A stretch of 64,000 nt of DNA, taken from the IMG/VR virus record IMGVR_UViG_3300025914_000010, positions 14,661 to 78,660 of that record; one strand, given 5' to 3'. How positions within the stretch are numbered: position 1 is the first letter of the stretch; every line of letters starts with the position of its first letter. A program made the translations under genes and the position numbers. Positions 1-64,000 of this stretch are shown here, piece by piece. The DNA is from a virus. The notes under the pieces are model-generated. The model ran no database searches, was not told where the DNA came from, and was given only the letters and a program-made list of their open reading frames with translations.

Positions 1-609
1 GCCGCGAAGTCTGGACCGAATGCAATGAAGGAGCGAATCGGGGACGCGCTTAGAAACGCTGGCATGAGGTTCGGGATAGCGCTCGACCTGTGGCACAAGG
101 GCGAATTGCACGACAACGCAAATGCCGCGAAGCCCCCTGCGACGCGCACCGTCGTGCGGAACGGCCAGCGCGTCAATACAACGACCGGCGAAATCCATGA
201 CGACGAAGCCGTAAAAGCTGCTGCCGCAAAAGAAGCCGCCGAGCGTGCGGAAGCCGAGAAAGCCGAAAAGAAGCGGCGGCTCGACGAACTCAATCAAGAG
301 TTATCTTCGCGGTTCAAGAAACTCGGCTACGACGGTGATCCTCAATATCTCGCCAAGGCGCTTTGCAAGAAGGACAAGCTGGTCGTGGTTGACATCAAGA
401 ACGCGATGATGCTCACAGACGAGGCGTGGATACACGCTCTCACGGAAGGCGGCATTAAGCGCCCGGAAGATATGCCGAAGACCAAGGCAAAGATGGTCGA
501 GGAAGCGCCGCCGCTCGAATTGTCAGGCGACGACGATCCATTCGCAGACAAGCCGCCCGTAAGCGCCGATGCTAGCGCGCAAACCTTGGCAGCGATCGCC
601 GGACGTTAG
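1..609 (+). CDS. Rad52/Sak-like single-strand annealing protein, 5'-truncated by the window edge
   Basis: KERIGDALRNAGMRFGIALDLW resembles the C-terminal motif of the phage Rad52-like core. The frame is open from base 1 and lies upstream of the replication gene. Confidence 0.6.
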   Translation, partial: AAKSGPNAMKERIGDALRNAGMRFGIALDLWHKGELHDNANAAKPPATRTVVRNGQRVNTTTGEIHDDEAVKAAAAKEAAERAEAEKAEKKRRLDELNQELSSRFKKLGYDGDPQYLAKALCKKDKLVVVDIKNAMMLTDEAWIHALTEGGIKRPEDMPKTKAKMVEEAPPLELSGDDDPFADKPPVSADASAQTLAAIAGR

Positions 610-828
610 ACCATTTCAGTATGGCTAGGCCAGAGCCATACTGTACAGACGGATGCACTCGTGGCATTCCGAGGGTGGGTGTTCGAAGCGGCTGGCCCCG
701 CAGAGGACACCCGCCCGTTTTCATTTATTAGGTGACGATTTGAACCGCAATCAACCTTCTGAATATCGCTCTTACGCTGAATACCTGCGACACCCAAAGT
801 TCCGTGCTGTGCGGGCAATAGTCATGGG

Positions 829-1248
829 CCGCAATGGAACTTCCTTTTCCTCACGAAATTCCCTGCCCGCTATGAAGAGTTTGCCGGTGAACTGCCAGAC
901 AACGCGTGGATCGGAACCACGGTTGACCGTCAGTGGGCCGTGCAGCGGGCAGAGAAGGCGTTCAAGAAGGTTATGGATGCAGGACACCAGGGCGTGCGCT
1001 GGCTGTCCTGCGAGCCGATGTTGGAGCGGTTGACCTTCGAGTCGCTCGACATGTTCAATTGGGTTGTGGTTGGCGGTGCGAGTCGAAGCACTCAAACACC
1101 GGAATTCAAGCCGCCGATCGAGTGGGCGTTCCATCTGTGGCAGCAGGCTCGCACGGCTAATGCCGCCTTTTACATGAAGACCAATCTTGGCGTGGATCAC
1201 GGTTGCCGCATTCGAGAATATCCGTGGGAAACAGGCTCAGACCTGTAG
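829..1248 (+). pseudogene. C-terminal fragment of a Gp37/Gp68 (DUF5131) family protein
   Basis: The frame reads PQWNFLFLTKFP..NAWIGTTV..WLSCEPML..WVVVGGAS..FYMK. There is an in-frame stop at 778-780 and no start before the homology begins, so the N-terminal half is missing. Confidence 0.7.
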
Positions 1249-1262
1249 CATAAGGACCGGGC

Positions 1263-2246
1263 ATGGCGCGAATCCGTTCTATCAAGCCGGAGTATTGGAG
1301 TGACGCAACGATTGCGACATTCGATTACTTCACACGGCTGTTCTACATCGCTCTTTGGAACTTCGCTGATGACGAAGGCAGAGGCCGCGCATTATGCAAA
1401 GAACTTGCGGGGTTCGCGTTTCCGCTAGACGACGACCTGCCGAACTCGGAAGTCGAGCGGGCGCTTCAAACCATAGCCGCGTCTGGCAGGATTATGCTTT
1501 ACGAAAGCTCGGGCGTTCGCCATTTTCAGATCATGAAGTGGGCAGATCATCAGAAGGTAGACCGGGCTTCGAAATCGCGTTTACCTGAGCCGCCAACAGA
1601 CTATCGTGGAAAGTCTCGCGAGACTATCGTCGATAGTCTCACCGAACTATCTTGCAGTTCCGACCCTAGGAGTTTGGAATCTGGAGTTAGGAATTTGGAA
1701 TCTGGAGGTGGGAGTGAGGAGCGCGTGGACGCGCCCGCTCACGCCCCAAGTTTCAATGACATCGAGACAGATTTGATACCGGCAGGAGCAACGCAGATTC
1801 CGAGAGGCGATCCTGGGGAACTGATTCGCGCAGCCTCTTCCCTGCTAGGCCGGGCCACAAATCTGAACTCGAATGAACGGGCCGAATGGCGAAAGCTCGC
1901 CTTAGTGCTGCTTGAGCACTACACCGTTGCGCAAATCCTGGCGGTCTTGAGGGCTGGCATTCTGCGGAAGTCGGAATGCAAGCAAAAGTACCTCTTCAGG
2001 TATCTCAAGGACGACGTGCCGGATTTCTACACGACGCCCGATGTTGCGTCGGCGCGGCAGGCTCAAAGCGCTGATGACGCTGTACGCGCCGAGCAGGAGG
2101 CGCAAGAGCGTGCGGATGCCGAACGGGAGCGAATTGCCAAATCCGAGGCCGAACTTGAAGAGCGCCGCAGAAAAGCGAAAGCCGCTGTTGTGCCGCCGCC
2201 GCCGCTGGCAGAAAGCGAGAAGCCATGTCTGCTGCAATCGCTGTAA
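1263..2246 (+). CDS. Phage replication initiator / replisome organiser
   Basis: N-terminus MARIRSIKPEYW..LFYIALWNFADDEGR is typical of phage replication proteins. Confidence 0.8.
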   Translation: MARIRSIKPEYWSDATIATFDYFTRLFYIALWNFADDEGRGRALCKELAGFAFPLDDDLPNSEVERALQTIAASGRIMLYESSGVRHFQIMKWADHQKVDRASKSRLPEPPTDYRGKSRETIVDSLTELSCSSDPRSLESGVRNLESGGGSEERVDAPAHAPSFNDIETDLIPAGATQIPRGDPGELIRAASSLLGRATNLNSNERAEWRKLALVLLEHYTVAQILAVLRAGILRKSECKQKYLFRYLKDDVPDFYTTPDVASARQAQSADDAVRAEQEAQERADAERERIAKSEAELEERRRKAKAAVVPPPPLAESEKPCLLQSL

Positions 2247-2857
2247 AATCCCGATTGCCACGACCGAGGAACTTCGAATCGGACGTACGCGCCGCCGAGA
2301 GACTGAAAGAAACCAACCAGCGTATGCCGCCGCGCTTATGGGCTGCGTGGATCGGAAAATTGGCGGGACTCCAGGTCAATCATCCGTGCTACACGGCAAG
2401 CGGGGAATGCGTCGGGTTTGGAACGGACATCGGTGACGATCCGAGATTGCGCGTCGTTTCGTACCAGCGACCTTCTGAAATCACCATTGCCATTCACCGT
2501 CTGATAGGCACGCCGACCGAGATATGGACGCTAAAAGAACTCTCGGATATGGTCATGTGGCTGGACACGCAGGAGCAACGGAATTACTGCTACGAGGCGG
2601 TTGGGATGCTGGCAAGGGACGATGAGCACGAACCTCCCGGCCGCATGGTCATTCAGAAAGTCATCGGGCAGCTCGCTGTCAAGCAGACCATGCTCGACAT
2701 CAACAGCGAACCGGCCAGACAGCACAGAGAGCAGATTCGCCAGTCGCCGCTACTCACGGAACCTGCCGAGAAGTTCTCTGCGGCACTTGAGCAATTAGCC
2801 AAGAACCCGCCGCACGACATCGTTAACAGCTTCTTCAACGAAGAGAGCGCTGCGTAA
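2225..2857 (+). CDS. Hypothetical protein, possibly replication-associated
   Basis: 210-aa ORF overlapping the end of the initiator gene. Confidence 0.5.
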   Translation: MSAAIAVKSRLPRPRNFESDVRAAERLKETNQRMPPRLWAAWIGKLAGLQVNHPCYTASGECVGFGTDIGDDPRLRVVSYQRPSEITIAIHRLIGTPTEIWTLKELSDMVMWLDTQEQRNYCYEAVGMLARDDEHEPPGRMVIQKVIGQLAVKQTMLDINSEPARQHREQIRQSPLLTEPAEKFSAALEQLAKNPPHDIVNSFFNEESAA

Positions 2858-2878
2858 ATTCGCATGAAATGAGGAGAT

Positions 2879-3151
2879 GTGATGGCTGACCAAACTTTCG
2901 AGGTAAGCGGAACCGTGACAGAGCACTTAACCGCCGAGAACGCACCGGATGTGAAGACAGAACGGCAGGCGGCGGCATGGTTCCGAGCAACGCGCGGTAA
3001 GTGGCCGGATTGGGTGAACGGCGCTCGCGTCGTCGGATATTGCGTGCAGAGCGGGGAATCGGTTTTTGATGACGATCAGTATGACAGCGACTACGAAGAT
3101 GGCATTCTCATTCTGACCAAAAAGAACCCCGAACACGACGAGCAGCCGTAA
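2879..3151 (+). CDS. Hypothetical protein
   Basis: ORF with GAGGAG RBS. Confidence 0.6.
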   Translation: MMADQTFEVSGTVTEHLTAENAPDVKTERQAAAWFRATRGKWPDWVNGARVVGYCVQSGESVFDDDQYDSDYEDGILILTKKNPEHDEQP

Positions 3152-3250
3152 ACCCACCACCGCCACCCACCCCCAGTGCCGCCGCGAGCGAGGCGGGATG
3201 GGATGGGACGGGGGTTGCGAGGCGGGGAAAGGAGAGAGAGGCGGTGAGGA

Positions 3251-3499
3251 ATGAGTGATCCGTTTACGAGAATTGCAGACTACGCGATCAACGCCGAGAA
3301 GCAGATCGCCGCGCTCACGGACGCGCTGGCCGGTATGGTGCGCCTGTTTTCGTGCGACGACGATGGCGCGGTCTATGCTGTCCATCCAGAGGATATGCAG
3401 GCAGTTCGGCTGCTTGCAGACGCAGGCTTGATCGAAATCGAACGCAACGCCGAGCACGTCGTGGAGGGCTTCTGGAAGGGACCGGCAGATGCCCGCTGA
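3251..3499 (+). CDS. Hypothetical protein
   Basis: ORF with GAGG RBS, coupled to the next gene. Confidence 0.55.
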   Translation: MSDPFTRIADYAINAEKQIAALTDALAGMVRLFSCDDDGAVYAVHPEDMQAVRLLADAGLIEIERNAEHVVEGFWKGPADAR

Positions 3500-3749
3500 T
3501 CTCGACGCTTTGCAGATGGCAACCAACCGCGCCCTCAACGTCGCACGCGACCACGCGGCCCGTCGCTGGCCGGTCAACTGGAACCGCGTCTGCTGCATCG
3601 ATGCGCGCGAGTGGCGCAACCAGAGCGGGGATACGGGGCTAACGGTGATCGTCGCTTACGCCGCGCCAGGGTGTGCCGCGCTATCCGAGTTTGTGGCGGG
3701 GCAGTTGAAGAATGATTTTGGGGATGTGGAAGTGGTGACGGAGTGGTGA
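3489..3749 (+). CDS. Hypothetical protein
   Basis: Overlapping operon-style ORF. Confidence 0.55.
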   Translation: MPADLDALQMATNRALNVARDHAARRWPVNWNRVCCIDAREWRNQSGDTGLTVIVAYAAPGCAALSEFVAGQLKNDFGDVEVVTEW

Positions 3750-3754
3750 GCACG

Positions 3755-4153
3755 ATGACAAAAGACGAATTCCTGGCACGCGCCGAAAACGCTTGGAACA
3801 TGGGGCTGATTACCCCGGAGCGCATGGACCTGATGAACCAATGGCTAGAAGTCGTTATGCGGGAAGGTCACAGTCGCGTGGCCGATCAGCGCGGCGGACA
3901 GGAGCAGTGGCGGTACGTCAAAGGCTTCTGGGACGGCGAGATGCAGCGGCTGAACCGCAGGACCGACGAGACGTTCGGGGCGTCGGGTGCTACCTTCACG
4001 CTCGCCAATGACAGCGACGGGTACGCGCTCATCGAACTCGCCGCCGTGCTGTCTCATCCGTGTCAGGCTTGTGCGGCTTCGCGGAACGCTTGGCACACGA
4101 GGCGAGCTTTTTGCAACCACAAGAAGGCGGCAGAACCATGCCAGTCTACATGA
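3755..4153 (+). CDS. Hypothetical protein with Cys/His-rich C-terminus
   Basis: HPCQAC..WH..FCNH motif; operon position. Confidence 0.55.
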   Translation: MTKDEFLARAENAWNMGLITPERMDLMNQWLEVVMREGHSRVADQRGGQEQWRYVKGFWDGEMQRLNRRTDETFGASGATFTLANDSDGYALIELAAVLSHPCQACAASRNAWHTRRAFCNHKKAAEPCQST

Positions 4154-4705
4154 ACGCGCGCGACGCGGCGAAACTGCAAGGAGGCTCGGAAGTAGCCCGG
4201 TCCCGGCAGGAATGTGCAGGCAAAACCCGTAGGCGGTTCTCCGCTTATGATTTTCCAATGAAAACGAGGATTTGAAGCATGGCACGAACAGCGATGACAG
4301 CAGAGAAGAAGGCTGCGCTCGTGGAAGCGCGAGCGCAGACGATTGAGCAGAACGGCGACCTCTACGATATCGCCTGGAAATTTACAAATGGTGAGTGCTA
4401 CGTGATCCGGCGCGACGGCGCCCCACGCGGAGGGGAGGAATGAACGACGGGCCAAAATACAAACTCTTCTTTTGGGATGACGTGCTCGAAAATTACGGCA
4501 CCGGTGTTATGTTCGCGATTGCCCGCGACCTGCAAGAAGCGAAGCAACTCATTCTCGCTCACATGCCTTGTGTTCCTGAGCACGAATTCGAGAAGGAATG
4601 CCAAATCATCGAAGGACCGTTCGGGTTCGCGATGTACGGGAGCGATTAGATGCCAGTCTACATGAACGCGCGCGACGCGGCGAAACTGCAAGGAGGCCCG
4701 GAAGT
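4138..4705 (+). repeat. 56-bp direct repeat (4138-4193 and 4650-4705, one mismatch)
   Basis: ATGCCAGTCTACATGAACGCGCGCGACGCGGCGAAACTGCAAGGAGGC(T/C)CGGAAGT occurs twice. Confidence 0.95.
4440..4649 (+). CDS. Hypothetical protein
   Basis: GGAGG RBS; ATGA overlap with a small ORF at 4279-4443. Confidence 0.55.
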   Translation: MNDGPKYKLFFWDDVLENYGTGVMFAIARDLQEAKQLILAHMPCVPEHEFEKECQIIEGPFGFAMYGSD

Positions 4706-4709
4706 CACG

Positions 4710-5153
4710 ATGAAAGCTATCAGTTTATGGCAACCGTGGGCGTCCCTGGTTGGACGCGGCAAGATGCATGAAACGCGTTCGTGGCCGACTGCCTACCGAG
4801 GCCCTATTGCCATTCACGCAGCGAAGCACTTCACGCAGGATGAACGAGACGTTTACTGCAGTGAACCGTTCAGGTCTGCTCTAAAAGAATTTTGGTTTTT
4901 CGACCAGGAGTTACCGCGTGGCGCGATTGTCGCTATTGCAAATTTAGTCGCGTGCAAACCCACGCGCGGGGCAAAAAATGAATTTGGCTCGGGACCGAAA
5001 TACGCTGATTGGGTCCACATGATTTCAAAGGAAGATCGAGCGTTCGGCGACTTTACGCCAGGTCGATTCGGATGGCAGTTCGCAGACATTCGGATACTGC
5101 CACAGCCTATCCCGTACCGAGGCGCACAGGGATTGTTTGAAGTGCAACTTTGA
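4710..5153 (+). CDS. ASCH domain protein
   Basis: MKAISLWQPWASL..GKMHETRSWPT.YRGPIAIHAAK..P.PYRGAQGLF signature. Confidence 0.9.
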   Translation: MKAISLWQPWASLVGRGKMHETRSWPTAYRGPIAIHAAKHFTQDERDVYCSEPFRSALKEFWFFDQELPRGAIVAIANLVACKPTRGAKNEFGSGPKYADWVHMISKEDRAFGDFTPGRFGWQFADIRILPQPIPYRGAQGLFEVQL

Positions 5154-5265
5154 GATCAAAAAGCAGACGAATGGCGAGCAATTCCGGGTATAATTTAGGT
5201 GTATGCAGAGGCGGTTTGGCGACCCCTCTGCGTGGACATCTACCTTCTCGTGAAAGGCGATTATC

Positions 5266-6315
5266 ATGCGTAAGTATACCCCTGAAGCCCCGACTCCGTG
5301 TTTTGGTTCATTCACTCCTTCGTCTGTTTACACCGAGTTCCGCAAGGTTCCATACACTCCTGAGCAAGATGAAATTCTGCGCCGCATGTACCTTACCCAT
5401 TCTCACTTAGAGATCGGGATGCTTATTGGTCGTGTCGAGAAATCGGTTCGCAATAGGTGTTGGGTGCTGGGACTTCGCAAGCGCAATGGCCCCTGGACAG
5501 AAGCGGAATACGAGCAGGTTCGGCAGTGGTACGCAGATCACGAAAGCGGCAAAGGTTTCTTTTTAGACGAGCTGAGTAGAATTATGCATCGTAGTAAATG
5601 CGATATTTGCGATAAAGCGGCCGCAATGGGGCTGACACGCAAGAAACGTTTCTACGGGCATAAAGAACCGCGCAAGCCAATGTTTGCAACAGAACCTGAA
5701 CGTATTGCATTCCGTGCTGCTCAAATGAGACAGTGGTACTCTCTGAACAAACACCCGCGCGGATATCGCGGACACAAACATTCCGCTGACACCCGCGCCA
5801 AGATTTCCGCCCGAAGCATAGCGGCAGCGGCCAAGAAAACGCCTGAACAGAGGAGCGAAATCAACATGCGATCTGTCCAAACCAAAATTGCAAAATATGG
5901 CACTGCGGGGCCGACCATGCTTTCAAGCAATGCCTACAGCCGCACCAAAAGCGGAAAGCGTGCCGATCTTGGCGGGCAGTTCTTTCGTTCGCGATGGGAA
6001 GCCAATTACGCTCGCTACTTGCGGATGCTGGTTGAAAAAGGGCAGATCAAGTCATGGGAATTCGAGCCTAAGACATTCGTATTTGTCGGCGTTACTCGCG
6101 GCCAACTGACCTACACTCCGGACTTTCGCATCACAGAAAATGACGGATCGCAAGTTTGGCACGAAGTCAAAGGATGGATGGACGCCAAGAGCAAAGCCAA
6201 GTTGAAGCGGTTCGCTAAGTTCTTCCCCGAAGAAAAACTCATTGTAATAGCACAGCCGGAATACAAGGCCATAGCGCAATACGCTCGTCTGATCGAAGGT
6301 TGGGAAGATGAATAA
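5266..6315 (+). CDS. PD-(D/E)XK endonuclease with N-terminal HTH/Myb-like and NUMOD3-like segments
   Basis: FRSRWEANYARYL..YTPDF..EVKGWMD nuclease motif; HKHSADTRAKIS; own TATAAT at 5189-5194. Confidence 0.75.
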   Translation: MRKYTPEAPTPCFGSFTPSSVYTEFRKVPYTPEQDEILRRMYLTHSHLEIGMLIGRVEKSVRNRCWVLGLRKRNGPWTEAEYEQVRQWYADHESGKGFFLDELSRIMHRSKCDICDKAAAMGLTRKKRFYGHKEPRKPMFATEPERIAFRAAQMRQWYSLNKHPRGYRGHKHSADTRAKISARSIAAAAKKTPEQRSEINMRSVQTKIAKYGTAGPTMLSSNAYSRTKSGKRADLGGQFFRSRWEANYARYLRMLVEKGQIKSWEFEPKTFVFVGVTRGQLTYTPDFRITENDGSQVWHEVKGWMDAKSKAKLKRFAKFFPEEKLIVIAQPEYKAIAQYARLIEGWEDE

Positions 6316-6444
6316 TGCCCTGGTAGAGATGAAGATACTGATCGACGACAGCCGCAAGCACGTCACTGCTTACACTGCGTCGATTGTCGGGCGCGAAGTC
6401 GAAAAGGATCGCGCTTGTGTTGTCGTGCTGATTGAGGAGGATAT

Positions 6445-6675
6445 ATGAGCAAGTTCATCATCCGCCCCGACAGTCACGGCCACGTAGACGACGTAGTTAT
6501 CACATGCGACAGTTTTCGCATGGAACGCATGGACAAAGGCTCGTGGTGCATTGCCGTCTATCGCGGTGAAGAGCGGGTCTGCTTCAGCCTTACGAGCAGC
6601 AAGGGGAGCATTCGGGCGATCGTGACGGAGGATGATTTTGACTGCGTGGATGATACGCCGAAGAAGGCGAAGTGA
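6445..6675 (+). CDS. Hypothetical protein
   Basis: GAGGAGG RBS. Confidence 0.6.
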   Translation: MSKFIIRPDSHGHVDDVVITCDSFRMERMDKGSWCIAVYRGEERVCFSLTSSKGSIRAIVTEDDFDCVDDTPKKAK

Positions 6676-6780
6676 CCGCCGCTCCCGGCCCACCCCGCCA
6701 AGTGACCTGCCACAAGTGCGGCAGGATTGACGTGAACCACGAGTGGGACGGGCAGACGGTTGAGGAGGGAGGAACGGGCG

Positions 6781-6987
6781 ATGGCGAAGGTTAGCCCCAA
6801 ATTCGTAAACTGCTTATCTTGTATCGTCGAAATTATAGACGATGCGAACAAACCGCGCAGGATACGGGAATACAAGGTTCGGCGGGAAGCGTTCTTGGCC
6901 GACCTGTCCCCGTCCGAACGCCGCGCCGTCGCTAAGATCGAAGTGGCGATTGCTGAACTGAGCGAGGAAGCAGACGATGGACGCTAA
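6781..6987 (+). CDS. Hypothetical protein
   Basis: GGAGG RBS. Confidence 0.5.
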   Translation: MAKVSPKFVNCLSCIVEIIDDANKPRRIREYKVRREAFLADLSPSERRAVAKIEVAIAELSEEADDGR

Positions 6988-7213
6988 AAAAGCGACGGGA
7001 GTACGGCTAGTATCCGTGCTGCTGGTCGTCCTGCTCGGGTTCAACCTTGTCTTAGGGTATCAGTCAGAGCAGCGCCGGATAAACCGGCAACTCATCGCCC
7101 TGGCCGCCGGCCAGGACGCTCTCATCAACCAGTGCGACCGTATCCAGGCGGAACTGCGGAGGCATGAGGCGGTTGCCGGGAAAAAGAGGGCGGCAGAAGA
7201 TGGCGGACGCTAA
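6977..7213 (+). CDS. Small membrane protein with coiled coil
   Basis: Hydrophobic LVSVLLVVLLGFNLVLGY segment. Confidence 0.55.
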   Translation: MDAKKATGVRLVSVLLVVLLGFNLVLGYQSEQRRINRQLIALAAGQDALINQCDRIQAELRRHEAVAGKKRAAEDGGR

Positions 7214-7874
7214 GAGGGTGCTGAAGTGGCTCAAGAGGGCCGAAGAGCGACGTTGGTACGGCGATGGTTATGATCGCCCGTGCTGCGGGTTTCATTATCG
7301 ATTGGGGCAAGATGTGACGCATTCACCCACGTGCGAACTCGGCGCCTTAATCGCCGAATATGAGCACGAAGCTGCGACTACCGGCTGGCAATCCACCGTC
7401 GGCATGTTCACGGGTGACACCGCAATGATGGAGATTTCCGAGGCGACGCGGAAGGTCCGGGAGGATCATTGGGTAGATGGTTCGGGCGGATGGAGGCCGG
7501 GATCGGAGCTGGCGCGACCTCCCGCCGCTGCCGCCGACCGGGAAGGAGCCGAAGCCGTGAGCAACAAGCCAACATGGTTCCAGAAGCAACTCGACGCCGC
7601 CAGCGCACGCGCCGACAAACTGCCCGATTGGGCGAAGAAGGAGGCGGGGCTGCCGGTAACGGAGCCAATCGACCTCGCCGTTGAGTGCGGGCGGCTACGG
7701 AAGGGCATCGACCGGATCGCGCGAAAATGCGAGCACTCACATCATCCTGGCGTCCACGTGACGGGAGCGGAGCTGCGAGCGTTGATTGCCGAGCCGGAAA
7801 TGCCGGTGGCTGTCCGGGCGGCGATGGAGGCGGAAGCGGAAGCGAAGGAGGAGGGCGGTGAAACTGAAACCTGA
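7200..7874 (+). CDS. Hypothetical protein, possibly two fused ORFs
   Basis: Long ORF; internal AAGGAG..GTG near 7557. Confidence 0.45.
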   Translation: MADAKRVLKWLKRAEERRWYGDGYDRPCCGFHYRLGQDVTHSPTCELGALIAEYEHEAATTGWQSTVGMFTGDTAMMEISEATRKVREDHWVDGSGGWRPGSELARPPAAAADREGAEAVSNKPTWFQKQLDAASARADKLPDWAKKEAGLPVTEPIDLAVECGRLRKGIDRIARKCEHSHHPGVHVTGAELRALIAEPEMPVAVRAAMEAEAEAKEEGGETET

Positions 7875-8070
7875 AAAATATACGCTTGTACCGCTGCCTG
7901 ATGGCCGATGGAAGTGCCACGAGAACCAGATGCGCAGTTCATGGAGCTACGGCGCAACGCCAAACGAAGCGATTGAAAACGCTCGTGTGTGCTTCGAGAA
8001 TTTCAAAGCATTCTGCGCACGGATGGAAGAATTGTATCCGAGCCTGAGCGATAAGGCGAGCAACCAATGA
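7858..8070 (+). CDS. Hypothetical protein (weak HicB-like N-terminus)
   Basis: SYGATPNEAIENAR resembles the HicB motif; GGAGG RBS. Confidence 0.45.
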   Translation: MKLKPEKYTLVPLPDGRWKCHENQMRSSWSYGATPNEAIENARVCFENFKAFCARMEELYPSLSDKASNQ

Positions 8071-8168
8071 CCTTCCCCGCGCACCCGCCGCTGCTTCTAT
8101 GGCCAATGCCGCAGAGACAGGCGAGGCGGGCGGTCCGGGGGAACTCGGATACGAAGAGGAGGAGAGAG

Positions 8169-8483
8169 ATGAGCAATAATCTGGAAGTCAAAGCAACGCT
8201 TGATGGGCCATCAGTAACCGAGGCGATAACGAAGGCGATTCTCGACAGCGTTCTCGGTCAAGAGATCGAGAAGGAAGTCAAGAGTTATGTCAGCAAGTTG
8301 CACAATTCGTACAACAGTCCGCTTGAGTCTACGGTTAAGCGCATCGTGGATGAAGAGTTGTACAAGGTCATCACAATGGACTACATGGACCAAATCCGAG
8401 CCGTCATTCGCGAGAAGGTAGACGAGAAGATGGTCAGTATTATCGTAGAAAAAGCGTGGGAATCGTTCGAAAAAAGGTGGTAG
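8169..8483 (+). CDS. Hypothetical protein
   Basis: AGGAGG RBS; last + strand gene before the convergent late region. Confidence 0.6.
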   Translation: MSNNLEVKATLDGPSVTEAITKAILDSVLGQEIEKEVKSYVSKLHNSYNSPLESTVKRIVDEELYKVITMDYMDQIRAVIREKVDEKMVSIIVEKAWESFEKRW

Positions 8484-8530
8484 CGGATTAGGGCACTACC
8501 GCGCCGCAATCAAATCCATCTGCCCGTACG

Positions 8531-10111
8531 TCAAGACGCCTCAACCTCCACCAGCCGCGCATACCCGTCGGTAGCAGTATTTACCACCAGCCGGAACTTG
8601 CTGCTCGTAAAGGAGGCAAACGTCACCGTGCGCTTCACGAGCCGGTTGCCGGTCACGCTTGCAAGCGTCTGCCACTTGCTGCCGTCCCACCCGAGCACAT
8701 CGAACGCGGTGACCCCGTACAGGCTGAACGTCGTCGCATCGGTCGGCTCGATCGGCGACGCGAGGTTATCTTGCAGCGTCGTGACGGTGAACTGAGAGAA
8801 CGCGACAGGCTGTGGGAAGTCGAATTCCACCCACTTCGGAAACACTCCCTGCTGGCCGTCGTTCCACCCGCCGCCCGGCGCACCTTTGCCCCAGTTCGCC
8901 CCCTTGTGATCCCCGTCCACAAGGTTCGAAAGCGGGAACATGCCCGACAGGTACGTGCTGGACGCGGACATGGAAGCAGAGGCGAGGGCGTTGCCGGGCA
9001 GCGGAGCAGGCCCGACAGTTTGCAGGGCGGGCACAGCCGCAATCACCTGCGTCTTGAACGCCTCCATCTCAGCCTTGAACGCAAGGAAATCTGCCTGGCT
9101 CATATCGTCTCCTATCATCCGACGGAGCGTTCCGTCACCGATTCCGGTCGCAAGCGACTGCGAGTATTGCGTATGGGCGCGCTGGACGATCTTTCCGATC
9201 GGCGTCTGCTCGTCCCAACCGGACAGCGTTCCGCCGCCCCATGCGTTGTACCAGACGAACTGCGAGCCACCGGCGAGCGCCGCCCGCATCAGCGGCCAAA
9301 CGTCCCACTGCCACGCCCACGAGCAGAACAGCATCAGGGCGCATGTCTGCACCTTCCCACTCGCGAAGTCGTGCTCGCTCCCGATGTTGTACTCCCCGAT
9401 CCCGCCGTCGTCTCCGCCGCGGCTAATCCCTCCGTCGAACAGTGCCCCTGCGAGGAACGACTTCCCGGCGTTCACCGTGAACCAGTGGTACGCGTCATCG
9501 ACATTCGTGAAGTCGAGGTTGTCGATCGCGCCGCCGACCACATCGGTAAGGTCCGCCGTCAGTTTGTTCGTCAATCCAGCGAACAAGTAGTCGAGGTAGC
9601 ACACGAGCGCGGCGCGTGGGCTGTAGGAATAGGCTCCGGTTCGGTAGTCGTGGTTACGATCGAGGTAGGCGTCGATGGCGGCTCCGGGGTCCGGGACAAC
9701 ATTGCTCATATCGTCGAAGTAGACGCGGCTGACCGATCGGACGGCGGCTGTCGGCCAGAATCCCCACGCGCCGTTGACGCCCTCGAAGTGATCCGTGGCA
9801 GAATTGAAGCCCCAGCCGTCGAGAGTGTCGGTGGCGTAGACGCAATCGATCGATCCAGCGCGTTCGATGTGTCCATCCGGGTCCCAGGTGACGGACGGAA
9901 TAGCGACCTTCCCCCATATCTGAACGTGGTCGGGGGCCAGCGCGTGAATGCGGGCGGCTACGTCGGTGACGGAGACAGAGGCGTCAAGGGTGATCTGCGT
10001 GATAGAATGCCCTTCGTTTCTCGCGTCCTGCGCCCAGCGGAACAATCGCGTCGAGTTGCGTGCCTGGGTTGCGGTTTCTGTGATGGAGAGAATGTTCAAC
10101 CCAGTCTCCAC
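8531..10111 (-). CDS. Protein with C-terminal F5/8 type C (discoidin) carbohydrate-binding domain
   Basis: NALASASMSASS..NLVDGD..WVEFDF..ARLVEVEA; directly downstream of the endolysin. Confidence 0.65.
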   Translation of the reverse strand: METGLNILSITETATQARNSTRLFRWAQDARNEGHSITQITLDASVSVTDVAARIHALAPDHVQIWGKVAIPSVTWDPDGHIERAGSIDCVYATDTLDGWGFNSATDHFEGVNGAWGFWPTAAVRSVSRVYFDDMSNVVPDPGAAIDAYLDRNHDYRTGAYSYSPRAALVCYLDYLFAGLTNKLTADLTDVVGGAIDNLDFTNVDDAYHWFTVNAGKSFLAGALFDGGISRGGDDGGIGEYNIGSEHDFASGKVQTCALMLFCSWAWQWDVWPLMRAALAGGSQFVWYNAWGGGTLSGWDEQTPIGKIVQRAHTQYSQSLATGIGDGTLRRMIGDDMSQADFLAFKAEMEAFKTQVIAAVPALQTVGPAPLPGNALASASMSASSTYLSGMFPLSNLVDGDHKGANWGKGAPGGGWNDGQQGVFPKWVEFDFPQPVAFSQFTVTTLQDNLASPIEPTDATTFSLYGVTAFDVLGWDGSKWQTLASVTGNRLVKRTVTFASFTSSKFRLVVNTATDGYARLVEVEAS

Positions 10112-10698
10112 CCGCCGCCGTCACCGTTACTTAGATCACCGTCCGCCGACATGCCCGCGATTGTCGCCGCCGCAAGCTGCTTCAAATTCCAGTCGAGGTA
10201 TTTGCGCGACCCACTCCAGCCGCCGCTCTGAGCGAGCCACGTCCAAGATACGTACCCTGCGCTCTTAAGCCCCGCACAGACCGCCCCAGAGCCGTAGACG
10301 CCCACATTGTAGGTGTCCTTGCCAATCTGCCCGTGACGTTGCAGGCTATCCCTCACGCCCTTGAAGTAATCGACCACCGTCGCCGCCGGAACGTCGCAAT
10401 CGACCGCGAAGTAGATCGGTGCGCTGAACGGCTGGCCGATGTGCTGCGCGAACGCGAACGCGGCGGCTCCGTCGAGGATGCCTTGCTGGTAGGTGAAGAA
10501 GGAGGCATGGTCGCCGGCACTCTCCCAGACGGTCACTACCGCGAGGAGGGCTTTCGAGAGTGCCTGCACTTCTGCGATCGTCATGTTCTTCCATGCGCTG
10601 TGGCTGATGTACCTCGCGACAAAACTATAGCCGAGACTCTTGATCTCGGCTATGTGGGGCGTGCAATTCTGCGTAGTATCAAGACCTTTGTTTGTCAT
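10096..10698 (-). CDS. Endolysin, DUF1906 (GH25-like) glycoside hydrolase
   Basis: GLDT..GYSFVARY..VWE..PIYFAVD.D..VGVYGSG.VC..W.WLAQS motifs. Confidence 0.85.
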   Translation of the reverse strand: MTNKGLDTTQNCTPHIAEIKSLGYSFVARYISHSAWKNMTIAEVQALSKALLAVVTVWESAGDHASFFTYQQGILDGAAAFAFAQHIGQPFSAPIYFAVDCDVPAATVVDYFKGVRDSLQRHGQIGKDTYNVGVYGSGAVCAGLKSAGYVSWTWLAQSGGWSGSRKYLDWNLKQLAAATIAGMSADGDLSNGDGGGWRLG

Positions 10699-10879
10699 CA
10701 GTGAGAAATCCCAAGCACCTGCCGCCCCACCAGCCAACAGAACACGATCATCGCGATGACGGTGAGCAGGGTTACAATCTCTTTCAGGCGGTCCATAAGG
10801 CGGTATCTGTGTGCAGCGTCAGTACAGCGCTCGACACGAAATCGAGCGTTATTACGAGAAGTCGGGGGCCAAATAACAG

Positions 10880-10910
10880 AAAAGCCTCGCTCCGATGAGG
10901 GAACGAGGCT
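10880..10910 (-). terminator. Intrinsic terminator after the ncRNA cassette
   Basis: AGCCTCGTTCC/GGAGCGAGGCT stem followed by TTTCTGTT on the minus strand. Confidence 0.7.
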
Positions 10911-10917
10911 GCTCGGC

Positions 10918-10964
10918 AAGTTACTCGGAAATTACTCGGAAGTTACTCGGAAGTTACTCGGAAG
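10918..10964. repeat. Tandem repeat, 11-bp unit AAGTTACTCGG, four copies
   Basis: Directly visible; one copy reads AAATTACTCGG. Confidence 0.95.
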
Positions 10965-10967
10965 GTT

Positions 10968-11331
10968 TTTGATCTCTGCGGGCCGGTCGCTTAATCCGGC
11001 TCAGACTGCCCGATTTGTCCGCGCCCGGTGGTTGACTAAACTCCGGTTCGTCGGGTGCCTGTAAGTATAGGTAGTCACTCCTATACCCTGTCTTCCTGGA
11101 GTGAGCGTGTCGATTAAAGGGAGCCAGCCTTCGTTGCCCTTCCACGCCGCCGCAGAGATCAAACCGGTTTTCACTGCCGAACCATCCCAAGGGCAGGTAA
11201 AGGGTTCCTGTTGGCCGCGACTTTCGTCTCGCACCCTCCACGTCAGGCATCTTTCAGCGACAGTGAAATCGGTAGAGGCATATAGGGAGCCTAACGCTTC
11301 ACACGGCATGAAGCCGAGTTTCATGCCTCTA
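10968..11331 (-). ncRNA. Structured non-coding RNA domains 3' of the tRNA, class unknown
   Basis: Three consecutive domains closed by 9-, 11- and 14-bp helices. A G-U pair favours the minus strand. Confidence 0.65.
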
Positions 11332-11405
11332 TAATGGCGGCGCGATTCGAACGCGCACTGTGCAGGGTTTAAGCCTGCTGTCTCCTGCCGTTGGACTACG
11401 CCATC
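11332..11405 (-). tRNA. tRNA-Leu (anticodon UAA), short variable loop, CCA not encoded
   Basis: Cloverleaf: acceptor GATGGCG/CGCCATT, anticodon arm GCAGG-CTTAAAC-CCTGC, T arm GCGCG-TTCGAAT-CGCGC, discriminator A. Confidence 0.9.
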
Positions 11406-11410
11406 GAAGC

Positions 11411-11548
11411 GCAGTCACCTCCGACACGGGTAAGGCGAAAGAGGTGACTGCTTGTGCGAGGTGGTATGGATGGAACTGTAGGTTAAACGCAAATCGTCCG
11501 AATCCGACTCGGAAAATCTAGGTCCTAGACAGCCCACCACGACTCACA
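11411..11548 (-). ncRNA. Structured leader domains 5' of the tRNA
   Basis: Perfect 11-bp hairpin (11411-11421 / 11441-11451) and a multibranch domain (11454-11548). Minus-strand TATAAT at 11554-11559. Confidence 0.55.
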
Positions 11549-11873
11549 TATCTATTATACCCCACCAGTCACCTGCTCACCGTCCGCAGTCCGCTTCCCG
11601 CCCAACCGCCCAACCGCCCCAGCAACTCCTCCTCGCCCAGCCGCTCGGCGTCGGCGGCTATCTGGCGGTCCCAGGCGTCCTGATCGGCCTGCAACTCAGC
11701 ACGCGCTTCGGCGAGTAGATTCGGGTATTCCGGGTCGTCTTTGTAGCGGCGGCTGACGAGTTTGGCGGCAGGGCAGGTAATGGCTGTTGTGGGTCCGTAT
11801 CAATCGGCGGCGTCAATAGTGATTATCGATTTCTGTTAAATTGACCAGAATGCTTGTCGAGTAGTCTACTAAT

Positions 11874-11896
11874 TTTGATCTCAAATCAGGTATAAT
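11874..11896 (+). promoter_or_regulatory. Palindromic TTTGATCTCAAA box plus TATAAT of the HNH cassette promoter
   Basis: TTTTGATCTCAAA-t-CAGGTATAAT, nearly identical to 34213-34236. Confidence 0.7.
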
Positions 11897-11968
11897 TTAG
11901 CAGACAAAACAAAAGCCCCCGCGACGGCTGGAACCGTCCGGGAGCGTGACACCGAAAGGGTAATTTCG

Positions 11969-12595
11969 ATGTGTAAGAAGTTTACCTCAACCCAGAACCA
12001 CAGTCGCACGTGCTTGAATTGTGCCCAACCACTCAAACGCGGCAGTATAAAATATTGCTCAAAAATCTGCCACGATGCTGCTCAAACAATCAATCCCGTT
12101 GTGAATTTCTGGAACCATGTAAGCAAATCCAACATGTGTTGGATTTGGACAGGTTCATTAACAAGACAAAACGGTTATGGCAATTTTGCGTACCGCACGA
12201 ACGGAAAACGCACGTATTGCAATGCTCATCGGTATTCTTGGGAGATACATTTCGGGTGCGTGCCTGCTGGAGTGTGCGTTTTACATAGATGCGATAATCC
12301 GCAATGTGTAAATCCTGACCACCTGTTTCTTGGCACGCATAGAGATAATTCGCAAGACATGGTTTCTAAAGGACGACAAGCGTTTGGTGACAGGCATGGC
12401 TCCCACATTCAACCTGAAACTGTTCAGCGTGGGGAAGATAACGGCAACTCCAAACTTACGCCTGAAATTGTACTTGAAATTCGTCGCCTGTATTTGATCG
12501 AAAAAGTCAAATCACTGGTGATTGCCAACAAATTCAATATCTCCCAAGTTACCGTGACAAATATTGCACATCGCCGATCTTGGCAACATGTTTAG
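11969..12595 (+). CDS. HNH homing endonuclease
   Basis: CWIWTG..AHRYSW..VLHRCDNPQCVNPDHL.LGT..DN..DM..KGR plus a C-terminal HTH. Confidence 0.92.
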   Translation: MCKKFTSTQNHSRTCLNCAQPLKRGSIKYCSKICHDAAQTINPVVNFWNHVSKSNMCWIWTGSLTRQNGYGNFAYRTNGKRTYCNAHRYSWEIHFGCVPAGVCVLHRCDNPQCVNPDHLFLGTHRDNSQDMVSKGRQAFGDRHGSHIQPETVQRGEDNGNSKLTPEIVLEIRRLYLIEKVKSLVIANKFNISQVTVTNIAHRRSWQHV

Positions 12596-12807
12596 TCTGT
12601 ATCCGTAACCGGTGGGGGGCTGACAACCTCCGTTTTCGTCACACTCTGCACGCTCTGAGGTTGCAGGCTCTCCTGTGGCACGAGCACACCGAGCAATACC
12701 AAAAGAAGGTGCTCTATGATCGGCGGTACGGGCTGCTTCGCTACACCGAGCGCGATTTCCGCAACGACGCAGAGGGCCATGATGATTACGAGCGGGTTGA
12801 ACTTCAT
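12592..12807 (-). CDS. Putative holin (two transmembrane segments)
   Basis: Two hydrophobic segments; lysis region. Confidence 0.5.
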   Translation of the reverse strand: MKFNPLVIIMALCVVAEIALGVAKQPVPPIIEHLLLVLLGVLVPQESLQPQSVQSVTKTEVVSPPPVTDTD

Positions 12808-13070
12808 GGCGCGGCCGGCTCCTGCCCGGTTTGCGGAGGGTCCGGCGTCGTGGTCGGCAGTACCGGCGATTGCGGGACGAGCGGCAGAGGTGCGCCAATT
12901 GCCGTAGTGTCTTGTCCGACATCCATTGGCTGATAGTTGCCGCTTGACGTGTAGGTGATCAGCGGCACGAACAGTCCCGCGAGATCGGAGTACAGTTCTC
13001 GCGCTTCGTCGATCGGCAACGTGATCGTCGTGCCGTCGCGGAGGGTTTTGGTGATGCTGATGTTGCTCAT
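12804..13070 (-). CDS. Hypothetical protein
   Basis: ATGA coupling to the next gene. Confidence 0.5.
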   Translation of the reverse strand: MSNISITKTLRDGTTITLPIDEARELYSDLAGLFVPLITYTSSGNYQPMDVGQDTTAIGAPLPLVPQSPVLPTTTPDPPQTGQEPAAP

Positions 13071-13084
13071 GCTATAATCCACCT

Positions 13085-13276
13085 ATGGAAACAAACTTGG
13101 ATGGTTGGCTAATCACCGACGCTATCGCCCACCTGCTAAAACTCGCAGCCCCGCCTTCAGACTGCCCACAGAAGCCCGTAGAAGCCACGCACAGCGTCGA
13201 TGCGGACGAGGGTGGGTATTGGGGCTTCTGTGACGTGTGCGGTCATACGTGGCAGTTTTGCGAGTGTCCTGACTAG
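13085..13276 (+). CDS. Small protein with C-terminal Cys cluster
   Basis: FCDVCGH..FCEC; TATAAT just upstream. Confidence 0.45.
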   Translation: METNLDGWLITDAIAHLLKLAAPPSDCPQKPVEATHSVDADEGGYWGFCDVCGHTWQFCECPD

Positions 13277-13572
13277 GGCTTGCCGTACTTAGCCTCAGCC
13301 GCCTGCATCATCGCTCTGGATTTCTGAAACGGATCTCCGCCGCCCTCGATGGTCTTCACGACATCCCCGCGTATCACGCCCGCCTCGTCCGCCGCCTCCG
13401 AGAGCCACTGCATCGCAATCGCCTTGAGCGTCGCCACTTCATCGGGCTTGTCGTGGCCGACCGCGAAGACGAGCATTCGCGCGAAGTCGGCACTGTACTG
13501 CAAGCCGCGCTCCACACCCTTTTCTACTCCGGGGACGATGCCGCCGAGTAGGGAACCGAAATCGAATGCCAT
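13273..13572 (-). CDS. Hypothetical lysis-region protein
   Basis: GGAGG RBS. Confidence 0.55.
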   Translation of the reverse strand: MAFDFGSLLGGIVPGVEKGVERGLQYSADFARMLVFAVGHDKPDEVATLKAIAMQWLSEAADEAGVIRGDVVKTIEGGGDPFQKSRAMMQAAEAKYGKP

Positions 13573-13574
13573 TG

Positions 13575-13748
13575 TTAGCCTCCCTTTCCGCCGAACACCG
13601 CGTACCCGAGAATACACAAATCAATGACAACCAACATGAACGCCCCGTTGTGGTACAGCGGGCGGTTCGCCTCCGGTGCAAAGTTGACGCCGAGTGCTGC
13701 TAAAATCAAGAGCAGTGTAGAAACGATAAAGACGACTGTCAGTAACAT
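13575..13748 (-). CDS. 57-aa two-TM membrane protein (holin-like), absent from the ORF track
   Basis: MLLTVVFIVSTLLLILAALGVNF..FMLVVIDLCILGYAVFGGKGG; AAGGAG RBS. Confidence 0.65.
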   Translation of the reverse strand: MLLTVVFIVSTLLLILAALGVNFAPEANRPLYHNGAFMLVVIDLCILGYAVFGGKGG

Positions 13749-13766
13749 CTCGATTACTCCTTCCTC

Positions 13767-14258
13767 CTACCCAATCACATCGCTCTCCGGGTGCAGCAAA
13801 TTCATCTGCCGCCGCAGGCTCTCGCACTCTCCAGCCAACCTGCGGTTCTCGTTGCGTAGGTTGGCGAACTCGGTGTCCCGGTCTTTCATCGCGGCGCGCA
13901 GGTCGGCGTTCTCGGTCATCAGCCGCGCGTTCTGTTCCTGTACGGCGACAATCTCCCGCCGCGCCGCCAGCGTCTCGTTGCGCGACGTGTTTAACTCCGA
14001 TTCGATGCCGCGAAACTTCTGGCTGAATTCTGCTTCCATGCTGCGCATCGTGTTTTCAACCGTGTCGAACCGCTCAACCGCCTTCAGTTCGCGATCCTGC
14101 GCGAGCCGCTTGTCGGTGTCCTTGCTTTCGAGTATCTTGCTGAGAAGCGAATAGCGGCTTGTCACGAACGCGGCGATGACTGCGCCGGAAACGGTGACGA
14201 TCGCGAGGAACGCCGCAAAAAACGTGGGGAAGTTCCAGCCGGGAGTAAAGGTGGGCAT
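13767..14258 (-). CDS. Membrane-anchored coiled-coil protein (lysis accessory)
   Basis: N-terminal TM segment followed by a long heptad pattern. Confidence 0.6.
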   Translation of the reverse strand: MPTFTPGWNFPTFFAAFLAIVTVSGAVIAAFVTSRYSLLSKILESKDTDKRLAQDRELKAVERFDTVENTMRSMEAEFSQKFRGIESELNTSRNETLAARREIVAVQEQNARLMTENADLRAAMKDRDTEFANLRNENRRLAGECESLRRQMNLLHPESDVIG

Positions 14259-14364
14259 AGGCTGTTTTCCTCGTAAGGTCAGGGTGCCATCCATAGCCGT
14301 AAATCTCCGTCCTGAGAAATCTAATGGCAGGGATAGATGCGCCGGGCAGGTGGAAAACTCGTTG

Positions 14365-14706
14365 TCAGTCCTTAATCAGAACGCCGACCGTCGGCGTCTC
14401 AGTGTCGTCGTCCCAGTGCGCCTTAAATTTCAGGTAGTACCATTGGCCGGAAATCAACCCGAGCGTGGTTGGGTCGAAGTCCTCGAAACTCACGTACCAC
14501 GTCGTATCAGCCGCCGTCGTGCCCGCCTGATTGACAAACCCGCCGGTTGCATCCGTGATCGGCGGCGTCCCAGCAGGCGCGTTGCTGCCGTCCACGAGCG
14601 AGCAGGTGACGGCGGTGATGGTGGTCGCCTCTCGGAACGTGATCGTCGCCGCCACGTCTTTGACGCTGCCCTGCCGTCGCGTGATGAGACTGTCTGCTTG
14701 GATCAT
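14365..14706 (-). CDS. Hypothetical virion-associated protein
   Basis: Beta-rich ORF coupled to the upstream gene. Confidence 0.55.
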   Translation of the reverse strand: MIQADSLITRRQGSVKDVAATITFREATTITAVTCSLVDGSNAPAGTPPITDATGGFVNQAGTTAADTTWYVSFEDFDPTTLGLISGQWYYLKFKAHWDDDTETPTVGVLIKD

Positions 14707-16040
14707 TCGGCACTCCCGTACACTGGTTCGGCTGGTCCTGCGCTGTAGACGGCATCGGCGGGGCCGTCGCTGTACTTGGCGGGGTTGTACGGCGGTGTGG
14801 CAACCAGCCGAACGTTCTTCCGTAGCAACGCCAGCGCTGCCGCGCCTGCCGCGTTTAGGTGAACGCCGTCGCCGCTGTTGTACGCGCTCAAAAGATCATC
14901 GTTCTGCCCGGTCGATGTTCGGTTCTGTCCAAACGCCGACCAGCAGGACACCACTCGCACGTTACTCTTGCCACTCGCCCATGACGCCAGCGCAGTATTC
15001 CACGAGCGAACCGCCGCTGCCTGAGTATCGTTGAAGTTGCTGTCCGGTAGCACCTCATCAATGAAGATCGGATTGACCGTGCCCCACAGCGTCCGGATGC
15101 TGTCGAGGTCCGCCTGGATCGCCGCGTTCGATCGTCCGCCCGCGATGTCATTCACCACGCAGTGTATCCAAAGCTCGGTTGCGCCGCAGGCAACGGAACC
15201 GTGCATTCCAGTTCCACTCAGGATCGCAGGGACGCCCGTCGAGAGTACCCATGCGAGGGTTTGCGACCCATTCGCAAAATCCTGGTAGTTCCACGAGCCG
15301 CCGATCAGCGGCTTCATGTTGTAGCCAAGTTCGCAAAGAGGCGCACCGTCTGAGCCGACGGCCGGACCGGTTCCATCGAAGTAGGAAGTGAATGTTCCTC
15401 CGTGACCAACCTCGATCGAATCGCCGGTCATTGCGGCGGTCGGCTGCGCTCCGAAGAATTCCAGATCGAGCGCAAAATTGGCGACCGTGTTGGGGAAGTT
15501 TACATTCGTGCCGCCCGGACTGCCCGCCACCCAGGGTATGTTGTTCCCCGAGGAGGCAGCGACCGAGATATCTGTAAAGGCAGCCCCGCCGCCATCAATG
15601 TCGACCCACACCCCGCACACGTCGCCCACTCGAACGCCGGTAATTGGCGTCGTAAGCGTGCGAGTCTGATTGCTGCCTGTAATTGGCGTGAAGGCTTCTG
15701 AAGCGCCCACGAAGTCGTAATTCGATCCGTTGACACGATAAACAACGAATTGCATTCCGTTGGTTGTGCCCGCAGTGACGCACCGATACGAGACGGCAGT
15801 AATGCTCCCAGCCTGAAGCATCCGATCCGTGACAATCCCGTCGAGGAAGACTCTCCCTCCGGCTCCGCCCGCCAACTGACTGCTGTTTACGAAATTACCG
15901 GAGCCGAAACCGCCCCATGAAGCGTTACTCATAGATGTATGTGTTATCCGAATCCTGAGATTTGCTGGTTTGAGACTCGCAGTTGGATGAGCGCAACTAG
16001 CAAGAGAAAAAGCGAGCAGTATAGCGAGCACGTATCGCAT
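14703..16040 (-). CDS. SGNH/GDSL hydrolase with lipoprotein-like signal peptide
   Basis: GDS, G, ND and DGVH catalytic blocks; MRYVLAILLAFSLASC lipobox. Confidence 0.8.
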   Translation of the reverse strand: MRYVLAILLAFSLASCAHPTASLKPANLRIRITHTSMSNASWGGFGSGNFVNSSQLAGGAGGRVFLDGIVTDRMLQAGSITAVSYRCVTAGTTNGMQFVVYRVNGSNYDFVGASEAFTPITGSNQTRTLTTPITGVRVGDVCGVWVDIDGGGAAFTDISVAASSGNNIPWVAGSPGGTNVNFPNTVANFALDLEFFGAQPTAAMTGDSIEVGHGGTFTSYFDGTGPAVGSDGAPLCELGYNMKPLIGGSWNYQDFANGSQTLAWVLSTGVPAILSGTGMHGSVACGATELWIHCVVNDIAGGRSNAAIQADLDSIRTLWGTVNPIFIDEVLPDSNFNDTQAAAVRSWNTALASWASGKSNVRVVSCWSAFGQNRTSTGQNDDLLSAYNSGDGVHLNAAGAAALALLRKNVRLVATPPYNPAKYSDGPADAVYSAGPAEPVYGSAE

Positions 16041-16333
16041 GTGTCAACACCTCCGATGAGATGTTCGGCACAATTTATGCCTAGCCCTAATCAACAGGAA
16101 GCAGTAGCCCCGCCACCCTCCTCCTCGCCCTCTGGCACGCCCTCCACCTGCCGGGCGAGGACGCGGTCGCCAACGTCGTCGGGGGCGTGCTGCTGACGGT
16201 CGGGTTTGCGTGTTACCGGCCGTGGCGGGGGCCGAGGGGATGGTGACAAACAAAAAGAGCCGGGATCGCTCCCAACTCAAGAAACGCTCAATACTTTCCT
16301 GCACAATCACCAGGCGAGCGGTATCTACCCTCT

Positions 16334-16519
16334 ATGCCCAACTGCGTGACCGCCATCATCCTGCTGCTCATCGCCGCCGCGCTTATCATCTCCGACCTGC
16401 GCGACCGATGGCGTCTGCGCCGGCAGCTCCGGCAGCAGGAGCGCGAGTGGGCCGAGCAGGATCACCGCGCGCTGGTGAGAGCCAGCGAGGATGAGGACGG
16501 CCTGCTGAGGCCCAAGTAG
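16334..16519 (+). CDS. Small membrane protein antisense to the tail operon
   Basis: One TM segment plus a charged tail. Confidence 0.45.
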   Translation: MPNCVTAIILLLIAAALIISDLRDRWRLRRQLRQQEREWAEQDHRALVRASEDEDGLLRPK

Positions 16520-17155
16520 CTATCCCACGCTGCCGTAAGCCCGTGTCGGCCCGAGCTGCAGCTGCGTCAGCTGCAAGACCGGCGTATTCCCGATCCACGC
16601 ATCAAAACCGTCCGTCCGGGCCGTATCATCCCTCAATTTGTCGAACCAGCACACACTGTCCAGCCGGTCCAGGTTGTTGAACAGGTCCACCCACACCGTT
16701 CCCGCCACGATAGGGCTGACATTGACGGTGATCGTTACCCAACCTGCCCCGCTCGCCGCCGTGCCGGTCACATCAGCCCGAATGCCAGCATCCCCATTGG
16801 CGCGAACGACCATCGTAGGCCGAGGACTGAGGTTGAGCGGCTGGTACACGTCCACCGAGAGAGTTCGCGCTCCGGCAGCGAAGGTCCATGCGATCCGGCA
16901 GACGCCGCGTAACTGCATCTTCATCGATGGCGCAACGGGACTGCCTACCGTTGCGTCCCGCGAGACCACGCAGATCGGTCGTCCGTCGCAGCCTGCCGCA
17001 CCCCGGAACATGCCCGGAGAAGAGATCGTCGCCCCAGGCTGCGCATAGGAGTACCTGCCCGTCGCATGTCCGCCCTGGCGGTAAGTCCATGATTGCGAAA
17101 GACCCCCAGGATACGCCTGCCCGGAATGTTTTGCGATCGCGCCTAAATCTGTCAT
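16520..17155 (-). CDS. Putative tail-associated protein
   Basis: Position in the tail module. Confidence 0.55.
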   Translation of the reverse strand: MTDLGAIAKHSGQAYPGGLSQSWTYRQGGHATGRYSYAQPGATISSPGMFRGAAGCDGRPICVVSRDATVGSPVAPSMKMQLRGVCRIAWTFAAGARTLSVDVYQPLNLSPRPTMVVRANGDAGIRADVTGTAASGAGWVTITVNVSPIVAGTVWVDLFNNLDRLDSVCWFDKLRDDTARTDGFDAWIGNTPVLQLTQLQLGPTRAYGSVG

Positions 17156-17156
17156 C

Positions 17157-18509
17157 TTACGAACTCGTCAGCCAGGTGTTCGAGGTCTCTATGGCCATCC
17201 ACCCGGGGCTGGAGCTTCCGCCAACGCCGCTGATAACCATAAAAGAGCGCGACACCCCGTCCACAACCCCGCTAAAGGTAGTCCCGTCTGGGACCGACGC
17301 AACATACGTGAACTGGCTGTGGCAGATCGCCCACACGCCTCTCAGGTAGGCACGGCGGCCCGCAGTCGGAGGCGTTGTGTTATCGTAGATGCAGAGCTTG
17401 CACACGTAAAGGCCGCCGTCGAGATTGTTCGGGTAAACCATCGCGCCTGAGAAAGCCGAGCTGTTCATAGCAATGGAGTCTGCGGGCGTTTTGATTACCG
17501 GTACAGAGCCTCCTAGGCCCGTATACCCGCGATCCATATAATGCCCGGAAGTTGTGGTCGTCATAGTAGTCGCAAGAACACCAAAACAGTCCGTGCTGGA
17601 GAGAATGACGGTGCTATTCTCTGTTGTCCGCCCAATAATTATGTTGCGGTACGAGTCCCCATTCGCGACCGAGCACGCGTCTCCGAAATGGAAGTTTGTG
17701 GCGTTCCCCGCACTGTCACCGGAAAAGATCATGAGCGTGAACGTTTTATCGTCCGCGATCACCCTCCAGACCCTCGTTGTGGAGGTCGCAGCGGCGCTCT
17801 TGCGCACGATAATGCCCGCGGCAAACTGCGCCGCCGTAGGATAGGCCTGCGTGCCCGTCCCGACCGCGCTCATCGTCTCGTAGCCGCGAAGTCGAGCTTC
17901 CTGAGTCGTCGCAGCCCCGGGCCCGGTGTCGTCCACGTCCAGGTATTGCAGGATGCCGCCGCCCTGCTTATACGCCCGCTTGTTGCTCGCGGTGTATGCC
18001 TCCAGCCAGCCGAGCACGGTTATCGAAGCAGCCTGCGGGTTCGTCGTTGGATTGGCTGAAGCCCGCACGCGCACCCAGTATTGCGTCACCGAGTTGACGG
18101 CCTTCGTCGCCCAGTCGGAAGGAGCGGTCCAGGTCAAAGTGCCACTCGCCGTCAACCCAGAAGTTCCATCGGAAACCGTCAGCGTCGTCCAGGCCGAGCC
18201 GTTCCAATACTCCCAGACGATGGTTCCGCCCACGCCCAGCGTGTTCAGATTGATCGTCACCTGCGAGAACTTATTGGTCATGCCAATGTAAGTTCGATCG
18301 CCGCTTGCTGGCGTTGGAAACAGCTTGAACTGCGTTCCGCCGTCGAGCCTGGCTTCCGTTGTGTTGTCCGTGAAGCTGACATCGTCCGCCGTCGAGAAGA
18401 CAGAGTTAACGACCAGGCACGAGCTGAGCACGTTGATCAGCGCCCCGGCAAGGCCGGTCATCGATTGAGCGCCGCTGTCGGTCGACTGAAACAGGATGGG
18501 TGCTGCCAT
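17157..18509 (-). CDS. Virion structural / tail protein
   Basis: STDSGAQSMTG.AGALINVL..CLV N-terminus resembles phage tail proteins; T/S/G-rich. Confidence 0.65.
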   Translation of the reverse strand: MAAPILFQSTDSGAQSMTGLAGALINVLSSCLVVNSVFSTADDVSFTDNTTEARLDGGTQFKLFPTPASGDRTYIGMTNKFSQVTINLNTLGVGGTIVWEYWNGSAWTTLTVSDGTSGLTASGTLTWTAPSDWATKAVNSVTQYWVRVRASANPTTNPQAASITVLGWLEAYTASNKRAYKQGGGILQYLDVDDTGPGAATTQEARLRGYETMSAVGTGTQAYPTAAQFAAGIIVRKSAAATSTTRVWRVIADDKTFTLMIFSGDSAGNATNFHFGDACSVANGDSYRNIIIGRTTENSTVILSSTDCFGVLATTMTTTTSGHYMDRGYTGLGGSVPVIKTPADSIAMNSSAFSGAMVYPNNLDGGLYVCKLCIYDNTTPPTAGRRAYLRGVWAICHSQFTYVASVPDGTTFSGVVDGVSRSFMVISGVGGSSSPGWMAIETSNTWLTSS

Positions 18510-18516
18510 CTCTCTC

Positions 18517-19860
18517 CTAGCTCTTTAGCATATCAAGCTGTACTTCAACCCGAGTCGCAGCCGCGCAAGCCGGTAGGTTGAACTCGATCCAATCGCCCGC
18601 GCTCACGCTCGTCGTCCAGCCTGTCAGCGTGGTGAAAGCGCCCTTGGTGGAAGCGCTCACGTTCGGCGGCGCGCTCGCGCTGATCTTGTCACCGCTGCCT
18701 GGATGCGTTGCTCCACCATCATATTGGCTTTGAGTGCACTTCCTGATCTCAATCGAGATCGTGTCCGCAGCGTCTGCCCCTACGACCCAACCGGTGATTG
18801 TCCCGGCATAATTGCACCGGATAAAAAAGCGCGTCGCCGCGCACGCAGAACCGCCGCCGTCGAAGACGGCCATAACACAGCCAATCGCCTGATTCGCAGT
18901 CGCGCCGCCGAGTGGAAACGATGTGAAATTGATCGCGTCCGTCCCGATGACCGGCGTATCGGTGGTGCAGCTCCACGCTTTCCCCGCGTTGCTGGTGCCC
19001 GAGACCACGAAGATCAGCCGCTTGCTGAACTCGTTGTCATACTGCATGTCCTGAGCGCGGGTCAGCACGAAAGTGTGCGAGCCATCGCCCACCGTGGTCA
19101 TCACGTACAGGCCGTTTTGTGCCGGAGCCGCCTGGTCTTTCACCAGGATCCTGCCGCGAATACCCATCGTCACGCCGTCGATCACCAGCGCGCCGTTGCT
19201 CGCGGCCGTCAGCGTGGCGCCCACGCCTGAGCTGCCATTGCTGTAGGTGCAGCTCGGCAGCGCGGCGGTCGTCGCCACTCCCGCGGTGGTAGCCATCAGG
19301 CCGGTCGCGTTATTGTTCAGGATCGCGAGCGTCACGGCATCCTGCAGGGAGGCCGGGTCCGCCAGGTTCGTCAGCTTGTGCGATCCTAGCGACTGGTCGC
19401 CAGTGAACGGCTTCGTGCCGTCCTGGTGAATAAACGCGTCCGGCAGCGTCGCCAGCAGTTGAGACGGCGACCTGCTCCCCCACACGCCGCTCACGCTCTG
19501 GATAACGTTGTTGTGCATCGCGGACAGGCTGCTGATCGTGTCGAGCGCGCCGCTGTAGTTCGGAGCGTAGTAATCGACGCCGCGAACCGCGATCGAAACC
19601 GATGCGACCCCGCCGCTCACATCCTGCCGAAGAATGCCGCTCGTCAATGCACCCAGGTTGACTTCGTTCGTCAGGCCCGCTTCGGCTTGCGTCGTCACAA
19701 ACCGCGCCGTCGAAGGTGCGCCGCCTGCTGATCCACCTCCGCTGCTGGCAGTTTCCCAGTCGGCGTTGAAGTCGGCGGCGTCGATTTTCGTCACGACCTG
19801 GCCCGCAAGCCCGCTCGGAGGGAGACCGCCTTGCTTTGGTGCGACTTTGGTGGTTGACAT
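18517..19860 (-). CDS. Tail fibre-like protein
   Basis: KLTNLADP...QDAVT and RILVKDQ....QNGLYV fibre motifs. Confidence 0.75.
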   Translation of the reverse strand: MSTTKVAPKQGGLPPSGLAGQVVTKIDAADFNADWETASSGGGSAGGAPSTARFVTTQAEAGLTNEVNLGALTSGILRQDVSGGVASVSIAVRGVDYYAPNYSGALDTISSLSAMHNNVIQSVSGVWGSRSPSQLLATLPDAFIHQDGTKPFTGDQSLGSHKLTNLADPASLQDAVTLAILNNNATGLMATTAGVATTAALPSCTYSNGSSGVGATLTAASNGALVIDGVTMGIRGRILVKDQAAPAQNGLYVMTTVGDGSHTFVLTRAQDMQYDNEFSKRLIFVVSGTSNAGKAWSCTTDTPVIGTDAINFTSFPLGGATANQAIGCVMAVFDGGGSACAATRFFIRCNYAGTITGWVVGADAADTISIEIRKCTQSQYDGGATHPGSGDKISASAPPNVSASTKGAFTTLTGWTTSVSAGDWIEFNLPACAAATRVEVQLDMLKS

Positions 19861-19863
19861 CGT

Positions 19864-21633
19864 TTATGAAAGCGCGTGGAGCGCCGTCGTCTCCTCGGGC
19901 ACGTACACCAGGCTGTCGCCGAGGGTCGGCGTGAGCGGGAACAGACTGTCGAACGTCTTGGATTGCAGCGTTCCATCCGAAATCGCAATCCGCAGGAGCG
20001 AACTACGCGCAATGAGCACGTAGCCGTCGTTACCGATAACCGGAGCCATTGCATGAGCGTTGCCTATCCGCTCACTGGTGTCGGTGTGTGTGTAAATCCA
20101 GTTCTCTGCGCCCGTCGCGGCGTCCAGGCAAACGCAGCAATCATTGCTGCTCGTGCCGTTAATCGGCACCACAACCACGCCTGCGCCAACGCTCAATCCT
20201 TCGCTGAACTCCTGCTGCGCCATGTGCGTCTTGTAGTATTTCCAGACAAAGGAGCCGGTCGCAGCGTCCAGGCAGACGACGCAGTATCCCGGCGGATTGC
20301 TGCTGTCTCCAGCAGTCAGGAAGTAGAGATTGCCCCCTGAAATCGAAGGCGCGTATATTTCGTTACCAGAGAAGCCACCCGTCCACGACGAGCCGTCAGA
20401 TGTCCATGTGACTGCTCCCGTCGCCGCATTGTGCTTGATAACGGCCTGGTTAGAGCCGTTCATCACGAGATACACAGAACCTGAACTGTAGAGGAACCAG
20501 TTAAACTGATAGACGGTTTGCGGCCCATCCCATATCGCGCCGGGATCGCTGTCCCACGAGTGGTGAACGGTCCCGTTCGAAGCGTTGAGTGCGACGATCC
20601 AGCCGTTGCCGGTCGAGTTGTTGCTGATCGCACAATAGATAAACCCGTCATCGCCAACACTCGCGGAAAGTGCGAGCACGGAGTCCGGTGATGGATCGTA
20701 ATTCCAGAGCAAGTTTAGATCAAGATCATAAGCGTCTACCCCACCGTTGCTCGGGTTGTCCCGCACGATGATGATGGTGTTGCCAACCGTAGTCAGCGGC
20801 TGCGGGTTCAGGTTGAAAGACGATAGGTCTAGGATCGCCCGCTGCGTTCCGTCCGGGTTTATCGTCACCATGTTCAGGTTGTTGTCGAGGATCACCAGCG
20901 ATCCGTTATCGGTCTGCACGGCGGGCGATCCGAAGCCCGCGCTCCCGTAAGACCAGCACTCAGTCCCAACGTCCGTCGCTGCGTCTCGGAAACTAGCCAG
21001 CGCCGCCGTTCCGCCGAACATAAACCATCCGCCGGTTGTATCATCCGTACACCCGCCACCGCCGCCGCCGCCACCCCCGCCAGTTGTCTGCGCCACCGTG
21101 AGCCGCCCGTTCTTTTTGTAAGTGACGACCAGCTTGTCAGTCGCATCAGGCGCAACTACAAAGGTTATTGTCTCGCTCGAAATTGTGTAATCATCGCCGC
21201 CTGCCTGCTGCAGCAATCCATTCAGAAACACATGATCGGAGCCGGTCACCGGCACATACGTGAGCGTGAACACCTTATTCGAACTGTTCTTACTGCCGCT
21301 CGGTGCTTCTTTGAATATCCATCCGTCATCGACCGAGACGACCTGCCCGGAGTTGCCTCCTCCGATCTGTCCACCGCCGCCGATGAACATGCTGTAGGCG
21401 CTGCTGCTCGTGCGCTCAATCGAAACGACATCGTTGAAACTCGGCGGCGATTGCGGCGTAAACGGAACGTCGGTCATGTAGACCGGATTGCCGTTATTAT
21501 CGACCATCCCGACATCGAGGATCGCCGTATTGGTCGTCGCGTTGACCGAAACGACGCGACCGCTCTGGATAGAACGGTCGCGTCGCGCTCGAAGCCCGTA
21601 ATCCTCTGTGTTGCGAACTAAGTTTCCCGGCAT
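19864..21633 (-). CDS. Tail spike / receptor-binding protein with PQQ-like beta-propeller
   Basis: N-terminal OB-like segment, VFLNGLLQ..DYT module, poly-Gly linker, repeated CLDAATG...W blades. Confidence 0.7.
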   Translation of the reverse strand: MPGNLVRNTEDYGLRARRDRSIQSGRVVSVNATTNTAILDVGMVDNNGNPVYMTDVPFTPQSPPSFNDVVSIERTSSSAYSMFIGGGGQIGGGNSGQVVSVDDGWIFKEAPSGSKNSSNKVFTLTYVPVTGSDHVFLNGLLQQAGGDDYTISSETITFVVAPDATDKLVVTYKKNGRLTVAQTTGGGGGGGGGGCTDDTTGGWFMFGGTAALASFRDAATDVGTECWSYGSAGFGSPAVQTDNGSLVILDNNLNMVTINPDGTQRAILDLSSFNLNPQPLTTVGNTIIIVRDNPSNGGVDAYDLDLNLLWNYDPSPDSVLALSASVGDDGFIYCAISNNSTGNGWIVALNASNGTVHHSWDSDPGAIWDGPQTVYQFNWFLYSSGSVYLVMNGSNQAVIKHNAATGAVTWTSDGSSWTGGFSGNEIYAPSISGGNLYFLTAGDSSNPPGYCVVCLDAATGSFVWKYYKTHMAQQEFSEGLSVGAGVVVVPINGTSSNDCCVCLDAATGAENWIYTHTDTSERIGNAHAMAPVIGNDGYVLIARSSLLRIAISDGTLQSKTFDSLFPLTPTLGDSLVYVPEETTALHALS

Positions 21634-21695
21634 GGCTATATATTTTCCTGCCCTATGTCGGGTACAATACTCATATCAGCGGAATAGGAGTATTT

Positions 21696-22013
21696 ATGCA
21701 AATCACAGAGTTCGTAGAGATGCTTTGTCGCGAAATCAAAAAGATCGGATCGCAGAAAAAAGCCGCTCAGGAGTGGGGCATTTCAACCCAATACCTGAAC
21801 GACGTTATTCGGTATCGACGCGAGCCGGGCCGCAAGATACTCGACGAATTCGGAATGTATAAATCTGTCACCTACGAGATGAAAAATATCTCTGGCGTCG
21901 GATTTGCGCATGAAACCTTGCCCGAACACATCAATCAGAATTTCGAATATTCGCCAAGCACCGACCTTACACCTTACATCATCCGTGAAGATGCACTGGA
22001 GGATGAAGTATGA
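21696..22013 (+). CDS. HTH (Cro/XRE-like) protein
   Basis: SQKKAAQEWGISTQYLNDVIRYRREPG. Confidence 0.7.
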   Translation: MQITEFVEMLCREIKKIGSQKKAAQEWGISTQYLNDVIRYRREPGRKILDEFGMYKSVTYEMKNISGVGFAHETLPEHINQNFEYSPSTDLTPYIIREDALEDEV

Positions 22014-22726
22014 ATTCTGCGCAGGAGCAATTGGACTTGTTCGGGCAAATCCCTGTTACCGAGTTCTGTCACAAATGTAAACGCGACAAACCATTGTCGG
22101 ATTTTCACAAATGCCGATGGCGTAAACATGGTGTTCATTGGTGGTGCAAGGAATGCAGACGCACTCACGAAAAGAACTTGTATAGGAAGCCCCCAAAGAC
22201 TAGCATCAGATGGACACCGCCGCCAACCGACACAGAAAAAATGTGTTCTAAATGCCGAGCATGGAAACCGTTTGATGCTTTTCGCCCACGGTCTGATCGT
22301 CCTACCAGGATGAACTCAGAGTGCCGTGTGTGCGAAGATGAATATCGTCTTCGATCTCGTCGTGAGCGGCGGCAAAAAGTAATCGAGCACTACGGCGGCA
22401 AATGCGTTTATTGTGAAGAAGACCGTCTGGAGTACCTGGAAATGGACCATGTAAACAATGACGGCAAATTCCACAGAATGCGCAATAGCGATAAAGGGAA
22501 TGCAAGTGAAATTTGCGGTTGGCTTATTAAGCATAACTTCCCAAACAATTTTCAAATTTTGTGTACCAAGTGCAACCTTGCAAAGTCTAGGTTTTCCGGC
22601 GAGATGCCACCACTTTTTAAGCAAGTGGGCAGCCTTGCATGGAAACAGGCAATCCATTGGCTTGTTAGTCAAATGGGCGGTCGCGATGCTGTTTTGGCAG
22701 AAGTTCAAAGTTTGTCTTCTACATAA
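22010..22726 (+). CDS. HNH endonuclease with Zn-finger repeats
   Basis: YGGKCVYC..LEMDHVNNDG..QILC..CN..K. Confidence 0.85.
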   Translation: MNSAQEQLDLFGQIPVTEFCHKCKRDKPLSDFHKCRWRKHGVHWWCKECRRTHEKNLYRKPPKTSIRWTPPPTDTEKMCSKCRAWKPFDAFRPRSDRPTRMNSECRVCEDEYRLRSRRERRQKVIEHYGGKCVYCEEDRLEYLEMDHVNNDGKFHRMRNSDKGNASEICGWLIKHNFPNNFQILCTKCNLAKSRFSGEMPPLFKQVGSLAWKQAIHWLVSQMGGRDAVLAEVQSLSST

Positions 22727-25211
22727 TAATGCACGAATCGGCATTTCCGGGTGTCCACTGTCGTGCCCTTGTTCTCATGCTGTTCCATATTCTGAACCAT
22801 ATTCTTAATCCTGAAAGATTAGTCGTCGTTCTTAAAGTGAAGACAAAATTTAATTGGCCGTCATCAACATTATTCCACTGTTTCGAGGCTAAAATTCTGT
22901 CCGGTGCCCACCAATTCCAGATGTCGTCGTGCAGCGGCCATGAAGCAACCCTGTTGTCGGGGTTCGTCGGTTCCGAAGCACTCACCGCCGCTCCGACGTA
23001 ACTCTGCGTGAAGCCGCAGCTCGGCGCGGTCCAGAGACCGAGGAATTGGTAGGTGTAATACCCTTGCGCGTCGGGACCGGCGGAAATAATGTTGTCAACC
23101 GTAAAATCGGTGATCGTGTAACACGTGATGCTCTGGCTGAAAGAGCCAGGCGTCGCCGTCAGGATTGCGCTCGGCAGCGACTCGTTCCCATCTGCATCCA
23201 CTGAAGTTACGTACACCCACACCTGCACCCCGGCGGTCAGCGGGCCGAGGATGGACGCGCCGGATGCCGGGTCTGCGACTTTATAGAACGCAAAACCGCT
23301 GTTCTCGCTCGTCGAGGAAAGATAGACATTCACGTGATCGACGGTCGGGTCGGTGATGAAATCGAAAAGCGCGGTCAGTTCTGTTGGGTCGCCGCCGACG
23401 ATATTTAAATCCGTCAGGTTGGGAGCCGTCGCCGCCTGCGTCACGTACGGGATGAACTCGCCCTTCGCGAGCCACTGCCCGTAGGTGATGCTATGCGTGA
23501 TCGCTACGAGCGACCACAGTTCCTGTAGCCTCTCTTTACCAGTCGCACTCGAAGCCCGAGCATAGAGATTGGGGCGCGCAGGTGCTCGGAACCCGAATAT
23601 CTGCTTGATGCGCGTCTCGAATGTCGGGCGAATTCCGGCGCTTAAAGTCTCCAGGTTCCACGCGTAATCGCGCAGGAAGTGGTCGGCAACTTTCTCTCGC
23701 AGCGGGATCGTGCTCGCAAGCGGGTTGGTGATCCGTGTCGTCCGTGTGCCGTATCGCGCGACGCTGTTCGGTTCAAATCCTGTAATCGTCCCGGACCCGC
23801 TCGCCTTGCTGGTGCCGGTCTGCACGACCACACGATTGCGCATCTGCTTACCAGTCGCCTGCCGTTCGCAGTCGAACACGTCGTAGCAGCCATCATTGGC
23901 AGCGATGCACACGCGATCGGGATAATCCTGGCTGAAGGGCGGCTCAACCGCCTGCAGCACTCCATTTCCATCAGCATAGAAATTCCAGCCGATAACGCCG
24001 AACAACTCCTCGCAGTACCCAAGCATCGAATTCGTCTGGCCCTGCCAGAGCGGATAACGCAGGCCAGTCAGATTGCTGCCGTTCGCCCATCCGATCTCGG
24101 AACTGCTGAACGGCGCATCGTACTCCGATTCCGACTTCCAGTAAGCGGTGCTCGTCAGCAGCGAATAGACGATATCAGCAAGTTCGATCCCGCCACTGCT
24201 CGTCTGCCGGTACGGTGCCGTCAAAAACACGTCGTTGTTGTCTGCGAGCCGCTTCTTCATATCCACAGCCACGCATCGCACCTTCCCGGTATTCGAGAAG
24301 TCGAGCGTGTCGCCGAGGAACCCAGTAAAGATGTTCGCGCCAAGAGCCTTGTATATCTCGCCTCCATAGACCGCCAACTCGTCTAGCCCTAGCGTCTGCG
24401 CACCGGTCGGGATGATCCGAAAGCGAATGTACCGCGCCGACGCCCGCAGGTCCGTAAACACCACATCAACTGTCGTGCCTTGCCGACTGTCCCCCCAATC
24501 GCCAGGATCAATGCTCACCGATCCGTTGCCACCAACCGGGCGCGTCGGCCAGGGAGTGTAATCGGTTCCGTTGGTCGAAAGCGCCACGGTCACGGAAGAA
24601 GGCAGGCGGAAATCCGTGCCGCTCGACCCTCCTACGTACGTCGCAAACCGGATCACGCAGTGCTTGATGTCGCTCGCGGCTCCGAGATCAACCGTCAGGT
24701 CGATGGGCGTCGCATCTGTGGGCGCGAACTCCACGTATCCGCTGATACTGTTCGTGATGTTCCCGAGGATACCGTCGGTCAGCACGCTCAACGGCCCCGC
24801 GCTCGGGCTGCGGGTGCTCGTGACGCTTAGCCCGACCGCGAGGTTGGTGTAACAGTTCGTGCCGACACGAGCGACGATCTTGCGCGCTTCATCCAGCAGT
24901 GGGTCAAAGTCGCCGTTGGTGTTGAAATTATACGGACTTTGCTTATTCTTCCGTCCGTAGAACCCGTACTGGTCGGGCAGGGTGAACGAGAGCGTGGACG
25001 GCTGCTTGTAAACCTGCGCCAATTCTAAGCCATTATCCGGCCCCGTGATCGGCTGCTCGGGAAAGAGATGCCACGCCGAATCGCGGCGATACCACAACTC
25101 GATCGGGTTTTCCGCATATCGAGAGATGCGGTGCACGCGAGCAGCCAGCGTTCGTGCGTCGCTGTCGATCTCCTGTATCTGGGTCTCGTACGTCGCAAAC
25201 GGGTTGCTCAT
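22719..25211 (-). CDS. Tail hub / baseplate-like protein with discoidin and FN3-like domains
   Basis: Immediately after the tape measure gene; LTDG..TVDLG..ARYIRF and VTSVDADGNES motifs. Confidence 0.7.
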   Translation of the reverse strand: MSNPFATYETQIQEIDSDARTLAARVHRISRYAENPIELWYRRDSAWHLFPEQPITGPDNGLELAQVYKQPSTLSFTLPDQYGFYGRKNKQSPYNFNTNGDFDPLLDEARKIVARVGTNCYTNLAVGLSVTSTRSPSAGPLSVLTDGILGNITNSISGYVEFAPTDATPIDLTVDLGAASDIKHCVIRFATYVGGSSGTDFRLPSSVTVALSTNGTDYTPWPTRPVGGNGSVSIDPGDWGDSRQGTTVDVVFTDLRASARYIRFRIIPTGAQTLGLDELAVYGGEIYKALGANIFTGFLGDTLDFSNTGKVRCVAVDMKKRLADNNDVFLTAPYRQTSSGGIELADIVYSLLTSTAYWKSESEYDAPFSSSEIGWANGSNLTGLRYPLWQGQTNSMLGYCEELFGVIGWNFYADGNGVLQAVEPPFSQDYPDRVCIAANDGCYDVFDCERQATGKQMRNRVVVQTGTSKASGSGTITGFEPNSVARYGTRTTRITNPLASTIPLREKVADHFLRDYAWNLETLSAGIRPTFETRIKQIFGFRAPARPNLYARASSATGKERLQELWSLVAITHSITYGQWLAKGEFIPYVTQAATAPNLTDLNIVGGDPTELTALFDFITDPTVDHVNVYLSSTSENSGFAFYKVADPASGASILGPLTAGVQVWVYVTSVDADGNESLPSAILTATPGSFSQSITCYTITDFTVDNIISAGPDAQGYYTYQFLGLWTAPSCGFTQSYVGAAVSASEPTNPDNRVASWPLHDDIWNWWAPDRILASKQWNNVDDGQLNFVFTLRTTTNLSGLRIWFRIWNSMRTRARQWTPGNADSCIIM

Positions 25212-28200
25212 ACCGGCTGCAGCCCAAAATCACCGCCGTGGTTGAACAGCGAAGCGGTCCCGAGGCTCGTCTGCTGCGCGATAACGCGCTGCGTCGTCGT
25301 CTTCACGCCATCAACGTAGTTGTTAATCTCGAAGATCGGCGCATTCGTCGGCGGCACGGCAAACCCCACGTTCTGCATCGTCGGCTTGATCCCGTAAGCG
25401 GTGTAGTTGTACGCGCCAATGTCAAATGCTGAAGGAGCGTTGTAGAGACTGGGATTGAGGTCCTGCGGCGTCTGCGTCGGCTTGTTGCTCTGATGGAAAA
25501 GACCGCCGATCAGGTCCGCCACGCCGCCAACGGCCGCGCCGATCAATCCACCGATCGGCCCTCCGAAGCTCGCGCCGATGCTCGCGCCGGTAATCACGCC
25601 GCCAAGGAGGTTCCCCGCATTCACGCCCTGCTGCGCCGCCGTCGCGCCGATGCTGTAGGCCGCGAGCGCTGCACCGCCCGCTTTCTGCAAATCGGTCTGC
25701 CCAGCCTTGCGCCCCTTCGAACTCGTGCCCGTGCTGTTGCCGCCGCCCGTGCCTGCTGCCTGCGCGAAGCCGGCGACCACGCCCGCTGCCACGCTCTGTG
25801 CGACTGGCGAATTCGAAATGTTTCCGGTCGGCACGCCGACGCCGGTTCCTGTACCTGAGAGCGTTGCGTTTAGCGCGTCGAGGGCGTCGGTGTTCCCCTG
25901 GAGGCTCAATATCTGGTTCGTCGTCGTCTGGATAAGGGGATCGGTGAACCGTTTGATCTGCGCCTCAAGCGCGGCATCGACGATCTTCCCGCCAATGTCC
26001 TGTGCTACCGTCCCGATGTCCCCGCGCCCGTGGAAAAAATTCAGGAACGCGCTGTTCACCGTCTCCTTCACGCTCCCGAAGACGTTCTGGTACTTCTGCA
26101 GCGCGCTCTCGATCTTGAAGTCACTCAGGTTCTGCTGCGCCTCCTGCAAGTTCTTCGAAGCCTTGCGGATCTCGCTATTGCCTGTCTCGCTGTACACCCC
26201 CTCGTTGATCTTCTTAACGGCGTCGAGGTGCTCCTGCGCTGTATGGATAAGTTCCTGGTACTTCGCGATCGTATCTTTCGTCGCGGCTCCTTCATCAGCG
26301 GCGAACTTTAACCGGTGCAGATGGTTGATCTCCTCGGCCTTAAGTTGATACGCGTCGGCTTCCGTCTGCACGCGCTTCTGATAGGCTTCCGCCGCAACCT
26401 TGTCCTTGAAGTCGATGAGCGCCGCGTTCGCGTCTGCGAGTTTATTGCGCATCTCCTTGAGTTGATCGACGTTCTCCTGCGTCGGCGATGTGATTTTCGC
26501 GAGAGCATCTACGGCCGCCTGAATGATCTCAACCGCCCGCTGCAGGCGCGAACTCTCGGCTGCGTTCTGGTTCGTGAAGATGTCGTTGCCGCGCGCGCCC
26601 CGCTGGAGCGCGTTCAGCCGGTCCTGTACCGCTTCGCCGAGGCTCTGCCCGTACTGGTTCTGAAGCGCCGCCGGACTGATACCGGTCCCGAAGAAGCCCT
26701 GCATGAAAGTCGTCGCCAGTTCCTTCAACGCATCCTTCTGCGTCGCCCCCGTGCCAGTCAGCCCCGCATTGATCTCCCGCAATTCCCCCGGCCCTGCCGC
26801 TGCCCGTTCCGCGAGGTCGGCTGCCTTTGCCGCTGCAATCGCCTGCGGGCTGAGGACGCCGTGCTGCTTAACGGCGATGTCGTAATCCCGACGCGTCGTC
26901 TCGGCGCGCGCCTTCATCATCGCTTCGGAGGCGTCGTGTGCGTTCTGCCACGCTTCGTTCTCGGCTTTCAGCGCGTCTTCGCGCGCCTTGTCCGCCTTGT
27001 CCGCCAACTCAACCTGCGCACCTTCGCGATTCGCGTTCAGCATCATCCGTGTCGCGTTGTCGTTCTCGGCCTTCGCGATCTGCTTGCGCAGGTTGTCGGT
27101 TTTCACCGCCGCCGCGACAATCTCGGGCGACTGGTAGTTCGGAGCCGCCTTCTCGCTTTCCTGGCCCACAAGGATGTCGAACTGTGCTTTCGCGGTGTTG
27201 TACTTGTCCTTCAGCGCGTCCATGTACTGCCGCGCCGCTTCGTTGGCCGCTCTCTCGGCGTCCTTGTCAGGAGGCGGCGTGTAGCCTCCCTTGACGTGCA
27301 GATTGCCCGTGTTTGGGTTTGCGGGTTGAAGTCCGACGGGAGGCAAACCGAAATGCGCGTTCTGGAGTTGTTGCTGCATAACGCGGGCGTCGCGCTGCAT
27401 CGCCATCTGAACTTCGTGCAGCGAGATCCCCGCTTCCCTGGCGTACCGATACTTCACCATCTCGGCTTCGGCGGGCGTCATGCCGTCGGTGACGAGGTTC
27501 CAGTTCCATCCCTGGCCGATCGGCCTATTCATATCTTGTGGCGCTTGAAACGGACCCGAAGCCTGCGATCTGCGAATATTTCCCAGTGACTGTTGAACTG
27601 CACCCTGCGTGGTAGTTACGGCCTGCCTGACCGGAGCACCAGGTGCTAGAGCGCCGCGAGTGAACGCATCTCGTCCCTGCTGAAAGTCACGAACGATGCG
27701 CATCGCTTCTAGGATGTGCTGCAGGTCGTCCCCGATGCCATGCAGCCAACCACGCAGAGGACTTATATCGATCAGGTTGGATAGATACGAGAAGGCCCCA
27801 CCCCACACTCGTTTCCACTCCTGTTCAGTGGTCGTCATCGTCTGACGCAGATTGTCCGTCTCAGATGTCAACCCGTGCGTCGCCTTGGTAGCAGCATCCA
27901 ATTTCTCCTGGATAACGCGCAGGAACTCGGGGTTAACCGTGCCGAACAACCGCCAAGCCTGCTGCGTGCCGCTGATCGCCTGCGAGAACTTCTGAGCAGT
28001 TGCGACTGGCATTCGGCTCGCGACTTCGTTGAAGTTCTTCATCGTCTGGATCAAATCCAGACCGCCGGACGGAGTAAGCCCTGCCTGAAGTGTCGCGCCC
28101 TTGTTGCTGATAAGCCCGGTCGCGGGATTGAAATGTTGGATCATCTGCGAGATCAACTGCGCCGACTCCGTGCCGCCCATCCTGCCGCGAACGCCCTCGA

Positions 28201-29038
28201 ATGTTAGCGCGGAGATAGTCGCCGCCACTTGCTCCAGCGGTACGTGCGCTGCCTCTGCGATAGGGCCGAGATACTTCAATGAATTCGTGATCTCGGAAAT
28301 CTCAGCCGCCGAGCCTTTCCACATGGACGCCAGCAGTTCGCCGGATCGCCTCATCTTCTCGCTCTGATCGACATTCTTTCCGAGCTGGTCACCAAATTGG
28401 TTGTAAACCTGCAGCATCGCCCGCGTCACGTCGCGCGCATCGCTCTCGGTCCCCACCACGAGGTTCATGCTCGTCTGAAGTGCGGAAAACGCTGCCGCGT
28501 TGTCCTTAATCTGCGTCTTAAGCTGATAGTAAGCCTCACCGATGTCCTTGATATCGGCCCCCGTGCGCGCCGCCTCCGCCGCGAAATCAGCCCGAATTCC
28601 CGGTGTGCTGCCTGCCGGAGAAACCCGCTGAACCCGCGCCGCCTGCTTCTCCATCTCCTTCATCGCTTCAAATGCCGCGGTGATCGATCGCGTCACGCCC
28701 TCGAACACGAGCGAAACGGCGCGGTACTGCAGCATCCGTGCGAACAGGTTCCCCATTTGACCGCTCGCGCTATTCGCGGAATTTCCCATGTTCGTGATGC
28801 TGGTCGTCGCGCTGTTAATCGACCGGTTGACGTTGTTGGTCGTGTTGTTGATCGTCACGAACTGCGAGCCAAGCCGGTTCGCCCCCTGCGCGCTCGCCTG
28901 CATCGCTGCGTTGAAGTTGACGTAGCTTGCCGTGAGCGACTGCAGGCGTCGGTCGTGCGTGCCGAGCGACGTGTTAAGTGCCTGAAGGTCGGAAAGACCG
29001 AGCACTTCTACCTGGATTTGACTGCGCCGAGTTGCCAT
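25208..29038 (-). CDS. Tape measure protein
   Basis: 1276 aa, Ala/Gln-rich, TP901-like core (LKYLGPIA..PLEQVAA..G.MGGT). Confidence 0.92.
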   Translation of the reverse strand: MATRRSQIQVEVLGLSDLQALNTSLGTHDRRLQSLTASYVNFNAAMQASAQGANRLGSQFVTINNTTNNVNRSINSATTSITNMGNSANSASGQMGNLFARMLQYRAVSLVFEGVTRSITAAFEAMKEMEKQAARVQRVSPAGSTPGIRADFAAEAARTGADIKDIGEAYYQLKTQIKDNAAAFSALQTSMNLVVGTESDARDVTRAMLQVYNQFGDQLGKNVDQSEKMRRSGELLASMWKGSAAEISEITNSLKYLGPIAEAAHVPLEQVAATISALTFEGVRGRMGGTESAQLISQMIQHFNPATGLISNKGATLQAGLTPSGGLDLIQTMKNFNEVASRMPVATAQKFSQAISGTQQAWRLFGTVNPEFLRVIQEKLDAATKATHGLTSETDNLRQTMTTTEQEWKRVWGGAFSYLSNLIDISPLRGWLHGIGDDLQHILEAMRIVRDFQQGRDAFTRGALAPGAPVRQAVTTTQGAVQQSLGNIRRSQASGPFQAPQDMNRPIGQGWNWNLVTDGMTPAEAEMVKYRYAREAGISLHEVQMAMQRDARVMQQQLQNAHFGLPPVGLQPANPNTGNLHVKGGYTPPPDKDAERAANEAARQYMDALKDKYNTAKAQFDILVGQESEKAAPNYQSPEIVAAAVKTDNLRKQIAKAENDNATRMMLNANREGAQVELADKADKAREDALKAENEAWQNAHDASEAMMKARAETTRRDYDIAVKQHGVLSPQAIAAAKAADLAERAAAGPGELREINAGLTGTGATQKDALKELATTFMQGFFGTGISPAALQNQYGQSLGEAVQDRLNALQRGARGNDIFTNQNAAESSRLQRAVEIIQAAVDALAKITSPTQENVDQLKEMRNKLADANAALIDFKDKVAAEAYQKRVQTEADAYQLKAEEINHLHRLKFAADEGAATKDTIAKYQELIHTAQEHLDAVKKINEGVYSETGNSEIRKASKNLQEAQQNLSDFKIESALQKYQNVFGSVKETVNSAFLNFFHGRGDIGTVAQDIGGKIVDAALEAQIKRFTDPLIQTTTNQILSLQGNTDALDALNATLSGTGTGVGVPTGNISNSPVAQSVAAGVVAGFAQAAGTGGGNSTGTSSKGRKAGQTDLQKAGGAALAAYSIGATAAQQGVNAGNLLGGVITGASIGASFGGPIGGLIGAAVGGVADLIGGLFHQSNKPTQTPQDLNPSLYNAPSAFDIGAYNYTAYGIKPTMQNVGFAVPPTNAPIFEINNYVDGVKTTTQRVIAQQTSLGTASLFNHGGDFGLQPV

Positions 29039-29083
29039 TGCTGTGAGGTATTATCCTTAACGCTGCATAGGAGGCAGCCGAAC

Positions 29084-29242
29084 ATGCCGAACGAACCACA
29101 ACGCCCACCGATGTCGCCCACTGACCAACTCTCAAGCTGCATCATGTGGAGTTGCGCCGTGATCGTCGTCATCGGCGGCGTCATCGGGCTTATCTTCGCC
29201 GCTATTCTCTTCTCAGGCGCGTGGAAAGTGCTTCATCCCTAA
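29084..29242 (+). CDS. 52-aa membrane protein antisense to the tail genes (moron-like)
   Basis: AGGAGG RBS; one long TM segment. Confidence 0.6.
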   Translation: MPNEPQRPPMSPTDQLSSCIMWSCAVIVVIGGVIGLIFAAILFSGAWKVLHP

Positions 29243-29694
29243 AGTGTCATCTCTTGGACGATAATGTCGCATAGCATCTCGTCGAGATGACCTTCGACCA
29301 TATCCAGCCCTTTTTCGAGAAAGTGCGCGATCTCTTCCCAGTGTTCGGCGTAGTCGAAGCCGCCGTCGGTCGCCTGCCCGTCTTCGACCTGCACCACGAA
29401 CCCGTTTCCGTCGGGGATGACCGTAAGCGCGTTGTACATCTCGCCGCTCAAAATCAGCGGCTGGTCGGGCGATTTCCCTGGGAACCGCCGCAACTCTTTC
29501 AGGGATTGCTTGCGCGCCGCGTATTCCGGCGTCAGTCGATAGAGGTAGTCCTGCCCAAGATTGTGACGGATAGCATCGAGCAGGTACGTTCCCGCCTCCG
29601 ACTGGAAGCGCTCGCGGATACGCTGCGTCAGACCGGATCCCGGCACCGCCTGGAGCGTCGGCAGCGTCAACTTCAACTTCAACTGGTACGGCAT
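29239..29694 (-). CDS. Virion morphogenesis / tail completion-like protein
   Basis: L.PEYAARK..PLILSGEMYNAL motif. Confidence 0.6.
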   Translation of the reverse strand: MPYQLKLKLTLPTLQAVPGSGLTQRIRERFQSEAGTYLLDAIRHNLGQDYLYRLTPEYAARKQSLKELRRFPGKSPDQPLILSGEMYNALTVIPDGNGFVVQVEDGQATDGGFDYAEHWEEIAHFLEKGLDMVEGHLDEMLCDIIVQEMTL

Positions 29695-29964
29695 CTACCG
29701 GCTCGCCTCGACTTCCAGCGCCGCACAGAAACTCTGGTAGACGGCGTAGACCGCTGCCGGCCCGTGGTAGGTCGTCACCTTCCCGGTCTTCTTGTGGGTG
29801 TACTTCATCGGCAGATTTCGCTCGAACACGACCTCTAGTTGTCCGCGATAGAGCCGCCCGATGTCGCCGCTCGATTGCTGGATCGCGTTCACCATCCCGA
29901 GCCACTGCAGCACGTCCACCGCCCAGTGCGGCAGATCAGGCTGGTTGATGACGACACCGCTCAT
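29695..29964 (-). CDS. Second frame of the tail assembly chaperone (gpT-like)
   Basis: The frame is open upstream through the chaperone stop in the -1 register. Confidence 0.6.
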   Translation of the reverse strand: MSGVVINQPDLPHWAVDVLQWLGMVNAIQQSSGDIGRLYRGQLEVVFERNLPMKYTHKKTGKVTTYHGPAAVYAVYQSFCAALEVEASR

Positions 29965-30032
29965 TCGGAAATTCAGCGGGTCGCCGAGCCGGTAGATCGC
30001 ACTTAGCCCCGACGTACCGAGGATACGCCGGG

Positions 30033-30710
30033 CTAGGTAGGGATCTCTTCCTGCTTCACGGTGTCGAGCGTCTTGTAGTAGAACTCGCGCAGCGCCTCCT
30101 GAACAGCGTCGTCAGCGTCCTCGTACGCCTCCGCGCTCTTGAAGTACCGCTGCGTGTGGTCGTCGGGCAGACGCGTCGCGCGGTAGATCGTTTCGCGCTC
30201 GCGCCGCTTGATGAACGCCTTGCCCCACTCGTTGGCGTAAAACGTCTCGCAGCACCGTTCCTGGCGCACGCGGGCGGTTAGGTCGAGGTTCTTCTTGATC
30301 TCGGCGCGATACCGTGTCTCGAACGCCTTCTGCCGCTTATCGTCCGCCTTCTTACACTCCTCTTCCCACGTAACCACTCTCTTACCGAACTCCTCCGGGC
30401 TGTCTTCGCCCTGCGTCGGCTTTTCTGGAATAGGGTATTTCTCGAACACTTCGCGCCGCATTTCCGGGAACTCGTTCTGTGCAAGGTAGGCTGCTTGATC
30501 CTCCTGGCTTTTCGCTTTGATCTCCGCGACCACATCCGCATAATCGCTCTGGCCCTTCAGGAACGGCCGCGCCTCTTTCTGTGCGTACCACCGCGCCTTC
30601 TCGTCCGCCTCTTCGAAGAGACGAGAGTTCAGCGTGCACACCCAGACGCGATCGCCGTTCGGCAAGGTTAGGTCGCCAGCGGTTCTGCGGGGAAATTCTG
30701 CATCTGACAT
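30033..30710 (-). CDS. Tail assembly chaperone (gpG-like)
   Basis: Lies between the tail tube and tape measure genes; ends EEIPT*. Confidence 0.7.
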   Translation of the reverse strand: MSDAEFPRRTAGDLTLPNGDRVWVCTLNSRLFEEADEKARWYAQKEARPFLKGQSDYADVVAEIKAKSQEDQAAYLAQNEFPEMRREVFEKYPIPEKPTQGEDSPEEFGKRVVTWEEECKKADDKRQKAFETRYRAEIKKNLDLTARVRQERCCETFYANEWGKAFIKRRERETIYRATRLPDDHTQRYFKSAEAYEDADDAVQEALREFYYKTLDTVKQEEIPT

Positions 30711-30791
30711 AAGGTTAAGCCGCCCTCCTATTGCGGCCATTGACCTTGCCGAGACGCAGCGGATAGGAGCCACCGCATCTCGGCAAGTAGG

Positions 30792-32015
30792 TTACGCGGT
30801 AGATAGCCAGCCTCCCAAGCCTGCCCCATCCTGCGGATACTGCCCGGCCAGCGCCGCGTGTGTGAATGCGTTACGCAGCCGTATCTGGCACGAGTAGCCG
30901 AGTACCGGGTCTTTCTTGGCCTGGAAGTTGCCGCCGACGGTCATCGTCTTATCCGCGCGCGTCCGGTCGGCGTCCATGAACTTCAGGTGAGGCAGGTAGA
31001 GTTCGTATTCGTAGTAGTAGCCGGTCGATCCGATCTGCGCGCCCCGGAACAGCATGTTGATGCCGAACTTGCAGTTGGCGAGCGTCCCCTGTATGACCTG
31101 GTTGTCGCGGAAGATGATGTCCATCTTCCCGCTCACGCTGAAGCCGCCCGCGACTGGCACGGAAGCATCGTAGCCGGAGCCGCCAACCATGTTGCGCTCG
31201 ATGTCGCGAGTCAGTTTCACGCTGAAGCCGGGCAGGAAGTCGGCGGTGATGGGGTTGTCGTTGAGGGTCACGAAGGCGGAAGAGAAACCGGCGGCGTTGC
31301 CGTTGAACATGTTGGCGAAGACAAGCGGCCCGTTCCCACAGTTCGTCTGCGCGACATCGACGTAGTTGGGTGAAAGGTTGATCTTGACTTGCTTCGTATG
31401 GTCGCCGCCGAGTTGTGAGGGTAGCAGCCCTGCCGTGCTGGTAAAGTCGTAGTCGGTATCGACGCCTCCCGCTGCCGGGTAGCGGTTCGGGATCTGCCGG
31501 TGGGCGTAGTAGTTCGCCTCCATCATCAGGATCGCGGTGTGGTTCAGCGTAATCTCGTTGAAACAGACGCCGGTCGAGAGTTGCCCGTTGGTAGCATCGC
31601 CGAAACTCTCTTCCTGCGTAAAGCTCGGCATGTAGTGCGGGAACTTCGCGTACATCACGTGGTCGTAAACGCCGGACGTAACCGTGCTCTCGACGTCGCG
31701 ACCGAGGATGCCGAGGAGTGGGTAATAGGCGTTCTCGGGGTCGAGTTTCCAACTATCCTTGCCGTCGTAGAGTTTGCCGGTGAGAGTGATCCGGTGGACT
31801 TCGAAATCGCCATCCTGCTCCGTGCTCGCGACATCTTTCGTCGGCTTCGTCGGATACCCGCCGCCCGGTTCCACTCCAATAAAGCGCATCGGGTTTGTCG
31901 CTGCGATGCCCGCGTTGTAGACGTTCCCGCTCAAGTTGGTAAGCGGGGCCGATCGAAAAGCGCTCTCGATCGCAAATCCCACCGCGCTTGACCTGCCGCT
32001 CTGTGCACCAGACAT
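30792..32015 (-). CDS. Major tail (tube) protein
   Basis: VGFAIES N-terminus, PSFT.E and VSGKMDIIF motifs; gene position. Confidence 0.8.
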   Translation of the reverse strand: MSGAQSGRSSAVGFAIESAFRSAPLTNLSGNVYNAGIAATNPMRFIGVEPGGGYPTKPTKDVASTEQDGDFEVHRITLTGKLYDGKDSWKLDPENAYYPLLGILGRDVESTVTSGVYDHVMYAKFPHYMPSFTQEESFGDATNGQLSTGVCFNEITLNHTAILMMEANYYAHRQIPNRYPAAGGVDTDYDFTSTAGLLPSQLGGDHTKQVKINLSPNYVDVAQTNCGNGPLVFANMFNGNAAGFSSAFVTLNDNPITADFLPGFSVKLTRDIERNMVGGSGYDASVPVAGGFSVSGKMDIIFRDNQVIQGTLANCKFGINMLFRGAQIGSTGYYYEYELYLPHLKFMDADRTRADKTMTVGGNFQAKKDPVLGYSCQIRLRNAFTHAALAGQYPQDGAGLGGWLSTA

Positions 32016-32072
32016 TGTTTTTTGAACCTCCCTGCAAACGTCGTCCTCCGGCTGCGCCGCAGGAAGTGCAAC

Positions 32073-32103
32073 AAAAAAGGGAACGGCCCGAAGGTCGCTC
32101 CCC
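32073..32103 (-). terminator. Intrinsic terminator
   Basis: GGGAGCGACC-TTCG-GGCCGTTCCC followed by a T6 tract. Confidence 0.75.
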
Positions 32104-32134
32104 GTTTACTCACATCACTGGTAAACCGAAAATC

Positions 32135-32713
32135 TTACGCGTCACACCCGACGAACCACGAATATCTGATCTGGAGAGGCAGTACGCATATCGCTTCCGC
32201 CACCTGCTGATTGTTCGCACCCGTCGCCGAGAGCCACACGCGCTCGCTCAGCGCGCCGCCGCCCGCGTTCCCCGGTATCGTCAGCTCGTACCAGTAGCCG
32301 GAAACAACGATCTGCTGGAGCAGGATTTGCTTGATGTTGTGCCGGAGCTGGTTGCGCTGCTTGCGCGCCGAGAACTTGTCCGCCGCCTGCACCGCGACGA
32401 TCAGCGGGACCACGAGCACTCGATACTCGACACGCCCGCCGCTCGTCTGAACGGGGAAGTCGAGGCTGTCAGTCGCCTCCATCGCCCGCGTTCCCACATA
32501 AACCGCAGGGCGGTGCTTGCTGCCGTCGTCGTCGTACGGCTTGTCGAAGAGATTGATGTACCCGGCTGCGGGCGAACCACTCACGTCGGGGCGCAGCACA
32601 CCCGTCCAGCCCGCGCCATAGGCGTTGCCACCGGCGTAGAGGCTCGCGTCCGCCTGCAGGATGTCGAGGACCTTGTCGCAAATCTTTTCGATCACGCTTC
32701 CGGCTCCAACCAC
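32135..32713 (-). CDS. Tail terminator / completion protein
   Basis: Precedes the tail tube gene; RPAVYV motif. Confidence 0.6.
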   Translation of the reverse strand: MVGAGSVIEKICDKVLDILQADASLYAGGNAYGAGWTGVLRPDVSGSPAAGYINLFDKPYDDDGSKHRPAVYVGTRAMEATDSLDFPVQTSGGRVEYRVLVVPLIVAVQAADKFSARKQRNQLRHNIKQILLQQIVVSGYWYELTIPGNAGGGALSERVWLSATGANNQQVAEAICVLPLQIRYSWFVGCDA

Positions 32714-33708
32714 TCACACGCCGCCGCCTGGAACCCGCTGAACGTGCAATCCACATTGACGTATGTCAGCCGTTCACCGCGCTGCAGGAACCGTCGGTAG
32801 TAGCTGGAGAGGAACTGCGTCGCGAGGTTGCCGACACAAAGGCACTTCTGCCGCTGGATCACGCTCCAATGCGCAAGGTTATTCGGCGTGGTGATGACGC
32901 CTTCGCAGAAATTAGAGATCGTCAGTACTTCCAGATTACTCTTCGTCTTGCCGATCAGGTTGACGAGCCGAGGCGACTTCGGCAGGAACATGATCGGGTG
33001 CAATCCGGTCAGCAGGTACGTGTGCGGCGTCTTATCGATCAGCCATTCGATCGCGGCCAACCAGTGCGGCCAGTGGTTGTTGACACTCTCGCTCCAATCG
33101 GAAATTGGATGCAGGTGGATAAGCGTCTTCGGCTTAATCGGCAGCACTTTCTGCATCAACTGGCCTGCGGCAGTCGCGTCCTTCTGCGGGATAATGCCGT
33201 CATGCCAGAGTTGCGCTGGCAGTCCCGTTCGCGTCTCAAACCATTGGCTGTTGATGTGCGTCTGCGTGAAAGCATCAGCCGATGGTAACCCACGATACTG
33301 CTCCCACAACATCCCGAGCCATGCCATTGGTTCACTGTCCGGGCGACTCGTCGCGTACCAGAACTTCTTGTAGAAGTCGCCGTTATCGCTCTTGATGCCG
33401 ATCACTTCGCCCGTGAACGGCTGGAGCAGCAGCCAATCTACGATGTTCAGATCCGGCCCCACGTACAGGATATTGATCTTCTCCTGCCCGGTTGCCGCCA
33501 TCATCGCCTTCATCACACCCACGCACATGAAAATATCGCCCCAGTGCCCGAACGCCGTGCACCACTGCATCGGCCTCTCGGGAGCCTTTATCGGCTTCAT
33601 CAGCGACTCCGCGAGCACCACATCTTCGGTAAGAAATCGATTACAACTCGGGCAGATCGGCACGGGCATAGTGAGCAGGCACTGCGGGCAGCTAAAATGA
33701 GCAGGCAT
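32692..33708 (-). CDS. Glycosyltransferase, GT9 (heptosyltransferase)-like
   Basis: GHWGD, IHLHP...W..W, VNLIGKT..LE, ITTPNNLAHW resemble GT9 motifs. Confidence 0.7.
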   Translation of the reverse strand: MPAHFSCPQCLLTMPVPICPSCNRFLTEDVVLAESLMKPIKAPERPMQWCTAFGHWGDIFMCVGVMKAMMAATGQEKINILYVGPDLNIVDWLLLQPFTGEVIGIKSDNGDFYKKFWYATSRPDSEPMAWLGMLWEQYRGLPSADAFTQTHINSQWFETRTGLPAQLWHDGIIPQKDATAAGQLMQKVLPIKPKTLIHLHPISDWSESVNNHWPHWLAAIEWLIDKTPHTYLLTGLHPIMFLPKSPRLVNLIGKTKSNLEVLTISNFCEGVITTPNNLAHWSVIQRQKCLCVGNLATQFLSSYYRRFLQRGERLTYVNVDCTFSGFQAAACEWLEPEA

Positions 33709-33816
33709 CGTGTCTTGATCGTCTCCTATTCGACTTCAGACGCAGGTGACGTAAAGAAGCCCCGCAATCGCGCTAGAAAGCACGTACGGGGCTTGCAGTC
33801 TCGATTAGGCGGGAAT

Positions 33817-34116
33817 TTACGGGCCGGGCGTTGCTGCCGATGTCGCAGGCGATGTCCCGGCTTCAATCGCGGCGATCTGCGCTGTCAGGTCGGTGATAGT
33901 GGTCGCTGCATCATCGTTCTCGCTCTGCAGCGTGGTGATCTGCGCATCTTTCCCGGCGTTAGCAGCATCGGCCGCGTCTACGCGGGTTTTGAGGTCGGCG
34001 ACGGCACTGTCAAGTCTAGTCAACGAATCGGTCAGTTTGCTCAACTTCTTTCTCGCTTTCTTAAGTCGTCTCTCCTGGTCTTCGATCAGGGAGAGGAGGA
34101 GGGGTGTGGTTTTCAT
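33817..34116 (-). CDS. Coiled-coil hypothetical protein
   Basis: Heptad pattern. Confidence 0.5.
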   Translation of the reverse strand: MKTTPLLLSLIEDQERRLKKARKKLSKLTDSLTRLDSAVADLKTRVDAADAANAGKDAQITTLQSENDDAATTITDLTAQIAAIEAGTSPATSAATPGP

Positions 34117-34213
34117 GCGCTTTATGCTCACGCGAGTAAAAGCCCCGCCGAGTGAACGGTCGAGGCTTAGGGTGACGGGACGGCTGGGCGAAACATTTGT
34201 AACTATAGCTAGT

Positions 34214-34236
34214 TTTGATCTCAAAGCAGGTATAAT
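34214..34236 (+). promoter_or_regulatory. TTTGATCTCAAA box plus TATAAT promoter of the HNH cassette
   Basis: Same architecture as 11874-11896. Confidence 0.7.
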
Positions 34237-34306
34237 AAAAGGGACAGCAGGCGTTCGCAGCGCCTCTGTCCCGTGATCCGCATCCATCTTGAAAGGAGAT
34301 GCAGAT

Positions 34307-34993
34307 ATGCCAAGTTTACCCCGTATTGACCTCGTAGGCCAACGTTGCGGACGGCTAATTGTCCTCTCGGAAGTGTCTCTCGAAATCAGAAAAGATCGTG
34401 CGCAACGTACATTCCTCTGCCGTTGTGATTGTGGAAAAGAATGTGTCGTGTGCCACGGCAATCTTCGGAACGGCATGACCAAATCATGCGGTTGTTTGCG
34501 CCGTGAGATGGTCACACATCATGGTCACGCCGCTGATGAAAAACAATCTGCCGAGTACCGTACTTGGCACGGCATCAAGGATAGATGTTCGCGACCTAAG
34601 AACAGGAACTACCATCGGTATGGCGGTCGTGGCATTACGATGTGCGACAAGTGGAAGAACTCCTTTGAGAACTTCCTTGCGGATATGGGCGAACGGCCTT
34701 CCGATCAACATTCGATAGAGCGCAAAGACAATGACGGCAACTACGAACCAGATAATTGTATTTGGGCAACCCGCGAAGATCAGGACAATAACAGAAGCGA
34801 TTGTGTGTTCATCGAATTCGACGGATTGCGAATGACGCTCTCCCAATGGGGTCGCCACTTAAACATTTCACGCGGGACAATCAATGCACGGCGCCGTAAT
34901 GGTTGGACGGACGAGCAAATCATCAAAGGCATCTCGCCGCGCGGTCGGAAGTTGCCGCCGCAAGGGATGAAGAAGCCTCGAAAGTCTAAATAA
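34307..34993 (+). CDS. HNH-type homing endonuclease
   Basis: CRCDCG..SCGC..YGGRGI..C..W..FENFLADMG..SIERKDNDGNYEPDNC.WAT. Confidence 0.9.
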   Translation: MPSLPRIDLVGQRCGRLIVLSEVSLEIRKDRAQRTFLCRCDCGKECVVCHGNLRNGMTKSCGCLRREMVTHHGHAADEKQSAEYRTWHGIKDRCSRPKNRNYHRYGGRGITMCDKWKNSFENFLADMGERPSDQHSIERKDNDGNYEPDNCIWATREDQDNNRSDCVFIEFDGLRMTLSQWGRHLNISRGTINARRRNGWTDEQIIKGISPRGRKLPPQGMKKPRKSK

Positions 34994-36155
34994 AATCCAC
35001 GTGGTCGGGAGGAGTTGCTGACGGAACCGGGCTAATACTTCCGTCAGCAACTCCCGCCAGTATTCGGTTCTGTGTTCCGAACAGACAGTTCGGGCATTGA
35101 CTCACCGGATCATCTATGAGTGTGCGAATTGGCTTTTCGTAAAGTGACGCTGCGTCGGACCAGTGACATATTCTCCATTGCGGCCCGAAGTCGTGCTGCC
35201 CTGGCTCCCGCACTTCAGTGTTCAATGTGACCGCATCACAAGGATATAAAAACCCGTCCGAGTTCAGGATAGGGTGAAAAACGCCGACTGTGCAAGACGT
35301 ATGCGGGTTCGGTAATTTTCGCTGAACGAAAACTCTTGACGGATCTATCGCGTCGGCAATCTGTTGTAATTCGTCGCACCGTTCGTTCACGAGATGCGGC
35401 TGGAGGCAATTTGCAACGAGGCGAAGATAGCGCGGCAAATGCTTGTCTACGTACTCGCGAAATTGTTCTGTAAGGCGCGGTAGCCGGTCGCGGCCCATAA
35501 TAGGCGCTCTGCCGCCACTTCCGCCGTACTGAAGCAGGTCTTGCGGCGTGCTCACCTTGCCGTGGTTTTTTTCTCCAGGCGCAAAGTACAGATCGTGATA
35601 AATGTAGCTGAAGCCGAGTGTGGTTTTGGTCCGGTCAAAGTCAGGTACGAATACTTCTTCTTCTTTGTGATCGAGGCCGCTCATACTGATACGGCACCAG
35701 TCCAGCGAATCCAGGGTTTCAGGTGAAACTGTTGTCCACGATGTTCGACCGCAAGGATACTTCTTCATTGGAGCACCGTTCGTGATAACTCCGATTTTCA
35801 GTCCGTACCACTTTATGCGAGCAATCAAATCGTTAAAGCCCATCTTTGTTTCAGGGCATCGATACAAAATTGGATTGCCCCCGCCCGAGATCACAACGGC
35901 TTTTAACCCGTATCGCACTAATATTTCGATGAACCCAATCATGGCACTCATCGGCAAGATATTGCCCGCTCGTGTTTGCACGCTGCAAAACGCGCACGTA
36001 TGATTGCAGCGGTCGGTCGGCATCAAATGGCACGTTATGGCGCGGCCGTATCCATTTACCAGTGTCCGCATTGCCTCCTGATGATGAAACAGCTTCGCGC
36101 CCGTAGACGTGAAGCTATTCGTGAGCGTCGCTGGTATTTCGAGTGTTGCTGTCAT
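34986..36155 (-). CDS. Radical SAM protein with SPASM-like C-terminus
   Basis: CNHTCAFC motif, GGGNP, C-terminal C..YPC..CPNC. Confidence 0.88.
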   Translation of the reverse strand: MTATLEIPATLTNSFTSTGAKLFHHQEAMRTLVNGYGRAITCHLMPTDRCNHTCAFCSVQTRAGNILPMSAMIGFIEILVRYGLKAVVISGGGNPILYRCPETKMGFNDLIARIKWYGLKIGVITNGAPMKKYPCGRTSWTTVSPETLDSLDWCRISMSGLDHKEEEVFVPDFDRTKTTLGFSYIYHDLYFAPGEKNHGKVSTPQDLLQYGGSGGRAPIMGRDRLPRLTEQFREYVDKHLPRYLRLVANCLQPHLVNERCDELQQIADAIDPSRVFVQRKLPNPHTSCTVGVFHPILNSDGFLYPCDAVTLNTEVREPGQHDFGPQWRICHWSDAASLYEKPIRTLIDDPVSQCPNCLFGTQNRILAGVADGSISPVPSATPPDHVDFI

Positions 36156-36364
36156 TCGTAATTCACCACAATCGTTCCGCATGGCAAGTCCAAAACAACT
36201 TCGGGTTCTTTCTCAACTTCTCTTTCGTGAGTAAGTGGGTACTCATCGCAAAAAGATGCTCCGTAATACTTCCGAATACTGTTGATCGCGAGGCTACGTG
36301 CCTCTTCCACGGTTTCGGCTACTCCGATATAGGTGTGGAACCCGTACCATTTGAACAGTTTCAT
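36152..36364 (-). CDS. Hypothetical protein
   Basis: AGGAGG RBS. Confidence 0.55.
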   Translation of the reverse strand: MKLFKWYGFHTYIGVAETVEEARSLAINSIRKYYGASFCDEYPLTHEREVEKEPEVVLDLPCGTIVVNYE

Positions 36365-36394
36365 AAAATCTCCGCCGCCTCCTATGCGGCAAGT

Positions 36395-37036
36395 TCAGCT
36401 TTTGAAAGCCTCCATAATCAGCGAATACTCCGCCCGCCGCTCGATCTGAGCGACATCGCTTGCGCAGTAGTGCCCCGGACGTGTCGTCTCTTTGAACGGC
36501 GCTCTCACAATATCCTGTGGCGCAAAGGAACCCTTTCGCGGATTTTCACGATTGGCAAGCGTGCACCACAAACTGTCTTCGGTAAACACTTGCCGATGGT
36601 CCTGATAAAGAAAGAGCGACCATCCCATCATCGTCTCGTAACCGGCATGTCGCAACGGTTCTCCAAACAACCGCTCGCAGTTCTCGCGGTTATCTTCGGG
36701 ATGAACGCGGCGGTAAAACGAAGCGTCGGGCACGGAGCATCGAAGAACTCCTCCTGGCTTCAATATTCGGTAGCACTCGCGAAGCACTTCCTGTAAATCG
36801 ACCGCATCGAAATGCTCGAAGCAGTGATGCGAGGCAATACCATCCACGCTTTCATCCGCCCACGGCCAATCGTGTTTGCGAAGGTCCATGTGGAAATAGT
36901 TCTCTTCGCTCGCGATTTTGTTCAGTACCCACTCGTAACCGTAAGTCTGCTCGTTGAGAACGTCCGCCAAATTGTCAATGTTCAGCCAGGGGCGCTCAGG
37001 CCGTACGTCTCCAGCTCCAAGGTTGAGAAACAGCAT
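36395..37036 (-). CDS. Class I SAM-dependent methyltransferase
   Basis: LNLGAG, HCFEH, ECYRILKPGG. Confidence 0.85.
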   Translation of the reverse strand: MLFLNLGAGDVRPERPWLNIDNLADVLNEQTYGYEWVLNKIASEENYFHMDLRKHDWPWADESVDGIASHHCFEHFDAVDLQEVLRECYRILKPGGVLRCSVPDASFYRRVHPEDNRENCERLFGEPLRHAGYETMMGWSLFLYQDHRQVFTEDSLWCTLANRENPRKGSFAPQDIVRAPFKETTRPGHYCASDVAQIERRAEYSLIMEAFKS

Positions 37037-37680
37037 CAGCCGACCACCTGCTTCATCGGTCGCCCACGTCGCCGATTCTCAACCTCTTCGGTAGGAGTAT
37101 CCCATTTTTCACCAATATCCAGCCCGTCGCACGCCGGTTTCGGTTCGCGCTTCCTAGCTACGAGCAGTCCGCACTCGCTGTTCTCTTCGAGGAAGTCCCA
37201 CCCCTCCCACGCCCGCATCTCCTCGCTGAACTTGCGGCTCCCTTCCCAGCTCACCGTGTCGTGAATGGCGATCAGCGTCGCGCCGAGTTTAACCGCCTTT
37301 TCGACATCGTGCTTGCAGACGTCGTAGGTATGGTTGCCGTCGATGTACGCGAAGTCAACGCGCTCCGGCCACTCGACTTCCTGGCTGCGGCCTTTGATGA
37401 GCGTCGCCCAGTCGCGGACACCGCAGAGCGTCAGGTTCGCTTCCCACTGTTCCTCCTGGTACTCCTCGGTCCAGCAGAACGGATCGACGCAGTAGAGGCG
37501 ACCTTTGCCCATCAGTTGCAGTGCGCGGGCGATCCATACCGCAGTCGCGCCGATGTGAGTGCCGACTTCGACCACCGTCTCAGGCTGTAGCCACATTACC
37601 AGCGCCCCGATGAAGCGGCTGTGGCGGTATTGATACGGGATAGATCCCGCTGACTCTTCGAATGGATGAAGTTGGATCAT
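37036..37680 (-). CDS. Class I SAM-dependent methyltransferase (Methyltransf_24-like)
   Basis: VEVGTHIG, YIDGNHTY, IHD. Confidence 0.85.
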   Translation of the reverse strand: MIQLHPFEESAGSIPYQYRHSRFIGALVMWLQPETVVEVGTHIGATAVWIARALQLMGKGRLYCVDPFCWTEEYQEEQWEANLTLCGVRDWATLIKGRSQEVEWPERVDFAYIDGNHTYDVCKHDVEKAVKLGATLIAIHDTVSWEGSRKFSEEMRAWEGWDFLEENSECGLLVARKREPKPACDGLDIGEKWDTPTEEVENRRRGRPMKQVVG

Positions 37681-38318
37681 GCCACGTCACCTGGTTCAAG
37701 CACGAAAATCTGCGGATGAATAGCCGCGTTTATGACCACGGTTTCTCCTATTCGATATAAGCCTCGCGCCTCGTGAATATGACCACACGTGACCAGTCTT
37801 GGTTGAATCTCTTCGATTCGCCGCCGCAGGTTCGTGTCGCCTACATGATCGTGCTGCACCTTGTCCCCGGCCATAAAGGGAGGCCCGTGACAAACGAGAA
37901 TATCCGTATCGCTGGGTACAAGCGCCCATTTCTTCGCAAGGGCAACAGGATCCAGGTTAAACGCTAGGCAGTCAAACTTCTTAACCCATGGCGCTCCCCA
38001 AATCTTCACGCCGTTGAAATCGGTTCCGCTATCACACAAGTAAGTGGCGTTTTCTTTCCACGCCCAATCAAAAGCATTCGAAAACTTCAGCAACACTGTG
38101 TCGTGATTGCCGCCTACGATGACACATTTTTTATACTCAAGTCCGTGAAGCCACTCGCGGAACTCGCCGCAAAGCCAAGCGTTCCATTTTGCTTCCGTGC
38201 CGTCTGAAGCACCTGTCCAGTTGCCTCCAGTTAAGTCCCCGGACAATATCAGCAGGTCACACGGCGGGACCTCTTCAGGTAGAAAGCCGTGAAGATCAGC
38301 AAGAATGGTGATCCTCAT
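37677..38318 (-). CDS. Metallophosphoesterase
   Basis: DLHG, GD, GNHD, HGPP and GHIHE motifs. Confidence 0.92.
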   Translation of the reverse strand: MRITILADLHGFLPEEVPPCDLLILSGDLTGGNWTGASDGTEAKWNAWLCGEFREWLHGLEYKKCVIVGGNHDTVLLKFSNAFDWAWKENATYLCDSGTDFNGVKIWGAPWVKKFDCLAFNLDPVALAKKWALVPSDTDILVCHGPPFMAGDKVQHDHVGDTNLRRRIEEIQPRLVTCGHIHEARGLYRIGETVVINAAIHPQIFVLEPGDVA

Positions 38319-39109
38319 GCCACGTCACCTGTCGGTTCCAGCCCGCCCCGAAACTCCATCAGTGTCGGCGGCTTCTGCTTCTCGTGGATGCAGTTGTAGA
38401 TGGCGATGTCGTGCTGCCTCTGCTCGGGCTCCATTCTCTTCACCACGAGATGATAGTGATCGAAAAAGACCTCTACGTTATCGTTGGTCGGCTGATACCA
38501 GTTCGGCGTTCCGCCGGTTCGGAAATCGACGAGCTGTTCGTGCATCGCGACATCGGGGCGGTATCCGATATGCTCGCAGTTGCGAAGAATACGAGCCTGC
38601 CAGTCGGCAATCATCTGCCAGTTCTGCGACGGGCTTCGGTGCCCCCACGACTGCCAGTGCCTGCGGCTCGTTACAATCGCGTCGAACTGCGGTTGCATCT
38701 GCGACTTGAGCGTGGTGATCTGGTCGTAACTCCCGACCTGCTCGACGCTTAACTTCATATCCACGAAGTTCGGATAATGTTCTTGCGGATAGAGTTCGTT
38801 CCCGCGACAGATTAGCCGCGGAGCCGTCTTATAGATACGCTCGTCGGCATCTCCAATCCACACCCACTCGGTCGGGCACATCGTCACCATCTCGGTTCGA
38901 ACGCGGCCGAACCCCTTGTCGATGTCGCCGAACCGAACCTCCGCGCCGAACTTCTCGGCAATCTCGATCGTCCCGTCCGTGGAGTATTCACCCTGCGGCC
39001 CCGTGTGGTAGACCGTGATGTGATCCGCCCATTGAGCCGCGCTTTCAAGCCAACCTGGGAGTGCATTGCACTCGTTGAACACGTTTGCACACGCTGCTAT
39101 GCTCGGCAT
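38315..39109 (-). CDS. Glycosyltransferase family 2-like
   Basis: NE...LP..L.S, STDGT, DADE, HEQ. Confidence 0.8.
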   Translation of the reverse strand: MPSIAACANVFNECNALPGWLESAAQWADHITVYHTGPQGEYSTDGTIEIAEKFGAEVRFGDIDKGFGRVRTEMVTMCPTEWVWIGDADERIYKTAPRLICRGNELYPQEHYPNFVDMKLSVEQVGSYDQITTLKSQMQPQFDAIVTSRRHWQSWGHRSPSQNWQMIADWQARILRNCEHIGYRPDVAMHEQLVDFRTGGTPNWYQPTNDNVEVFFDHYHLVVKRMEPEQRQHDIAIYNCIHEKQKPPTLMEFRGGLEPTGDVA

Positions 39110-39145
39110 AATCTCTGCGCCCTCCTATTGCGCTTTGATCTCAAA

Positions 39146-39811
39146 CTAAAGTTGTACTTCCCTGCGGCACACTAGAAATCCGTTGCCCTCGTGCCACATT
39201 GCATAATTCTGCTTAATCCCCGGCACGAGATGGCACGCGCCCACACAGAAGCCGGGCCTGGTCAGCGCCTTCGCCCACCAGCCAAGCGTCCGGCGTTGAA
39301 CGTGGGTCGCATCCTGCTCGTATTCAGGAACGACGTAAGGCTCGCCGTCTTTAGGACTGAGCGGTACTACGACAAACACCGCTTTACGCGCCTTGCTCAT
39401 AAGAGTGTCGATCGTGCGCGCGAGTTCTTCATCCGGGATGTGTTCGAGAACGTCCTTCGCAATCACAAAGTCGAACTTCTTCGCCGACGCCTCGAAGTTG
39501 TTGACCCCGGTCGTGCCCGACCGGATCAGCCACACACGGTTTGCAACCTCCGCATCAGCGTTACTGATCGCCCAATCGCTCACGTCGAAACCGAAGGCGC
39601 GGTAACCGAGCTGCTTGAACGCCTTCACGAGATACCCGCGAGCGCAACCGAAATCACAGATCGTGTCGTCTTCGTCGATCCCGAGGTAATCGGCGATGCG
39701 GCGGGCGAACGGGATAGTCAAATCGGGCTTCCAAGAATAATTCTCGTAGAGCGACTTCCCGCTCTGCGGCCCGTTGACGTAGTAGTCTTTATCGTAAACG
39801 TTGTAATCCAT
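39146..39811 (-). CDS. Class I SAM-dependent methyltransferase
   Basis: DFGCARG, GFDVS, DVLEHI. Confidence 0.85.
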   Translation of the reverse strand: MDYNVYDKDYYVNGPQSGKSLYENYSWKPDLTIPFARRIADYLGIDEDDTICDFGCARGYLVKAFKQLGYRAFGFDVSDWAISNADAEVANRVWLIRSGTTGVNNFEASAKKFDFVIAKDVLEHIPDEELARTIDTLMSKARKAVFVVVPLSPKDGEPYVVPEYEQDATHVQRRTLGWWAKALTRPGFCVGACHLVPGIKQNYAMWHEGNGFLVCRREVQL

Positions 39812-39831
39812 TGCCCCTCCTATGGGCATAG

Positions 39832-39861
39832 AAAAAGCCGCTGGACGCTAATCCATCGGCT
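39832..39861 (-). terminator. Intrinsic terminator-like hairpin
   Basis: AGCCG.TGGA/TCCA.CGGCT followed by a T tract. Confidence 0.6.
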
Positions 39862-39888
39862 CTGTTGAACTCGCAATTTGTGCTGTCG

Positions 39889-40461
39889 TTACGTCGCCCG
39901 CTTGATCCGCTCGACCAGCCCGAGAAACAGCATGTGGAGGATGACCATGTGCGCATCCTCCGCCTGCTGCATACTCTCGGTCGGCACGTGAATGCTGATG
40001 TCGGCGACCTTTGCAAGCAGACCGCCGTCGAAGCCGGAAAGACCGATTGTCTTCACGCATTCCATTTGTAAGGCAGTCTGTACGGCGTTCAAGATATTCG
40101 CGCTGTTTCCGCTACCAGAGACGGCCACCAGAACCGACCCGCATTGGCCCCACGTTTCCACCTGTGGGGCGAAGACGTTCGACCACGCGCTATCGTTGGC
40201 CCACGCGGAGACGAGGGGCGCAGCGTCACTTAAGCAAATCGCCTTCAGCGGCTTGCCGGTTTCCAGCCCGACGTTCTTTTGCAGGTCGTTGACGATGTGC
40301 GAGCACGATGAGCCGCTGCCGCCATTGCCGCAGAACATCACAACTTTGCCGCGCTGCCACGACTGATAAAGTGCATCGACGGCGGCCGAAATCGACGGCA
40401 AGTACAGATGCCTCAACAGATCCGAAACGCTTATGGCGTACCGAGCGAGAAATTCGTTCAT
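39889..40461 (-). CDS. gmhA: Phosphoheptose isomerase-like SIS domain protein
   Basis: CGNGGSG..SH, AND, SGSGNS.N, GFDGG.L, EDAH..ILH motifs. Confidence 0.85.
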   Translation of the reverse strand: MNEFLARYAISVSDLLRHLYLPSISAAVDALYQSWQRGKVVMFCGNGGSGSSCSHIVNDLQKNVGLETGKPLKAICLSDAAPLVSAWANDSAWSNVFAPQVETWGQCGSVLVAVSGSGNSANILNAVQTALQMECVKTIGLSGFDGGLLAKVADISIHVPTESMQQAEDAHMVILHMLFLGLVERIKRAT

Positions 40462-40688
40462 GGCTGTGCCGCCTTTAGTTCGGCTATCGCCTCGGCGGTT
40501 AAATACTTCTCCAGCACGGCGAACGCATCTTCCCGCGCTCTCATCATCTCATTGCGCTCGTGCGTCTGGGATGCGAGTCGGGTTGCAAGATGCTCGATTT
40601 CCGCGTTTTTAGTTTTGATGTATCGGCCAGAGTGGATGTAAGTCGAAAACGCTTGCTCAAGCGGAGATACTTTCTCTTCGTCGTCCAT
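40458..40688 (-). CDS. Hypothetical protein
   Basis: AGGAGG RBS; coupled to gmhA. Confidence 0.55.
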   Translation of the reverse strand: MDDEEKVSPLEQAFSTYIHSGRYIKTKNAEIEHLATRLASQTHERNEMMRAREDAFAVLEKYLTAEAIAELKAAQP

Positions 40689-40723
40689 GTGCTTTCGCCG
40701 CCTCCTATACGGCTATTCACTCG

Positions 40724-41065
40724 CTATTCCGTTGTCTGCACCACCAGTGCATTGCACTGGATCACCACGTTATCGTTCAGTTCCGGTATGATATTTCTAA
40801 TCACGCACCGCCAGTCCAAAATCCCTTGCGTGATCTCGTCCCCGTTCTTCATGGAATAAGGCGAGTTGATCGCATAGTACGGCAGCCGGACCTCAAACGC
40901 CGTCAGCGCCCATTCGTTCGTGTTCAGAAACCGCTGGATCGCGATAATTCCGGCATTCTGCCAGAACCCTTTAATCGTCTCGCCGTTCCCGAGCGTGCTG
41001 GGACAGCCTTCGCTTTCGATGATGAACGTGTTCTCGTCGCGCCGCGCTTCTCCGAGTGCTCCCAT
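40724..41065 (-). CDS. Putative head closure protein
   Basis: Size and position after the adaptor gene. Confidence 0.5.
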   Translation of the reverse strand: MGALGEARRDENTFIIESEGCPSTLGNGETIKGFWQNAGIIAIQRFLNTNEWALTAFEVRLPYYAINSPYSMKNGDEITQGILDWRCVIRNIIPELNDNVVIQCNALVVQTTE

Positions 41066-41069
41066 CGCC

Positions 41070-41732
41070 TTACGCCACCTTGATCCGGCGGTATCGGTTG
41101 AGCGCCTTCGTCAAGTTCTGCTGCGTCTGCGCCTGGAGGCGGGCGAATGCCTGCTGATCGTAGACGCGCTCGTCGGTGCCGATCACCCACGACTTCACGC
41201 CGCGAAACTTGCTGAACTCGAAATCTCCGAGCAGACTCATGATCGCGATCGACAGGATACCGTCAACAGCAAGTGCGGACAAGCTGGCATACGCCCCGCG
41301 CTTACCAGTCACGCTGATGGGGGCCGCCTGACCGGGCAGTGCGATGTAGAACGAGATGAATGTTCCGTAGTAGCGATCGAACTTCAGGTACTGGATCGGT
41401 TTGCCGTTCGTTGCGGCGTTGAGCGGCATCGTCCTGTAAGCGGTGTTCAGCGTGACCGCGTTTCCATTCACCGCGACGCTCGTGATGCTCACGAAGCCGC
41501 CGCGTAGATCCACGATCGGCGATCCATCCGGTTCGAAGTAGTGGGTGCTGTCCACAGTGTCGGCAAGGAACGGCTTAAACCCGGTCATGTTCTCCCAGGC
41601 GTCCACAGCCGCTTCGCACGCGCCGTCAAAATCTATCTGTGCTTCAGTTGCCGTTGGCGGATCCGAGATAACACCCGCCGAATACAACCGAGCGCCGAGT
41701 TGTGTTCCGGTTGGATTAAAAGTCTGGCCCAT
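41070..41732 (-). CDS. Head-tail adaptor (gp6/gp15-like)
   Basis: VSITSV, ISVTGKRG, L.RYRR C-terminus. Confidence 0.7.
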   Translation of the reverse strand: MGQTFNPTGTQLGARLYSAGVISDPPTATEAQIDFDGACEAAVDAWENMTGFKPFLADTVDSTHYFEPDGSPIVDLRGGFVSITSVAVNGNAVTLNTAYRTMPLNAATNGKPIQYLKFDRYYGTFISFYIALPGQAAPISVTGKRGAYASLSALAVDGILSIAIMSLLGDFEFSKFRGVKSWVIGTDERVYDQQAFARLQAQTQQNLTKALNRYRRIKVA

Positions 41733-41736
41733 GAGC

Positions 41737-41964
41737 CTACTTGTCCTGGTCGGGTCGTATCATCTTGTTAGATTGCGGGCGGACGGCCTTTGCCTCGACA
41801 GGCTTTCCGTCTTCGCCGATCTCGCGAACTTCGCAGCCGACGTAACTCGTGTGCGCGTCAAGCATGTGGGCGCGAATTCCGTTAGGCGAGTGCGACTGAA
41901 CCACTTGACCGCAGTTCGTCTTTAGCCAGCCTGTGCCAAGCCATAGCCCGTAAACCTTGTTCAT
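41737..41964 (-). CDS. Hypothetical protein
   Basis: KAVRP..NKM tail typical of small genes after the capsid gene. Confidence 0.55.
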   Translation of the reverse strand: MNKVYGLWLGTGWLKTNCGQVVQSHSPNGIRAHMLDAHTSYVGCEVREIGEDGKPVEAKAVRPQSNKMIRPDQDK

Positions 41965-42045
41965 ATCCACCTGCCGCCTCCTATGCGGACTTACTGCACG
42001 GGCAACCGCCAAACTCCCGGTAAGTCGGTCGCCCGCACATCTTGC

Positions 42046-42261
42046 TTACTGACCGCTGACCTTCGACCACGTAGGACTCGCACTCGTGCCGCTGTTCTCG
42101 TAGAGAACCGAGTTGGTCGTATCGATCAACAACGCCCCTTTGCCTGCGTTCTGGTTGGCGTAAGTGCCGCTGGTGCCGTTGGTCGGCGCTCCGGCGTTGC
42201 GCAGCGGAGTGCCGAGGCCGGACCCGGCCCAAGCATTCGTGCTGCTTGCAATCACTGGCAT
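42046..42261 (-). CDS. Small virion (head decoration-like) protein
   Basis: GAPT.GT..GALLIDTTN..LY.N.GT.ASPTW; GGAGG RBS. Confidence 0.65.
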   Translation of the reverse strand: MPVIASSTNAWAGSGLGTPLRNAGAPTNGTSGTYANQNAGKGALLIDTTNSVLYENSGTSASPTWSKVSGQ

Positions 42262-42283
42262 TGGTTGTTACCTCCCGTAAAGA

Positions 42284-42311
42284 CAAAGCCTCCGGCCAAT
42301 AACCGGAGGCT
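42284..42311 (-). terminator. Intrinsic terminator
   Basis: AGCCTCCGGT/GCCGGAGGCT stem followed by TTGTCTTT. Confidence 0.7.
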
Positions 42312-42341
42312 GGTGAGTGATGCTATGCGGTTGTGATCGGA

Positions 42342-43254
42342 TCATTCGATGCTGGCGAGTTTTCGTTCTAGTTCAAGAATGTGCGCTTTCGCTTCCTTTA
42401 GTTCATTCTCGATTTTTGCGCGCTTCTGCTTCAATTCACGTTGCGTTATTACGTTGTGGTCCGTAGGAGAAACTATCTGGAGATTCTCAATCCGATTATC
42501 ATCCTTCACGCCGTTGATGTGATGGATGCATTCTTTTCGAGTAAGAAATCTCCCGATGCTCTGTTCAACCACTACGCGGTGATGAAATTGCCACCCTCGA
42601 TTAGAACGATTAGGATGATCTGGAGACCACACCATAACGTAGCCTTCGGGTGTCAATTTCGCAGGTCGTCCATTGAATTCCCAGTCCAGAGGCCGCTTAA
42701 TATCGTCCATCGCCTCGCACTCTTTGGAACAATAGCGCTGTTTGTGCTGGCTGGGTTTCAGAACGAGTTCCCTGTCGCAGGTTTCACATCGCTTGATTAT
42801 TGGCGTTTTGGCACGAAAACGATTAGCACATCTTCGAGCAGAAAATGCCACTACCTTGACCGCTTTTGCTGCGATAAGTAGGTTTGCCGCAATGCTCACA
42901 TGGGAATTCTTCGCCACGTCGCTTCTTTTTAGGTCGCACCCACTGTCCCGATGCCACACGGCGTTGCATCGTGTAAGTACCACGACACTTCGCGCCACAG
43001 AACCACGGGCGATCGACCCTCACCTGAGATAGATAACGTGTAACGTCAGTCCCACATTGCGAGCACGGACGTGTTTCTTTTTTTCCTCGGTAGGGATTGT
43101 CGCGCCAACCATCGGGCACATTTCCTAACCTGATACGAAGCATGTTGGCGCAACTGCGACCGCACGTCCAATACCGCCGCTGATACTGTTGAGCTGGTGT
43201 GCGAGTTACGGGTTGCCCACAGAACTCGCACGGCTTCGTTTCTGTGACTAGCAA
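42342..43254 (-). pseudogene. Frameshifted HNH endonuclease with Zn-finger repeats
   Basis: CxxC/CxxxC repeats in ORF 42823-43254 continue in ORF 42342-42998 (HR.V.E..IGR.L...IHHING.KDDNRIENL) after a frame break near 42826. Confidence 0.75.
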
Positions 43255-43309
43255 TATGGTATGCCTCCAGAATAGATTTAACTACCATATTCTAGTTACA
43301 GAATACAAT

Positions 43310-44575
43310 CTAAAGCCCCGTAATTTTGCAAAAAGCAGTCTGTCTTTTGATCTCCAGACTTTCGCGCATCTCCCCACGCACTACGAGTAAATTGCTCGTA
43401 AAATACGTGCTATGCTGGTTCGCAACGTCGATGCGGATGCCCATCCTGCGGCTGATGTGGCTGTACATCGTGAAGTCGCCGGTGAGAGCAGTTCCCTGCG
43501 TGATCGCCGGGGTGACAACGACCGACTTCCCGAACAGGTTCTCGCTGCCCGCTTCCTGCGGCGTCCCGAAGATGTAGAGACCGTCGGTCGTGCGCAGGAG
43601 CCTGATGTTCTGCCAATCCGTCGGATGCATGATAACCGCGCTCGGCTCGGCGAACCCGGTGTAGCGCACGAGCGTGAACGCCTTGTAGATCGCGTCCTGT
43701 CGGTCGTCGCCGCCCTTGGCCTGGAGTTGGATGTTCGGCGCGCTCAGGAACCCGAGCATCTGCGGGGAGGTGCCGGTGCCGGTCAGGAGCAGGACTTCTT
43801 CCTCAAGACCGAGCATGAGAACGATGTCGCGATTGATGATCCCCATCATCGCCGGAACGTCGTCTACCTGCTCTTCCGTGACTGGGATGAACGTCGCGAT
43901 CTTCTCGACCGTCGCCGACCGCTCCGTCCACGCCAGCGCCGACTCCGGCTTCGCGCCCCCTTCAGAGACGCTCGCCGCCGCATTCGTGAACGTGGTGTTC
44001 TCCATCCACTTCACGACCTGGAGCGTGGTCGGATCGCTCGGGATTACATCTGCAACCACCAGGCGGCGGTTCGGATAATCGACCACGATGTCAGTTCGGT
44101 AGTTCGGGGGAGTGTAGCCCGCGCCGATGCTGATGAGTGTCTTGAGGTCAACGTCTTCGAGTTCGAAGCTGAAGTGCTTGTTTCCGGTGTTTCGGAACTT
44201 GTACTCGTTGCTCTCGGTGACGATCTGGCCCAGGCTCTTGCCTTGATACTGAGCTGCGATGCGACGTGGCGTTCCCGCCTGATTGATCGGGCCGGTTGGC
44301 GGACGCGGTGTCGTGCGATCGACCTGCTTGAGTTCTTCGATACGCGCCTCGTTGCTGATGCGCGCTTCTTGAACGCGAGCGTACTTCAGCTCGCTTTCAA
44401 AGGTGATTAGCTCTTTCTCGCGATCGTCGATCTCAGTCAGCAAATTGGCAGGCATGTCGTACATCTGCCTGCCGTCTGCGTCAACCTGATCGGTGCGGTG
44501 CTTCTGGAATATCTCCTGTAGTTCTTCTGTCTTTCGAACAATGAGCGCCTGAATCTCGGCTACTGATTTAGCCAT
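43310..44575 (-). CDS. Major capsid protein, HK97 fold
   Basis: VSEGGAKPES, KIATFIPVTEE, L.GTG, MHPTDW, GDF, FTSNLLVVR.E.R. Confidence 0.95.
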   Translation of the reverse strand: MAKSVAEIQALIVRKTEELQEIFQKHRTDQVDADGRQMYDMPANLLTEIDDREKELITFESELKYARVQEARISNEARIEELKQVDRTTPRPPTGPINQAGTPRRIAAQYQGKSLGQIVTESNEYKFRNTGNKHFSFELEDVDLKTLISIGAGYTPPNYRTDIVVDYPNRRLVVADVIPSDPTTLQVVKWMENTTFTNAAASVSEGGAKPESALAWTERSATVEKIATFIPVTEEQVDDVPAMMGIINRDIVLMLGLEEEVLLLTGTGTSPQMLGFLSAPNIQLQAKGGDDRQDAIYKAFTLVRYTGFAEPSAVIMHPTDWQNIRLLRTTDGLYIFGTPQEAGSENLFGKSVVVTPAITQGTALTGDFTMYSHISRRMGIRIDVANQHSTYFTSNLLVVRGEMRESLEIKRQTAFCKITGL

Positions 44576-44614
44576 TGTGTCGTTTCTCCGGCTCAGGCCA
44601 ACACCGTATCGCGA

Positions 44615-45796
44615 TTAAACGCGTGCGATGCGTGCCTGAAAGGTCAGGAAGTTGGCGAAACGAGCCGAAACCAACCGACTGTCTGCCTTCTCCACAACCG
44701 GAACCGGGTCCGCAACAACGACAGGAGCCGCCTCGGTAGGCGGCTCCTGTTTCTCATTCTCTTGCGTTTCTGGCTCTGGCGGGATGGGGGAGGGAGTCGG
44801 TGTGTCCGGCTCATCGGGAGGCGTTTCCACCTCCGGGCTTGCGGCCTCGTCAGCATCCCGCTGGAGTCCTTTGAATAGCAACCCGATCGCAGTCACCGCT
44901 TCCGTGCGAGAGAGTCCTGAATCCCTCAGAAACCTCTCGAAGGCGCGTTTCGTCTGCAAATCGCCTGCCGTATATCGCTTAACCCGCGTAATGTCGGCCA
45001 TGTCATTAGCCGGTGCTACCACGGGCGAAACTTCATATAAATGCACGTTCGTCAAGAGGCGCGCACCGTTGCGCGACATCGCAATGTCTTTCTCGGACGG
45101 CTTGTACCCGACGCTCTTCCAGTAGTCGGCGACCTCTTTCGGCCCATCCAGCATCTCGTCGGAAAGCACCTTATAGCCGATGCTCATCTTCTTGAGCACG
45201 CCGTCCTTCAAGAGCACCATGCAGTCTTTGCCGTGCTGCGTCGGGCTGATCTTCCCCTGCACGAAAAGGCCCTTCGCGTCTTCCTTCGCGGAAGTGACTT
45301 TCCCGATCGGGCTATCCCACTGGTGGTTGATGCCCCCCAGAAAAATCACGTCGGTCGATCCTTCGGCCATCAACTTTTCAATGCTGCGCTTGAATGCCCC
45401 GGACGCGACGATCTCCTGCGCCGTATCGATGTTATGGAACGCGTTTCCGTAGCCTTCGAACTCCGATCCGTCTCCGCTCGCGCTCTTCAGCTCGAACGGA
45501 ACCGTCTTGAACGAGAGCACGTTGTCCGCCGACTTCCCCGGCTTGCTATCATCCGTGTCCTGATCGGTGTCCGGCCCCGTCTCCCAACCTTCCGGCAGAG
45601 AAAACCCGCGCCGCTTCGCGATCTCGATGATACGCGCCCTCACCGCTTGCGGGTCGGCAGCACGACCGTAGAGGTGAGCGGCGGCGAAGACGTGGGCTTG
45701 GGTATCGATCGGGAACGTGTGGTTCGGCCCAGCGAACGAGTCGTCGGGTATCCTCGCGCGTTCCGCCTCGGTTACATATTTAAGTCCGATATTCAT
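44615..45796 (-). CDS. HK97-family prohead protease with an extra N-terminal domain
   Basis: FEGYGNAF.NID..EIV..GAF, HQW..PIG, ED.KGL, MSIGY, LYEVSPV..PAN. Confidence 0.92.
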   Translation of the reverse strand: MNIGLKYVTEAERARIPDDSFAGPNHTFPIDTQAHVFAAAHLYGRAADPQAVRARIIEIAKRRGFSLPEGWETGPDTDQDTDDSKPGKSADNVLSFKTVPFELKSASGDGSEFEGYGNAFHNIDTAQEIVASGAFKRSIEKLMAEGSTDVIFLGGINHQWDSPIGKVTSAKEDAKGLFVQGKISPTQHGKDCMVLLKDGVLKKMSIGYKVLSDEMLDGPKEVADYWKSVGYKPSEKDIAMSRNGARLLTNVHLYEVSPVVAPANDMADITRVKRYTAGDLQTKRAFERFLRDSGLSRTEAVTAIGLLFKGLQRDADEAASPEVETPPDEPDTPTPSPIPPEPETQENEKQEPPTEAAPVVVADPVPVVEKADSRLVSARFANFLTFQARIARV

Positions 45797-45814
45797 AAAG
45801 TTAATCCAGGCATG

Positions 45815-45847
45815 AAAAAGCCCGCGACGCATGGTATCGCGGGCTTG
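45815..45847 (-). terminator. Intrinsic terminator
   Basis: AAGCCCGCGA/TCGCGGGCTT stem with a T tract. Confidence 0.75.
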
Positions 45848-45871
45848 GCAGCAAAGCGAACGGCGGACGCT

Positions 45872-46024
45872 CTACATCGGGCTAGGCTTCGGCACCATCG
45901 GCTTCGGGATCGCTCTCGGCTTTGGATGCGGAATGATCGTCGGGTTCGGCTTGTACGGCACGACTGTAGGCTTCGGGCTTGGCGCGGGCTTCGGCGGCGG
46001 CAGAGTTGGTTTAGATCGGGCCAT
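45872..46024 (-). CDS. 50-aa Pro/Lys-rich peptide, absent from the ORF track
   Basis: MARSKPTLPPPKPAPKPKPTVVPYKPNP...; AAGGA RBS. Confidence 0.6.
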   Translation of the reverse strand: MARSKPTLPPPKPAPSPKPTVVPYKPNPTIIPHPKPRAIPKPMVPKPSPM

Positions 46025-46029
46025 CGTCG

Positions 46030-46185
46030 TTATCCTTTCGGCTTCACGCGGGTCGGTTTCGGCTTGTTGACGGTCACAGGAATCGGCTTTACAGGCCGGT
46101 TAGGGAACGGAACGACAGTCCGCGTGCGCGGGTTTCGAGGCGCGTAGCCGTCGCCCTCGGAAATCAGTTTCTTTTCTTCGGCCAT
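46030..46185 (-). CDS. 51-aa Pro/Lys/Arg-rich peptide
   Basis: GAGG RBS; start 2 nt after the upstream stop. Confidence 0.6.
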   Translation of the reverse strand: MAEEKKLISEGDGYAPRNPRTRTVVPFPNRPVKPIPVTVNKPKPTRVKPKG

Positions 46186-46186
46186 C

Positions 46187-46798
46187 TCAAATCCTCGCGG
46201 CGGTCGGTCCGCTCGCACCTCCGACGATTTGCCAGCGACAGAGACACAATACTCCGCACTCACTCGTCCCGTCTCCTGGGTCAAACGTCACTAAATGCGC
46301 GTCGTACGGACCTCCAGCGGCTCTCTGTGGGCACGTTTGGCAGTGGTTGGTCTCAGGGACGCCTAACACCCAATCGAGTAATGTGCCGACTGGCTGTGCA
46401 AGCCGCCAGGCTCCATTTAACGTCCCAAGTAGACGCGTCGCGTACATCCGCAAGCGACGGATTACTTCTGCCTCACTGTTCGCCCCGCTTACAATGTCGC
46501 CAATCAACCCGCTCAGGTAGCGGCTCTGCTCGAACAGCACTGTCTGTGCGAACGCCTCATCCGCCGGGTGGATCGGGTCAGTCACGCCCGCCATTCGCCT
46601 GCCTAAATGGGCGGCTTGAACATGCGCGCCCGTCAGCGTCGTTACGAATGCCTGCTGGAGTTGCGTGAGCGAGATGCGCTGGGCAATATATTCCTTGTAG
46701 GTGTCGATCAGCGTGTTGGCTGTGTCAGCCTGAAGATGTTGGAAGAAAAGCAAGAATGCTTCAGAGTCGGTCGTGTCACTTGACGTGCGGCGGTTCAT
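46187..46798 (-). CDS. Head morphogenesis (MuF-like) protein
   Basis: W.LG...HC..C..PG...C...CLC C-terminus; lies between portal and protease. Confidence 0.7.
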   Translation of the reverse strand: MNRRTSSDTTDSEAFLLFFQHLQADTANTLIDTYKEYIAQRISLTQLQQAFVTTLTGAHVQAAHLGRRMAGVTDPIHPADEAFAQTVLFEQSRYLSGLIGDIVSGANSEAEVIRRLRMYATRLLGTLNGAWRLAQPVGTLLDWVLGVPETNHCQTCPQRAAGGPYDAHLVTFDPGDGTSECGVLCLCRWQIVGGASGPTAARI

Positions 46799-46804
46799 CG
46801 CGCC

Positions 46805-47368
46805 TCATTTGTGTAGAAACGGCTTCAATTCATCCATTGATGCCGCCTGCGTCAAATCGCTGTGTTGCCAGTAAACCATTCTCACTCCATCATCGTCCGT
46901 TGATTTGTAAAGGAACGGCTTGTCGATCGGACAATAAAAAAGCCCCGTAGGACATTCCTCCGGGGCTTGCCAACGCTCTACATCTCGCGGCCAAGTGTCT
47001 GACTGCACATGCAAAAAGAACAACAGTACACGATGATCTGAATACTTTTGAACTTTCAGGTAATCCAGATAGTGATTGTGGTTTATGCCTGTTACGAACT
47101 TCTTTTCTATGCCGTACCAGCTAAAGCGCGTTTTACGTTTTGCCTCAACCCACCCATGCCAAAAATACCCGGAAGGCGCGGATGGGTTGAAAACAAACAT
47201 GTCTGGCGCGACTAATTCTTCACCATCACAGAAGAATTGTGGTCCCTTATGATCGTCGGTTTCCTTCTCGTACACCGGTAGAACATGGAAACCAATCGAC
47301 TTCAACCACAGCGCTATGATGCTTTCGCCCATTTTGCCTATTAGAAGCTGCCTACGAAAATCCCTCAC
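46805..47368 (-). CDS. PD-(D/E)XK nuclease-like protein
   Basis: GE..IA, APD, WVEAKRK; GTGA coupling to the methyltransferase. Confidence 0.65.
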   Translation of the reverse strand: MRDFRRQLLIGKMGESIIALWLKSIGFHVLPVYEKETDDHKGPQFFCDGEELVAPDMFVFNPSAPSGYFWHGWVEAKRKTRFSWYGIEKKFVTGINHNHYLDYLKVQKYSDHRVLLFFLHVQSDTWPRDVERWQAPEECPTGLFYCPIDKPFLYKSTDDDGVRMVYWQHSDLTQAASMDELKPFLHK

Positions 47369-48426
47369 AGTGTCGCCCCCCATCCGTAGACAGAGAACGA
47401 TTCTAAGAACCAATCACGATCTGGCCCAAGGTAGATAATCGCCTGCCCCTGCAATGGCGCGGAGAGTTTGCCGCCCGGTTCCCAAAACCGAACGCGGCCC
47501 CGCGTGAACACTACGGCGCTGGCAACCTCAACAATCTTGCAGAACCATGCCGTTTCCGTGGCATTGTTCACGAGCACAATAGCCGAAGTCACATCACCGG
47601 CGCGGAAATGCTCAACCAGTTTTGAAGCGAATTGGCCGATGAGTTCGCCTGCATACGGCGGGTTCATCCATACCCGGCCTTGCCAACACTGCTTTAATCC
47701 GTCTGTCTCAGCATCGAAGAACTGAGCCGCGCCGACAACCTCATTGGCCGCTGCGCTGGATGCAGGATCGGTGTCGATACCGCCCATGACGGCGATTGCA
47801 GAAGTGATGTACTCCTTCGGTGTATACCATTCATTGTTTCCGGCGTTGTAGGAGACGTGCGCTGTCTTTTCAACTTCGCCCCATTTCGTTGTTTCGGCCC
47901 ACTGCGCCCGCGCTTCCGGCGAAATGTGACAGTAGGGGCAATACGGTAAGTCTGCCGCCCAAATATGTGATGGATTGACTTCGCACCGCTTCAGCCCGTC
48001 ACTGTCTACATGAAATGACTTCGCGTCAGTATAAGCAGGCGCACTAAAAAACGCCGGTTCCTCTGTCAGAGGTTCCGGCGTAAATGCTGCCAACTCAATT
48101 TTGAGCGGAGGCGGCAATTCTTTTGGCTTGTTGAATATATGAACAGCTTCGCGCAGACTAAGATTCGCAACGCGTTGCGAATCTTGCAGTAGTTCGTACC
48201 TGCGCTCATAAACGCGCATATAGAGATTGGCCGTCCTATGGCTTCCCTCAAAATTCTGCGCTACCCATTCAATCCATTTACCGTACTCAACCTTGCCCTT
48301 TTGTTCTGTAAGCAATTCCCCCGCACGAATTGCGTGCGGCAGTCCCGAAAGATATGCTGACTGAACGGCCCGATGTTCCTCATTGATTTCCGCTACAACG
48401 TCATACACTAATGCTAATTCGCTCAT
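47365..48426 (-). CDS. DNA N6-adenine methyltransferase (phage Dam-like) with DUF3102-like N-terminus
   Basis: EWYTP, DPAS, DGL.Q.W, WMNPPY, NNATETAWF; AGELL...K....GKW..W. Confidence 0.9.
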   Translation of the reverse strand: MSELALVYDVVAEINEEHRAVQSAYLSGLPHAIRAGELLTEQKGKVEYGKWIEWVAQNFEGSHRTANLYMRVYERRYELLQDSQRVANLSLREAVHIFNKPKELPPPLKIELAAFTPEPLTEEPAFFSAPAYTDAKSFHVDSDGLKRCEVNPSHIWAADLPYCPYCHISPEARAQWAETTKWGEVEKTAHVSYNAGNNEWYTPKEYITSAIAVMGGIDTDPASSAAANEVVGAAQFFDAETDGLKQCWQGRVWMNPPYAGELIGQFASKLVEHFRAGDVTSAIVLVNNATETAWFCKIVEVASAVVFTRGRVRFWEPGGKLSAPLQGQAIIYLGPDRDWFLESFSVYGWGATL

Positions 48427-48562
48427 GTTTGCGCCCCTCCCAGGCGCTTTATCCTCCAAACGACAAAAAGCGCATAGCAAGCGTTTGGAGGAACGCTTTT
48501 CGCCCCGTCGGGCTAGCTATGCGCAGGCTGGTGAACAGCCATTTTCAGTTTTTAGCGAACGC

Positions 48563-49132
48563 TTACTTCTTGAGAATAATCTCCGTCTTCGGCATATTCC
48601 TCAGTTCCGCCATCCTGCGCTCTAGCAGCACCGCAACTTCCGCGAGTTCAGCCGGAATAGGGAATCGTTTCACCTGCTTCTCAAGCGCCGCCTGCACGAT
48701 CGCGTCACCGACGTTCTTCGCGCTTTCGTCAAAAGTTCTACCCGAGAAGAACTTCGCCAACTGCTCGCGAGCATCCGCTGCTGTCGGCAAGGGCTTGGCA
48801 AGCGCGTCCATCCCCTTTGCAGTGGGCACTTCGGTTGTATCGCCCCAATTCGCTCGCCGCTTCCGCCGAAGAAAGTCCGTCACCTCAGCCATACTGGACT
48901 TCGCGCGATAGTATTCCTCGCCAATTTCGGTGATGCTCTTTTCGGGATGAGCGGCTGCGTAATCGGCAAGCGGTGTCTTAATTGACGCGCTGCGCTCGAC
49001 CGGCGTCTTATAGACCGCCGCGCCCTCCACATAGCACGCAACGCCTGCCATGCCAGTCAATCCGCAGTCGCAGCCGCGCCCGAGCGTGGTTTCACAATTC
49101 AGGGCGTGGTCGTGGGTTTCGGGAGTTATCAT
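48563..49132 (-). CDS. Hypothetical protein
   Basis: ATGA-coupled to the portal gene. Confidence 0.55.
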   Translation of the reverse strand: MITPETHDHALNCETTLGRGCDCGLTGMAGVACYVEGAAVYKTPVERSASIKTPLADYAAAHPEKSITEIGEEYYRAKSSMAEVTDFLRRKRRANWGDTTEVPTAKGMDALAKPLPTAADAREQLAKFFSGRTFDESAKNVGDAIVQAALEKQVKRFPIPAELAEVAVLLERRMAELRNMPKTEIILKK

Positions 49133-50589
49133 GAACGATACAAGGCTCCTATACTCGACTGTATCTCTTGCAGCAAATTCGCTTCGTGCGCCTTCCCCGT
49201 CCCGTTCCCATTAGTCGCCGCCGCAGGAGCGGGAACTGCCGCCATCGGCTTCGGTTCAGCGGGCACGGGCGGCTCGGGCAGAAACGACTGCAGGTACTCT
49301 TCGACATCCGTCTTCTGCTGGTCGGTCATGGCGTCGTAGCCCATCTCCTCGCGGCCTTCGTCGCGAGTGATAGTGCCCTCCTTCACAGCCTTGATGATAC
49401 GGTCCCATTCCTCGCGCTTCTGGTCTTCGAGTGCGCGCACTTCGCTGTGGTCAAACCCAGCGAACAGCGTGAGCGGCGGCACGTTGTAGTTCTTCGGCTC
49501 CCAGAGCACCTGCTTGGTGAGCTGCCGCCCCATCATGCGCTGCACAGCCACCAGCGTGTTCCACGAGGCGGCGTTCGCAGCCTTCTGGTTCTGGAAGGTG
49601 ACGTGATCGGCCGCGTCTCCTAGCCCGAGGCTATCGACCGAGATCCCCGCGAGCGCGCAGATACGATTGACGGGGATGCCGCGCAGAGCGTCGATCTCCA
49701 TGTCCTTCATCGGACCCGGACTATCGACCTTGACGGCCCCGGTCAGCACGACGACGCGCCCGCGATTATCGCCCGTCGTCCGCGCCTCGATCAAATCCCT
49801 CACCGTCTCCGGCTCGTCGATCTCCCCATCAGCCGCGGAAGGCGAGACGATCATCCACGCAGTGCCCCGGTTTCGGAGTGTCGTCGCCGTATAGTTACAC
49901 GCTTCGTTATCGGTGTAGACTTCCCGGCTGACGCTGTTCCACGGCGACATGCCGAGCAGGTCGTTGTACGGATCGACGCCGAACCGGAAATGCACGATGT
50001 CGGACGGGTCTACTTCGATCGGCCCGGTCGTCGTCCACATGCGATAGTAGTCTGGCCCCCGGCTCTTGCTGTCGGGGTGCCTGTACGGGCTGATCGCCCA
50101 GTGCGGGATGTAGTCGAACTGCGCGACGCGCCCGCCTCGATCTCGAATAATCTGCCAGTACGCGTTCCCTTCGCACCAGAAACTGATGACGGTGCCGCCC
50201 CAGAGGGTCGTGTCGTCGTCGAAGTCGTTCGGGTTCATCAGGATGCGCGTGAGCGGATGGTCCGCGACGACGAGCTTCTTCCCGCCATCACCCGGCTTCT
50301 TGACGCACGGGTAACTCTCCGGCCATGCTCGGATGATCCAGTTTAAGACGGCCTGCGCTGCACTGTTCGCCCAATACGGCCCCGCGAGCCGTCCGTAGTT
50401 GACGGCGGTCCCTGGGCTGATGTCGTAGAGTTGGTTGCCGCTGCTGTAGAGATTTCCGCTAAGGTTGCTGTTGACCCACGAACCCTGATCGAAGACCATC
50501 TTCTGGTCAGCATGGACTTTCGGCCAGAACCCCGGCAGGTCATCCTGTTTCGCTATGGCAACCTTCGTTTTGACTAGTTCTTGTGCCAT
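49129..50589 (-). CDS. Portal protein
   Basis: HPL..IL.NPN, GNAYW, IVHFR, GMSP, TRDEGREEMGY. Confidence 0.93.
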   Translation of the reverse strand: MAQELVKTKVAIAKQDDLPGFWPKVHADQKMVFDQGSWVNSNLSGNLYSSGNQLYDISPGTAVNYGRLAGPYWANSAAQAVLNWIIRAWPESYPCVKKPGDGGKKLVVADHPLTRILMNPNDFDDDTTLWGGTVISFWCEGNAYWQIIRDRGGRVAQFDYIPHWAISPYRHPDSKSRGPDYYRMWTTTGPIEVDPSDIVHFRFGVDPYNDLLGMSPWNSVSREVYTDNEACNYTATTLRNRGTAWMIVSPSAADGEIDEPETVRDLIEARTTGDNRGRVVVLTGAVKVDSPGPMKDMEIDALRGIPVNRICALAGISVDSLGLGDAADHVTFQNQKAANAASWNTLVAVQRMMGRQLTKQVLWEPKNYNVPPLTLFAGFDHSEVRALEDQKREEWDRIIKAVKEGTITRDEGREEMGYDAMTDQQKTDVEEYLQSFLPEPPVPAEPKPMAAVPAPAAATNGNGTGKAHEANLLQEIQSSIGALYRS

Positions 50590-50598
50590 AGGGTGTTC

Positions 50599-52176
50599 TT
50601 ATGCCGCCCGTATTCGTTTCTTCGCTAGTCCGCGCACATACGCACAGGCGTAGCGGCAGGCGTCCATCCCGTGATCGAATTCTTTGACGGGTTCTTCCTT
50701 ATTGGGTTTTCCGCTTTGATCCTTGGCCCATACGTAGAACGTAAACTCTTCCGCTGTCCGCGTCGGCTTCTTCTTTTCCGCCAGGTCCGCATCCGGCATC
50801 TTAAGCGGAAACGTCAGTTTCGCCGCATCGAGCGCACCGCGCAGAATCATCAGCCGAGGCCGACCATCGCCTGCTACCTTCAGACTATCCTGAACCGCCT
50901 GGATGCCGGGGCTAACCTTCTTCCACGCCGGAATGCTCCGAATACCTTCTGCGGCCAGCGTCGCGCGATCTTCCGCGTCGTGGTCGCAGATCGTACACTC
51001 GATTTTTTCATCCACACTCAGGTTTCGGATATCGCGGGCTATCTCGCTCACAAGGACGTGCGACAAGTAGATTTCACGGTACAGGTACATCCTGCCGTCA
51101 GGATCTATCGCCCACCACTGACAGACGAAGGGGTTCTCGTACCCGAAGTCGATGACTCTAATTCGTCGCCAATCCTTCGGAATCTTAAAGTCTGGCACGG
51201 TATGGGTTTTGTAGTCGAAGGTGTCGTAAACAACACCTTCTGCTTGGACCCACTTACCCAAGAAAAGCCGATCGCGTCGCAGTCCGGTCAAATTGCCGAG
51301 GATTTCGAGCGAGCGTCGCCCCTGATCTGTCCATCGCCCTATTCGCCCGTTGTAAGCCCGATCGGGCCATTCTTCGCACTGTTCCGCCACGTCGTCCGGC
51401 GCGAAATCGAACAGCGTTGGGTTATCTTCGTGCCTGCTCTCAAGCAGCCTGATATGAGGGCTGGTAACGATCCAGTGTGACGGAGGACCGGGGTTTGCGT
51501 CCACGATCACCTGCGTGTACGGCATCACGGCGCCGCGTCCGGTAGCGCGCGTCGTGATGGTCTCGATGTGATCTAAGCCTAACTCCTCCGCCTGGTTGAT
51601 GTAATATCCGTCGCGTTCACCCGACAGTACTTTCGCGAGATTATCGAGGCCACCAACCCATAATCGGCTCCCGTTCGGGTAGTCAAACCATTCTGGCTTC
51701 TCGCCACCGTACGCCTTAATCTTGCTGTTCTCGCCAACAATGCGCTTGTACGTCAGCAGGCAGGTTGCGATACACGAACTGTACGTAAGCCTGAGCATTA
51801 CCCACTGCGCGCCGGGATACTTCCACAGAAGTGCGTTGACCTTCTTGAGCGCACCGTACGTTTTGCCTGTCTCCGACGGTCCTGCGAGCGCGACCAGGAA
51901 GTCGCGGCTGTGCCACAGTTCCCGCGCTCCACCGCGAAGCGAGGATATGTCGAACGCGTCCCTCGGGTTGTCCTTCGGGTCCCACGGCTTCACGTCCGGC
52001 GGCAGAGCGCCTTTACGCTGCAACTCCTCGCGGATCATCTTTTCGAGCGCCGGTGACATCGGCTTCTTGTTCGTGCCGTTCACCACGCTCTGCAGCTCGC
52101 GCTCGGCCTTCTTCCGCTCTTGCCGTTCTTTGAGTTCAGGCAACGGAACGCCGCCGCCCATGCTTTGACCCGCCAA
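50599..52176 (-). CDS. terL: Terminase large subunit
   Basis: GPSETGKT Walker A, NPGPP.HW, DNP, IDFGY.NPF, DHGMDA.RY. Confidence 0.95.
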   Translation of the reverse strand: MAGQSMGGGVPLPELKERQERKKAERELQSVVNGTNKKPMSPALEKMIREELQRKGALPPDVKPWDPKDNPRDAFDISSLRGGARELWHSRDFLVALAGPSETGKTYGALKKVNALLWKYPGAQWVMLRLTYSSCIATCLLTYKRIVGENSKIKAYGGEKPEWFDYPNGSRLWVGGLDNLAKVLSGERDGYYINQAEELGLDHIETITTRATGRGAVMPYTQVIVDANPGPPSHWIVTSPHIRLLESRHEDNPTLFDFAPDDVAEQCEEWPDRAYNGRIGRWTDQGRRSLEILGNLTGLRRDRLFLGKWVQAEGVVYDTFDYKTHTVPDFKIPKDWRRIRVIDFGYENPFVCQWWAIDPDGRMYLYREIYLSHVLVSEIARDIRNLSVDEKIECTICDHDAEDRATLAAEGIRSIPAWKKVSPGIQAVQDSLKVAGDGRPRLMILRGALDAAKLTFPLKMPDADLAEKKKPTRTAEEFTFYVWAKDQSGKPNKEEPVKEFDHGMDACRYACAYVRGLAKKRIRAA

Positions 52177-52178
52177 CG

Positions 52179-52691
52179 TTACAGCCTCACGACATCCGTG
52201 TGCGTAATCAATCGCTCGAACTCTTCCATGCTGATCTCTTCTGCGCTTTCCACGTAGATTATCTGGCGCTGCCTTCGGCCACGTCTAATGCGTTCCCAAC
52301 CTTCTCGTTTCAGGTAGTACCACAGGAAATACCAGCGTTGCAGACGCGTGACGTTGTGAACGGTCGCCTCACGAGTTGACTTCAGGCGCAGGAAAGTCTG
52401 CCAGCGGCGGTCGTGGGCGATCATGCCGCTTTTCCTGGACGCAATCCAGATGCGACAAATTTTTTCATAAGCGATTTGAAATGCTATCAAAGGGTTCTTA
52501 TGCCAAGCATCGCAGCGAGGTATACCGCCGTCATCGTAATCAACAAGTTCCCCGTTTTCATCTTCAGGACAAGGCAGGTTGATACTACAATAGCACTCGT
52601 TTGTATCAGCATCCCCGGAGTGACTAAACGCTACTTCAATGCCCTCCTGAAGCAATTCGCACCAGATAGACAACATCTTATCTGCGCTCAT
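52179..52691 (-). CDS. Hypothetical protein
   Basis: GAGG RBS; operon position. Confidence 0.5.
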   Translation of the reverse strand: MSADKMLSIWCELLQEGIEVAFSHSGDADTNECYCSINLPCPEDENGELVDYDDGGIPRCDAWHKNPLIAFQIAYEKICRIWIASRKSGMIAHDRRWQTFLRLKSTREATVHNVTRLQRWYFLWYYLKREGWERIRRGRRQRQIIYVESAEEISMEEFERLITHTDVVRL

Positions 52692-52996
52692 CGCTGCACC
52701 TCGCGATACTCCAAACACTTGCGACAATAGAACACATCCGCACTACCACAACTCGACATGATCGTTGGAACACACGTGCCGGGCGGTGTCGGTATATCAG
52801 CGTAAATCGGTCTTTGCCGCAGAAACACGAAATCGTGCTCACACGGCTTCGTCGGCTGCTGGCCGATCGGAATGCCGTCGGGCACGGAACCGCCGCGAGC
52901 GACTTCCATTTGCCGTAATTCGCGTTCTACATCTGAAGCAGTGCGGACAGGACGCCCGCTGCCAGACTGGTTGCCGTAAGCGTCCATGTACGTCAT
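52688..52996 (-). CDS. Hypothetical Zn-binding protein
   Basis: CEHDF..FYCRKC. Confidence 0.55.
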   Translation of the reverse strand: MTYMDAYGNQSGSGRPVRTASDVERELRQMEVARGGSVPDGIPIGQQPTKPCEHDFVFLRQRPIYADIPTPPGTCVPTIMSSCGSADVFYCRKCLEYREVQR

Positions 52997-53108
52997 TCCA
53001 CTTCTTCCTCAAACAACTCCGGCGACGAAGCGACCGCAACAACCTCGCCCGTCACCTCGCACATGTGCAGGCCGTTCTCGTCGGCAGTCTCGTGGCATAA
53101 TCGACAGA

Positions 53109-53678
53109 TCATTCGGTCACCGCCACAATCCGATACCCACTCGGTATCCGCATCATTACGTGTTTGTCGCCCGAACCAACACCCTCAACCGTTTCGGCGT
53201 CCACAAGGCGGGTCATCAAATAGAACGGCAAATCGCCACTGCCAGAACAAGCCTCTTCCTTCGGGTTCTCGACATACCACGTCCACGAATGCTTGTCCGA
53301 TCGATCGCCCGGCTCCCACTTATGAGCCACCCAACCGTACTGCCGCATTCGCTTCAAATACTTGCTTAACTGCTCGCTTCCCATTCGCGCCGACAGCATC
53401 GCCATGAACTGCTTAAGTTCCCGCCGATGGTCGTCGTCGTGTAGCACGTTCCATAAATCGCCCGTCTTGAACCGGCACCGCAACATCACGGTACGCTCAA
53501 CCGTCAACAAGCGACCGAATGCCAAATAGAACTCTTCCGCCGACATCTCACCCGTCACGTCAACCGCAAACTCTGTGTCGTGGACCGGTAGACCCGCCAG
53601 CACTTCCGCAATCGCTTGTTTGACACCCGTGCGGGACTTCGGTATACTTCTCGTAGAATTGGATGCGTCAGGAGCCAT
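53109..53678 (-). CDS. Hypothetical protein
   Basis: AAGGA RBS. Confidence 0.55.
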   Translation of the reverse strand: MAPDASNSTRSIPKSRTGVKQAIAEVLAGLPVHDTEFAVDVTGEMSAEEFYLAFGRLLTVERTVMLRCRFKTGDLWNVLHDDDHRRELKQFMAMLSARMGSEQLSKYLKRMRQYGWVAHKWEPGDRSDKHSWTWYVENPKEEACSGSGDLPFYLMTRLVDAETVEGVGSGDKHVMMRIPSGYRIVAVTE

Positions 53679-53700
53679 CTGATGTGTCCTTTCAATGACA

Positions 53701-53729
53701 AAAACCACACTCGGCGAAAGTGTGGTTTT
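53701..53729. terminator. Bidirectional terminator-like hairpin
   Basis: AAAACCACACT-CGGCGAA-AGTGTGGTTTT. Confidence 0.65.
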
Positions 53730-54067
53730 TGTGCGTTTTCTGATCTCAAAGCGTCTCGGAAAAAGACGCCTCGCAAACGTCTCGGCATTCTCTTTCTGTA
53801 TTATGCCGAGACACTGGTGTTAATCGCACGCAATCGCAAGACCGAACTTTCAGAATTTTTGTTTTTTGTAAAGCCAGATATATCGCGACAGGGGGGAGGG
53901 GTGCGAGAAATTTCGCACTTTTCCTCGCCAACCGTCTACCTTTTGGTACGCGCGTGCACTTGCTCAATCGTCTACCTGCTTACGCGGAGCCGTACGCGTC
54001 TACCTGTTTGAACTCAACATATAGGTAGACTGCATTCTTCCGAACAGTTATTATCGGACGCTGCCTC

Positions 54068-54535
54068 TCACAATATATCGAACGCGTCCTCGATCGCAGG
54101 TTGGTCGGCAGCCGCGAATGCCTCTTGCTGGCTCTGTAGCAGGCGCAGGAGCGTTTCCGCGTCGATCTTGCGTACATCGAGGGTGTCGCCGTAGTCTGCG
54201 CGTCTGCGGCGCTTGAGCCACTCTATCGCGGGTTTCCAGTCACCCTTCGCCTCTGCTTGAGTAGCAGAGGCGAACACGCTCTCGGTAAGAGCAACCTCAG
54301 CTTCACCTTCCGCGCGCGCAACCCTATCGGAAAAGTCTTCTCTCTTCTCCAGCCAGTCGTAGAAGGTATCGGGGTTAATGCCTGCTTCGAGGGCTGCGCC
54401 TAAGCGTGTAGCACCACGTGCGAGCGTGTTACAGATTCGGGTTGCGATCCATTCATCGTACTTCGTTGGCCGCCCCATCTTGGGGCGTGGGGCTGGTTGC
54501 TGGCTATGATCGTAGACTACTAACGCTGTTCCCAT
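54068..54535 (-). CDS. terS: Terminase small subunit
   Basis: GRPTKY..IC..L..G...AA..AGI...TFY.W HTH; DWK.A..WL.RR. Confidence 0.8.
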   Translation of the reverse strand: MGTALVVYDHSQQPAPRPKMGRPTKYDEWIATRICNTLARGATRLGAALEAGINPDTFYDWLEKREDFSDRVARAEGEAEVALTESVFASATQAEAKGDWKPAIEWLKRRRRADYGDTLDVRKIDAETLLRLLQSQQEAFAAADQPAIEDAFDIL

Positions 54536-54565
54536 TTGACAAACCTAACGCTAACATGTTATAGT
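54536..54565 (+). promoter_or_regulatory. Sigma70-type promoter
   Basis: TTGACA-18 bp-TATAGT with TG extension. Confidence 0.8.
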
Positions 54566-54598
54566 AACGCTATCGCACTACGAGAGGAGGAGATAGCA

Positions 54599-54805
54599 TT
54601 GAATGACACTGAAGCAGCGAAACACCTTGGCAGCATCAAGACACCTAAGAAGTCGGCCAGCAGCGCCAGGAACGGCGCTCTCGGCGGCCGTCCACTCATA
54701 CCGCTAGAGCAGATACCGTGCACGTGCGGATCGATCGACGGCGAGCATAAATGGACGTGCACGCGCAAGCGGACCGAATATCAGCGCGAGCGCCGAAACA
54801 AGTGA
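54599..54805 (+). CDS. Small DNA-binding protein (NGxxGGRP motif plus Cys/His cluster)
   Basis: LGSIKT.KK..SSARNGALGGRP..CTCG...H...C; GAGGAGG RBS with TTG start. Confidence 0.65.
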   Translation: MNDTEAAKHLGSIKTPKKSASSARNGALGGRPLIPLEQIPCTCGSIDGEHKWTCTRKRTEYQRERRNK

Positions 54806-54861
54806 TTTGAGATCATAAATGGACTTCTTGAAAAAAAGTCCATTTATTTTTGCCTTACCTC

Positions 54862-54890
54862 TTGACAAACCTAGCGATAGGTTGTATAAT
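54862..54890 (+). promoter_or_regulatory. Consensus sigma70 promoter with palindromic spacer
   Basis: TTGACA-17 bp-TATAAT; the spacer holds AACCTA-GCGA-TAGGTT. Confidence 0.92.
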
Positions 54891-54926
54891 GGTAACTGTA
54901 AGAACGAAACGAGAGAGGACGAACCA

Positions 54927-55052
54927 ATGACATTCAGGCTAATCGGTTTCACCGGCAAGGTGCTAGAAATCCGAACGATGACAGAACTGGAAGTAAGAAT
55001 TGCGAACCGCCGTTTAGAGATCGATGGATCGTCATTGCGGTGGACGCTGTAA
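54927..55052 (+). CDS. 41-aa hypothetical protein
   Basis: GAGGA RBS; first ORF of the early transcript. Confidence 0.55.
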   Translation: MTFRLIGFTGKVLEIRTMTELEVRIANRRLEIDGSSLRWTL

Positions 55053-55053
55053 G

Positions 55054-55102
55054 ACTTCCCTGACGAGCCGGTAGCGGCGAAACCTCTTCGGAGGTCGGAA
55101 GT
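55054..55102 (+). ncRNA. Hammerhead ribozyme, type I
   Basis: Stem I ACTTCC/GGAAGT, core CTGACGA, stem II GCCG-GTAG-CGGC, GAAA, stem III CCTC-TTCG-GAGG, GUC cleavage triplet (cut after 55096). Confidence 0.93.
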
Positions 55103-55192
55103 GACACAACCCAATAGCAGAAACGCGAACATACAGAGACATTCGGAACGGTTAGCGCCTCTACCTGTTACCAAGCAGGAAAAGCCGGATGT

Positions 55193-55254
55193 AGTTTCCT
55201 CTACCGATCGAATTCAATTCGGTACTGACGAGCCGGGAACGGCGAAAGGAAACT
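55193..55254 (+). ncRNA. Hammerhead ribozyme, type III
   Basis: Stem III AGTTTCC/GGAAACT, CUC triplet (cut after 55201), stem I TACCGA/TCGGTA, CTGACGA, stem II GCCG-GGAA-CGGC, GAAA. Confidence 0.93.
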
Positions 55255-55259
55255 GAGCA

Positions 55260-55475
55260 ATGACAATCTTTACCTACGACGGCCACGAACCGCACGCATC
55301 GCATGGCGGATGGGCTAACTACCTCGCGACGTGTTCAGTGCGCAAGGCGTCGAACCTGGCGATTTGGTACAGCGTTGCCAATTGCCACTACATCCTATTG
55401 CCGACCGGCCTGCTCGTGGAACTCTTCGGATACCACGCTCACGCAATGTGGGACCGCATACACGGAGAATGCTAG
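55260..55475 (+). CDS. Hypothetical early protein
   Basis: AAGGA RBS overlaps hammerhead stem III. Confidence 0.6.
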   Translation: MTIFTYDGHEPHASHGGWANYLATCSVRKASNLAIWYSVANCHYILLPTGLLVELFGYHAHAMWDRIHGEC

Positions 55476-55577
55476 ACGCTCCCCACTAGCAGACAGAGGA
55501 TGGTTGCAGGTTCGCTGCCGGGCAGACGCTGGCGCAGTACGTACGCGCAAAGTGCGGGCTAAATTAGTCAACAAAAC

Positions 55578-55689
55578 GGGGCGCGCCGCTGGAACCGGCC
55601 GCCCCGGGTACCCTCTGGGTGCCGCCAGGAGACAGCGGGCATCCACGACTGTACCCCGGCGAGAAGGCCGGGAGAAGGAGACGAAAATG
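55578..55689 (+). repeat. Leader repeat A, copy 1 (others at 60155-60252 and 63572-63673; partial at 62380-62399)
   Basis: About 100-bp three-hairpin element ending GAGAAGGAGAC..AAATG. Confidence 0.92.
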
Positions 55690-55908
55690 ATTGTAAAAGT
55701 GACGCATTCCTGCGGTCACACCGCAGAACTTTATCGCAACCTCTCGTCCATTGCCGCGCAAAACGGCGTGGACGAAAACCGGGCGGCGGCAATCGCCCAC
55801 GAGCAAATCGACCGAGCGGCGCAGGATGTTTGCTCGGCTTGTTTCGAGGCTGAGTATGGCCCCTATTGCCATTGCGACGAGTGCGGGACTGACAGCCAAC
55901 AGAGTTAA
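55687..55908 (+). CDS. Hypothetical Cys-rich protein
   Basis: Starts at the ATG of repeat A; HSCGH..CSAC. Confidence 0.65.
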   Translation: MIVKVTHSCGHTAELYRNLSSIAAQNGVDENRAAAIAHEQIDRAAQDVCSACFEAEYGPYCHCDECGTDSQQS

Positions 55909-56215
55909 CAACCTAGGCATGACTCGCATCCAAGAACCCTAATCACCTGTTCGCGTACAGTCGCAACCTAACGACGGTCGCGTATCGGCCACTGCATGAA
56001 TGCTGCGAGTTGTGGACGCCCTACGCGGCCGTTGGAACGGACGGCAAATGGTATTCCGTCCATATGATCCTGAACGTGAACGGCGAGCCGCTTTTCAAAC
56101 AGGAAGATTGGATTGCAGTTTGATCGTTTCTACCCGCCGTCAGAGAATGACCCTCCGCTCGCTGCGGAACGGCGGTGTATCACCTTGGGCGATTATCACG
56201 AAAGGATTTGAGACA

Positions 56216-56434
56216 ATGGAAACCATCGGCTACGGCGTCTACGCCAACGAAGTCATTAACTGCCTGGTCGGTCTGCCATGTACTACCTGCTACCAGACCA
56301 CGGTAACGGACTATCGAGCAACAATCTACCGCGAGCGCGAGGGTGAAACGATTTACTACCTCTGCGAGAAATCGGGTTTCACCACGTACTCTGCCGCAGA
56401 AAAATGGGCGATCGATTACCTCAACAAGCACTGA
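56216..56434 (+). CDS. Hypothetical protein
   Basis: AAAGGA RBS. Confidence 0.55.
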   Translation: METIGYGVYANEVINCLVGLPCTTCYQTTVTDYRATIYREREGETIYYLCEKSGFTTYSAAEKWAIDYLNKH

Positions 56435-56538
56435 GAGTCACCCGCACGAAGCTAACGACTTCCCGCCGTGTTCGCGACCGGCTGCGGGTTTTATCCTGGT
56501 ATCGCACATCACATCACACACAATGAGAGGAACCTGCA

Positions 56539-56838
56539 ATGAGCATGAAACTGGTTACGCGCTTCTACAGAGACCGATTTTATGTCGGCGTGAAGGAAAG
56601 CACGAAGGACTGCTGCGGTAATTGGACCGATCGTCGCGAAGTCGTGACCTTCACCGGCAAACCCTACAATCAGTTCGAATTCGACGCTATCTACGAATTC
56701 ACCGGGCCGAAACAGTTAGAGCACCTGCTGCCCGATACCGCATGGAGATCGGTTCAGCGCGTCGTTCCTGAGCCTCTAGCAGACATTCTAGGACGCGGCG
56801 AACACGCTATCTCGTGCAGTTCTGCACTCTGGGAATAG
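56539..56838 (+). CDS. Hypothetical protein
   Basis: GAGG RBS. Confidence 0.6.
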   Translation: MSMKLVTRFYRDRFYVGVKESTKDCCGNWTDRREVVTFTGKPYNQFEFDAIYEFTGPKQLEHLLPDTAWRSVQRVVPEPLADILGRGEHAISCSSALWE

Positions 56839-57064
56839 CCACACAAAGACAAGCGGCCGGGTAAGAACCTGGCAGTTCCCCGGCCGCATACGTCCCCTCA
56901 TGGTCACGAAAAGACACAGTTAAGATTATGGCACGCACTCAACAACCAGTCAGTACGCCCACGACAGGCCCCGGAACCAAGCGCCGACCGCCTGAAATAC
57001 AATCGGACATTCGCGCGAACCTAAAAAATCTGCAAAAATTTATCCCAAATCCCCGGATACCTGC

Positions 57065-57097
57065 TTGACAATTATAATACTATTGCGGTATTATAAT
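57065..57097 (+). promoter_or_regulatory. Sigma70 promoter overlapped by a perfect 10-bp inverted repeat (operator)
   Basis: TTGACA followed by ATTATAATAC-N7-GTATTATAAT. Confidence 0.85.
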
Positions 57098-57122
57098 AAT
57101 ACCAAACGAGGAGGAGTTAGCA

Positions 57123-57905
57123 ATGACCCGAACCCTGGCCACAACCGATCAGATCGCCGCCGCGAAGCTCGCAGGAGCCGTTATCCCGCCGAAATCCTGG
57201 GACGTTGTGATCTACTCGCAGGGCAAAGTTGTCGCCTCCTGGTACGATGCTCGGGGCCGCAAGCAGTGCGCCTACTCCTCCGAGGCTGTCGCAGACCGCA
57301 ACCGGCGCAAGTTCGCCGAGATGGTCGAGTTCGGCGCGAGCCTCCCTAACATCCGCAAGGCCGTTGCCTCCGATCTGCATTCGGCTAACCAGACGGCCCG
57401 CGCGTGCGCCGCCATCGTCGCGATCATGGACCAGACGACGATGCGGGTAGGCGGCGCGGAGTACGCCGCCGAAAACGGCACCTACGGCGCAAGCAGCCTG
57501 CTCAAGTCGCACGTCAGCATCGACGGCCAGACGGTGCGCTTCAGCTTCACCGGCAAGCACCACAAGTCGCACGACAAATCGGTCAGCGGCGCCGCGCTAG
57601 TTGAGGCGATCGAGTTCTTCGCCGCGCTGCCGGGCGACAAGCTCTTCCCGGTGACGGAGACTGCGGTCCGCGCCTATCTCTCCGCGTTCGGCGCGACGCC
57701 TAAGCAGTTTCGCACCTACCATGCGAGCCGCGTCTGCTCCGAGTTGCTCGACGCGGCAGGCCCGGCAGCCGATGCAAAGGCAGTGAAGGCCAACATCAAC
57801 CGCGCCGTCAAGCAGGTATCCGAGCTGCTCGGTAACACGCCCGCAATGGCGCGCAACAGCTACATCGATCCGACCATCCTGGCCGCCTACGCAGCAGGGA
57901 TGTAG
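57123..57905 (+). CDS. DNA topoisomerase IB, compact catalytic-domain form
   Basis: GRKQ..Y, RVG...YA.ENGTYG..SL...H, F.FTGK, PKQFRTYHAS, VSELLGNTPAMARNSYIDP with the catalytic Tyr. Confidence 0.92.
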   Translation: MTRTLATTDQIAAAKLAGAVIPPKSWDVVIYSQGKVVASWYDARGRKQCAYSSEAVADRNRRKFAEMVEFGASLPNIRKAVASDLHSANQTARACAAIVAIMDQTTMRVGGAEYAAENGTYGASSLLKSHVSIDGQTVRFSFTGKHHKSHDKSVSGAALVEAIEFFAALPGDKLFPVTETAVRAYLSAFGATPKQFRTYHASRVCSELLDAAGPAADAKAVKANINRAVKQVSELLGNTPAMARNSYIDPTILAAYAAGM

Positions 57906-57939
57906 GGTCCCGCACATCAAGAGAGGAGACAGAAGGACA

Positions 57940-58311
57940 ATGGACACTATCATTGTATCGCGGCATCCCGCCGCCATTGAGTTTATCGCGCGGCAGCTCG
58001 GCGGGCAGACTGCTACCCACCAGGGTAAGCAGTGCATCGAAATCGACGTTACTCACCCGGACGACATCGGCACGCCGGAGCACTATGCGTGCCAGCTAAT
58101 CCCGATCGTCGCTCAGGCCACCGCCGCCGACGTGCGCGGCAAGCATATCTACGGCAATCTACCGCTACACCTGGCGGCACTCGCGGCCAAAGTCACAGTT
58201 GTCGAGTTCGACGGCGCGCCTCCTCGCGGGCAGGAGTATAGCCTGGAGGACATGCAGGCTGCCGGTGCGGTGTTGCGGACCTATGTCGTCCACGGTCGGT
58301 CAACGCTATGA
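57940..58311 (+). CDS. csx16: Csx16 (Cas_VVA1548)-like protein, putative cyclic oligoadenylate ring nuclease
   Basis: IVSRHPAAIEF and V.GKHIYGNLPLHLAA resemble the Csx16 motifs SRHxGA and GxLPxHLAA. Confidence 0.75.
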   Translation: MDTIIVSRHPAAIEFIARQLGGQTATHQGKQCIEIDVTHPDDIGTPEHYACQLIPIVAQATAADVRGKHIYGNLPLHLAALAAKVTVVEFDGAPPRGQEYSLEDMQAAGAVLRTYVVHGRSTL

Positions 58312-58532
58312 CCGACGACCAGGTGCGCAAATTCAACCAGCGCCTTGGCAAGATCGACAAGGCGCTGGAGGCCGGCGAGATCGAAAGCGCAGACCCGTTC
58401 CCGCCAGAACACCGCTCAGTCCTGCGCTTGCCAGCAGAGGTCGCAAATCGCATCAAAGCGAGCGCCGCGCGCAACCGGCGTAGCCTCAACTCAGAGATCA
58501 TAAGAGCGATCGAGGCTTACCTGGATCGCTAG
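58308..58532 (+). CDS. Arc-family ribbon-helix-helix repressor
   Basis: LRLPAEVANRIKASAARNRRSLNSEIIRAIE. Confidence 0.9.
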   Translation: MTDDQVRKFNQRLGKIDKALEAGEIESADPFPPEHRSVLRLPAEVANRIKASAARNRRSLNSEIIRAIEAYLDR

Positions 58533-58559
58533 AATCGCCCTGCCTCCTCACTCGCTGAA

Positions 58560-58767
58560 GCACAAGCGGAATGCGATCGGCGCAACGCTTAGTCATTCAC
58601 ACCCCGCCCGGCGGCGCAGGGTTTTCGATCTCCTTTTTCCTGCGCCGCCGGAGTGAAGGAAGGAAAATCGCGCACAAGCCGGGGGTGAATCACGCCGCCC
58701 GACAGATGGAGACAGCCTGCTCCAATTCGGAGCAGGCTGGAAAAGGTGTGAGACGCAATCATCTCTG
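58560..58767 (-). ncRNA. Candidate structured small RNA
   Basis: Own promoter; 11- and 13-bp hairpins inside closing helices; no credible ORF. Confidence 0.5.
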
Positions 58768-58773
58768 TTAGGA

Positions 58774-58803
58774 ATTCTACTGCAAGCAGTTCAAGTTTGT
58801 CAA
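58774..58803 (-). promoter_or_regulatory. Sigma70-type promoter
   Basis: TTGACA-18 bp-TAGAAT on the minus strand. Confidence 0.7.
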
Positions 58804-59267
58804 ATAATTTTTCGCGAGTGCCGATCGATCGCCCCAACTACCCGCAAACGATCATCGTCCCACGTAGACCTGTCGGTCGTCACAACGCCCTGCGCCGTCG
58901 GGTTTCCCACGTCCCGCACATCGCTGCCCTGGGCGGTTGCGATCTTGTACCTCTCGCGCTCTACCGGATCGGCTGGGTCGCGCATAATCTCGCGCGCCTC
59001 TCGCAGCTTGTCGCGCACGAGCTGCGCCCACCGGTATAGCGTGCTCTCGTCACGGAACCGGTCTTTCCGCACCAGGCTCGGGTAGTCGCACTGCATCGCC
59101 TTGAACGTTTCACCCGCCTCCGACCGCTGCCACACCTCCACCTTCAGTTGCCACGAAGCCGCGCCGGTTTCGCGCTCGGTGAGGAAACCGTTGCGGCCCA
59201 GCCAATACGCTAATTCGACATCGCACAACCGCCGCGCTATCTCTTCATCGTCTCTCTCGTCGGACAT
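58800..59267 (-). CDS. Hypothetical protein, possible HTH regulator
   Basis: GGAGGAGG RBS; ESTLYRW...VRDKL is HTH-like. Confidence 0.55.
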   Translation of the reverse strand: MSDERDDEEIARRLCDVELAYWLGRNGFLTERETGAASWQLKVEVWQRSEAGETFKAMQCDYPSLVRKDRFRDESTLYRWAQLVRDKLREAREIMRDPADPVERERYKIATAQGSDVRDVGNPTAQGVVTTDRSTWDDDRLRVVGAIDRHSRKII

Positions 59268-59505
59268 AACGGCGCACACCTCCTCCTCCATTTGTGCCCG
59301 CCATTTTGCCACAAAGTCGCGAAAAGCCCGGTGTCTACTACCCGGGGCGAAAATAGTTTGGAAAAAGTTTACAAAACCTACTTTACCCACTTGACAACCG
59401 GTATTAGGTTTTGTATAATAAACTATCAGAAACACACAGGCGAACCGCGCTGGAACCGCGATCGCCGCGACGACAAGAGGAGATTACGAAGATGACGACA
59501 GCAAC
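59235..59505 (+). repeat. Promoter repeat B, copy 1 (copy 2 at 61423-61693)
   Basis: 271-bp near-identical duplication spanning divergent gene starts, promoter and leader. Confidence 0.95.
59391..59419 (+). promoter_or_regulatory. Consensus sigma70 promoter
   Basis: TTGACA-17 bp-TATAAT; inverted repeat TACAAAACCTA/TAGGTTTTGTA flanks the -35. Confidence 0.92.
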
Positions 59506-59872
59506 CTACGATGTCACCGAAATCAGGATCAGCCAGATTTTCCCACCGCACGGGGTCCGTGACAGCGCAAAACTCGCAGCTCTTACCGCGAGCATGGAGC
59601 AGGGCGGGTGGGCGGGTCGTCCGCTGTTGGTGATTGAGCACGGTGACGGCTATCGCGCGTTGACCGGCAGCCACCGATACGCAGCAGCGCAAGCGGCGGG
59701 ACTGGAAGAAGTTCCGTGCGTCGAAGTGGACGCGGAAAAGTTTTTCGCGAACTACGATACATCGGACCTGTGGGATGACGATGTTAATGTTTCGATCTTG
59801 GACGAGATCGGCGACACGCCCGCAGCGCAGTTAATGCGCGAGGAAGTGGTGTCCAACAACGAGACCGAGTAG
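59492..59872 (+). CDS. ParB/Sulfiredoxin N-terminal domain protein
   Basis: L..SM...GW.G.PLLV....Y.ALTGSHRYAAA..AG..EVP. Confidence 0.85.
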   Translation: MTTATYDVTEIRISQIFPPHGVRDSAKLAALTASMEQGGWAGRPLLVIEHGDGYRALTGSHRYAAAQAAGLEEVPCVEVDAEKFFANYDTSDLWDDDVNVSILDEIGDTPAAQLMREEVVSNNETE

Positions 59873-59884
59873 GAGACGACCACT

Positions 59885-60142
59885 ATGACATCCACTCGCA
59901 TGGAGACAATTACCGCCGCCGAGCTTTCGGCAACCGACCTGCGCCACGAATTAGAGCAGTCCGGTCAGCCGACAGAGATTGCCCGCGTCTGGTTCGACGA
60001 CCACGCGGAGCCAGGCTACGCGCTGTACTTCCCGGAGATTGGCCGAGCCGGTATCGCTCATGGCGCAGATGCACAATGGACGGACTGCAATTCGATCGAG
60101 GACGCCGTTGAGCGGTTTGTCAACGACGATATGATTAACTGA
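59885..60142 (+). CDS. Small acidic hypothetical protein
   Basis: AGGAG RBS. Confidence 0.65.
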   Translation: MTSTRMETITAAELSATDLRHELEQSGQPTEIARVWFDDHAEPGYALYFPEIGRAGIAHGADAQWTDCNSIEDAVERFVNDDMIN

Positions 60143-60249
60143 CACAAGCATAGCGGGGCGGCCGCTGGAACCGGCCGCCCCCGGCCCGCCAGGAGACTAG
60201 CGGGCATGACGATTGTACCCCGGCGAGGGTCGGGGAGAAGGAGACTGAA

Positions 60250-60525
60250 ATGGAAACCTGGAGAGATCGTGTGCAAACCAGCAGAGAAACTCTGGCTGAC
60301 GCACTGGACTGCATCATTGATACGTGCCCGAATGCGCAGTGCAGTTTTGGTGGATGCCCGACAGACCCTGCTCGTTTCAAATCTACATGCTCTGAGAAAC
60401 AACTCGCGCTAAGCGCGTACAGGCATCCGCTTACGCAAAACATAGAGGTAGGCACGCTTTCGCAACTGCTCGCGAATCAGTGCATGTTCACCGTGTTTGT
60501 CGAGTGGCCGGAATACAACGGATGA
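60250..60525 (+). CDS. Hypothetical protein
   Basis: Starts at the ATG of repeat A. Confidence 0.6.
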   Translation: METWRDRVQTSRETLADALDCIIDTCPNAQCSFGGCPTDPARFKSTCSEKQLALSAYRHPLTQNIEVGTLSQLLANQCMFTVFVEWPEYNG

Positions 60526-60737
60526 TCGACCGTAACCTCCGCATGGTCGAGGACTACGCCAGCTCCAGCGGCTGCGTAGTCCTCACCGACCTGGCCGACC
60601 CGCCCGCCTACGCCGCCGTGCCCGTAAGCGACCTCCGCCGCTGGCTGATCGATGGCGAGTGGGAGGCGCTCTACGCAGAGGATAGGCCGCGCGTCAATGC
60701 GGCGATTGAGAGTTGGATAGAGGAGACAGGACGATGA
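60522..60737 (+). CDS. Hypothetical protein (paralogue starts at 63876)
   Basis: First 125 bp are duplicated at 63876-64000. Confidence 0.65.
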   Translation: MIDRNLRMVEDYASSSGCVVLTDLADPPAYAAVPVSDLRRWLIDGEWEALYAEDRPRVNAAIESWIEETGR

Positions 60738-61096
60738 GCCGGTACTTGCAAGAGGACATCTCTCGTTACAGAGACACCATTCCTGCGCCTAAAGATCAGG
60801 AGGAGGCGTACGCAAAATTATGCGTCGAGAATGCGCTGGATGACATCCAGCGCATTGCCTGGCCTCATATCGCCAGGCGCATCAACGCAGAGAGATACGC
60901 CGAAATTCTCGCTAATACGTTGCAACGCATCCAGGATGTTGCTGCCCCGTTTGCTGGCAATCTCCCGCAGGATACAGCCGCAGCCGACACTGCCTGCGCT
61001 CTCATTTATAATGAGTGCGAGCAAGCGAGACACCTCTACGTCGAGTACCATCCAGCCAACCGGGATGCGGAGGAACAAACCCGTGGGCAAGATTAA
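60734..61096 (+). CDS. Hypothetical protein
   Basis: GAGGAG RBS; ATGA coupling. Confidence 0.6.
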   Translation: MSRYLQEDISRYRDTIPAPKDQEEAYAKLCVENALDDIQRIAWPHIARRINAERYAEILANTLQRIQDVAAPFAGNLPQDTAAADTACALIYNECEQARHLYVEYHPANRDAEEQTRGQD

Positions 61097-61280
61097 GGAC
61101 CGTCGTGCCGTCACCAGCCCGATCAACGCCCGCAAAGGCGGCAGGCCGCGCACAGTCGGCGACGGCAGAGTGTACAGCATTAAACTGCCGCCCCCGCTCT
61201 ACGACTGGTTGCGCTCGCGACCGACCGAGGAGGTACGCGAGCATCTGACCCGGTGGATGGTCGAGGCGCATATCATCTAG
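61083..61280 (+). CDS. Small DNA-binding protein (NxxKGGRP motif plus RHH-like strand-helix)
   Basis: SPINARKGGRPR..YSIKLPPPLYDWL. Confidence 0.6.
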   Translation: MGKIKDRRAVTSPINARKGGRPRTVGDGRVYSIKLPPPLYDWLRSRPTEEVREHLTRWMVEAHII

Positions 61281-61455
61281 AGACGTTTCCGAGCTGCCAA
61301 CGCTGATCCGTCTCGACCCGTCCACGTTTCCAGACTTCAACCTTCAGCCGCCCACTCACGGCTATCGGCACTTTGCCGGTTTCGATCTTGTTGTTCAACA
61401 AGTTCTGCTGCGCGAGCCTATCCGCTATCGCTTCATCGTCTCTCTCGTCGGACAT
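61273..61455 (-). pseudogene. Truncated paralogue of 58800-59267
   Basis: Shares MSDERDDE.IA.RL..LKVEVW.R, then stops at 60 aa. Confidence 0.55.
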
Positions 61456-61579
61456 AACGGCGCACACCTCCTCCACCATTTGTGCCCGCCATTTTGCCAC
61501 AAGATCGCGAAAAGCCCGGTGTCTACTATCCGGGGCGAAAATAGTTTGGAAAATAGTTTACAAAACCTACTTTACCCCC

Positions 61580-61608
61580 TTGACAACCGCTATTAGGTAT
61601 GTTAAAAT
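61580..61608 (+). promoter_or_regulatory. Sigma70 promoter in repeat B, copy 2
   Basis: TTGACA-17 bp-TAAAAT; TTAGGTAT/ATACCTAA flanks the -10. Confidence 0.88.
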
Positions 61609-61679
61609 ATACCTAACACAAACACACAGGCGAACCGCGCTGGAACCGCGATCGCCGCGACAAAGAGGAGACTACGAAG

Positions 61680-62180
61680 ATGACGACAGCAACTGACACC
61701 CGTACCGCAATCAACCGCGCAATTATCGCCGCGCTCTATGCGGCAGACGAGGACCGCCGAAGCATCGCCGCAAGCTGCGACCCGCGACCACTGACTATTC
61801 GACTGTGGCCCGATGGCGACATAACCCGCTGCAACGATCGCTCCGTTCCGGAGAGCCAGTATTACAGCCGCAAGCCCTACCCGATCGACGTTTATTATCG
61901 TGGCGAAGTCCACGACAGCCCGGACCCGGAAATTTCCGGATTGATGTGGGACGACGCCAAGGAGGGGGACGAGGACGCCTTTGAGTTTCAGGGGCAGTGG
62001 TATGTACAGGTACAGCGGTGGGATATGTGCTTCTCGGCGGAAGAGTCATACCGAGAAATACTTGAGAGAGAGTACAAATCGGCAATCGAGACGGCTAATG
62101 ATGCGTTCAACATTGCGGACTTCGAGTTCCGCGAGTTGACCGGCGATGAGGAGACGTTCGCGGAAACCTGGATCGACTGA
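61680..62180 (+). CDS. Acidic hypothetical protein
   Basis: GAGGAG RBS of repeat B. Confidence 0.7.
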   Translation: MTTATDTRTAINRAIIAALYAADEDRRSIAASCDPRPLTIRLWPDGDITRCNDRSVPESQYYSRKPYPIDVYYRGEVHDSPDPEISGLMWDDAKEGDEDAFEFQGQWYVQVQRWDMCFSAEESYREILEREYKSAIETANDAFNIADFEFRELTGDEETFAETWID

Positions 62181-62371
62181 TGCTCACCTACAAAGTCTTG
62201 GTGTTCCGGCATATGAGCCGGGAGGCGATTTCAAAAGCCTCCCGGTTCTTCCGGGGCGAAAATTGGATTGACCACGTGTTCGGCGAGGGGCCGCGCGGGT
62301 TTATGGTCCAAATGCCGAATGAGGGCGTGGTATGCGTCCACTGGGACGGTTTCTGCGAGATTGACGGTTAG
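62180..62371 (+). CDS. Hypothetical protein
   Basis: TGATG coupling. Confidence 0.55.
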   Translation: MLTYKVLVFRHMSREAISKASRFFRGENWIDHVFGEGPRGFMVQMPNEGVVCVHWDGFCEIDG

Positions 62372-62429
62372 AGCATAGCGGGGCGCGCCGCTGGAACCGC
62401 CCGGATCGAACCGCAAACAGGAGACTGAC

Positions 62430-62717
62430 ATGACAGTAACAGTAACCCGAACCGAAATCACGATCAACATTCTGGCAGGGAATTTCCTGCCGTCCGATCC
62501 GCAATCCTGCGAGGGGCTGAACCTCCGGCAGAGTGTGCTGAGCTACTGCGCCGAGATGGATGCGATGCTGCCCGAATACGAGATCAACTGGAACATCGAC
62601 TGGAACTCCGAGGGTTGCGGCTCGCATGACCAATTCGAGAACGACGAACAGCGCAACGATTTCGAACATGCCGATCAGCGCGTGATGCAGGCACAGTCAT
62701 TCTGGGTGTACGAATGA
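62430..62717 (+). CDS. Acidic hypothetical protein
   Basis: AGGAG RBS after a partial repeat A. Confidence 0.65.
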   Translation: MTVTVTRTEITINILAGNFLPSDPQSCEGLNLRQSVLSYCAEMDAMLPEYEINWNIDWNSEGCGSHDQFENDEQRNDFEHADQRVMQAQSFWVYE

Positions 62718-62950
62718 TCAGGCTGCGACTGTGGTTTCTCTGCGGCGCGATTTACAACTGGGCGGAGGATGCTCTACTCCTCCTCCCAATCAGATCTCTC
62801 AGGCGGTGGATTTACGCTCGACGCGTTCGCGAAGACGAAAAAGCGCTGAAATGGATCGGTACCAGGGACGCGGCGGAAATGGAGGGGTTCGAACGATCTG
62901 CCCGCGAAGAACTCGAACATTCGCGGGAGCAACTGGCAAAATACCAATGA
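62714..62950 (+). CDS. Hypothetical protein
   Basis: ATGA coupling on both sides. Confidence 0.55.
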   Translation: MIRLRLWFLCGAIYNWAEDALLLLPIRSLRRWIYARRVREDEKALKWIGTRDAAEMEGFERSAREELEHSREQLAKYQ

Positions 62951-63570
62951 AGCGAAATTGCAGTCTCAGCACTGAAACCCTCAACGATCTCTATTGGCGA
63001 GGGGCGAAATCCCTGCGAGAAATCGCCCGTATCGAAGCCGACAGCAACCTCTCTCCTGCTTGCGAGAAAACCGTTAAACGTTGGCTGATTACGGCAGGTA
63101 TCAATATCAAAACACGGTCTGAGCGGCAATCGCAAACAATCCGAGCGCGAGCCGACAAAACCGAGTGGAACCATGCAGGAGTGGCAGAGGCAGCCGCCAG
63201 AAAACACGCCGAACCGAGACTCGTTGGAGTTGATCACCTCCACGCTCCAGGCATGAGACGGCGGGCCAAAACAGGACGCAGGAAACAGGCGGAACGTGAC
63301 GCCCTGAAATCGGAAACGCGTCTTTGCGATAACTGCGGCGCGAAAATCGTCAAAAAGCCGCACCGATTCACAGACGGGTTTACGACGTGCAGCAGGAAAT
63401 GCCGACAGGCGTATCTCGCGAAGCTCAAACAATTCACGACTCCGCCAATCAAACGCGTCTGTGAATTCTGTCTAGGATCGTTCGAGGTCCCGCCGTCACG
63501 ATTGAAATACGGTCCGGCCCGTTATTGCAGCCGTGCCTGCTCGAACAAAGGCCGAGCAAAAACGAAATAG
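62947..63570 (+). CDS. HTH plus Zn-finger repeat protein (homing-endonuclease-like scaffold without a nuclease domain)
   Basis: L..LY....SLREIA; CDNC..CSRKC, CEFC..YCSRAC. Confidence 0.65.
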   Translation: MKRNCSLSTETLNDLYWRGAKSLREIARIEADSNLSPACEKTVKRWLITAGINIKTRSERQSQTIRARADKTEWNHAGVAEAAARKHAEPRLVGVDHLHAPGMRRRAKTGRRKQAERDALKSETRLCDNCGAKIVKKPHRFTDGFTTCSRKCRQAYLAKLKQFTTPPIKRVCEFCLGSFEVPPSRLKYGPARYCSRACSNKGRAKTK

Positions 63571-63670
63571 TGGGGCGCGCCGCTGGAACCGGCCGCCCCC
63601 GGCCCGCCAGGAGACTAGCGGGCATCCGCGATTGTACCCCGGCGAGATGCCCGGGAGAAGGAGACAGGAA

Positions 63671-63874
63671 ATGAGAGCATCCGTTAATCGCCGCGCCAAC
63701 AGAGCCGCAGAAGCGCGCCTTGCGCTGGCACTCAAGATCACAGCTAGCCGCGCGCAACTGCGAGCAGCTGCGGCTCGGGCAAACCAGGTCCCCGGCAGCT
63801 ACCTGCACGGCGACAAGATCGGCAAAATGCGGGCGCGCATATTGTATCCGGGCGTTAAGCCAGTGGGCTGGTAA
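63671..63874 (+). CDS. Small basic hypothetical protein
   Basis: Starts at the ATG of repeat A. Confidence 0.55.
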   Translation: MRASVNRRANRAAEARLALALKITASRAQLRAAAARANQVPGSYLHGDKIGKMRARILYPGVKPVGW

Positions 63875-63875
63875 T

Positions 63876-64000
63876 ATGATCGACCGCAACCTCCAGTTTG
63901 TCGAGGACTACGCCAGCTCCAGCGGCTGCGTAGTCCTCACCGACCTGGCCGACCCGCCCGCCTACGCCGCCGTGCCCGTAAGCGACCTCCGCCGCTGGCT
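63876..64000 (+). CDS. Paralogue of 60522-60737, truncated by the window edge
   Basis: Near-identical DNA. Confidence 0.65.
   Translation, partial: MIDRNLQFVEDYASSSGCVVLTDLADPPAYAAVPVSDLRRW

Follow-up and report, generated by a model that had tools for sequence, protein, structure and literature searches.

Small stable RNAs encoded in phage tRNA regions (e.g., T4 RNAC and RNAD) have been known since the 1970s. RNAC (species 1) and RNAD (species 2) are late RNAs whose role is unknown (PMC3014915; PMC9697503). In the T4 genome record, tRNA-Arg, rnaD, and rnaC abut one another with linkers of 1 to 6 nt, and the cluster includes a homing endonuclease and borders on the lysozyme region; rnaC folds into a terminal helix with a T arm abutting its 3' strand. 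In Escherichia coli, the tyrT-distal rtT repeats lie downstream of a tRNA gene, contain a segment resembling a tRNA 3' end, and are freed by processing of the tRNA transcript. RNase P also processes non-tRNA phage RNAs, such as phi80 M3 and P1/P7 C4, and the feature that it uses on such substrates is a terminal helix with a single-stranded, NCCA-like 3' tail after it (PMC11143913). Stx phages produce a 258-nt PR'-tR' transcript, from which processing yields a functional sRNA, and their downstream tRNAs are apparently transcribed from a promoter that lies between tR' and stx2AB (PMC7547250).

The locus described here belongs to an uncultured, siphovirus-like soil phage and is found where the late structural operon meets the lysis genes, within the window (i.e., the whole 64,000-nt stretch of DNA that was analyzed). 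A non-coding, gene-free stretch of 680 bases precedes the lysis genes on the minus strand and carries, in order, a TATAAT box, five self-closed folded domains together with one tRNA, an 11-nt repeat, and an intrinsic terminator. A first-pass annotation of the sequence had described an RNA cassette of about 600 nt at this place, and its coordinates for all of the elements were borne out, on the minus strand, by ARAGORN, Rfam, folding, and repeat and terminator scans. The cassette and its neighbors are as follows.

11969..12595, plus strand: HNH homing-type endonuclease gene adjoining the cassette (PF13392, 5e-13; PHROG HNH matches)
11569..11799, minus strand: upstream ORF remnant of 76 codons from stop to stop, with the first ATG/GTG/TTG at codon 36
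11552..11559, minus strand: TATAATAG box, a -10-type promoter element without a -35 element (TATAAT at 11554-11559)
11454..11548, minus strand: domain 1, an irregular hairpin of 95 nt, with which the transcript is predicted to begin (MFE, -31.8 kcal/mol; z = -2.3)
11411..11451, minus strand: 41-nt hairpin with a 12-bp stem (an inverted repeat; MFE, -24.3 kcal/mol; z = -7.0)
11332..11405, minus strand: class I tRNA of 74 nt (anticodon, UAA) with a variable loop of 5 nt and without an encoded CCA
11269..11331, minus strand: 59-nt domain (stem-closed part, 11273-11331) with a 10-bp closing stem (z = -3.2)
11164..11268, minus strand: winA, a 100-nt stem-closed domain (stem-closed part, 11169-11268) with an 11-bp closing stem
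10964..11163, minus strand: winB, the conserved core RNA (folded domain, 10968-11163, 196 nt), closed by a perfect 14-nt inverted repeat
10912..10964, minus strand: 4.7 tandem copies of the 11-nt unit CUUCCGAGUAA between winB and the terminator (TRF score, 90)
10873..10910, minus strand: intrinsic terminator (10883-10910 in the terminator scan) with an 11-bp stem containing 7 G-C pairs, then a U run
10698..10796, minus strand: holin-like 32-aa single-pass membrane peptide, the first gene after the terminator
10096..10737, minus strand: endolysin with an Rv2525c-like glycoside hydrolase domain (PF08924; Pfam, 6e-27; PHROG endolysin, 8e-26)

The earlier claim that the stretch is non-coding is supported, and the promoter-like box and the terminator that bracket it are both conserved in relatives. 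The TATAATAG sequence is an extended TATAAT that occurs only once within the 64-kb window, and the identical octamer lies 5' of the homologous RNA in three related metagenomic phages (L004, L006, and L009; i.e., in all four phages including that of the window). A consensus scan for a -35 partner found none. The terminator aligns with those of L004 and L006, its stem differences are compensated, and its position is conserved. We infer from this layout that the region is transcribed as a dedicated non-coding unit. The upstream ORF remnant ends 10 nt before the TATAAT box and is 63% identical to a 96-aa ORF that precedes the L004 RNA, and a small membrane peptide similar to the holin-like one precedes the L004 endolysin. 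Outside the array, neither strand of the window contains an exact CUUCCGAGUAA unit (two matches with one mismatch elsewhere are at chance level), and the repeat is absent from IMG/VR, as judged by a pattern scan, and from L004, L006, and L009. An 11-nt unit is too short for a type III toxin-antitoxin RNA, which was thus ruled out; a retron was ruled out on the grounds that there is no RT gene.

The three overlapping ORFs (98, 107, and 102 aa) had been judged not to look like proteins, and they match no Pfam or PHROG family. Open frames of 98 to 107 codons in the window could in principle encode small proteins, but the homologous stretches of L009, L006a, and L004 contain stops in all six frames and frame-breaking indels, which leaves this reading virtually no chance. 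The first-pass annotation had also pointed to large phage RNAs of the GOLLD and ROOL type. The size, the phage origin, and the adjoining tRNA do match the reports on those RNAs, and one could take the whole 600 nt as a single large structured RNA of these or a similar class. However, in the Rfam search that it had proposed (Rfam 15; window and relatives; thresholds, the gathering score and E <= 10), the tRNA was the only match and the other RNAs had no Rfam family, with no non-tRNA family reaching even E = 0.3 and the GOLLD and ROOL models giving nothing at E <= 10; since no Rfam model rose above chance, the analogy fails. Moreover, the 600 nt are not kept as a unit, homologues having been found for the 3'-most domain only, and the domains fold independently: in a fold of the whole 681-nt region (z = -3.4), each of them is still closed on itself. 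We therefore regard a single GOLLD/ROOL-class RNA as very improbable. The earlier interpretation is partly supported: the bracketed, non-coding stretch with a genuine tRNA stands, and the unitary cassette and its likeness to GOLLD and ROOL fall.

The tRNA, which is the phage's only one, is a cloverleaf with a 7-nt anticodon loop; it was called by ARAGORN and scored 52.9 bits with Rfam RF00005 (cutoff, 29). It had been named tRNA-Leu. The UAA tRNA is genuine, but it has 74 nt and a 5-nt variable loop instead of the long variable arm and the approximately 85 to 87 nt of a class II tRNA, and only the anticodon marks its isotype as leucine. Streptomyces phage tRNAs with other anticodons have the same scaffold of D arm and T arm. 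A group I intron in tRNA-Leu(UAA) was ruled out, given that the tRNA is uninterrupted and matches no intron model. Permuted tRNA mimics of the DUF7873-linked kind were likewise rejected, as a DUF7873 gene is not present nearby.

On the 5' side of the tRNA, domain 1 has no homologue in any locus compared and folds as a single long irregular hairpin, which corrects its earlier description as multibranched; the 41-nt hairpin, 5 nt upstream of the tRNA, is specific to the window phage. On the 3' side, three domains (i.e., the 59-nt domain, winA, and winB) each end in a stem-A-CC sequence and are joined by linkers of 2 nt or fewer, an arrangement like that of the T4 tRNA-Arg/rnaD/rnaC array. The 59-nt domain begins directly after the tRNA discriminator base (0 nt) and has a tail ending in CUCU-A-CC-GA, winA follows this CC and GA (5' context, ACCGA before UUU; tail, AAA-ACC-GG), and winB follows ACC and GG. 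Since the tRNA and all of the other domains except winB are absent from every relative, they represent a lineage-specific insertion in the window phage. The winA domain is possibly a diverged second copy of the conserved RNA, with whose family it has a ACCGAUUU leader and an AAAACC tail in common. Its fold is weak (z = -1.0 to -1.4), and membership is not demonstrated, because model R1, which scores the core copies at 85 to 158 bits, aligns with the full length of winA but gives it a score of just 1.5 bits (E = 0.23; not significant).

The core RNA, winB, comprises a 14-bp terminal helix (P1), a hairpin (P2), a variable central domain, a second hairpin (P4) that abuts the 3' strand of P1, and an A-ACC tail (z = -3.2 to -3.3). 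With the endolysin (10096..10737) as the anchor for finding relatives, we obtained homologues of 140 to 200 nt from L009, L006 (two copies, L006a and L006b), and L004, which together with the window make five copies in four phages; this set leaves out Logan and ENA contigs with endolysins that are 59 to 77% identical. The copies are syntenic, lying between the TATAATAG box and the terminator upstream of homologous endolysins (65 to 84% amino acid identity). All five have a P1 of 13 to 14 bp, a hairpin abutting its 3' strand, and a single-stranded ACC(A) tail. The core is thus, by sequence comparison, a putative small RNA that is absent from Rfam yet common to three related phages. What lies between box and terminator varies: the core RNA is present once or twice, L006 has an additional small ORF, and the window phage has the tRNA and hairpins.

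The sense strand gave z values of -1.9 to -3.8 in all five copies, while the antisense values were inconsistent. Across the five copies, P1, P2, and P4 are 92% paired, and compensated changes comprise a one-pair insertion in the window P1, a G-C to A-U replacement in P2, and an inserted A-U pair in the L004 P4; several changes that the alignment counts on both sides trace to one register shift. Because the five copies come from closely related phages, independent compensatory changes are few and a test of R-scape grade is impossible, so the covariation support for the structure is thin. The 3' strand of P1 is near-invariant, whereas the 5' strand departs from regular pairing at pair 7-8 without compensation (L009 and L006a have a bulge there, L006b has C-A, and L004 has G-G). 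This asymmetry could reflect a constraint on sequence and not on pairing.

The four copies in the relatives end with AAA-ACCA, and the window copy ends with A-ACC-U. With 13 to 14 bp of P1 followed by A-CCA, the relatives' copies have the form of an acceptor minihelix (i.e., a terminal helix of about 12 bp and an unpaired RCCA), and the core RNA is therefore a predicted RNase P substrate of this type. The ACC tails may not be CCA ends, given that the window copy ends with AACCU and the genuine tRNA has no encoded CCA. Neither ARAGORN nor the Rfam tRNA model detected tRNA-likeness in any copy, and the P4 loops (AUUAAGCGA, AGUAGCGA, and ACACGAC) lack the T-loop consensus (UUCRA). A tmRNA, including the two-piece form, was rejected: neither program detected one, and P1 starts with U-A, U-A, U-A, where a tmRNA would have the G3-U70 acceptor pair. 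Genes for a CCA-adding enzyme, RtcB, or a Ro protein, which would have pointed to a tRNA-end pathway, were not found in the phages.

One alternative to an RNA function is that the locus is a recombination hotspot filled by a structured but functionless spacer. The conserved 13-bp inverted repeat would then not be an RNA helix but would mark a mobile element (palindromic or miniature) or a site at which a protein binds the DNA. The content between box and terminator differs greatly among relatives, as this would predict, and an HNH endonuclease gene lies next door in a low-GC island (GC, 0.43 to 0.50 versus approximately 0.62 nearby). The element also has conserved ends and a variable interior, one P1 strand is the more conserved, and short direct ACC(R) repeats flank it. 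However, model R1 found nothing further in approximately 1.3 Mb of other loci or in three complete or near-complete phage genomes. In 185,579 prokaryote species genomes, a scan with the 3' strand of the core RNA gave 39 matches, all at chance level; none passed model R1, and there is therefore no prophage or host copy, as far as these comparisons go. The same result speaks against the element being an attP site or having been copied from the 3' end of a host tRNA. In the interior, P2 and P4 are kept with compensated changes, the position is fixed between the conserved promoter box and terminator, and fold stability favors the sense strand. We consider the hotspot reading clearly unlikely. A separate 13-nt inverted repeat, which flanks the whole cassette, is not conserved in the relatives.

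A search of GenBank phages with the whole cassette returned tRNA matches only, with no T4 record among the matches listed. Pattern scans of IMG/VR, for which the patterns were the 11-nt repeat, the 3' half of the tRNA, the 3' strand of the core RNA, and the leader that follows the terminator in the relatives, yielded no new members; one match lay in a collagen-like gene and was discarded as false. A single endolysin sequence used as the anchor led to two distant loci, both without tRNAs. A 175-aa protein used alone found no relatives, and its alignment found one new relative, whose contig ends short of the locus. A descriptor search of 1.1 Mb (12-bp terminal helix plus AAAACC) recovered the known copies and one weak candidate (L086), which was not counted, as its fold is no better than those of shuffled sequences (z = -0.3).

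The explanation that we favor, to which we give about an even chance, draws on the T4 tRNA-Arg/RNAD/RNAC array: the cassette would be a small stable-RNA operon matured by tRNA-type processing. The ancestral core would be one structured RNA of 140 to 200 nt (winB in the window), driven, or at least preceded, by the conserved -10-only TATAATAG box and ended by the conserved intrinsic terminator. It would form a multihelix junction with an end like a tRNA acceptor arm (i.e., P1, the abutting hairpin, and a free ACC(A)), in which the hairpin abuts the P1 3' strand as the T arm of a tRNA abuts the acceptor stem. In the window phage, the unit would have been enlarged between promoter and terminator by the tRNA(UAA), the two 5' hairpin domains, the 59-nt hairpin, winA (possibly a diverged duplicate of the core RNA), and the repeat array. 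The primary transcript would arise at the TATAAT box or by read-through from the late operon. It must be cut, because a genuine tRNA needs maturation, and at the tRNA RNase P would make the 5' cut, while RNase Z or exonucleases would generate the 3' end. Each stem-ACC module would also be cut at its foot, either by RNase P or by an enzyme of the RNase E type between GA and UUU, and several small stable RNAs would be freed, as in the T4 array. Late in infection, the core RNA would then most likely act in trans via its tRNA-like end. If the model is true, the locus shows how an independent phage sRNA gene may acquire a tRNA and other modules, turning into an operon of the tRNA type, and at 140 nt (L004) to 200 nt the core RNA would be a compact substrate for studying the role of such RNAs shortly before lysis.

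The main rival is an interpretation in which the unit is a cis-acting terminated leader and expression of the lysis genes depends on transcription getting past the terminator. Transcription from a promoter that is constitutive or late would enter a structured leader and stop at the strong terminator. The RNA itself would serve in antitermination or timing, or else it would be a by-product, perhaps co-opted as an sRNA. The locus does have the PR'-tR' layout, with a promoter, a short ncRNA, and a terminator directly upstream of lysis genes, and the Stx-phage 258-nt transcript with its tRNA-driving promoter is a precedent (PMC7547250). The order of box, non-coding RNA of 245 to 665 nt, strong terminator, and lysis cassette is kept in four of four phages, even though they do not have the same gene first after the terminator. 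Against this, a Q-family antiterminator (PF06530, PF03589) is absent from the complete phage record, a search that left unrelated antiterminators outside its scope, and the lysis genes close the late operon and do not start it. No conserved alternative pairing between RNA and terminator was seen, and the terminator arms differ between phages; a near-complement of the terminator in the window P2 is unmatched in L009. The self-closing helices, the tandem duplication (in L006 and the window), and the free ACC(A) tail suit released RNAs better than a leader. We hold the leader to be a tentative possibility and rather unlikely; if it is nevertheless correct, the locus would be a Q-independent analogue of the lambda PR'-tR' switch in a high-GC soil phage. 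A riboswitch-like antiterminator was ruled out, as there is no conserved alternative pairing with the terminator.

Returning to processing of the tRNA type, a more specific role can be proposed, with only a small chance, in our view, of being right. The core RNA would be the first of a class in which a body that is not a tRNA displays just the acceptor end of one (a 13-bp minihelix plus ACCA). The host CCA-adding enzyme would complete such RNAs, and late in infection they would act as decoys or sponges, drawing off host factors that recognize tRNA 3' ends. Their targets may include defense toxins that modify or cleave acceptor ends, RNase P, or EF-Tu. Were this true, late translation would be protected until lysis, and the tRNA and duplicate modules of the window would be additional cargo for this processing system.

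Like GOLLD and ROOL, the cassette is phage-borne and near a tRNA, as those RNAs often are, but it is a chain of independent small domains of which one is conserved. YrlA Y RNAs (Ro60/Rsr ligands) resemble the core RNA in their size (100 to 200 nt), the long helix joining their 5' and 3' ends, their tRNA-like module, and the fact that some are phage-encoded; however, their tRNA-like part is distal to the terminal helix, they have no 3' CCA tail, the YrlA Rfam model did not match, and a TROVE/Ro gene was not found in the phage. The E. coli rtT repeats are similar in following a tRNA and in having a segment like a tRNA 3' end, but the Rfam RtT model did not match either, and we know of no sequence relation between these repeats and the cassette.

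With lambda 6S and StxS, the locus shares a promoter (always on in those phages), an ncRNA of about 200 to 260 nt, and an intrinsic terminator, followed by late or lysis genes; in Stx2 phages, tRNA genes occupy the same leader region, between tR' and the downstream late genes. A further likeness proposed here is processing of the RNA to a stable sRNA, as for StxS (PMC7547250). The differences are that no Q antiterminator was found here, that the lysis genes end and do not begin the late operon, and that StxS is a linear sRNA of the Hfq type while the core RNA is a junction that a helix closes and that carries an ACCA tail. Non-tRNA substrates of RNase P (i.e., P1/P7 C4, phi80 M3, pre-4.5S RNA, and tmRNA) share with it a terminal helix and an NCCA-like 3' tail, and C4 and M3 are likewise phage-encoded, although the C4, 4.5S, and tmRNA Rfam models did not match and ARAGORN found no tmRNA.

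The closest likeness is to T4 RNAC and RNAD, ncRNAs of 119 to 139 nt that abut a tRNA on one transcript, with a homing endonuclease in or next to the cluster and a lysis or lysozyme neighborhood. A same-strand tRNA within a few nucleotides is likewise present in the window, whereas the relatives have no tRNA. The differences are that rnaC has a canonical T arm (GGGUUCGAAUCCC), which the P4 loops here lack, that the terminal helix here has 13 to 14 bp, and that the core RNA exists in relatives without a tRNA, with its own promoter box and terminator. The locus thus provides a second, apparently unrelated, and evolutionarily dissectable example of putative small RNAs in a phage tRNA region, in which a core RNA with an acceptor-like end occurs with or without a tRNA and in one or two copies per phage.

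The window comes from a 78.7-kb IMG/VR virus record rated as complete. Its late genes form a single long minus-strand operon that runs from the large terminase gene through the portal, protease, major head protein, and tail genes to the lysis genes. The terminase is nearest to those of Streptomyces and Thermobifida phages (36 to 40% identity). The RNA cassette lies between the last upstream ORF (stop at 11569) and a gene for a 32-aa membrane peptide, which is followed by the endolysin gene.

Landmarks of the cassette and its operon
50599-52176, minus strand: large terminase, start of the late operon
11969-12595, plus strand (opposite to the cassette): HNH endonuclease gene, in a low-GC island just upstream
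11554-11559, minus strand: TATAAT box, read where the first-pass annotation had placed it
10096-10737, minus strand: endolysin (PF08924), downstream of the cassette after the 32-aa membrane peptide

The ORF that directly precedes the cassette (11569-11799, minus strand) is a remnant, with 76 open codons and no ATG, GTG, or TTG before codon 36; its homologue in L004, a locus of a related metagenomic phage, has 96 aa (63% identical) and a normal start. The absent N-terminal part falls where the low-GC island with the HNH endonuclease gene sits (11800-12600), and insertion of that gene may have truncated the ORF. A 13-nt perfect inverted repeat (11572-11584 and 10758-10770; arms 801 nt apart) encloses the entire cassette, with one arm immediately before the TATAAT box and the second within a holin-like ORF. 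Since this repeat is absent in L004 and in two further related loci (L006 and L009), it is perhaps due to chance or lineage specific. Also encoded upstream of the RNA is a 175-aa protein (13767-14294, minus strand), which combines a membrane segment at its N terminus with a long coiled coil and is conserved (53 to 57%) in the phage record G002 and one more IMG/VR contig (L211). It could be spanin-like or have another accessory role in lysis. In the head-gene region, an Rfam int-alpA RNA match (48453-48523, minus strand; 50.1 bits; cutoff, 35.8) overlaps the predicted 5' end (TTG start, 48480) of a DNA methyltransferase-like gene (47365-48480, minus strand) and extends upstream from there.

Every element listed in the first-pass annotation, which proposed a multidomain RNA cassette of about 600 nt, was recovered at its annotated position. 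A consensus scan found no -35 element for the TATAAT box. The first domain (95 nt), described as multibranched, is actually an unbranched hairpin (z = -2.3 relative to shuffled sequences). It is followed by a 41-nt hairpin (12-bp stem; z = -7.0), the tRNA, a 59-nt domain (10-bp closing stem; z = -3.2), a 100-nt domain (winA; 11-bp closing stem; a weak z of about -1), and a 196-nt domain with a perfect 14-bp closing inverted repeat (z of about -3.2). An 11-nt tandem repeat (4.7 copies) and an intrinsic terminator lie 3' of the last domain. When all 681 nt were folded jointly, each domain stayed self-closed (z = -3.4).

The 74-nt tRNA (11332-11405, minus strand; anticodon UAA) was detected by ARAGORN and Rfam (52.9 bits), and its CCA is not encoded. 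Rfam returned nothing else for the window's cassette or the relatives, which contradicts a GOLLD- or ROOL-like large RNA. The anticodon agrees with the earlier tRNA-Leu label, but the molecule is class I and lacks the long variable arm of class II bacterial tRNA-Leu; its amino acid identity is uncertain. Streptomyces phages have tRNAs that share its D-arm and T-arm scaffold and bear other anticodons. In Streptomyces phage Coruscant, a nearly identical scaffold has UAG as its anticodon, and in phage Sham, the annotation is tRNA-Gln (loci L221, 245-319, and L222, 246-320). UUA accounts for 32 of the 669 Leu codons in 19 confident genes, and therefore a tRNA with this anticodon would serve a rare codon.

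Because GenBank phages share only the tRNA with the cassette and direct pattern scans of IMG/VR for it found nothing, we used the endolysin, which has many known relatives, as an anchor for profile-guided scans of metagenome and viral contigs. The matches listed included L004 (84% endolysin identity), L006 (66%; the same phage as L084, with 2 differences in 7.7 kb), and L009 (65%; identical to L085 across the 8.6-kb locus, on the same 72.5-kb contig). These loci are syntenic with the window and share a layout (i.e., upstream ORF, octamer TATAATAG, 15- to 70-nt leader, RNA, intrinsic terminator, and lysis region). The octamer is unique within the 64-kb window. The RNA starts with UUUGAUCCUGCGGC, ends with GGCCCGCAGGAUCAAA-ACCA, and is present in two tandem copies in L006. 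The terminators of the window, L004, and L006 can be aligned, with compensated stem changes. No tRNA was found near the endolysin in the three loci or anywhere in two full IMG/VR records of relatives. The proposed 600-nt unit is thus not shared as a whole: BLASTN matches to the cassette were confined to both ends of the 196-nt domain (91% identity).

Several further features were observed at these loci. After the terminator, the three relatives have a nearly identical noncoding leader of about 80 nt (L004, 1075-1145; L006 and L009, 3295-3362), in which the Shine-Dalgarno sequence of a Cys-rich gene (about 140 aa; no Pfam match) is overlapped by a hairpin (CCUGUAAG...CUUACAGG) resembling a translational operator. 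The window has neither this leader nor this gene. A low-GC stretch with a possible 34-aa membrane peptide ORF between the L006 copies (2866-3085) is one more indication of an insertion hotspot at this locus. In a more distant phage (L086; endolysin identity, 42%), two stem-AAAACCG units (2990-3130) occupy the noncoding gap between a Gly/Tyr/Ser-repeat protein gene and the lysis region; the candidate fold is no better than shuffles (z = -0.3), and a relationship to the RNA is unproven. The octamer ACCGATTT, which precedes RNA copies, has 8 sites in the window (including 11266-11273, 23104, and 25689) versus 2.2 expected, a count reached in 0 of 100 shuffles, and lies mostly on the transcribed strand in the phage records G000 and G002. 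As several sites are intragenic, this excess may stem from codon usage instead of marking a signal.

The five copies of this core RNA (140 to 200 nt), from four closely related phages, all follow one fold plan; the window's copy is the 196-nt domain. A 13- to 14-bp helix (P1) unites both ends and is followed by one unpaired nucleotide, a hairpin (P2), a variable center with one or two hairpins, and a 5- to 6-bp hairpin (P4) whose 3' strand continues directly into that of P1; a free tail comes last. Sense-strand z values were -3.3, -2.3, -3.3, -3.8, and -1.9, and antisense values were inconsistent. In the model-fitted alignment, 92% of the cells are paired. Independent compensations are few: in the window copy, P1 has gained one U-A pair through insertions in both strands; in the second L006 copy, a G-C pair of P2 is replaced by A-U; and in L004, P4 has an extra A-U pair and P2 is wholly different yet paired. 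The 3' strand of P1 is nearly invariant, while four copies carry a bulge or a mismatched base on the 5' strand at pair 7-8, an asymmetry that counts against a pure pairing constraint. Protein coding in the cassette is contradicted: as anticipated in the first-pass annotation, the overlapping ORFs match no protein family, three copies have stops in every frame, and the copies differ by frame-breaking indels. A covariance model built from the five copies (R1) found no others in about 1.3 Mb of endolysin neighborhoods and three whole phage records. A pattern scan of 185,579 prokaryote species (one genome each) gave only chance matches among those listed, and no Rfam model matched the RNA in the window or its relatives. 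On the basis of these results, the family is real, is absent from Rfam and GenBank phage isolates, and is for now limited to one small phage clade.

The approximately 390 nt from the TATAAT box to the core RNA (two 5' hairpins, the tRNA, and the 59- and 100-nt domains) have no counterpart in the relatives, and the 11-nt repeat is likewise specific to this phage. winA possibly arose by duplication of the core RNA and then diverged. Its 5' context (ACCGA|UUU) is the same as in the L009 and first L006 copies, its 3' end is AAA-ACC, and its 11-bp closing helix (UUUCACUGUCG/CGGCAGUGAAA) is different from that of the core RNA but complementary. Since R1 gives just 1.5 bits (E = 0.23), the duplication stays a suggestion. 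All three domains after the tRNA end in stem-A-CC (...CUCU-ACC-GA, ...GAAA-ACC-GG, and ...AAAA-ACC-UU), at most 2 nt from the next helix.

We consider it about an even call that the region is a small stable-RNA operon, which arose when a tRNA and further modules were inserted into an older gene for a single RNA. Both the variable content and the adjacent HNH gene fit a hotspot filled with palindromic DNA that has no function, or else a miniature mobile element, but the position is fixed, the inner helices are preserved, and no copies were found elsewhere in the neighborhoods and phage records searched with R1. The gene order is compatible with a terminated leader of the lysis genes, comparable to lambda PR'-6S-tR' and StxS, where tRNAs also occur within the leader region (PMC7547250). 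However, no Q-type antiterminator (PF06530 or PF03589) was detected and no conserved antiterminator pairing was seen, and self-closed, duplicated modules are better suited to released RNAs. Host RNase P and 3'-end enzymes are bound to cut any transcript that crosses the tRNA. On substrates other than tRNAs, among them the phage RNAs M3 and C4, RNase P uses a helix-plus-RCCA feature (PMC11143913), and the stem-ACC ends of the cassette domains are of this kind. The GA|UUU foot is compatible with the RNase E motif RN|WUU (as quoted in PMC7547250). The tRNA-acceptor-like end of the core RNA suggests that it acts via a factor recognizing tRNA ends; genes for a CCA-adding enzyme, RtcB, or a Ro protein are absent from these phages.

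The closest described arrangement is tRNA-Arg/rnaD/rnaC of phage T4, whose rnaC and rnaD products are late RNAs with no known function (PMC3014915; PMC9697503). In its fold, T4 rnaC combines a terminal helix and a genuine T arm. The T4 tRNA cluster contains a homing endonuclease and adjoins the lysozyme region, and in the T4 record, tRNA-Arg, rnaD, and rnaC abut with linkers of 1 to 6 nt.

Follow-up and report, generated by a model that had tools for sequence, protein, structure and literature searches.

A compact type I and a type III hammerhead motif enclose a non-coding spacer between two small phage genes and probably punctuate their mRNA

Introduction

Do two hammerhead ribozymes of different permutation, placed 89 nt apart between two small phage genes, serve the RNA that they would cut out, or the mRNAs that they would leave on either side? 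The question is raised by a locus in the window analysed here, a stretch of 64,000 nucleotides comprising bases 14661-78660 of the 78,660-bp IMG/VR virus record IMGVR_UViG_3300025914_000010, which is rated complete (positions below are those of the window). Hammerhead cleavage depends on Mg2+ and leaves a 5'-OH and a 2',3'-cyclic phosphate, and a sequence-only reading of the locus had proposed that the purpose of the pair is a defined, possibly circular, small RNA, for example a decoy. Clustered hammerheads are known to flank genes in prophages, and three such arrays were cleaved in vitro (Perreault et al. 2011, PMC3088659). The role proposed for them is the processing of polycistronic mRNA (PMC3088659; PMC6765202), and later reviews regard the function of hammerheads in phages as still open (PMC6155905; PMC6765202).

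Locus and genomic context

The locus, with its upstream ribozyme HH1, its downstream ribozyme HH2, and the adjoining genes ORF41 and ORF71, is laid out in Table 1. DNA close to that of the phage was found in rhizosphere and soil metagenomes by a sequencing-run search, which listed no RNA run with the locus. Near the locus, the minus strand carries the gene of the small terminase subunit (54068-54535), the portal gene, and other virion genes, and the plus strand carries small accessory genes as well as topoisomerase IB, Csx16-like, Arc-like, and ParB-like genes. No BLAST match to the locus or to the 24 kb around it was obtained among GenBank phages. In IMG/VR, ORF71 alone led to no relatives, and those reached via the small terminase subunit and topoisomerase IB were 30-50% identical, with no hammerhead near by. 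The large terminase had its best match (57%) in a Chthonomonadales MAG and its remaining matches across many phyla, and thus the host is not indicated.

Table 1. Coordinates of the features of the hammerhead locus in the window
Feature	Position	Strand	Remark
Terminator-like hairpin, AAATGGACTT / AAGTCCATTT and T tract	54817..54852	+	direct reading
Consensus sigma-70 promoter, TTGACA, 17 nt, TATAAT	54862..54890	+	12/12 matches
ORF41, 41-aa protein	54927..55052	+	Shine-Dalgarno GAGAGAGGA 7 nt upstream; stop UAA 55050-52
HH1, compact type I hammerhead	55054..55102	+	predicted cut after C55096 (C17)
Piece between the two predicted cuts, 105 nt	55097..55201	+	non-coding
Segment of 91 nt missing from a natural DNA allele	55110..55200		joint 55109->55201, equally 55110->55202
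HH2, type III hammerhead	55192..55255	+	predicted cut after C55201 (C17)
ORF71 Shine-Dalgarno AAGGAAA and AUG	55246..55262	+	Shine-Dalgarno is the 3' strand of HH2 stem III
ORF71	55260..55475	+	unnamed small-protein family, 69 representatives at E <= 1e-3

The terminator-like hairpin forms the left edge of a cassette common to relatives, and similarity to the JGI contigs L111 and L112 and to soil contigs starts at 54820; a simple terminator scan did not list this hairpin, which has an A+T-rich stem and a 9-nt loop. In the 95%-identical relatives, the promoter keeps the -35 TTGACA and has TACTAT as its -10, and more than 12 positions differ in its spacer and -10 region (54868-54900), while the transcribed region is nearly unchanged. 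A second strong promoter (54536-54565; TTGACA-18-TATAGT with a TG extension, 11/12) lies right next to where the divergent small terminase gene starts and would drive an ORF of 89 aa whose end precedes the terminator-like hairpin.

For ORF41, searches of Pfam and PHROG gave no match and no known family was assigned; the identical protein has been recorded in a cluster of 3 members, beyond which no relatives were found. The ORF71 family was likewise without a Pfam or PHROG match. A full HMMER pass showed that its representatives, 71-306 aa in length, share the motifs PH..GGW..FL..CE.R and NCNYI.FP.G.L.ENYGYHG, and on the strength of so many representatives with a common motif ORF71 is judged to be a real gene.

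Identity of the two hammerheads

The hammerhead core was defined by C3 U4 G5 A6 N7 G8 A9, by G12 A13 A14, by the A15.1-U16.1 pair, and by H17 at the cleavage site. In both HH1 and HH2 this core is complete, with CUGACGA, GAAA, and U-C in the correct places, and three helices surround it with Watson-Crick pairs at 10.1-11.1, 1.1-2.1, and 15.1-16.1. According to our own descriptor and direct reading, HH1 consists of stem I (ACUUCC/GGAAGU, 55054-59/55097-102), the core segment CUGACGA (55060-66), stem II GCCG-GUAG-CGGC followed by GAA, and stem III ACCUC-UUCG-GAGGU, after which the C at the predicted cut precedes the 3' strand of stem I. Its stems I, II, and III thus have 6, 4, and 5 bp, its loop III is UUCG, a 3x3 internal loop lies beyond the 6-bp stem I, and its 5' end is 1 nt past the ORF41 stop.

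HH2 is opened and closed by stem III, (UA)GUUUCCU/AGGAAAC(UG) at 55192-55200/55247-55255, within which the C at the predicted cut is followed by stem I (UACCGA, an 11-nt loop, and UCGGUA, 55202-55224), the core segment CUGACGA (55225-31), stem II GCCG-GGAA-CGGC with its GNRA loop, and GAA. Stems I, II, and III have 6, 4, and up to 9 bp, and the 3' end of HH2 lies 4 nt 5' of the ORF71 start; stem III contains the ORF71 Shine-Dalgarno sequence, which is located 9 nt 5' of the AUG. For each ribozyme, the hammerhead fold is the minimum free energy (MFE) structure of its own segment. Fast cleavage of hammerheads at cellular Mg2+ is associated with a tertiary contact of stems I and II, loop-loop or pseudoknot, and the elements that bear on such a contact are the internal loop beyond stem I in HH1 and the 11-nt loop I and GNRA loop II in HH2.

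When both strands of the 78,660-bp genome were scanned with a descriptor that demands a complete core and three helices, HH1 and HH2 were the sole hammerhead loci, against a random expectation of 0.03 matches on average (200 second-order Markov genomes). Core and stem II are identical between HH1 and HH2 at 21 of 23 nt, and the two differences both fall in loop II. The descriptor, the MFE folds, and the 12/12 promoter hence bear out what had been read from the sequence alone, namely two complete hammerheads of different permutations about 90 nt apart and 3' of a promoter, with a 21/23 match between their cores and stems II and with most of each ribozyme body outside the 105-nt piece.

A check against the Rfam hammerhead models, which the same reading had suggested, came out negative. 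Neither HH1 nor HH2 matched RF00163, RF00008, or clan CL00010 at gathering score, and the only match at a permissive threshold was a mis-registered Hammerhead_3 of 21.9 bits; across the window, Rfam at gathering score reported just two features, an int-alpA RNA (48453-48523, minus strand, 50.1 bits) and a tRNA (11332-11405, minus strand, 52.9 bits). In 10 other phage loci, the same models at gathering score recognised only type II hammerheads and none of the compact type I or type III copies, and about 70 similar compact phage hammerheads were likewise missed. Given these failures in the 10 other loci, the silence of Rfam is a limit of the seed alignments of its models and not of the motif.

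Family-specific models were therefore built. A scan of IMG/VR with the core and stem II pattern from this window yielded 102 loci, most of them with complete hammerheads, chiefly of the compact type I. Covariance model R1 was built from 68 distinct other phage type I copies, in which stem I covaries strongly, and model R2 from six other phage type III copies. HH1 matched R1 over its full length (positions 1-51 of 51; 54.9 bits, E 3.3e-15) and HH2 matched R2, also at full length (43.1 bits, E 6.8e-12), although the training loci had been fished with a pattern from this window, so that the independent evidence in these scores is limited to stems I and III and the topology. Loop I of HH2, at 11 nt, compares with UG-containing loops of 5-7 nt in the R2 training set. 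Taken together, these results support the view that HH1 and HH2 are genuine-looking hammerheads of different permutation on one transcript, for both of which cleavage is predicted.

Related hammerheads in other phage contigs

The compact type I family in IMG/VR (loci L002-L103) has a stem II of GCCG-N4-CGGC and a length of about 47-60 nt, with a full range of 43-74 nt, and was represented by 97 copies; Rfam 15 at gathering score detects neither this family nor the type III copies. Members of the family sit on the stop codons of small phage ORFs: the distance from the stop of the upstream ORF to the ribozyme start had a median of -2 nt (IQR -4 to +1, 78 cases), compared with +1 for HH1. From the cut to the next start codon the family median was 37 nt, compared with 163 nt for HH1, whose next credible start is the ORF71 AUG, with the second ribozyme in between. 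Type III copies in L061/L091 (GAAAGGGAACGUGCGAUG) and in L019 lie directly 5' of a Shine-Dalgarno sequence and AUG, as HH2 does.

Small ORFs are punctuated by the hammerhead arrays of other phage contigs, and all 13 of the 13 inter-hammerhead gaps in other IMG/VR arrays (243-1270 nt) contain an ORF, whereas the 89 nt between HH1 and HH2 contain none. With an alignment of the ORF71 family as the query, homologues were obtained at three IMG/VR loci. At one of these (L141), an array of type I hammerheads punctuates small ORFs just 5' of the homologue, and the other two have no hammerhead. Linkage of HH2 to ORF71 is thus not a trait of the family, and the ribozyme appears to be a modular punctuation element and no fixed partner of ORF71.

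In two different IMG/VR phages (L019:7610-7750 and L090:6550-6700, minus strand), a sigma-70-like promoter, a leader core, a type III hammerhead, and a gene follow one another in that order. The conserved leader core spans about 60 nt (GGGCGGCGAGGGGAGCG.GGCAGGAGCC.ACAAACCAGACCGGGAAGCCCA.GGUGA), and stem I of the hammerhead covaries, while Rfam at gathering score finds nothing there. This leader looks like a small RNA with a ribozyme-made 3' end.

The piece between the cuts

The 105-nt piece carries only 6 nucleotides of HH1 and 9 of HH2. Its 5' part (55103-55138) is A/C-rich and unstructured, and its 3' domain (55139-55192), of 54 nt, is Y-shaped. Its 5' half contains four consecutive A-R-N triplets, and its 5' 42 nt are unstructured. 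The earlier observation of pairable ends and an internal helix was confirmed insofar as the MFE includes both the end pairing and the helix ACAUUCGG/CCGGAUGU; the fold of the whole piece was no better than that of shuffles (z -0.33, against -1.87 for the 54-nt 3' domain) and the ends, with 6 contiguous pairs including 2 G-U and a 2-nt 3' overhang, are only mildly unusual (chance P about 0.02). Moreover, the end helix is weak, closes a large multiloop, and is marginal in the ensemble, in which the MFE has a frequency of 0.04.

Searches for a signal within the piece gave null results. No Rfam match was found, the permissive threshold included, and no promoter was found inside the spacer. The best antisense target in the phage scored 24.3 bits, which 48 of 100 shuffles equalled, and hence none was significant. 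A coding spacer was rejected, as the two candidate frames (a 51-aa plus-strand ORF from GUG 55101 and a 156-aa minus-strand ORF) are both broken in relatives by a +1-nt indel at 55143. Self-ligation, whether as splicing of the flanking exons or as circularisation by reverse hammerhead ligation, was also discarded, as by hand no single fold could be drawn that unites the relevant ends. RtcB is absent from the phage.

Natural variation and a deletion allele

L111 and L112 are 95.3% identical to the window over 54820-55519 and divergent outside it. Because identity is confined to this interval, the cassette, from the terminator to 44 nt past ORF71, is a mosaic unit. Directly after it, L111/L112 and the soil contigs have about 79 nt in place of a 403-nt segment (55520-55922) that contains a 73-aa Cys-rich ORF (55687-55908), which makes a second mosaic indel.

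Within the cassette, L111 and L112 differ from the window at no position of HH1 or HH2, at 2 positions of ORF41, at 6 of ORF71, and at 5 of the 89-nt spacer core, which gives the spacer the highest change density of the cassette among the 95%-identical relatives. The spacer changes include a tetraloop change from UAGC to GCGA and a U to CC change in the long helix, with no compensatory change; the Y-shaped 3' domain is kept in the relative despite the altered loop. Contigs of four other runs vary in the same pattern, and in run X3 a G>C change at 55237 turns loop II of HH2 from GGAA to GCAA, which is still GNRA. Of the conservation that had been proposed as a check on the small RNA, that of the pair holds in L111/L112, where both ribozymes are unchanged, and the insert is less conserved.

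The insert can also be lost. The deletion allele listed in Table 1 lacks 91 of the 105 nt of the spacer and also the 5' strand of stem III in HH2, and leaves HH1 and the rest of HH2 intact. Runs X2 and X5, which belong to two independent soil studies, have contigs with its joint, and the full form is present in L111/L112, X2, and X3, so that retention of the insert is not general among relatives. As an exact pattern, the deletion junction had no match in IMG/VR. The allele must be derived, and it shows that some lineages can do without the spacer and without cleavage at HH2. On its right, the deletion can end exactly at the HH2 cleavage site, and its left edge is 13-14 nt beyond the HH1 site; the match of the right edge is possibly a coincidence.

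Discussion

The explanation favoured here, and held to be probable with modest confidence, is double ribozyme punctuation of an accessory-gene mRNA, in which both ribozymes are active and the spacer is mainly a by-product. HH1 and HH2 would act constitutively and cut the promoter-proximal transcript twice in the gap between ORF41 and ORF71. The HH1 body would stay on the upstream fragment, so that the ORF41 mRNA would finish with a pair of tight hairpins and a terminal 2',3'-cyclic phosphate, and the HH2 body would stay on the downstream fragment, so that the mRNA of ORF71 and downstream sequence would begin with a 5'-OH, two hairpins, and a freed Shine-Dalgarno sequence. The 105-nt spacer would for the most part be degraded, and the layout would resemble an engineered ribozyme insulator. 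What is observed of this arrangement are the motifs, their family membership, their placement relative to the ORFs, the non-coding spacer, and the natural deletion; actual cleavage, its rate in cells, and its effects on mRNA stability and translation are what we infer.

The order of type I followed by type III leaves both ribozyme bodies on the flanking RNAs, which fits the release of an insert and the formation of folded mRNA ends equally well. Folded ends are favoured because of the placement relative to the ORFs, the behaviour of the family, the signal-free spacer, and the deletion allele. Several points nevertheless weigh against punctuation. One cut suffices for it, and thus the second ribozyme and the kept spacer are not explained by need; the gap without an ORF is atypical, as all the other inter-hammerhead gaps examined hold one; the ends of the spacer can pair over 6 bp (P about 0.02); and in the MFE of a longer transcript the HH1 5' strand pairs alternatively with GGAGGUC.

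The purpose given to the device by the sequence-only reading has fared less well than its geometry. It is doubtful that the 105-nt RNA, with its 5'-OH, 2',3'-cyclic phosphate, and self-pairing termini, is a protein-independent functional phage small RNA that a host RtcB possibly circularises: the ribozymes sit where solitary gene-punctuating phage hammerheads sit, and the piece shows no significant fold, no phage complementarity, and no Rfam match, 91 of its 105 nt are deletable, and the phage has no RtcB. If such a small RNA were nevertheless functional, the deletion allele would represent a host-dependent loss.

In its linear form, as a natural ribozyme-insert-ribozyme cassette that releases a trans-acting RNA of 105 nt, such as a protein sponge or decoy, the idea is unlikely. 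The type I-type III order, by which the piece retains no more than 6 and 9 nucleotides of the ribozymes, would suit it, as would the lack of an ORF between the ribozymes, unlike in all the other arrays examined. The A/C-rich 5' half with its four A-R-N triplets and the Y-shaped 3' domain (z -1.87), which is kept in a relative, are also consistent with it, and the conserved leader of L019/L090 ends at a type III hammerhead, implying that ribozymes of this kind may serve phages in setting the bounds of small RNAs. However, the whole piece folds no better than chance (z -0.33), has neither an Rfam match nor complementarity to a target in the phage, has the highest change density in the cassette with no compensatory pair, and is largely missing from the deletion allele in two studies.

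An unlikely alternative is that HH2 is chiefly a translation switch, in which stem III would hide the ORF71 Shine-Dalgarno sequence until the cut and the release of the 5' strand, and HH1 and the spacer would tune that release; such a switch would be compatible with punctuation. The AAGGAAA is the 3' strand of stem III, the same layout is seen in L061/L091, and the deletion allele removes exactly the masking strand. Unmasking of the Shine-Dalgarno sequence by the HH2 cut is thus plausible. In thermodynamic modelling, which is the only basis of the estimate, the cost of opening the Shine-Dalgarno region drops from 3.1-4.6 kcal/mol before the HH2 cut to 2.4 after it, a small effect of about 0.7-2.2 kcal/mol, and the 105-mer is predicted to be still bound after the cut (about -10.7 kcal/mol); both points count against the switch.

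It is very improbable that one or both motifs are inactive remnants, now functionless, at the point where recombination joined a promoter-ORF41-HH1 unit to a leader-HH2-ORF71 unit. The cassette does lie between the mosaic break points 54820 and 55519, and HH2 is disabled in the deletion allele, where the rest of its sequence is undecayed; both cores, however, are perfect, the motifs are unchanged in relatives whose neighbouring sequence has changed, and the only HH2 variant seen keeps a GNRA loop.

The products of hammerhead cleavage are substrates of RtcB, engineered flanking-ribozyme designs make use of this, and the ends of the piece form 6 pairs with a 2-nt 3' overhang. Sealing of the excised piece into a circle by a host RtcB-type ligase is nonetheless very unlikely, given a weak end helix that closes a large multiloop (MFE ensemble frequency 0.04), a phage without RtcB, the existence of the deletion allele, and the finding of Perreault et al., who sought circular or spliced products of clustered prophage hammerheads and found none (PMC3088659).

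The locus gains its interest from the role of phage hammerheads, which has been open since 2011 (PMC3088659, PMC6765202), as it condenses this question to about 700 bp, where a single consensus promoter and two small genes are combined with a pair of ribozymes opposite in handedness. With its natural allele that lacks the spacer and has one ribozyme disabled, it is a convenient system in which to ask whether ribozyme punctuation alters mRNA stability and translation, whether the retained ribozyme body is a protective end, and whether the excised piece is used. Furthermore, the compact type I and type III hammerheads of phages, which form a large family, escape the present Rfam models, and such sites consequently go unannotated in phage genomes.

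Comparison with known systems

HH1 resembles the compact type I family in its full-length match, its stem sizes, and its position at the stop of the upstream ORF, and differs from it in what follows, as the next gene of the family lies a median of 37 nt past the cut and here 163 nt and a second ribozyme intervene. Engineered devices include the RiboJ-type 5' UTR insulator, ribozyme-guide-ribozyme cassettes, and Tornado circular RNA expression. As in such devices, an upstream ribozyme that cuts at its 3' side and a downstream one that cuts at its 5' side would free an insert with a 5'-OH and a 2',3'-cyclic phosphate, and the mRNA left behind would have a hairpin cap, a 5'-OH, and a defined 5' UTR; unlike the present locus, those devices are designed, carry chosen inserts, and for circles need strong end stems and a known ligase.

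In viroid-like RNAs and retrozymes of eukaryotes (PMC7761336), two hammerhead cuts similarly define a unit-length RNA with ligatable ends. There, the ribozymes lie inside an excised replicating RNA of hundreds of nucleotides, whereas here they lie outside a piece of 105 nt that is DNA-encoded in a phage operon and bears no sign of replication.

The closest likeness is to the clusters of Perreault et al., in which a number of consensus hammerheads that differ in topology likewise share a strand of a phage operon whose genes are small and not conserved; the present operon has its two hammerheads on one strand as well. Those clusters, like the IMG/VR arrays, have their ribozymes on either side of one ORF or of a few consecutive ones, 243-1270 nt apart, whereas here a type I and a type III ribozyme lie 89 nt apart, each adjoining an ORF on its outer side. 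Compared with the Perreault clusters, moreover, the spacer is non-coding and both ribozyme bodies would be left on the mRNAs. In summary, the layout, with a type I and a type III ribozyme around a non-coding spacer and the ribozymes outside it, is an unusual form of the known clustered phage hammerheads and introduces no new principle.

What the first reader, a model, noticed from the sequence alone, without database searches (positions are those of the whole stretch)
57065..58532. Topoisomerase IB / Csx16-like / Arc operon with acr-aca architecture
Seen: a strong promoter overlapped by a perfect 10-bp inverted repeat drives three adjacent genes, ending in an Arc-type RHH repressor. No cas genes or CRISPR array are in the window. 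Established: Csx16 is normally found in type III CRISPR loci and has been reported as a cyclic oligoadenylate ring nuclease. Viruses use ring nucleases (AcrIII-1) to block type III immunity, and acr operons typically end in an autorepressor that binds a promoter palindrome. Inference: a phage-captured Csx16 acting as an anti-CRISPR, with Arc as its Aca.
Basis: partly seen in the sequence, partly recalled or inferred. Interest (0 to 1): 0.8.

Follow-up and report, generated by a model that had tools for sequence, protein, structure and literature searches.

The report
Phage ring-nuclease operon with own repressor
A soil phage carries a small self-contained gene cassette that most likely destroys the alarm molecule of type III CRISPR immunity and switches itself off with its own repressor; this is a new example of a counter-defence design already described, and its one oddity is a topoisomerase gene in the same cassette.

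Summary
A near-consensus promoter (57065-57094) overlaps a perfect 10-bp inverted repeat. It precedes three packed genes: a bacterial-type topoisomerase IB, a 123-aa Csx16-family protein and a 74-aa Arc/ribbon-helix-helix (RHH) protein. The record is a complete 78.7-kb temperate phage with no Cas10 gene and no CRISPR array.

The middle protein is a true Csx16 relative. All 120 listed homologues carry PF09652, the family's invariant residues are kept, and its fold neighbours match those published for Csx16.

Csx16 is a proven cA4 ring nuclease, already noted in two phage genomes (PMC12409355). A csx20 ring-nuclease gene paired with an RHH repressor (Aca14) that binds an AT-rich repeat over the -10 box was shown experimentally in 2026 (PMC13551039).

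I add four points:
- At least 31 IMG/VR contigs carry Csx16.
- Its closest relatives sit mostly in phage-like, non-cas surroundings.
- Promoter and three genes travel together as one cassette in other metagenomes.
- Neither the topoisomerase nor this Arc protein accompanies Csx16 anywhere else.

Enzyme activity, Arc binding and the host's CRISPR type are untested. This scan has noted phage Csx16 before on other DNA (e1-5325030, e1-371324).

The parts
57012..57064 (+). Left edge of the cassette
   Evidence: In other metagenome assemblies the sequence to the left is replaced or deleted. One contig joins 55055 to 57053, and another replaces 56886-57011 with 15 other letters. The promoter and genes to the right stay the same (tables 5 and 5c).
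57065..57094 (+). Sigma-70-type promoter: TTGACA, 18 nt, TATTAT
   Evidence: 11 of 12 consensus positions. It is AT-rich (37% GC over 57040-57122) in a 57.5% GC window.
57071..57097 (.). Putative operator: perfect 10-bp inverted repeat with a 7-nt gap, equivalent to two ATTATAAT palindromes at 57071-57078 and 57090-57097
   Evidence: It is unique in the 78.7-kb genome, with 0.00 expected by chance. It covers the promoter spacer and the -10 box. Binding by the Arc protein is inferred, not tested.
57123..57905 (+). Compact bacterial-type topoisomerase IB, 260 aa
   Evidence: Pfam PF01028, E 6.3e-32. The best solved relative is Deinococcus radiodurans TopIB, 2f4q, E 2.4e-30 over residues 8-259. 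Residues R108, K145, R197, N238 and Y247 align with its catalytic Arg-Lys-Arg-Asn-Tyr.
57940..58311 (+). Csx16-family (Cas_VVA1548) protein, 123 aa, with a roughly 30-residue beta-hairpin insertion after helix 1
   Evidence: Pfam PF09652, 41.8 bits against a cut-off of 25; PADLOC Csx16, E 3.8e-10. There are 178 homologues, and all 120 listed carry PF09652. Family-invariant residues R8, H9, G72, N73, P75, E89, F90, P95, R96, G97 and E99 are kept. The AF2 model has mean pLDDT 92.
58308..58532 (+). Orphan Arc/ribbon-helix-helix protein, 74 aa: RHH at residues about 36-72 behind a 35-residue N-terminal extension; translationally coupled to the previous gene (ATGA)
   Evidence: Pfam Arc PF03869, E 2.9e-8. 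It has no full-length relative in 5.8 billion proteins or in 1.84 billion representatives, where only the RHH segment matches.
58533..58589 (+). Right edge of the cassette
   Evidence: Contigs from two other studies diverge from the window, or skip onward, exactly after 58589 (tables 5 and 7).

Best explanation
This is a self-contained, self-regulated early accessory cassette of a temperate soil or rhizosphere phage.

Proposed mechanism:
1. Soon after infection, host RNA polymerase fires the strong promoter.
2. The Csx16-family protein, a small CARF-like enzyme, cuts cyclic tetra-adenylate (cA4). cA4 is the second messenger made by host type III CRISPR-Cas, so cA4-dependent effector nucleases are not switched on. 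This is the strategy of AcrIII-1.
3. The last gene product, an RHH dimer, accumulates and binds the two ATTATAAT palindromes over the spacer and -10 box. This shuts the operon down, as shown for the RHH regulator Aca14 on a csx20 operon.
4. The topoisomerase IB appears catalytically intact, but its role in the cassette is unresolved.

What is shown here: gene identities, conservation of family residues, the phage context, the uniqueness and placement of the palindrome, and the fact that promoter and three genes travel as one unit.

What is inferred: cA4 cleavage, the anti-CRISPR effect and autorepression.
For: Family membership:
- Pfam and PADLOC name the middle protein Csx16, and all 120 listed homologues carry PF09652.
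- In a 28-sequence alignment the window protein keeps every invariant residue. These include R8-H9, which in the AF2 model lie in the loop between strand 1 and helix 1. That loop is the nucleotide-binding 'motif I' of CARF proteins and holds the catalytic His of Csx15 (PMC13148439).

Literature:
- Csx16 degrades cA4 specifically and was seen in 2 of 28,114 phage genomes (PMC12409355).
- Aca14 is an RHH repressor of a csx20 operon, acting through an AT-rich inverted repeat over the -10 box, with gel-shift and reporter evidence (PMC13551039).

Phage context:
- The record is a complete phage with terminase, portal, tape measure and integrase genes, and no Cas10 gene or CRISPR array.
- 31 IMG/VR contigs carry Csx16 relatives among small unannotated genes, with no Cas family among 87 neighbouring ORFs.
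- Around 28 longer metagenome and genome loci the large neighbours are methylases, SNF2 helicases, ribonucleotide reductase and phage proteins. Cas6 is the only other Cas family in the listed part of the tally, in one ORF.

Operon architecture:
- The palindrome is unique in the genome and overlaps the promoter.
- The Arc gene is last and translationally coupled.
- The whole unit is intact in another study's assembly. Its breakpoints lie just outside the promoter and just past the Arc stop codon.
Against: - No biochemical evidence exists for this protein. Only one Csx16 representative has been assayed in the literature.
- The stricter NCBIfam model TIGR02620 scores 18.8 bits against a cut-off of 46.35. 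The Pfam match covers only model positions 30-90, because a roughly 30-residue insertion splits the domain. The effect of that insertion on ligand binding is unknown.
- The host is unknown, so a type III target is not demonstrated.
- The Arc protein has no full-length relatives. The usual test for an Aca protein, that it recurs beside different anti-CRISPR genes, therefore cannot be met.
- Only 1 of 58 distinct small ORFs directly downstream of Csx16 homologues shows an RHH match, and that one is below threshold. At least one is HTH-like. The arrangement is therefore not typical of the family.
- The first and largest gene is a topoisomerase with no known anti-defence role. It is absent beside Csx16 in 116 other loci.
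Confidence: 0.55

Rival explanations
1. The Csx16-like protein is a counter-defence factor with a different target or mode. It might bind or cleave another cyclic nucleotide (cA3, cA6, or CBASS, Thoeris or Pycsar signals), or act as a sponge rather than an enzyme. The beta-hairpin insertion might reshape the ligand pocket.
For: The window protein belongs to a subgroup with a roughly 30-residue insertion between helix 1 and strand 2 that canonical 92-aa Csx16 proteins lack. The literature shows related ring nucleases with broader specificity (Crn4, PMC12830947) and considers a sponge role for Csx15 (PMC12409355).
Against: All family-invariant residues, including the R-H pair in the motif I loop, are kept. 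The one Csx16 assayed stayed cA4-specific even at tenfold higher enzyme concentration (PMC12409355). Most viral Csx16 relatives are the short form without the insertion.
Confidence: 0.15
2. The cassette is mainly a DNA-topology or replication early module. The topoisomerase IB is the payload, and the RHH repressor exists to keep a potentially toxic DNA-cleaving enzyme at a low dose. The Csx16-like gene is a passenger with little or no effect in the natural host, which may lack type III CRISPR.
For: The topoisomerase is the first and largest gene, has the strongest ribosome-binding site and an intact catalytic pentad. The host and its defences are unknown. A DNA-binding gene downstream of Csx16 is rare in other loci.
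Against: Csx16 is kept intact, with 22-35 nucleotide differences per 1.2-1.6 kb, in assemblies from other studies. Csx16 relatives recur in many unrelated phages without any topoisomerase, which argues that the gene is selected in phages in its own right.
Confidence: 0.15
3. The operon is a toxin-antitoxin-like or addiction module. The RHH protein would be the antitoxin and autorepressor, and the topoisomerase or the Csx16-like protein the toxin.
For: RHH proteins are common antitoxins. The Arc protein gives weak sub-threshold matches to FitA-like and RelB-like antitoxin models. The genes are tightly coupled.
Against: No toxin family is matched. Csx16 proteins are not known toxins. The RHH domain is C-terminal with a short N-terminal extension, unlike most RHH antitoxins (established knowledge). 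No PADLOC defence or toxin model matches the topoisomerase or the Arc protein.
Confidence: 0.05

Closest known systems
csx20-aca14 operon of Pasteurella multocida (NAR 2026, PMC13551039)
   Same: A CRISPR-derived CARF-like ring-nuclease gene on a mobile element is followed by a small RHH gene (Aca14, 66 aa). An AT-rich inverted repeat overlaps the -10 box of the operon promoter. Repression and binding were shown there by gel shift and reporter assays.
   Different: Here the nuclease is Csx16, not Csx20. The RHH protein is an orphan whose homology to Aca14 could not be tested, because the Aca14 sequence was not on hand. The palindrome occurs only once in this genome, whereas Aca14 also controls a neighbouring operon. 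A topoisomerase IB gene leads the operon here.
Csx16 (PF09652 / TIGR02620), cellular cA4-specific ring nuclease of type III CRISPR loci (PMC12409355)
   Same: Same protein family by HMM, by conserved residues and by predicted fold neighbours.
   Different: It is encoded in a phage with no cas genes, carries a roughly 30-residue insertion, and falls below the strict TIGR02620 cut-off. Its activity is untested. That paper noted Csx16 in only 2 cultured phage genomes and did not study them.
AcrIII-1 / Crn2 (DUF1874), viral ring-nuclease anti-CRISPR (Athukoralage et al. 2020, as cited in PMC12830947)
   Different: There is no sequence membership: Pfam reports no DUF1874 match. The structural similarity is weak, and the lineages differ (CARF-like versus DUF1874).
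Bacterial and poxvirus-like type IB topoisomerases (Deinococcus radiodurans TopIB, PDB 2f4q; vaccinia TopIB, 2h7f)
   Same: The catalytic core aligns end to end, and the Arg-Lys-Arg-Asn-Tyr residues are conserved.
   Different: It is shorter (260 against 346 aa) and phage-encoded. Relatives are found in only 7 of 50,697 GenBank phage records, five of them from phages of about 227-229 kb. In IMG/VR the closest relatives are a domain of a 692-aa protein.

Membership tests
Csx16 (Pfam PF09652 Cas_VVA1548) | Match to the family HMM above the curated cut-off | tested here: met
   41.8 bits against a cut-off of 25, E 1.3e-10, model positions 30-90 of 91. PADLOC Csx16, E 3.8e-10. All 120 listed homologues carry PF09652.
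Csx16 (NCBIfam TIGR02620) | Match above the curated cut-off of NCBIfam model TIGR02620 (type hypoth_equivalog_domain) | tested here: not met
   18.8 bits against a cut-off of 46.35. The domain is split by a roughly 30-residue insertion, which lowers the score.
Csx16 | Family-invariant residues: the R-H pair in the strand 1 to helix 1 loop, the GNLP motif and the PRGxE motif | tested here: met
   R8, H9, G72, N73, P75, E89, F90, P95, R96, G97 and E99 are invariant in a 28-sequence alignment that includes proteins sources name as Csx16. Their position relative to secondary structure comes from the AF2 model.
Csx16 | CARF-like alpha/beta fold, with Crn2/AcrIII-1 and CARF domains as nearest solved structures | tested here: inconclusive
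Csx16 | Encoded beside type III CRISPR-cas genes | tested here: not met
   Complete phage record with no Cas10 (Csm1 or Cmr2) match and no CRISPR-like array.
Csx16 | cA4-specific ring-nuclease activity | not testable with these tools
   Needs purified protein and HPLC or LC-MS with cA3, cA4 and cA6.
AcrIII-1 / Crn2 (DUF1874) | Sequence membership in DUF1874 | tested here: not met
   A Pfam scan at E <= 1 lists only Cas_VVA1548 and sub-threshold ankyrin models.
Aca (anti-CRISPR-associated autorepressor, RHH type as in Aca14) | Small DNA-binding protein encoded as the last gene of the operon | tested here: met
   74-aa Arc/RHH protein, E 2.9e-8, last gene, with an ATGA overlap with csx16.
Aca (RHH type) | Inverted repeat overlapping the operon promoter, especially the -10 box | tested here: met
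   Perfect 10-bp arms at 57071-57080 and 57088-57097 overlap the spacer and the -10 box. The repeat is unique in the genome.
Aca (RHH type) | The same regulator family recurs beside different anti-CRISPR genes in other elements | tested here: not met
   No full-length relative in two very large protein libraries. The nearest viral RHH proteins (L042-L044) are Mnt-like and sit in an unrelated context.
Aca14 | Sequence homology to Aca14 (HDR1349883.1 / WP_005725436.1) | not tested
   The Aca14 sequence is not in the held text or supplements and could not be fetched by reference.
Aca | Binds the repeat and represses its own promoter | not testable with these tools
   Needs a gel-shift assay and a reporter assay.
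Type IB topoisomerase | Catalytic core match and the Arg-Lys-Arg-(His/Asn)-Tyr pentad | tested here: met
   PF01028, E 6.3e-32. Alignment to 2f4q places R108, K145, R197, N238 and Y247 opposite R137, K174, R239, N280 and Y289. That these five are the catalytic residues of the Deinococcus enzyme is recalled from the literature, not checked here.

The most novel reading that the evidence does not exclude
The topoisomerase IB is a working part of the counter-defence cassette rather than a bystander. It might relax negative supercoils in the incoming phage DNA. This could make R-loop formation by DNA-targeting CRISPR effectors harder, or make the DNA a poorer substrate for cA4-activated nickases. 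It would act alongside the ring nuclease and under the same repressor.
Probability: 0.07. Interest if true: 0.75.

Novelty: new member of a known kind. Interest (0 to 1): 0.35.

Why it matters
If confirmed, this would be the first Csx16-family enzyme shown to act as a viral anti-CRISPR. It would also be a second, independent case of an RHH protein, rather than a helix-turn-helix protein, controlling a ring-nuclease operon. That would widen the bait set used to find anti-defence genes. The survey here also suggests that Csx16 is much more common on phages than the two cultured genomes reported: at least 31 IMG/VR contigs carry it, and the nearest relatives lie mostly in non-cas surroundings. 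The one unexplained element worth an experiment is the co-transcribed topoisomerase IB.

Tried and rejected
- Homodimer prediction for the Csx16-like protein: no verdict. The score was 0.46, but one control reached 0.30. It is not used as evidence either way.
- Foldseek against the PDB: nothing at E <= 0.001.
The contigs of the closest protein hits, for example P0003 on an 89-kb contig, could therefore not be inspected.
- GenBank phage collection: no DNA match to the operon and no protein match to this Csx16.
- The genome-contig scan returned only 5 loci. A Cas10 search in those five genomes gave only weak sub-threshold hits on other contigs, which is uninformative.
- Host identification failed.
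- No RNA holder was listed among the sequencing runs, so nothing can be said about expression.
- In run X6 only short contigs over csx16-arc were laid and none over the topoisomerase. A gap in contig cover is not evidence that a two-gene form exists.
- The PDB sequence search gave many DARPin hits. These come from the resemblance of the Csx16 motif GNLPLHLAA to the ankyrin consensus. The Pfam ankyrin models are all below threshold, so the ankyrin reading is rejected.
- Toxin-antitoxin reading: considered and rated low (see rivals).
- The Rfam scan of 54000-64000 found nothing at E <= 0.1.

Full report
**What is there**

The window is the last 64 kb of a 78,660-bp IMG/VR virus record that CheckV rates 100% complete. 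It encodes a large terminase, a portal, a head protease and a tape-measure protein on the minus strand. An integrase lies in the part outside the window. It is therefore a temperate tailed phage.

At 57065 there is a near-consensus promoter: TTGACA, 18 nt, TATTAT, matching 11 of 12 positions. A perfect 10-bp inverted repeat with a 7-nt gap lies across its spacer and -10 box. The full pattern is expected 0.00 times by chance. Its arm motif occurs nowhere else in the whole phage. Each arm contains the self-complementary octamer ATTATAAT, so the site also reads as two 8-bp palindromes whose centres are 19 bp apart.

Three genes follow with almost no spacing:
- A 260-aa topoisomerase IB (Pfam E 6.3e-32).
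- A 123-aa Cas_VVA1548/Csx16 protein (41.8 bits against a cut-off of 25).
- A 74-aa Arc-type ribbon-helix-helix (RHH) protein (E 2.9e-8), whose start overlaps the previous stop as ATGA.

The phage has no Cas10 homologue and no CRISPR-like array.

**Is the middle gene really Csx16?**

- PADLOC's Csx16 models also match.
- A search of 5.8 billion proteins gave 178 homologues, and all 120 listed carry PF09652. Some are named Csx16 by their sources.
- The Pfam match covers only the last two thirds of the model, and the stricter TIGR02620 model is below its cut-off (18.8 against 46.35 bits).
- The alignment explains both shortfalls. The window protein belongs to a subgroup with a roughly 30-residue insertion between helix 1 and strand 2. 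On either side of the insertion it aligns with canonical 92-aa members and keeps every invariant residue: R8, H9, G72, N73, P75, E89, F90, P95, R96, G97 and E99.
- An AlphaFold2 model is confident (pLDDT 92). It places R8-H9 in the loop between strand 1 and helix 1 and shows the insertion as a beta-hairpin. That loop is 'motif I' of CARF proteins and holds the catalytic histidine of Csx15 (PMC13148439).

**What is known already**

- PMC12409355 showed that Csx16 degrades cA4 specifically. It found Csx16 in 68 type III loci and in two of 28,114 phage genomes.
- Other viral ring nucleases (AcrIII-1, AcrIII-2, Crn4b) are accepted or proposed anti-CRISPRs (PMC12830947, PMC13148439).
- PMC13551039 (NAR 2026) described Aca14, a 66-aa RHH protein encoded with a csx20 ring-nuclease gene in Pasteurella multocida. 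It binds an AT-rich inverted repeat overlapping the -10 box and represses the promoter, as shown by gel shift and reporter assays.
- The operon here has the same design with Csx16 in place of Csx20.

**Context of relatives**

- A pattern scan of IMG/VR found 31 viral contigs with Csx16 relatives. Of 87 flanking ORFs, none matched a Cas family. Most matched nothing, and a few were helix-turn-helix proteins.
- A metagenome scan and a genome scan added 85 loci. Around the 28 longer ones, the large neighbours were DNA methylases, SNF2 helicases, ribonucleotide reductase, DUF932 and phage proteins. Among the 25 families listed, of 60 that matched, Cas6 in one ORF was the only other Cas family. Two loci had CRISPR-like arrays.
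- The gene calling used here was crude and the tallies are truncated. Even so, the closest relatives of this protein look mainly phage- or element-borne.
- In the nearest viral relative (L002, 58% identity), csx16 is the first gene opposite a divergently transcribed ORF whose translation reads like an XRE-type helix-turn-helix regulator. That assignment is by eye and was not checked against Pfam. It is an immediate-early position.
- The topoisomerase and the Arc protein have no homologue in any of the 116 other Csx16 loci.
- Among 58 distinct small ORFs directly downstream of Csx16 homologues, only one showed an RHH match, and it was below threshold (L119, 18.9 bits against 20.5). At least one was HTH-like.
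- The Arc protein has no full-length relative in either very large protein library. Only its RHH segment finds matches.
- The three-gene combination is therefore specific to this phage lineage. The usual guilt-by-association test for an Aca protein cannot be met.

**The cassette behaves as a unit**

- The operon DNA occurs in rhizosphere, soil and groundwater metagenomes from several studies.
- Contigs from four other runs were laid on the region. One 1,568-nt contig from a different study covers 56913-58480, that is the promoter, the topoisomerase, csx16 and most of arc, with 22 differences.
- Other assemblies break away just left of the promoter. One joins 55055 to 57053, and another replaces 56886-57011.
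- Others break away just right of the Arc stop codon, after 58589, in two studies.
- No difference inside the promoter or palindrome appears among those listed, but 67 differences were not shown, so this point is weak.

**The topoisomerase**

- It aligns over almost its full length with Deinococcus radiodurans TopIB (2f4q, E 2.4e-30).
- R108, K145, R197, N238 and Y247 lie opposite that enzyme's Arg-Lys-Arg-Asn-Tyr. The catalytic assignment of those residues is from memory of the literature.
- Relatives are rare in cultured phages: 7 of 50,697 records, five of them from phages of about 227-229 kb.
- The nearest IMG/VR relatives are a domain within a 692-aa protein.
- I found no paper linking phage TopIB to counter-defence. 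Its role in this cassette is unexplained.

**Verdict**

Most likely (about 0.55) this is an autoregulated early anti-type-III-CRISPR cassette. Csx16 would destroy cA4, and the RHH protein would shut the promoter through the two ATTATAAT sites.

The main uncertainties:
- No activity data exist for this protein.
- Its insertion has an unknown effect.
- The host is unknown.
- The regulator is an orphan.
- The leading gene fits no anti-defence model.

The rivals are a different nucleotide target or a sponge role (0.15), a topology or replication module with csx16 as passenger (0.15), and a toxin-antitoxin-like module (0.05).

This is a new member of a known kind, so interest is moderate to low. 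The scan has noted phage-borne Csx16 before on other DNA.

Noticed in passing
window 57940-58311 (residues 58-90): The Csx16 motif GNLPLHLAA resembles the ankyrin-repeat consensus closely enough that a PDB sequence search returns more than 200 designed ankyrin proteins (E down to 1e-12). Pfam ankyrin models appear below threshold. This is an annotation trap, not a real ankyrin repeat.
   Followed up: partly
L046 (NC_014214.1, Allomeiothermus silvanus plasmid pMESIL02) 8425-10974: A 672-aa protein annotated as Csx16, with two Csx16-like stretches, sits directly after an ankyrin-repeat gene. The surrounding plasmid region holds small hypothetical genes plus ParB, Rad52 and RNase H genes, and no cas genes are annotated within the 11 kb shown.
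   Followed up: no
L119 149-594: A short metagenome contig carries a canonical 91-aa Csx16 gene (Pfam E 1.5e-21) followed 23 nt later by a 50-aa RHH-like gene (RHH_1, 18.9 bits, just below the cut-off). A strong promoter-like site follows. This may be a second, independent csx16-RHH pair.
   Followed up: partly
L002 3520-4369 (IMGVR_UViG_3300031576_000035): In the closest viral relative, csx16 is the first gene opposite a divergently transcribed ORF whose translation reads, by eye, like an XRE-type helix-turn-helix regulator. This resembles a repressor/early-operon switch region.
   Followed up: no
window 58377-58400: Differences between metagenome variants of the cassette cluster in the N-terminal extension of the Arc protein (residues about 24-31). 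The RHH part shows none among the differences listed.
   Followed up: no
window 54000-64000: An Rfam scan with permissive filters found no family at E <= 0.1. This includes the stretch 55054-55254, where another first-stage note proposes tandem hammerhead ribozymes.
   Followed up: partly
window 59370-59419 and 58774-58803: A perfect 12-of-12 consensus promoter lies at 59391-59419. It is overlapped by an 11-bp inverted repeat (arms 59370-59380 and 59405-59415), whose left arm lies upstream of the -35 box and whose right arm covers the spacer and part of the -10 box. A minus-strand promoter (TTGACA, 18 nt, TAGAAT) at 58803 points towards the 3' end of the Csx16 operon, giving convergent transcription.
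   Followed up: no
L038 2824-4902 and L039: The nearest IMG/VR relatives of the topoisomerase (50% identity) form the middle part of a 692-aa protein, so the 260-aa stand-alone form here is a minimal version.
   Followed up: no
window 57123-57905: GC3 of the topoisomerase gene is 0.84, against 0.69-0.79 for three structural genes and 0.73-0.76 for csx16 and arc. This is a mild hint that the gene came from a different source.
   Followed up: no
L045 (G000:C1) 4053-5102, 12119-13959: The part of the phage outside the window encodes a tyrosine integrase, a DUF5131 protein and a Dam-type methyltransferase.
   Followed up: no
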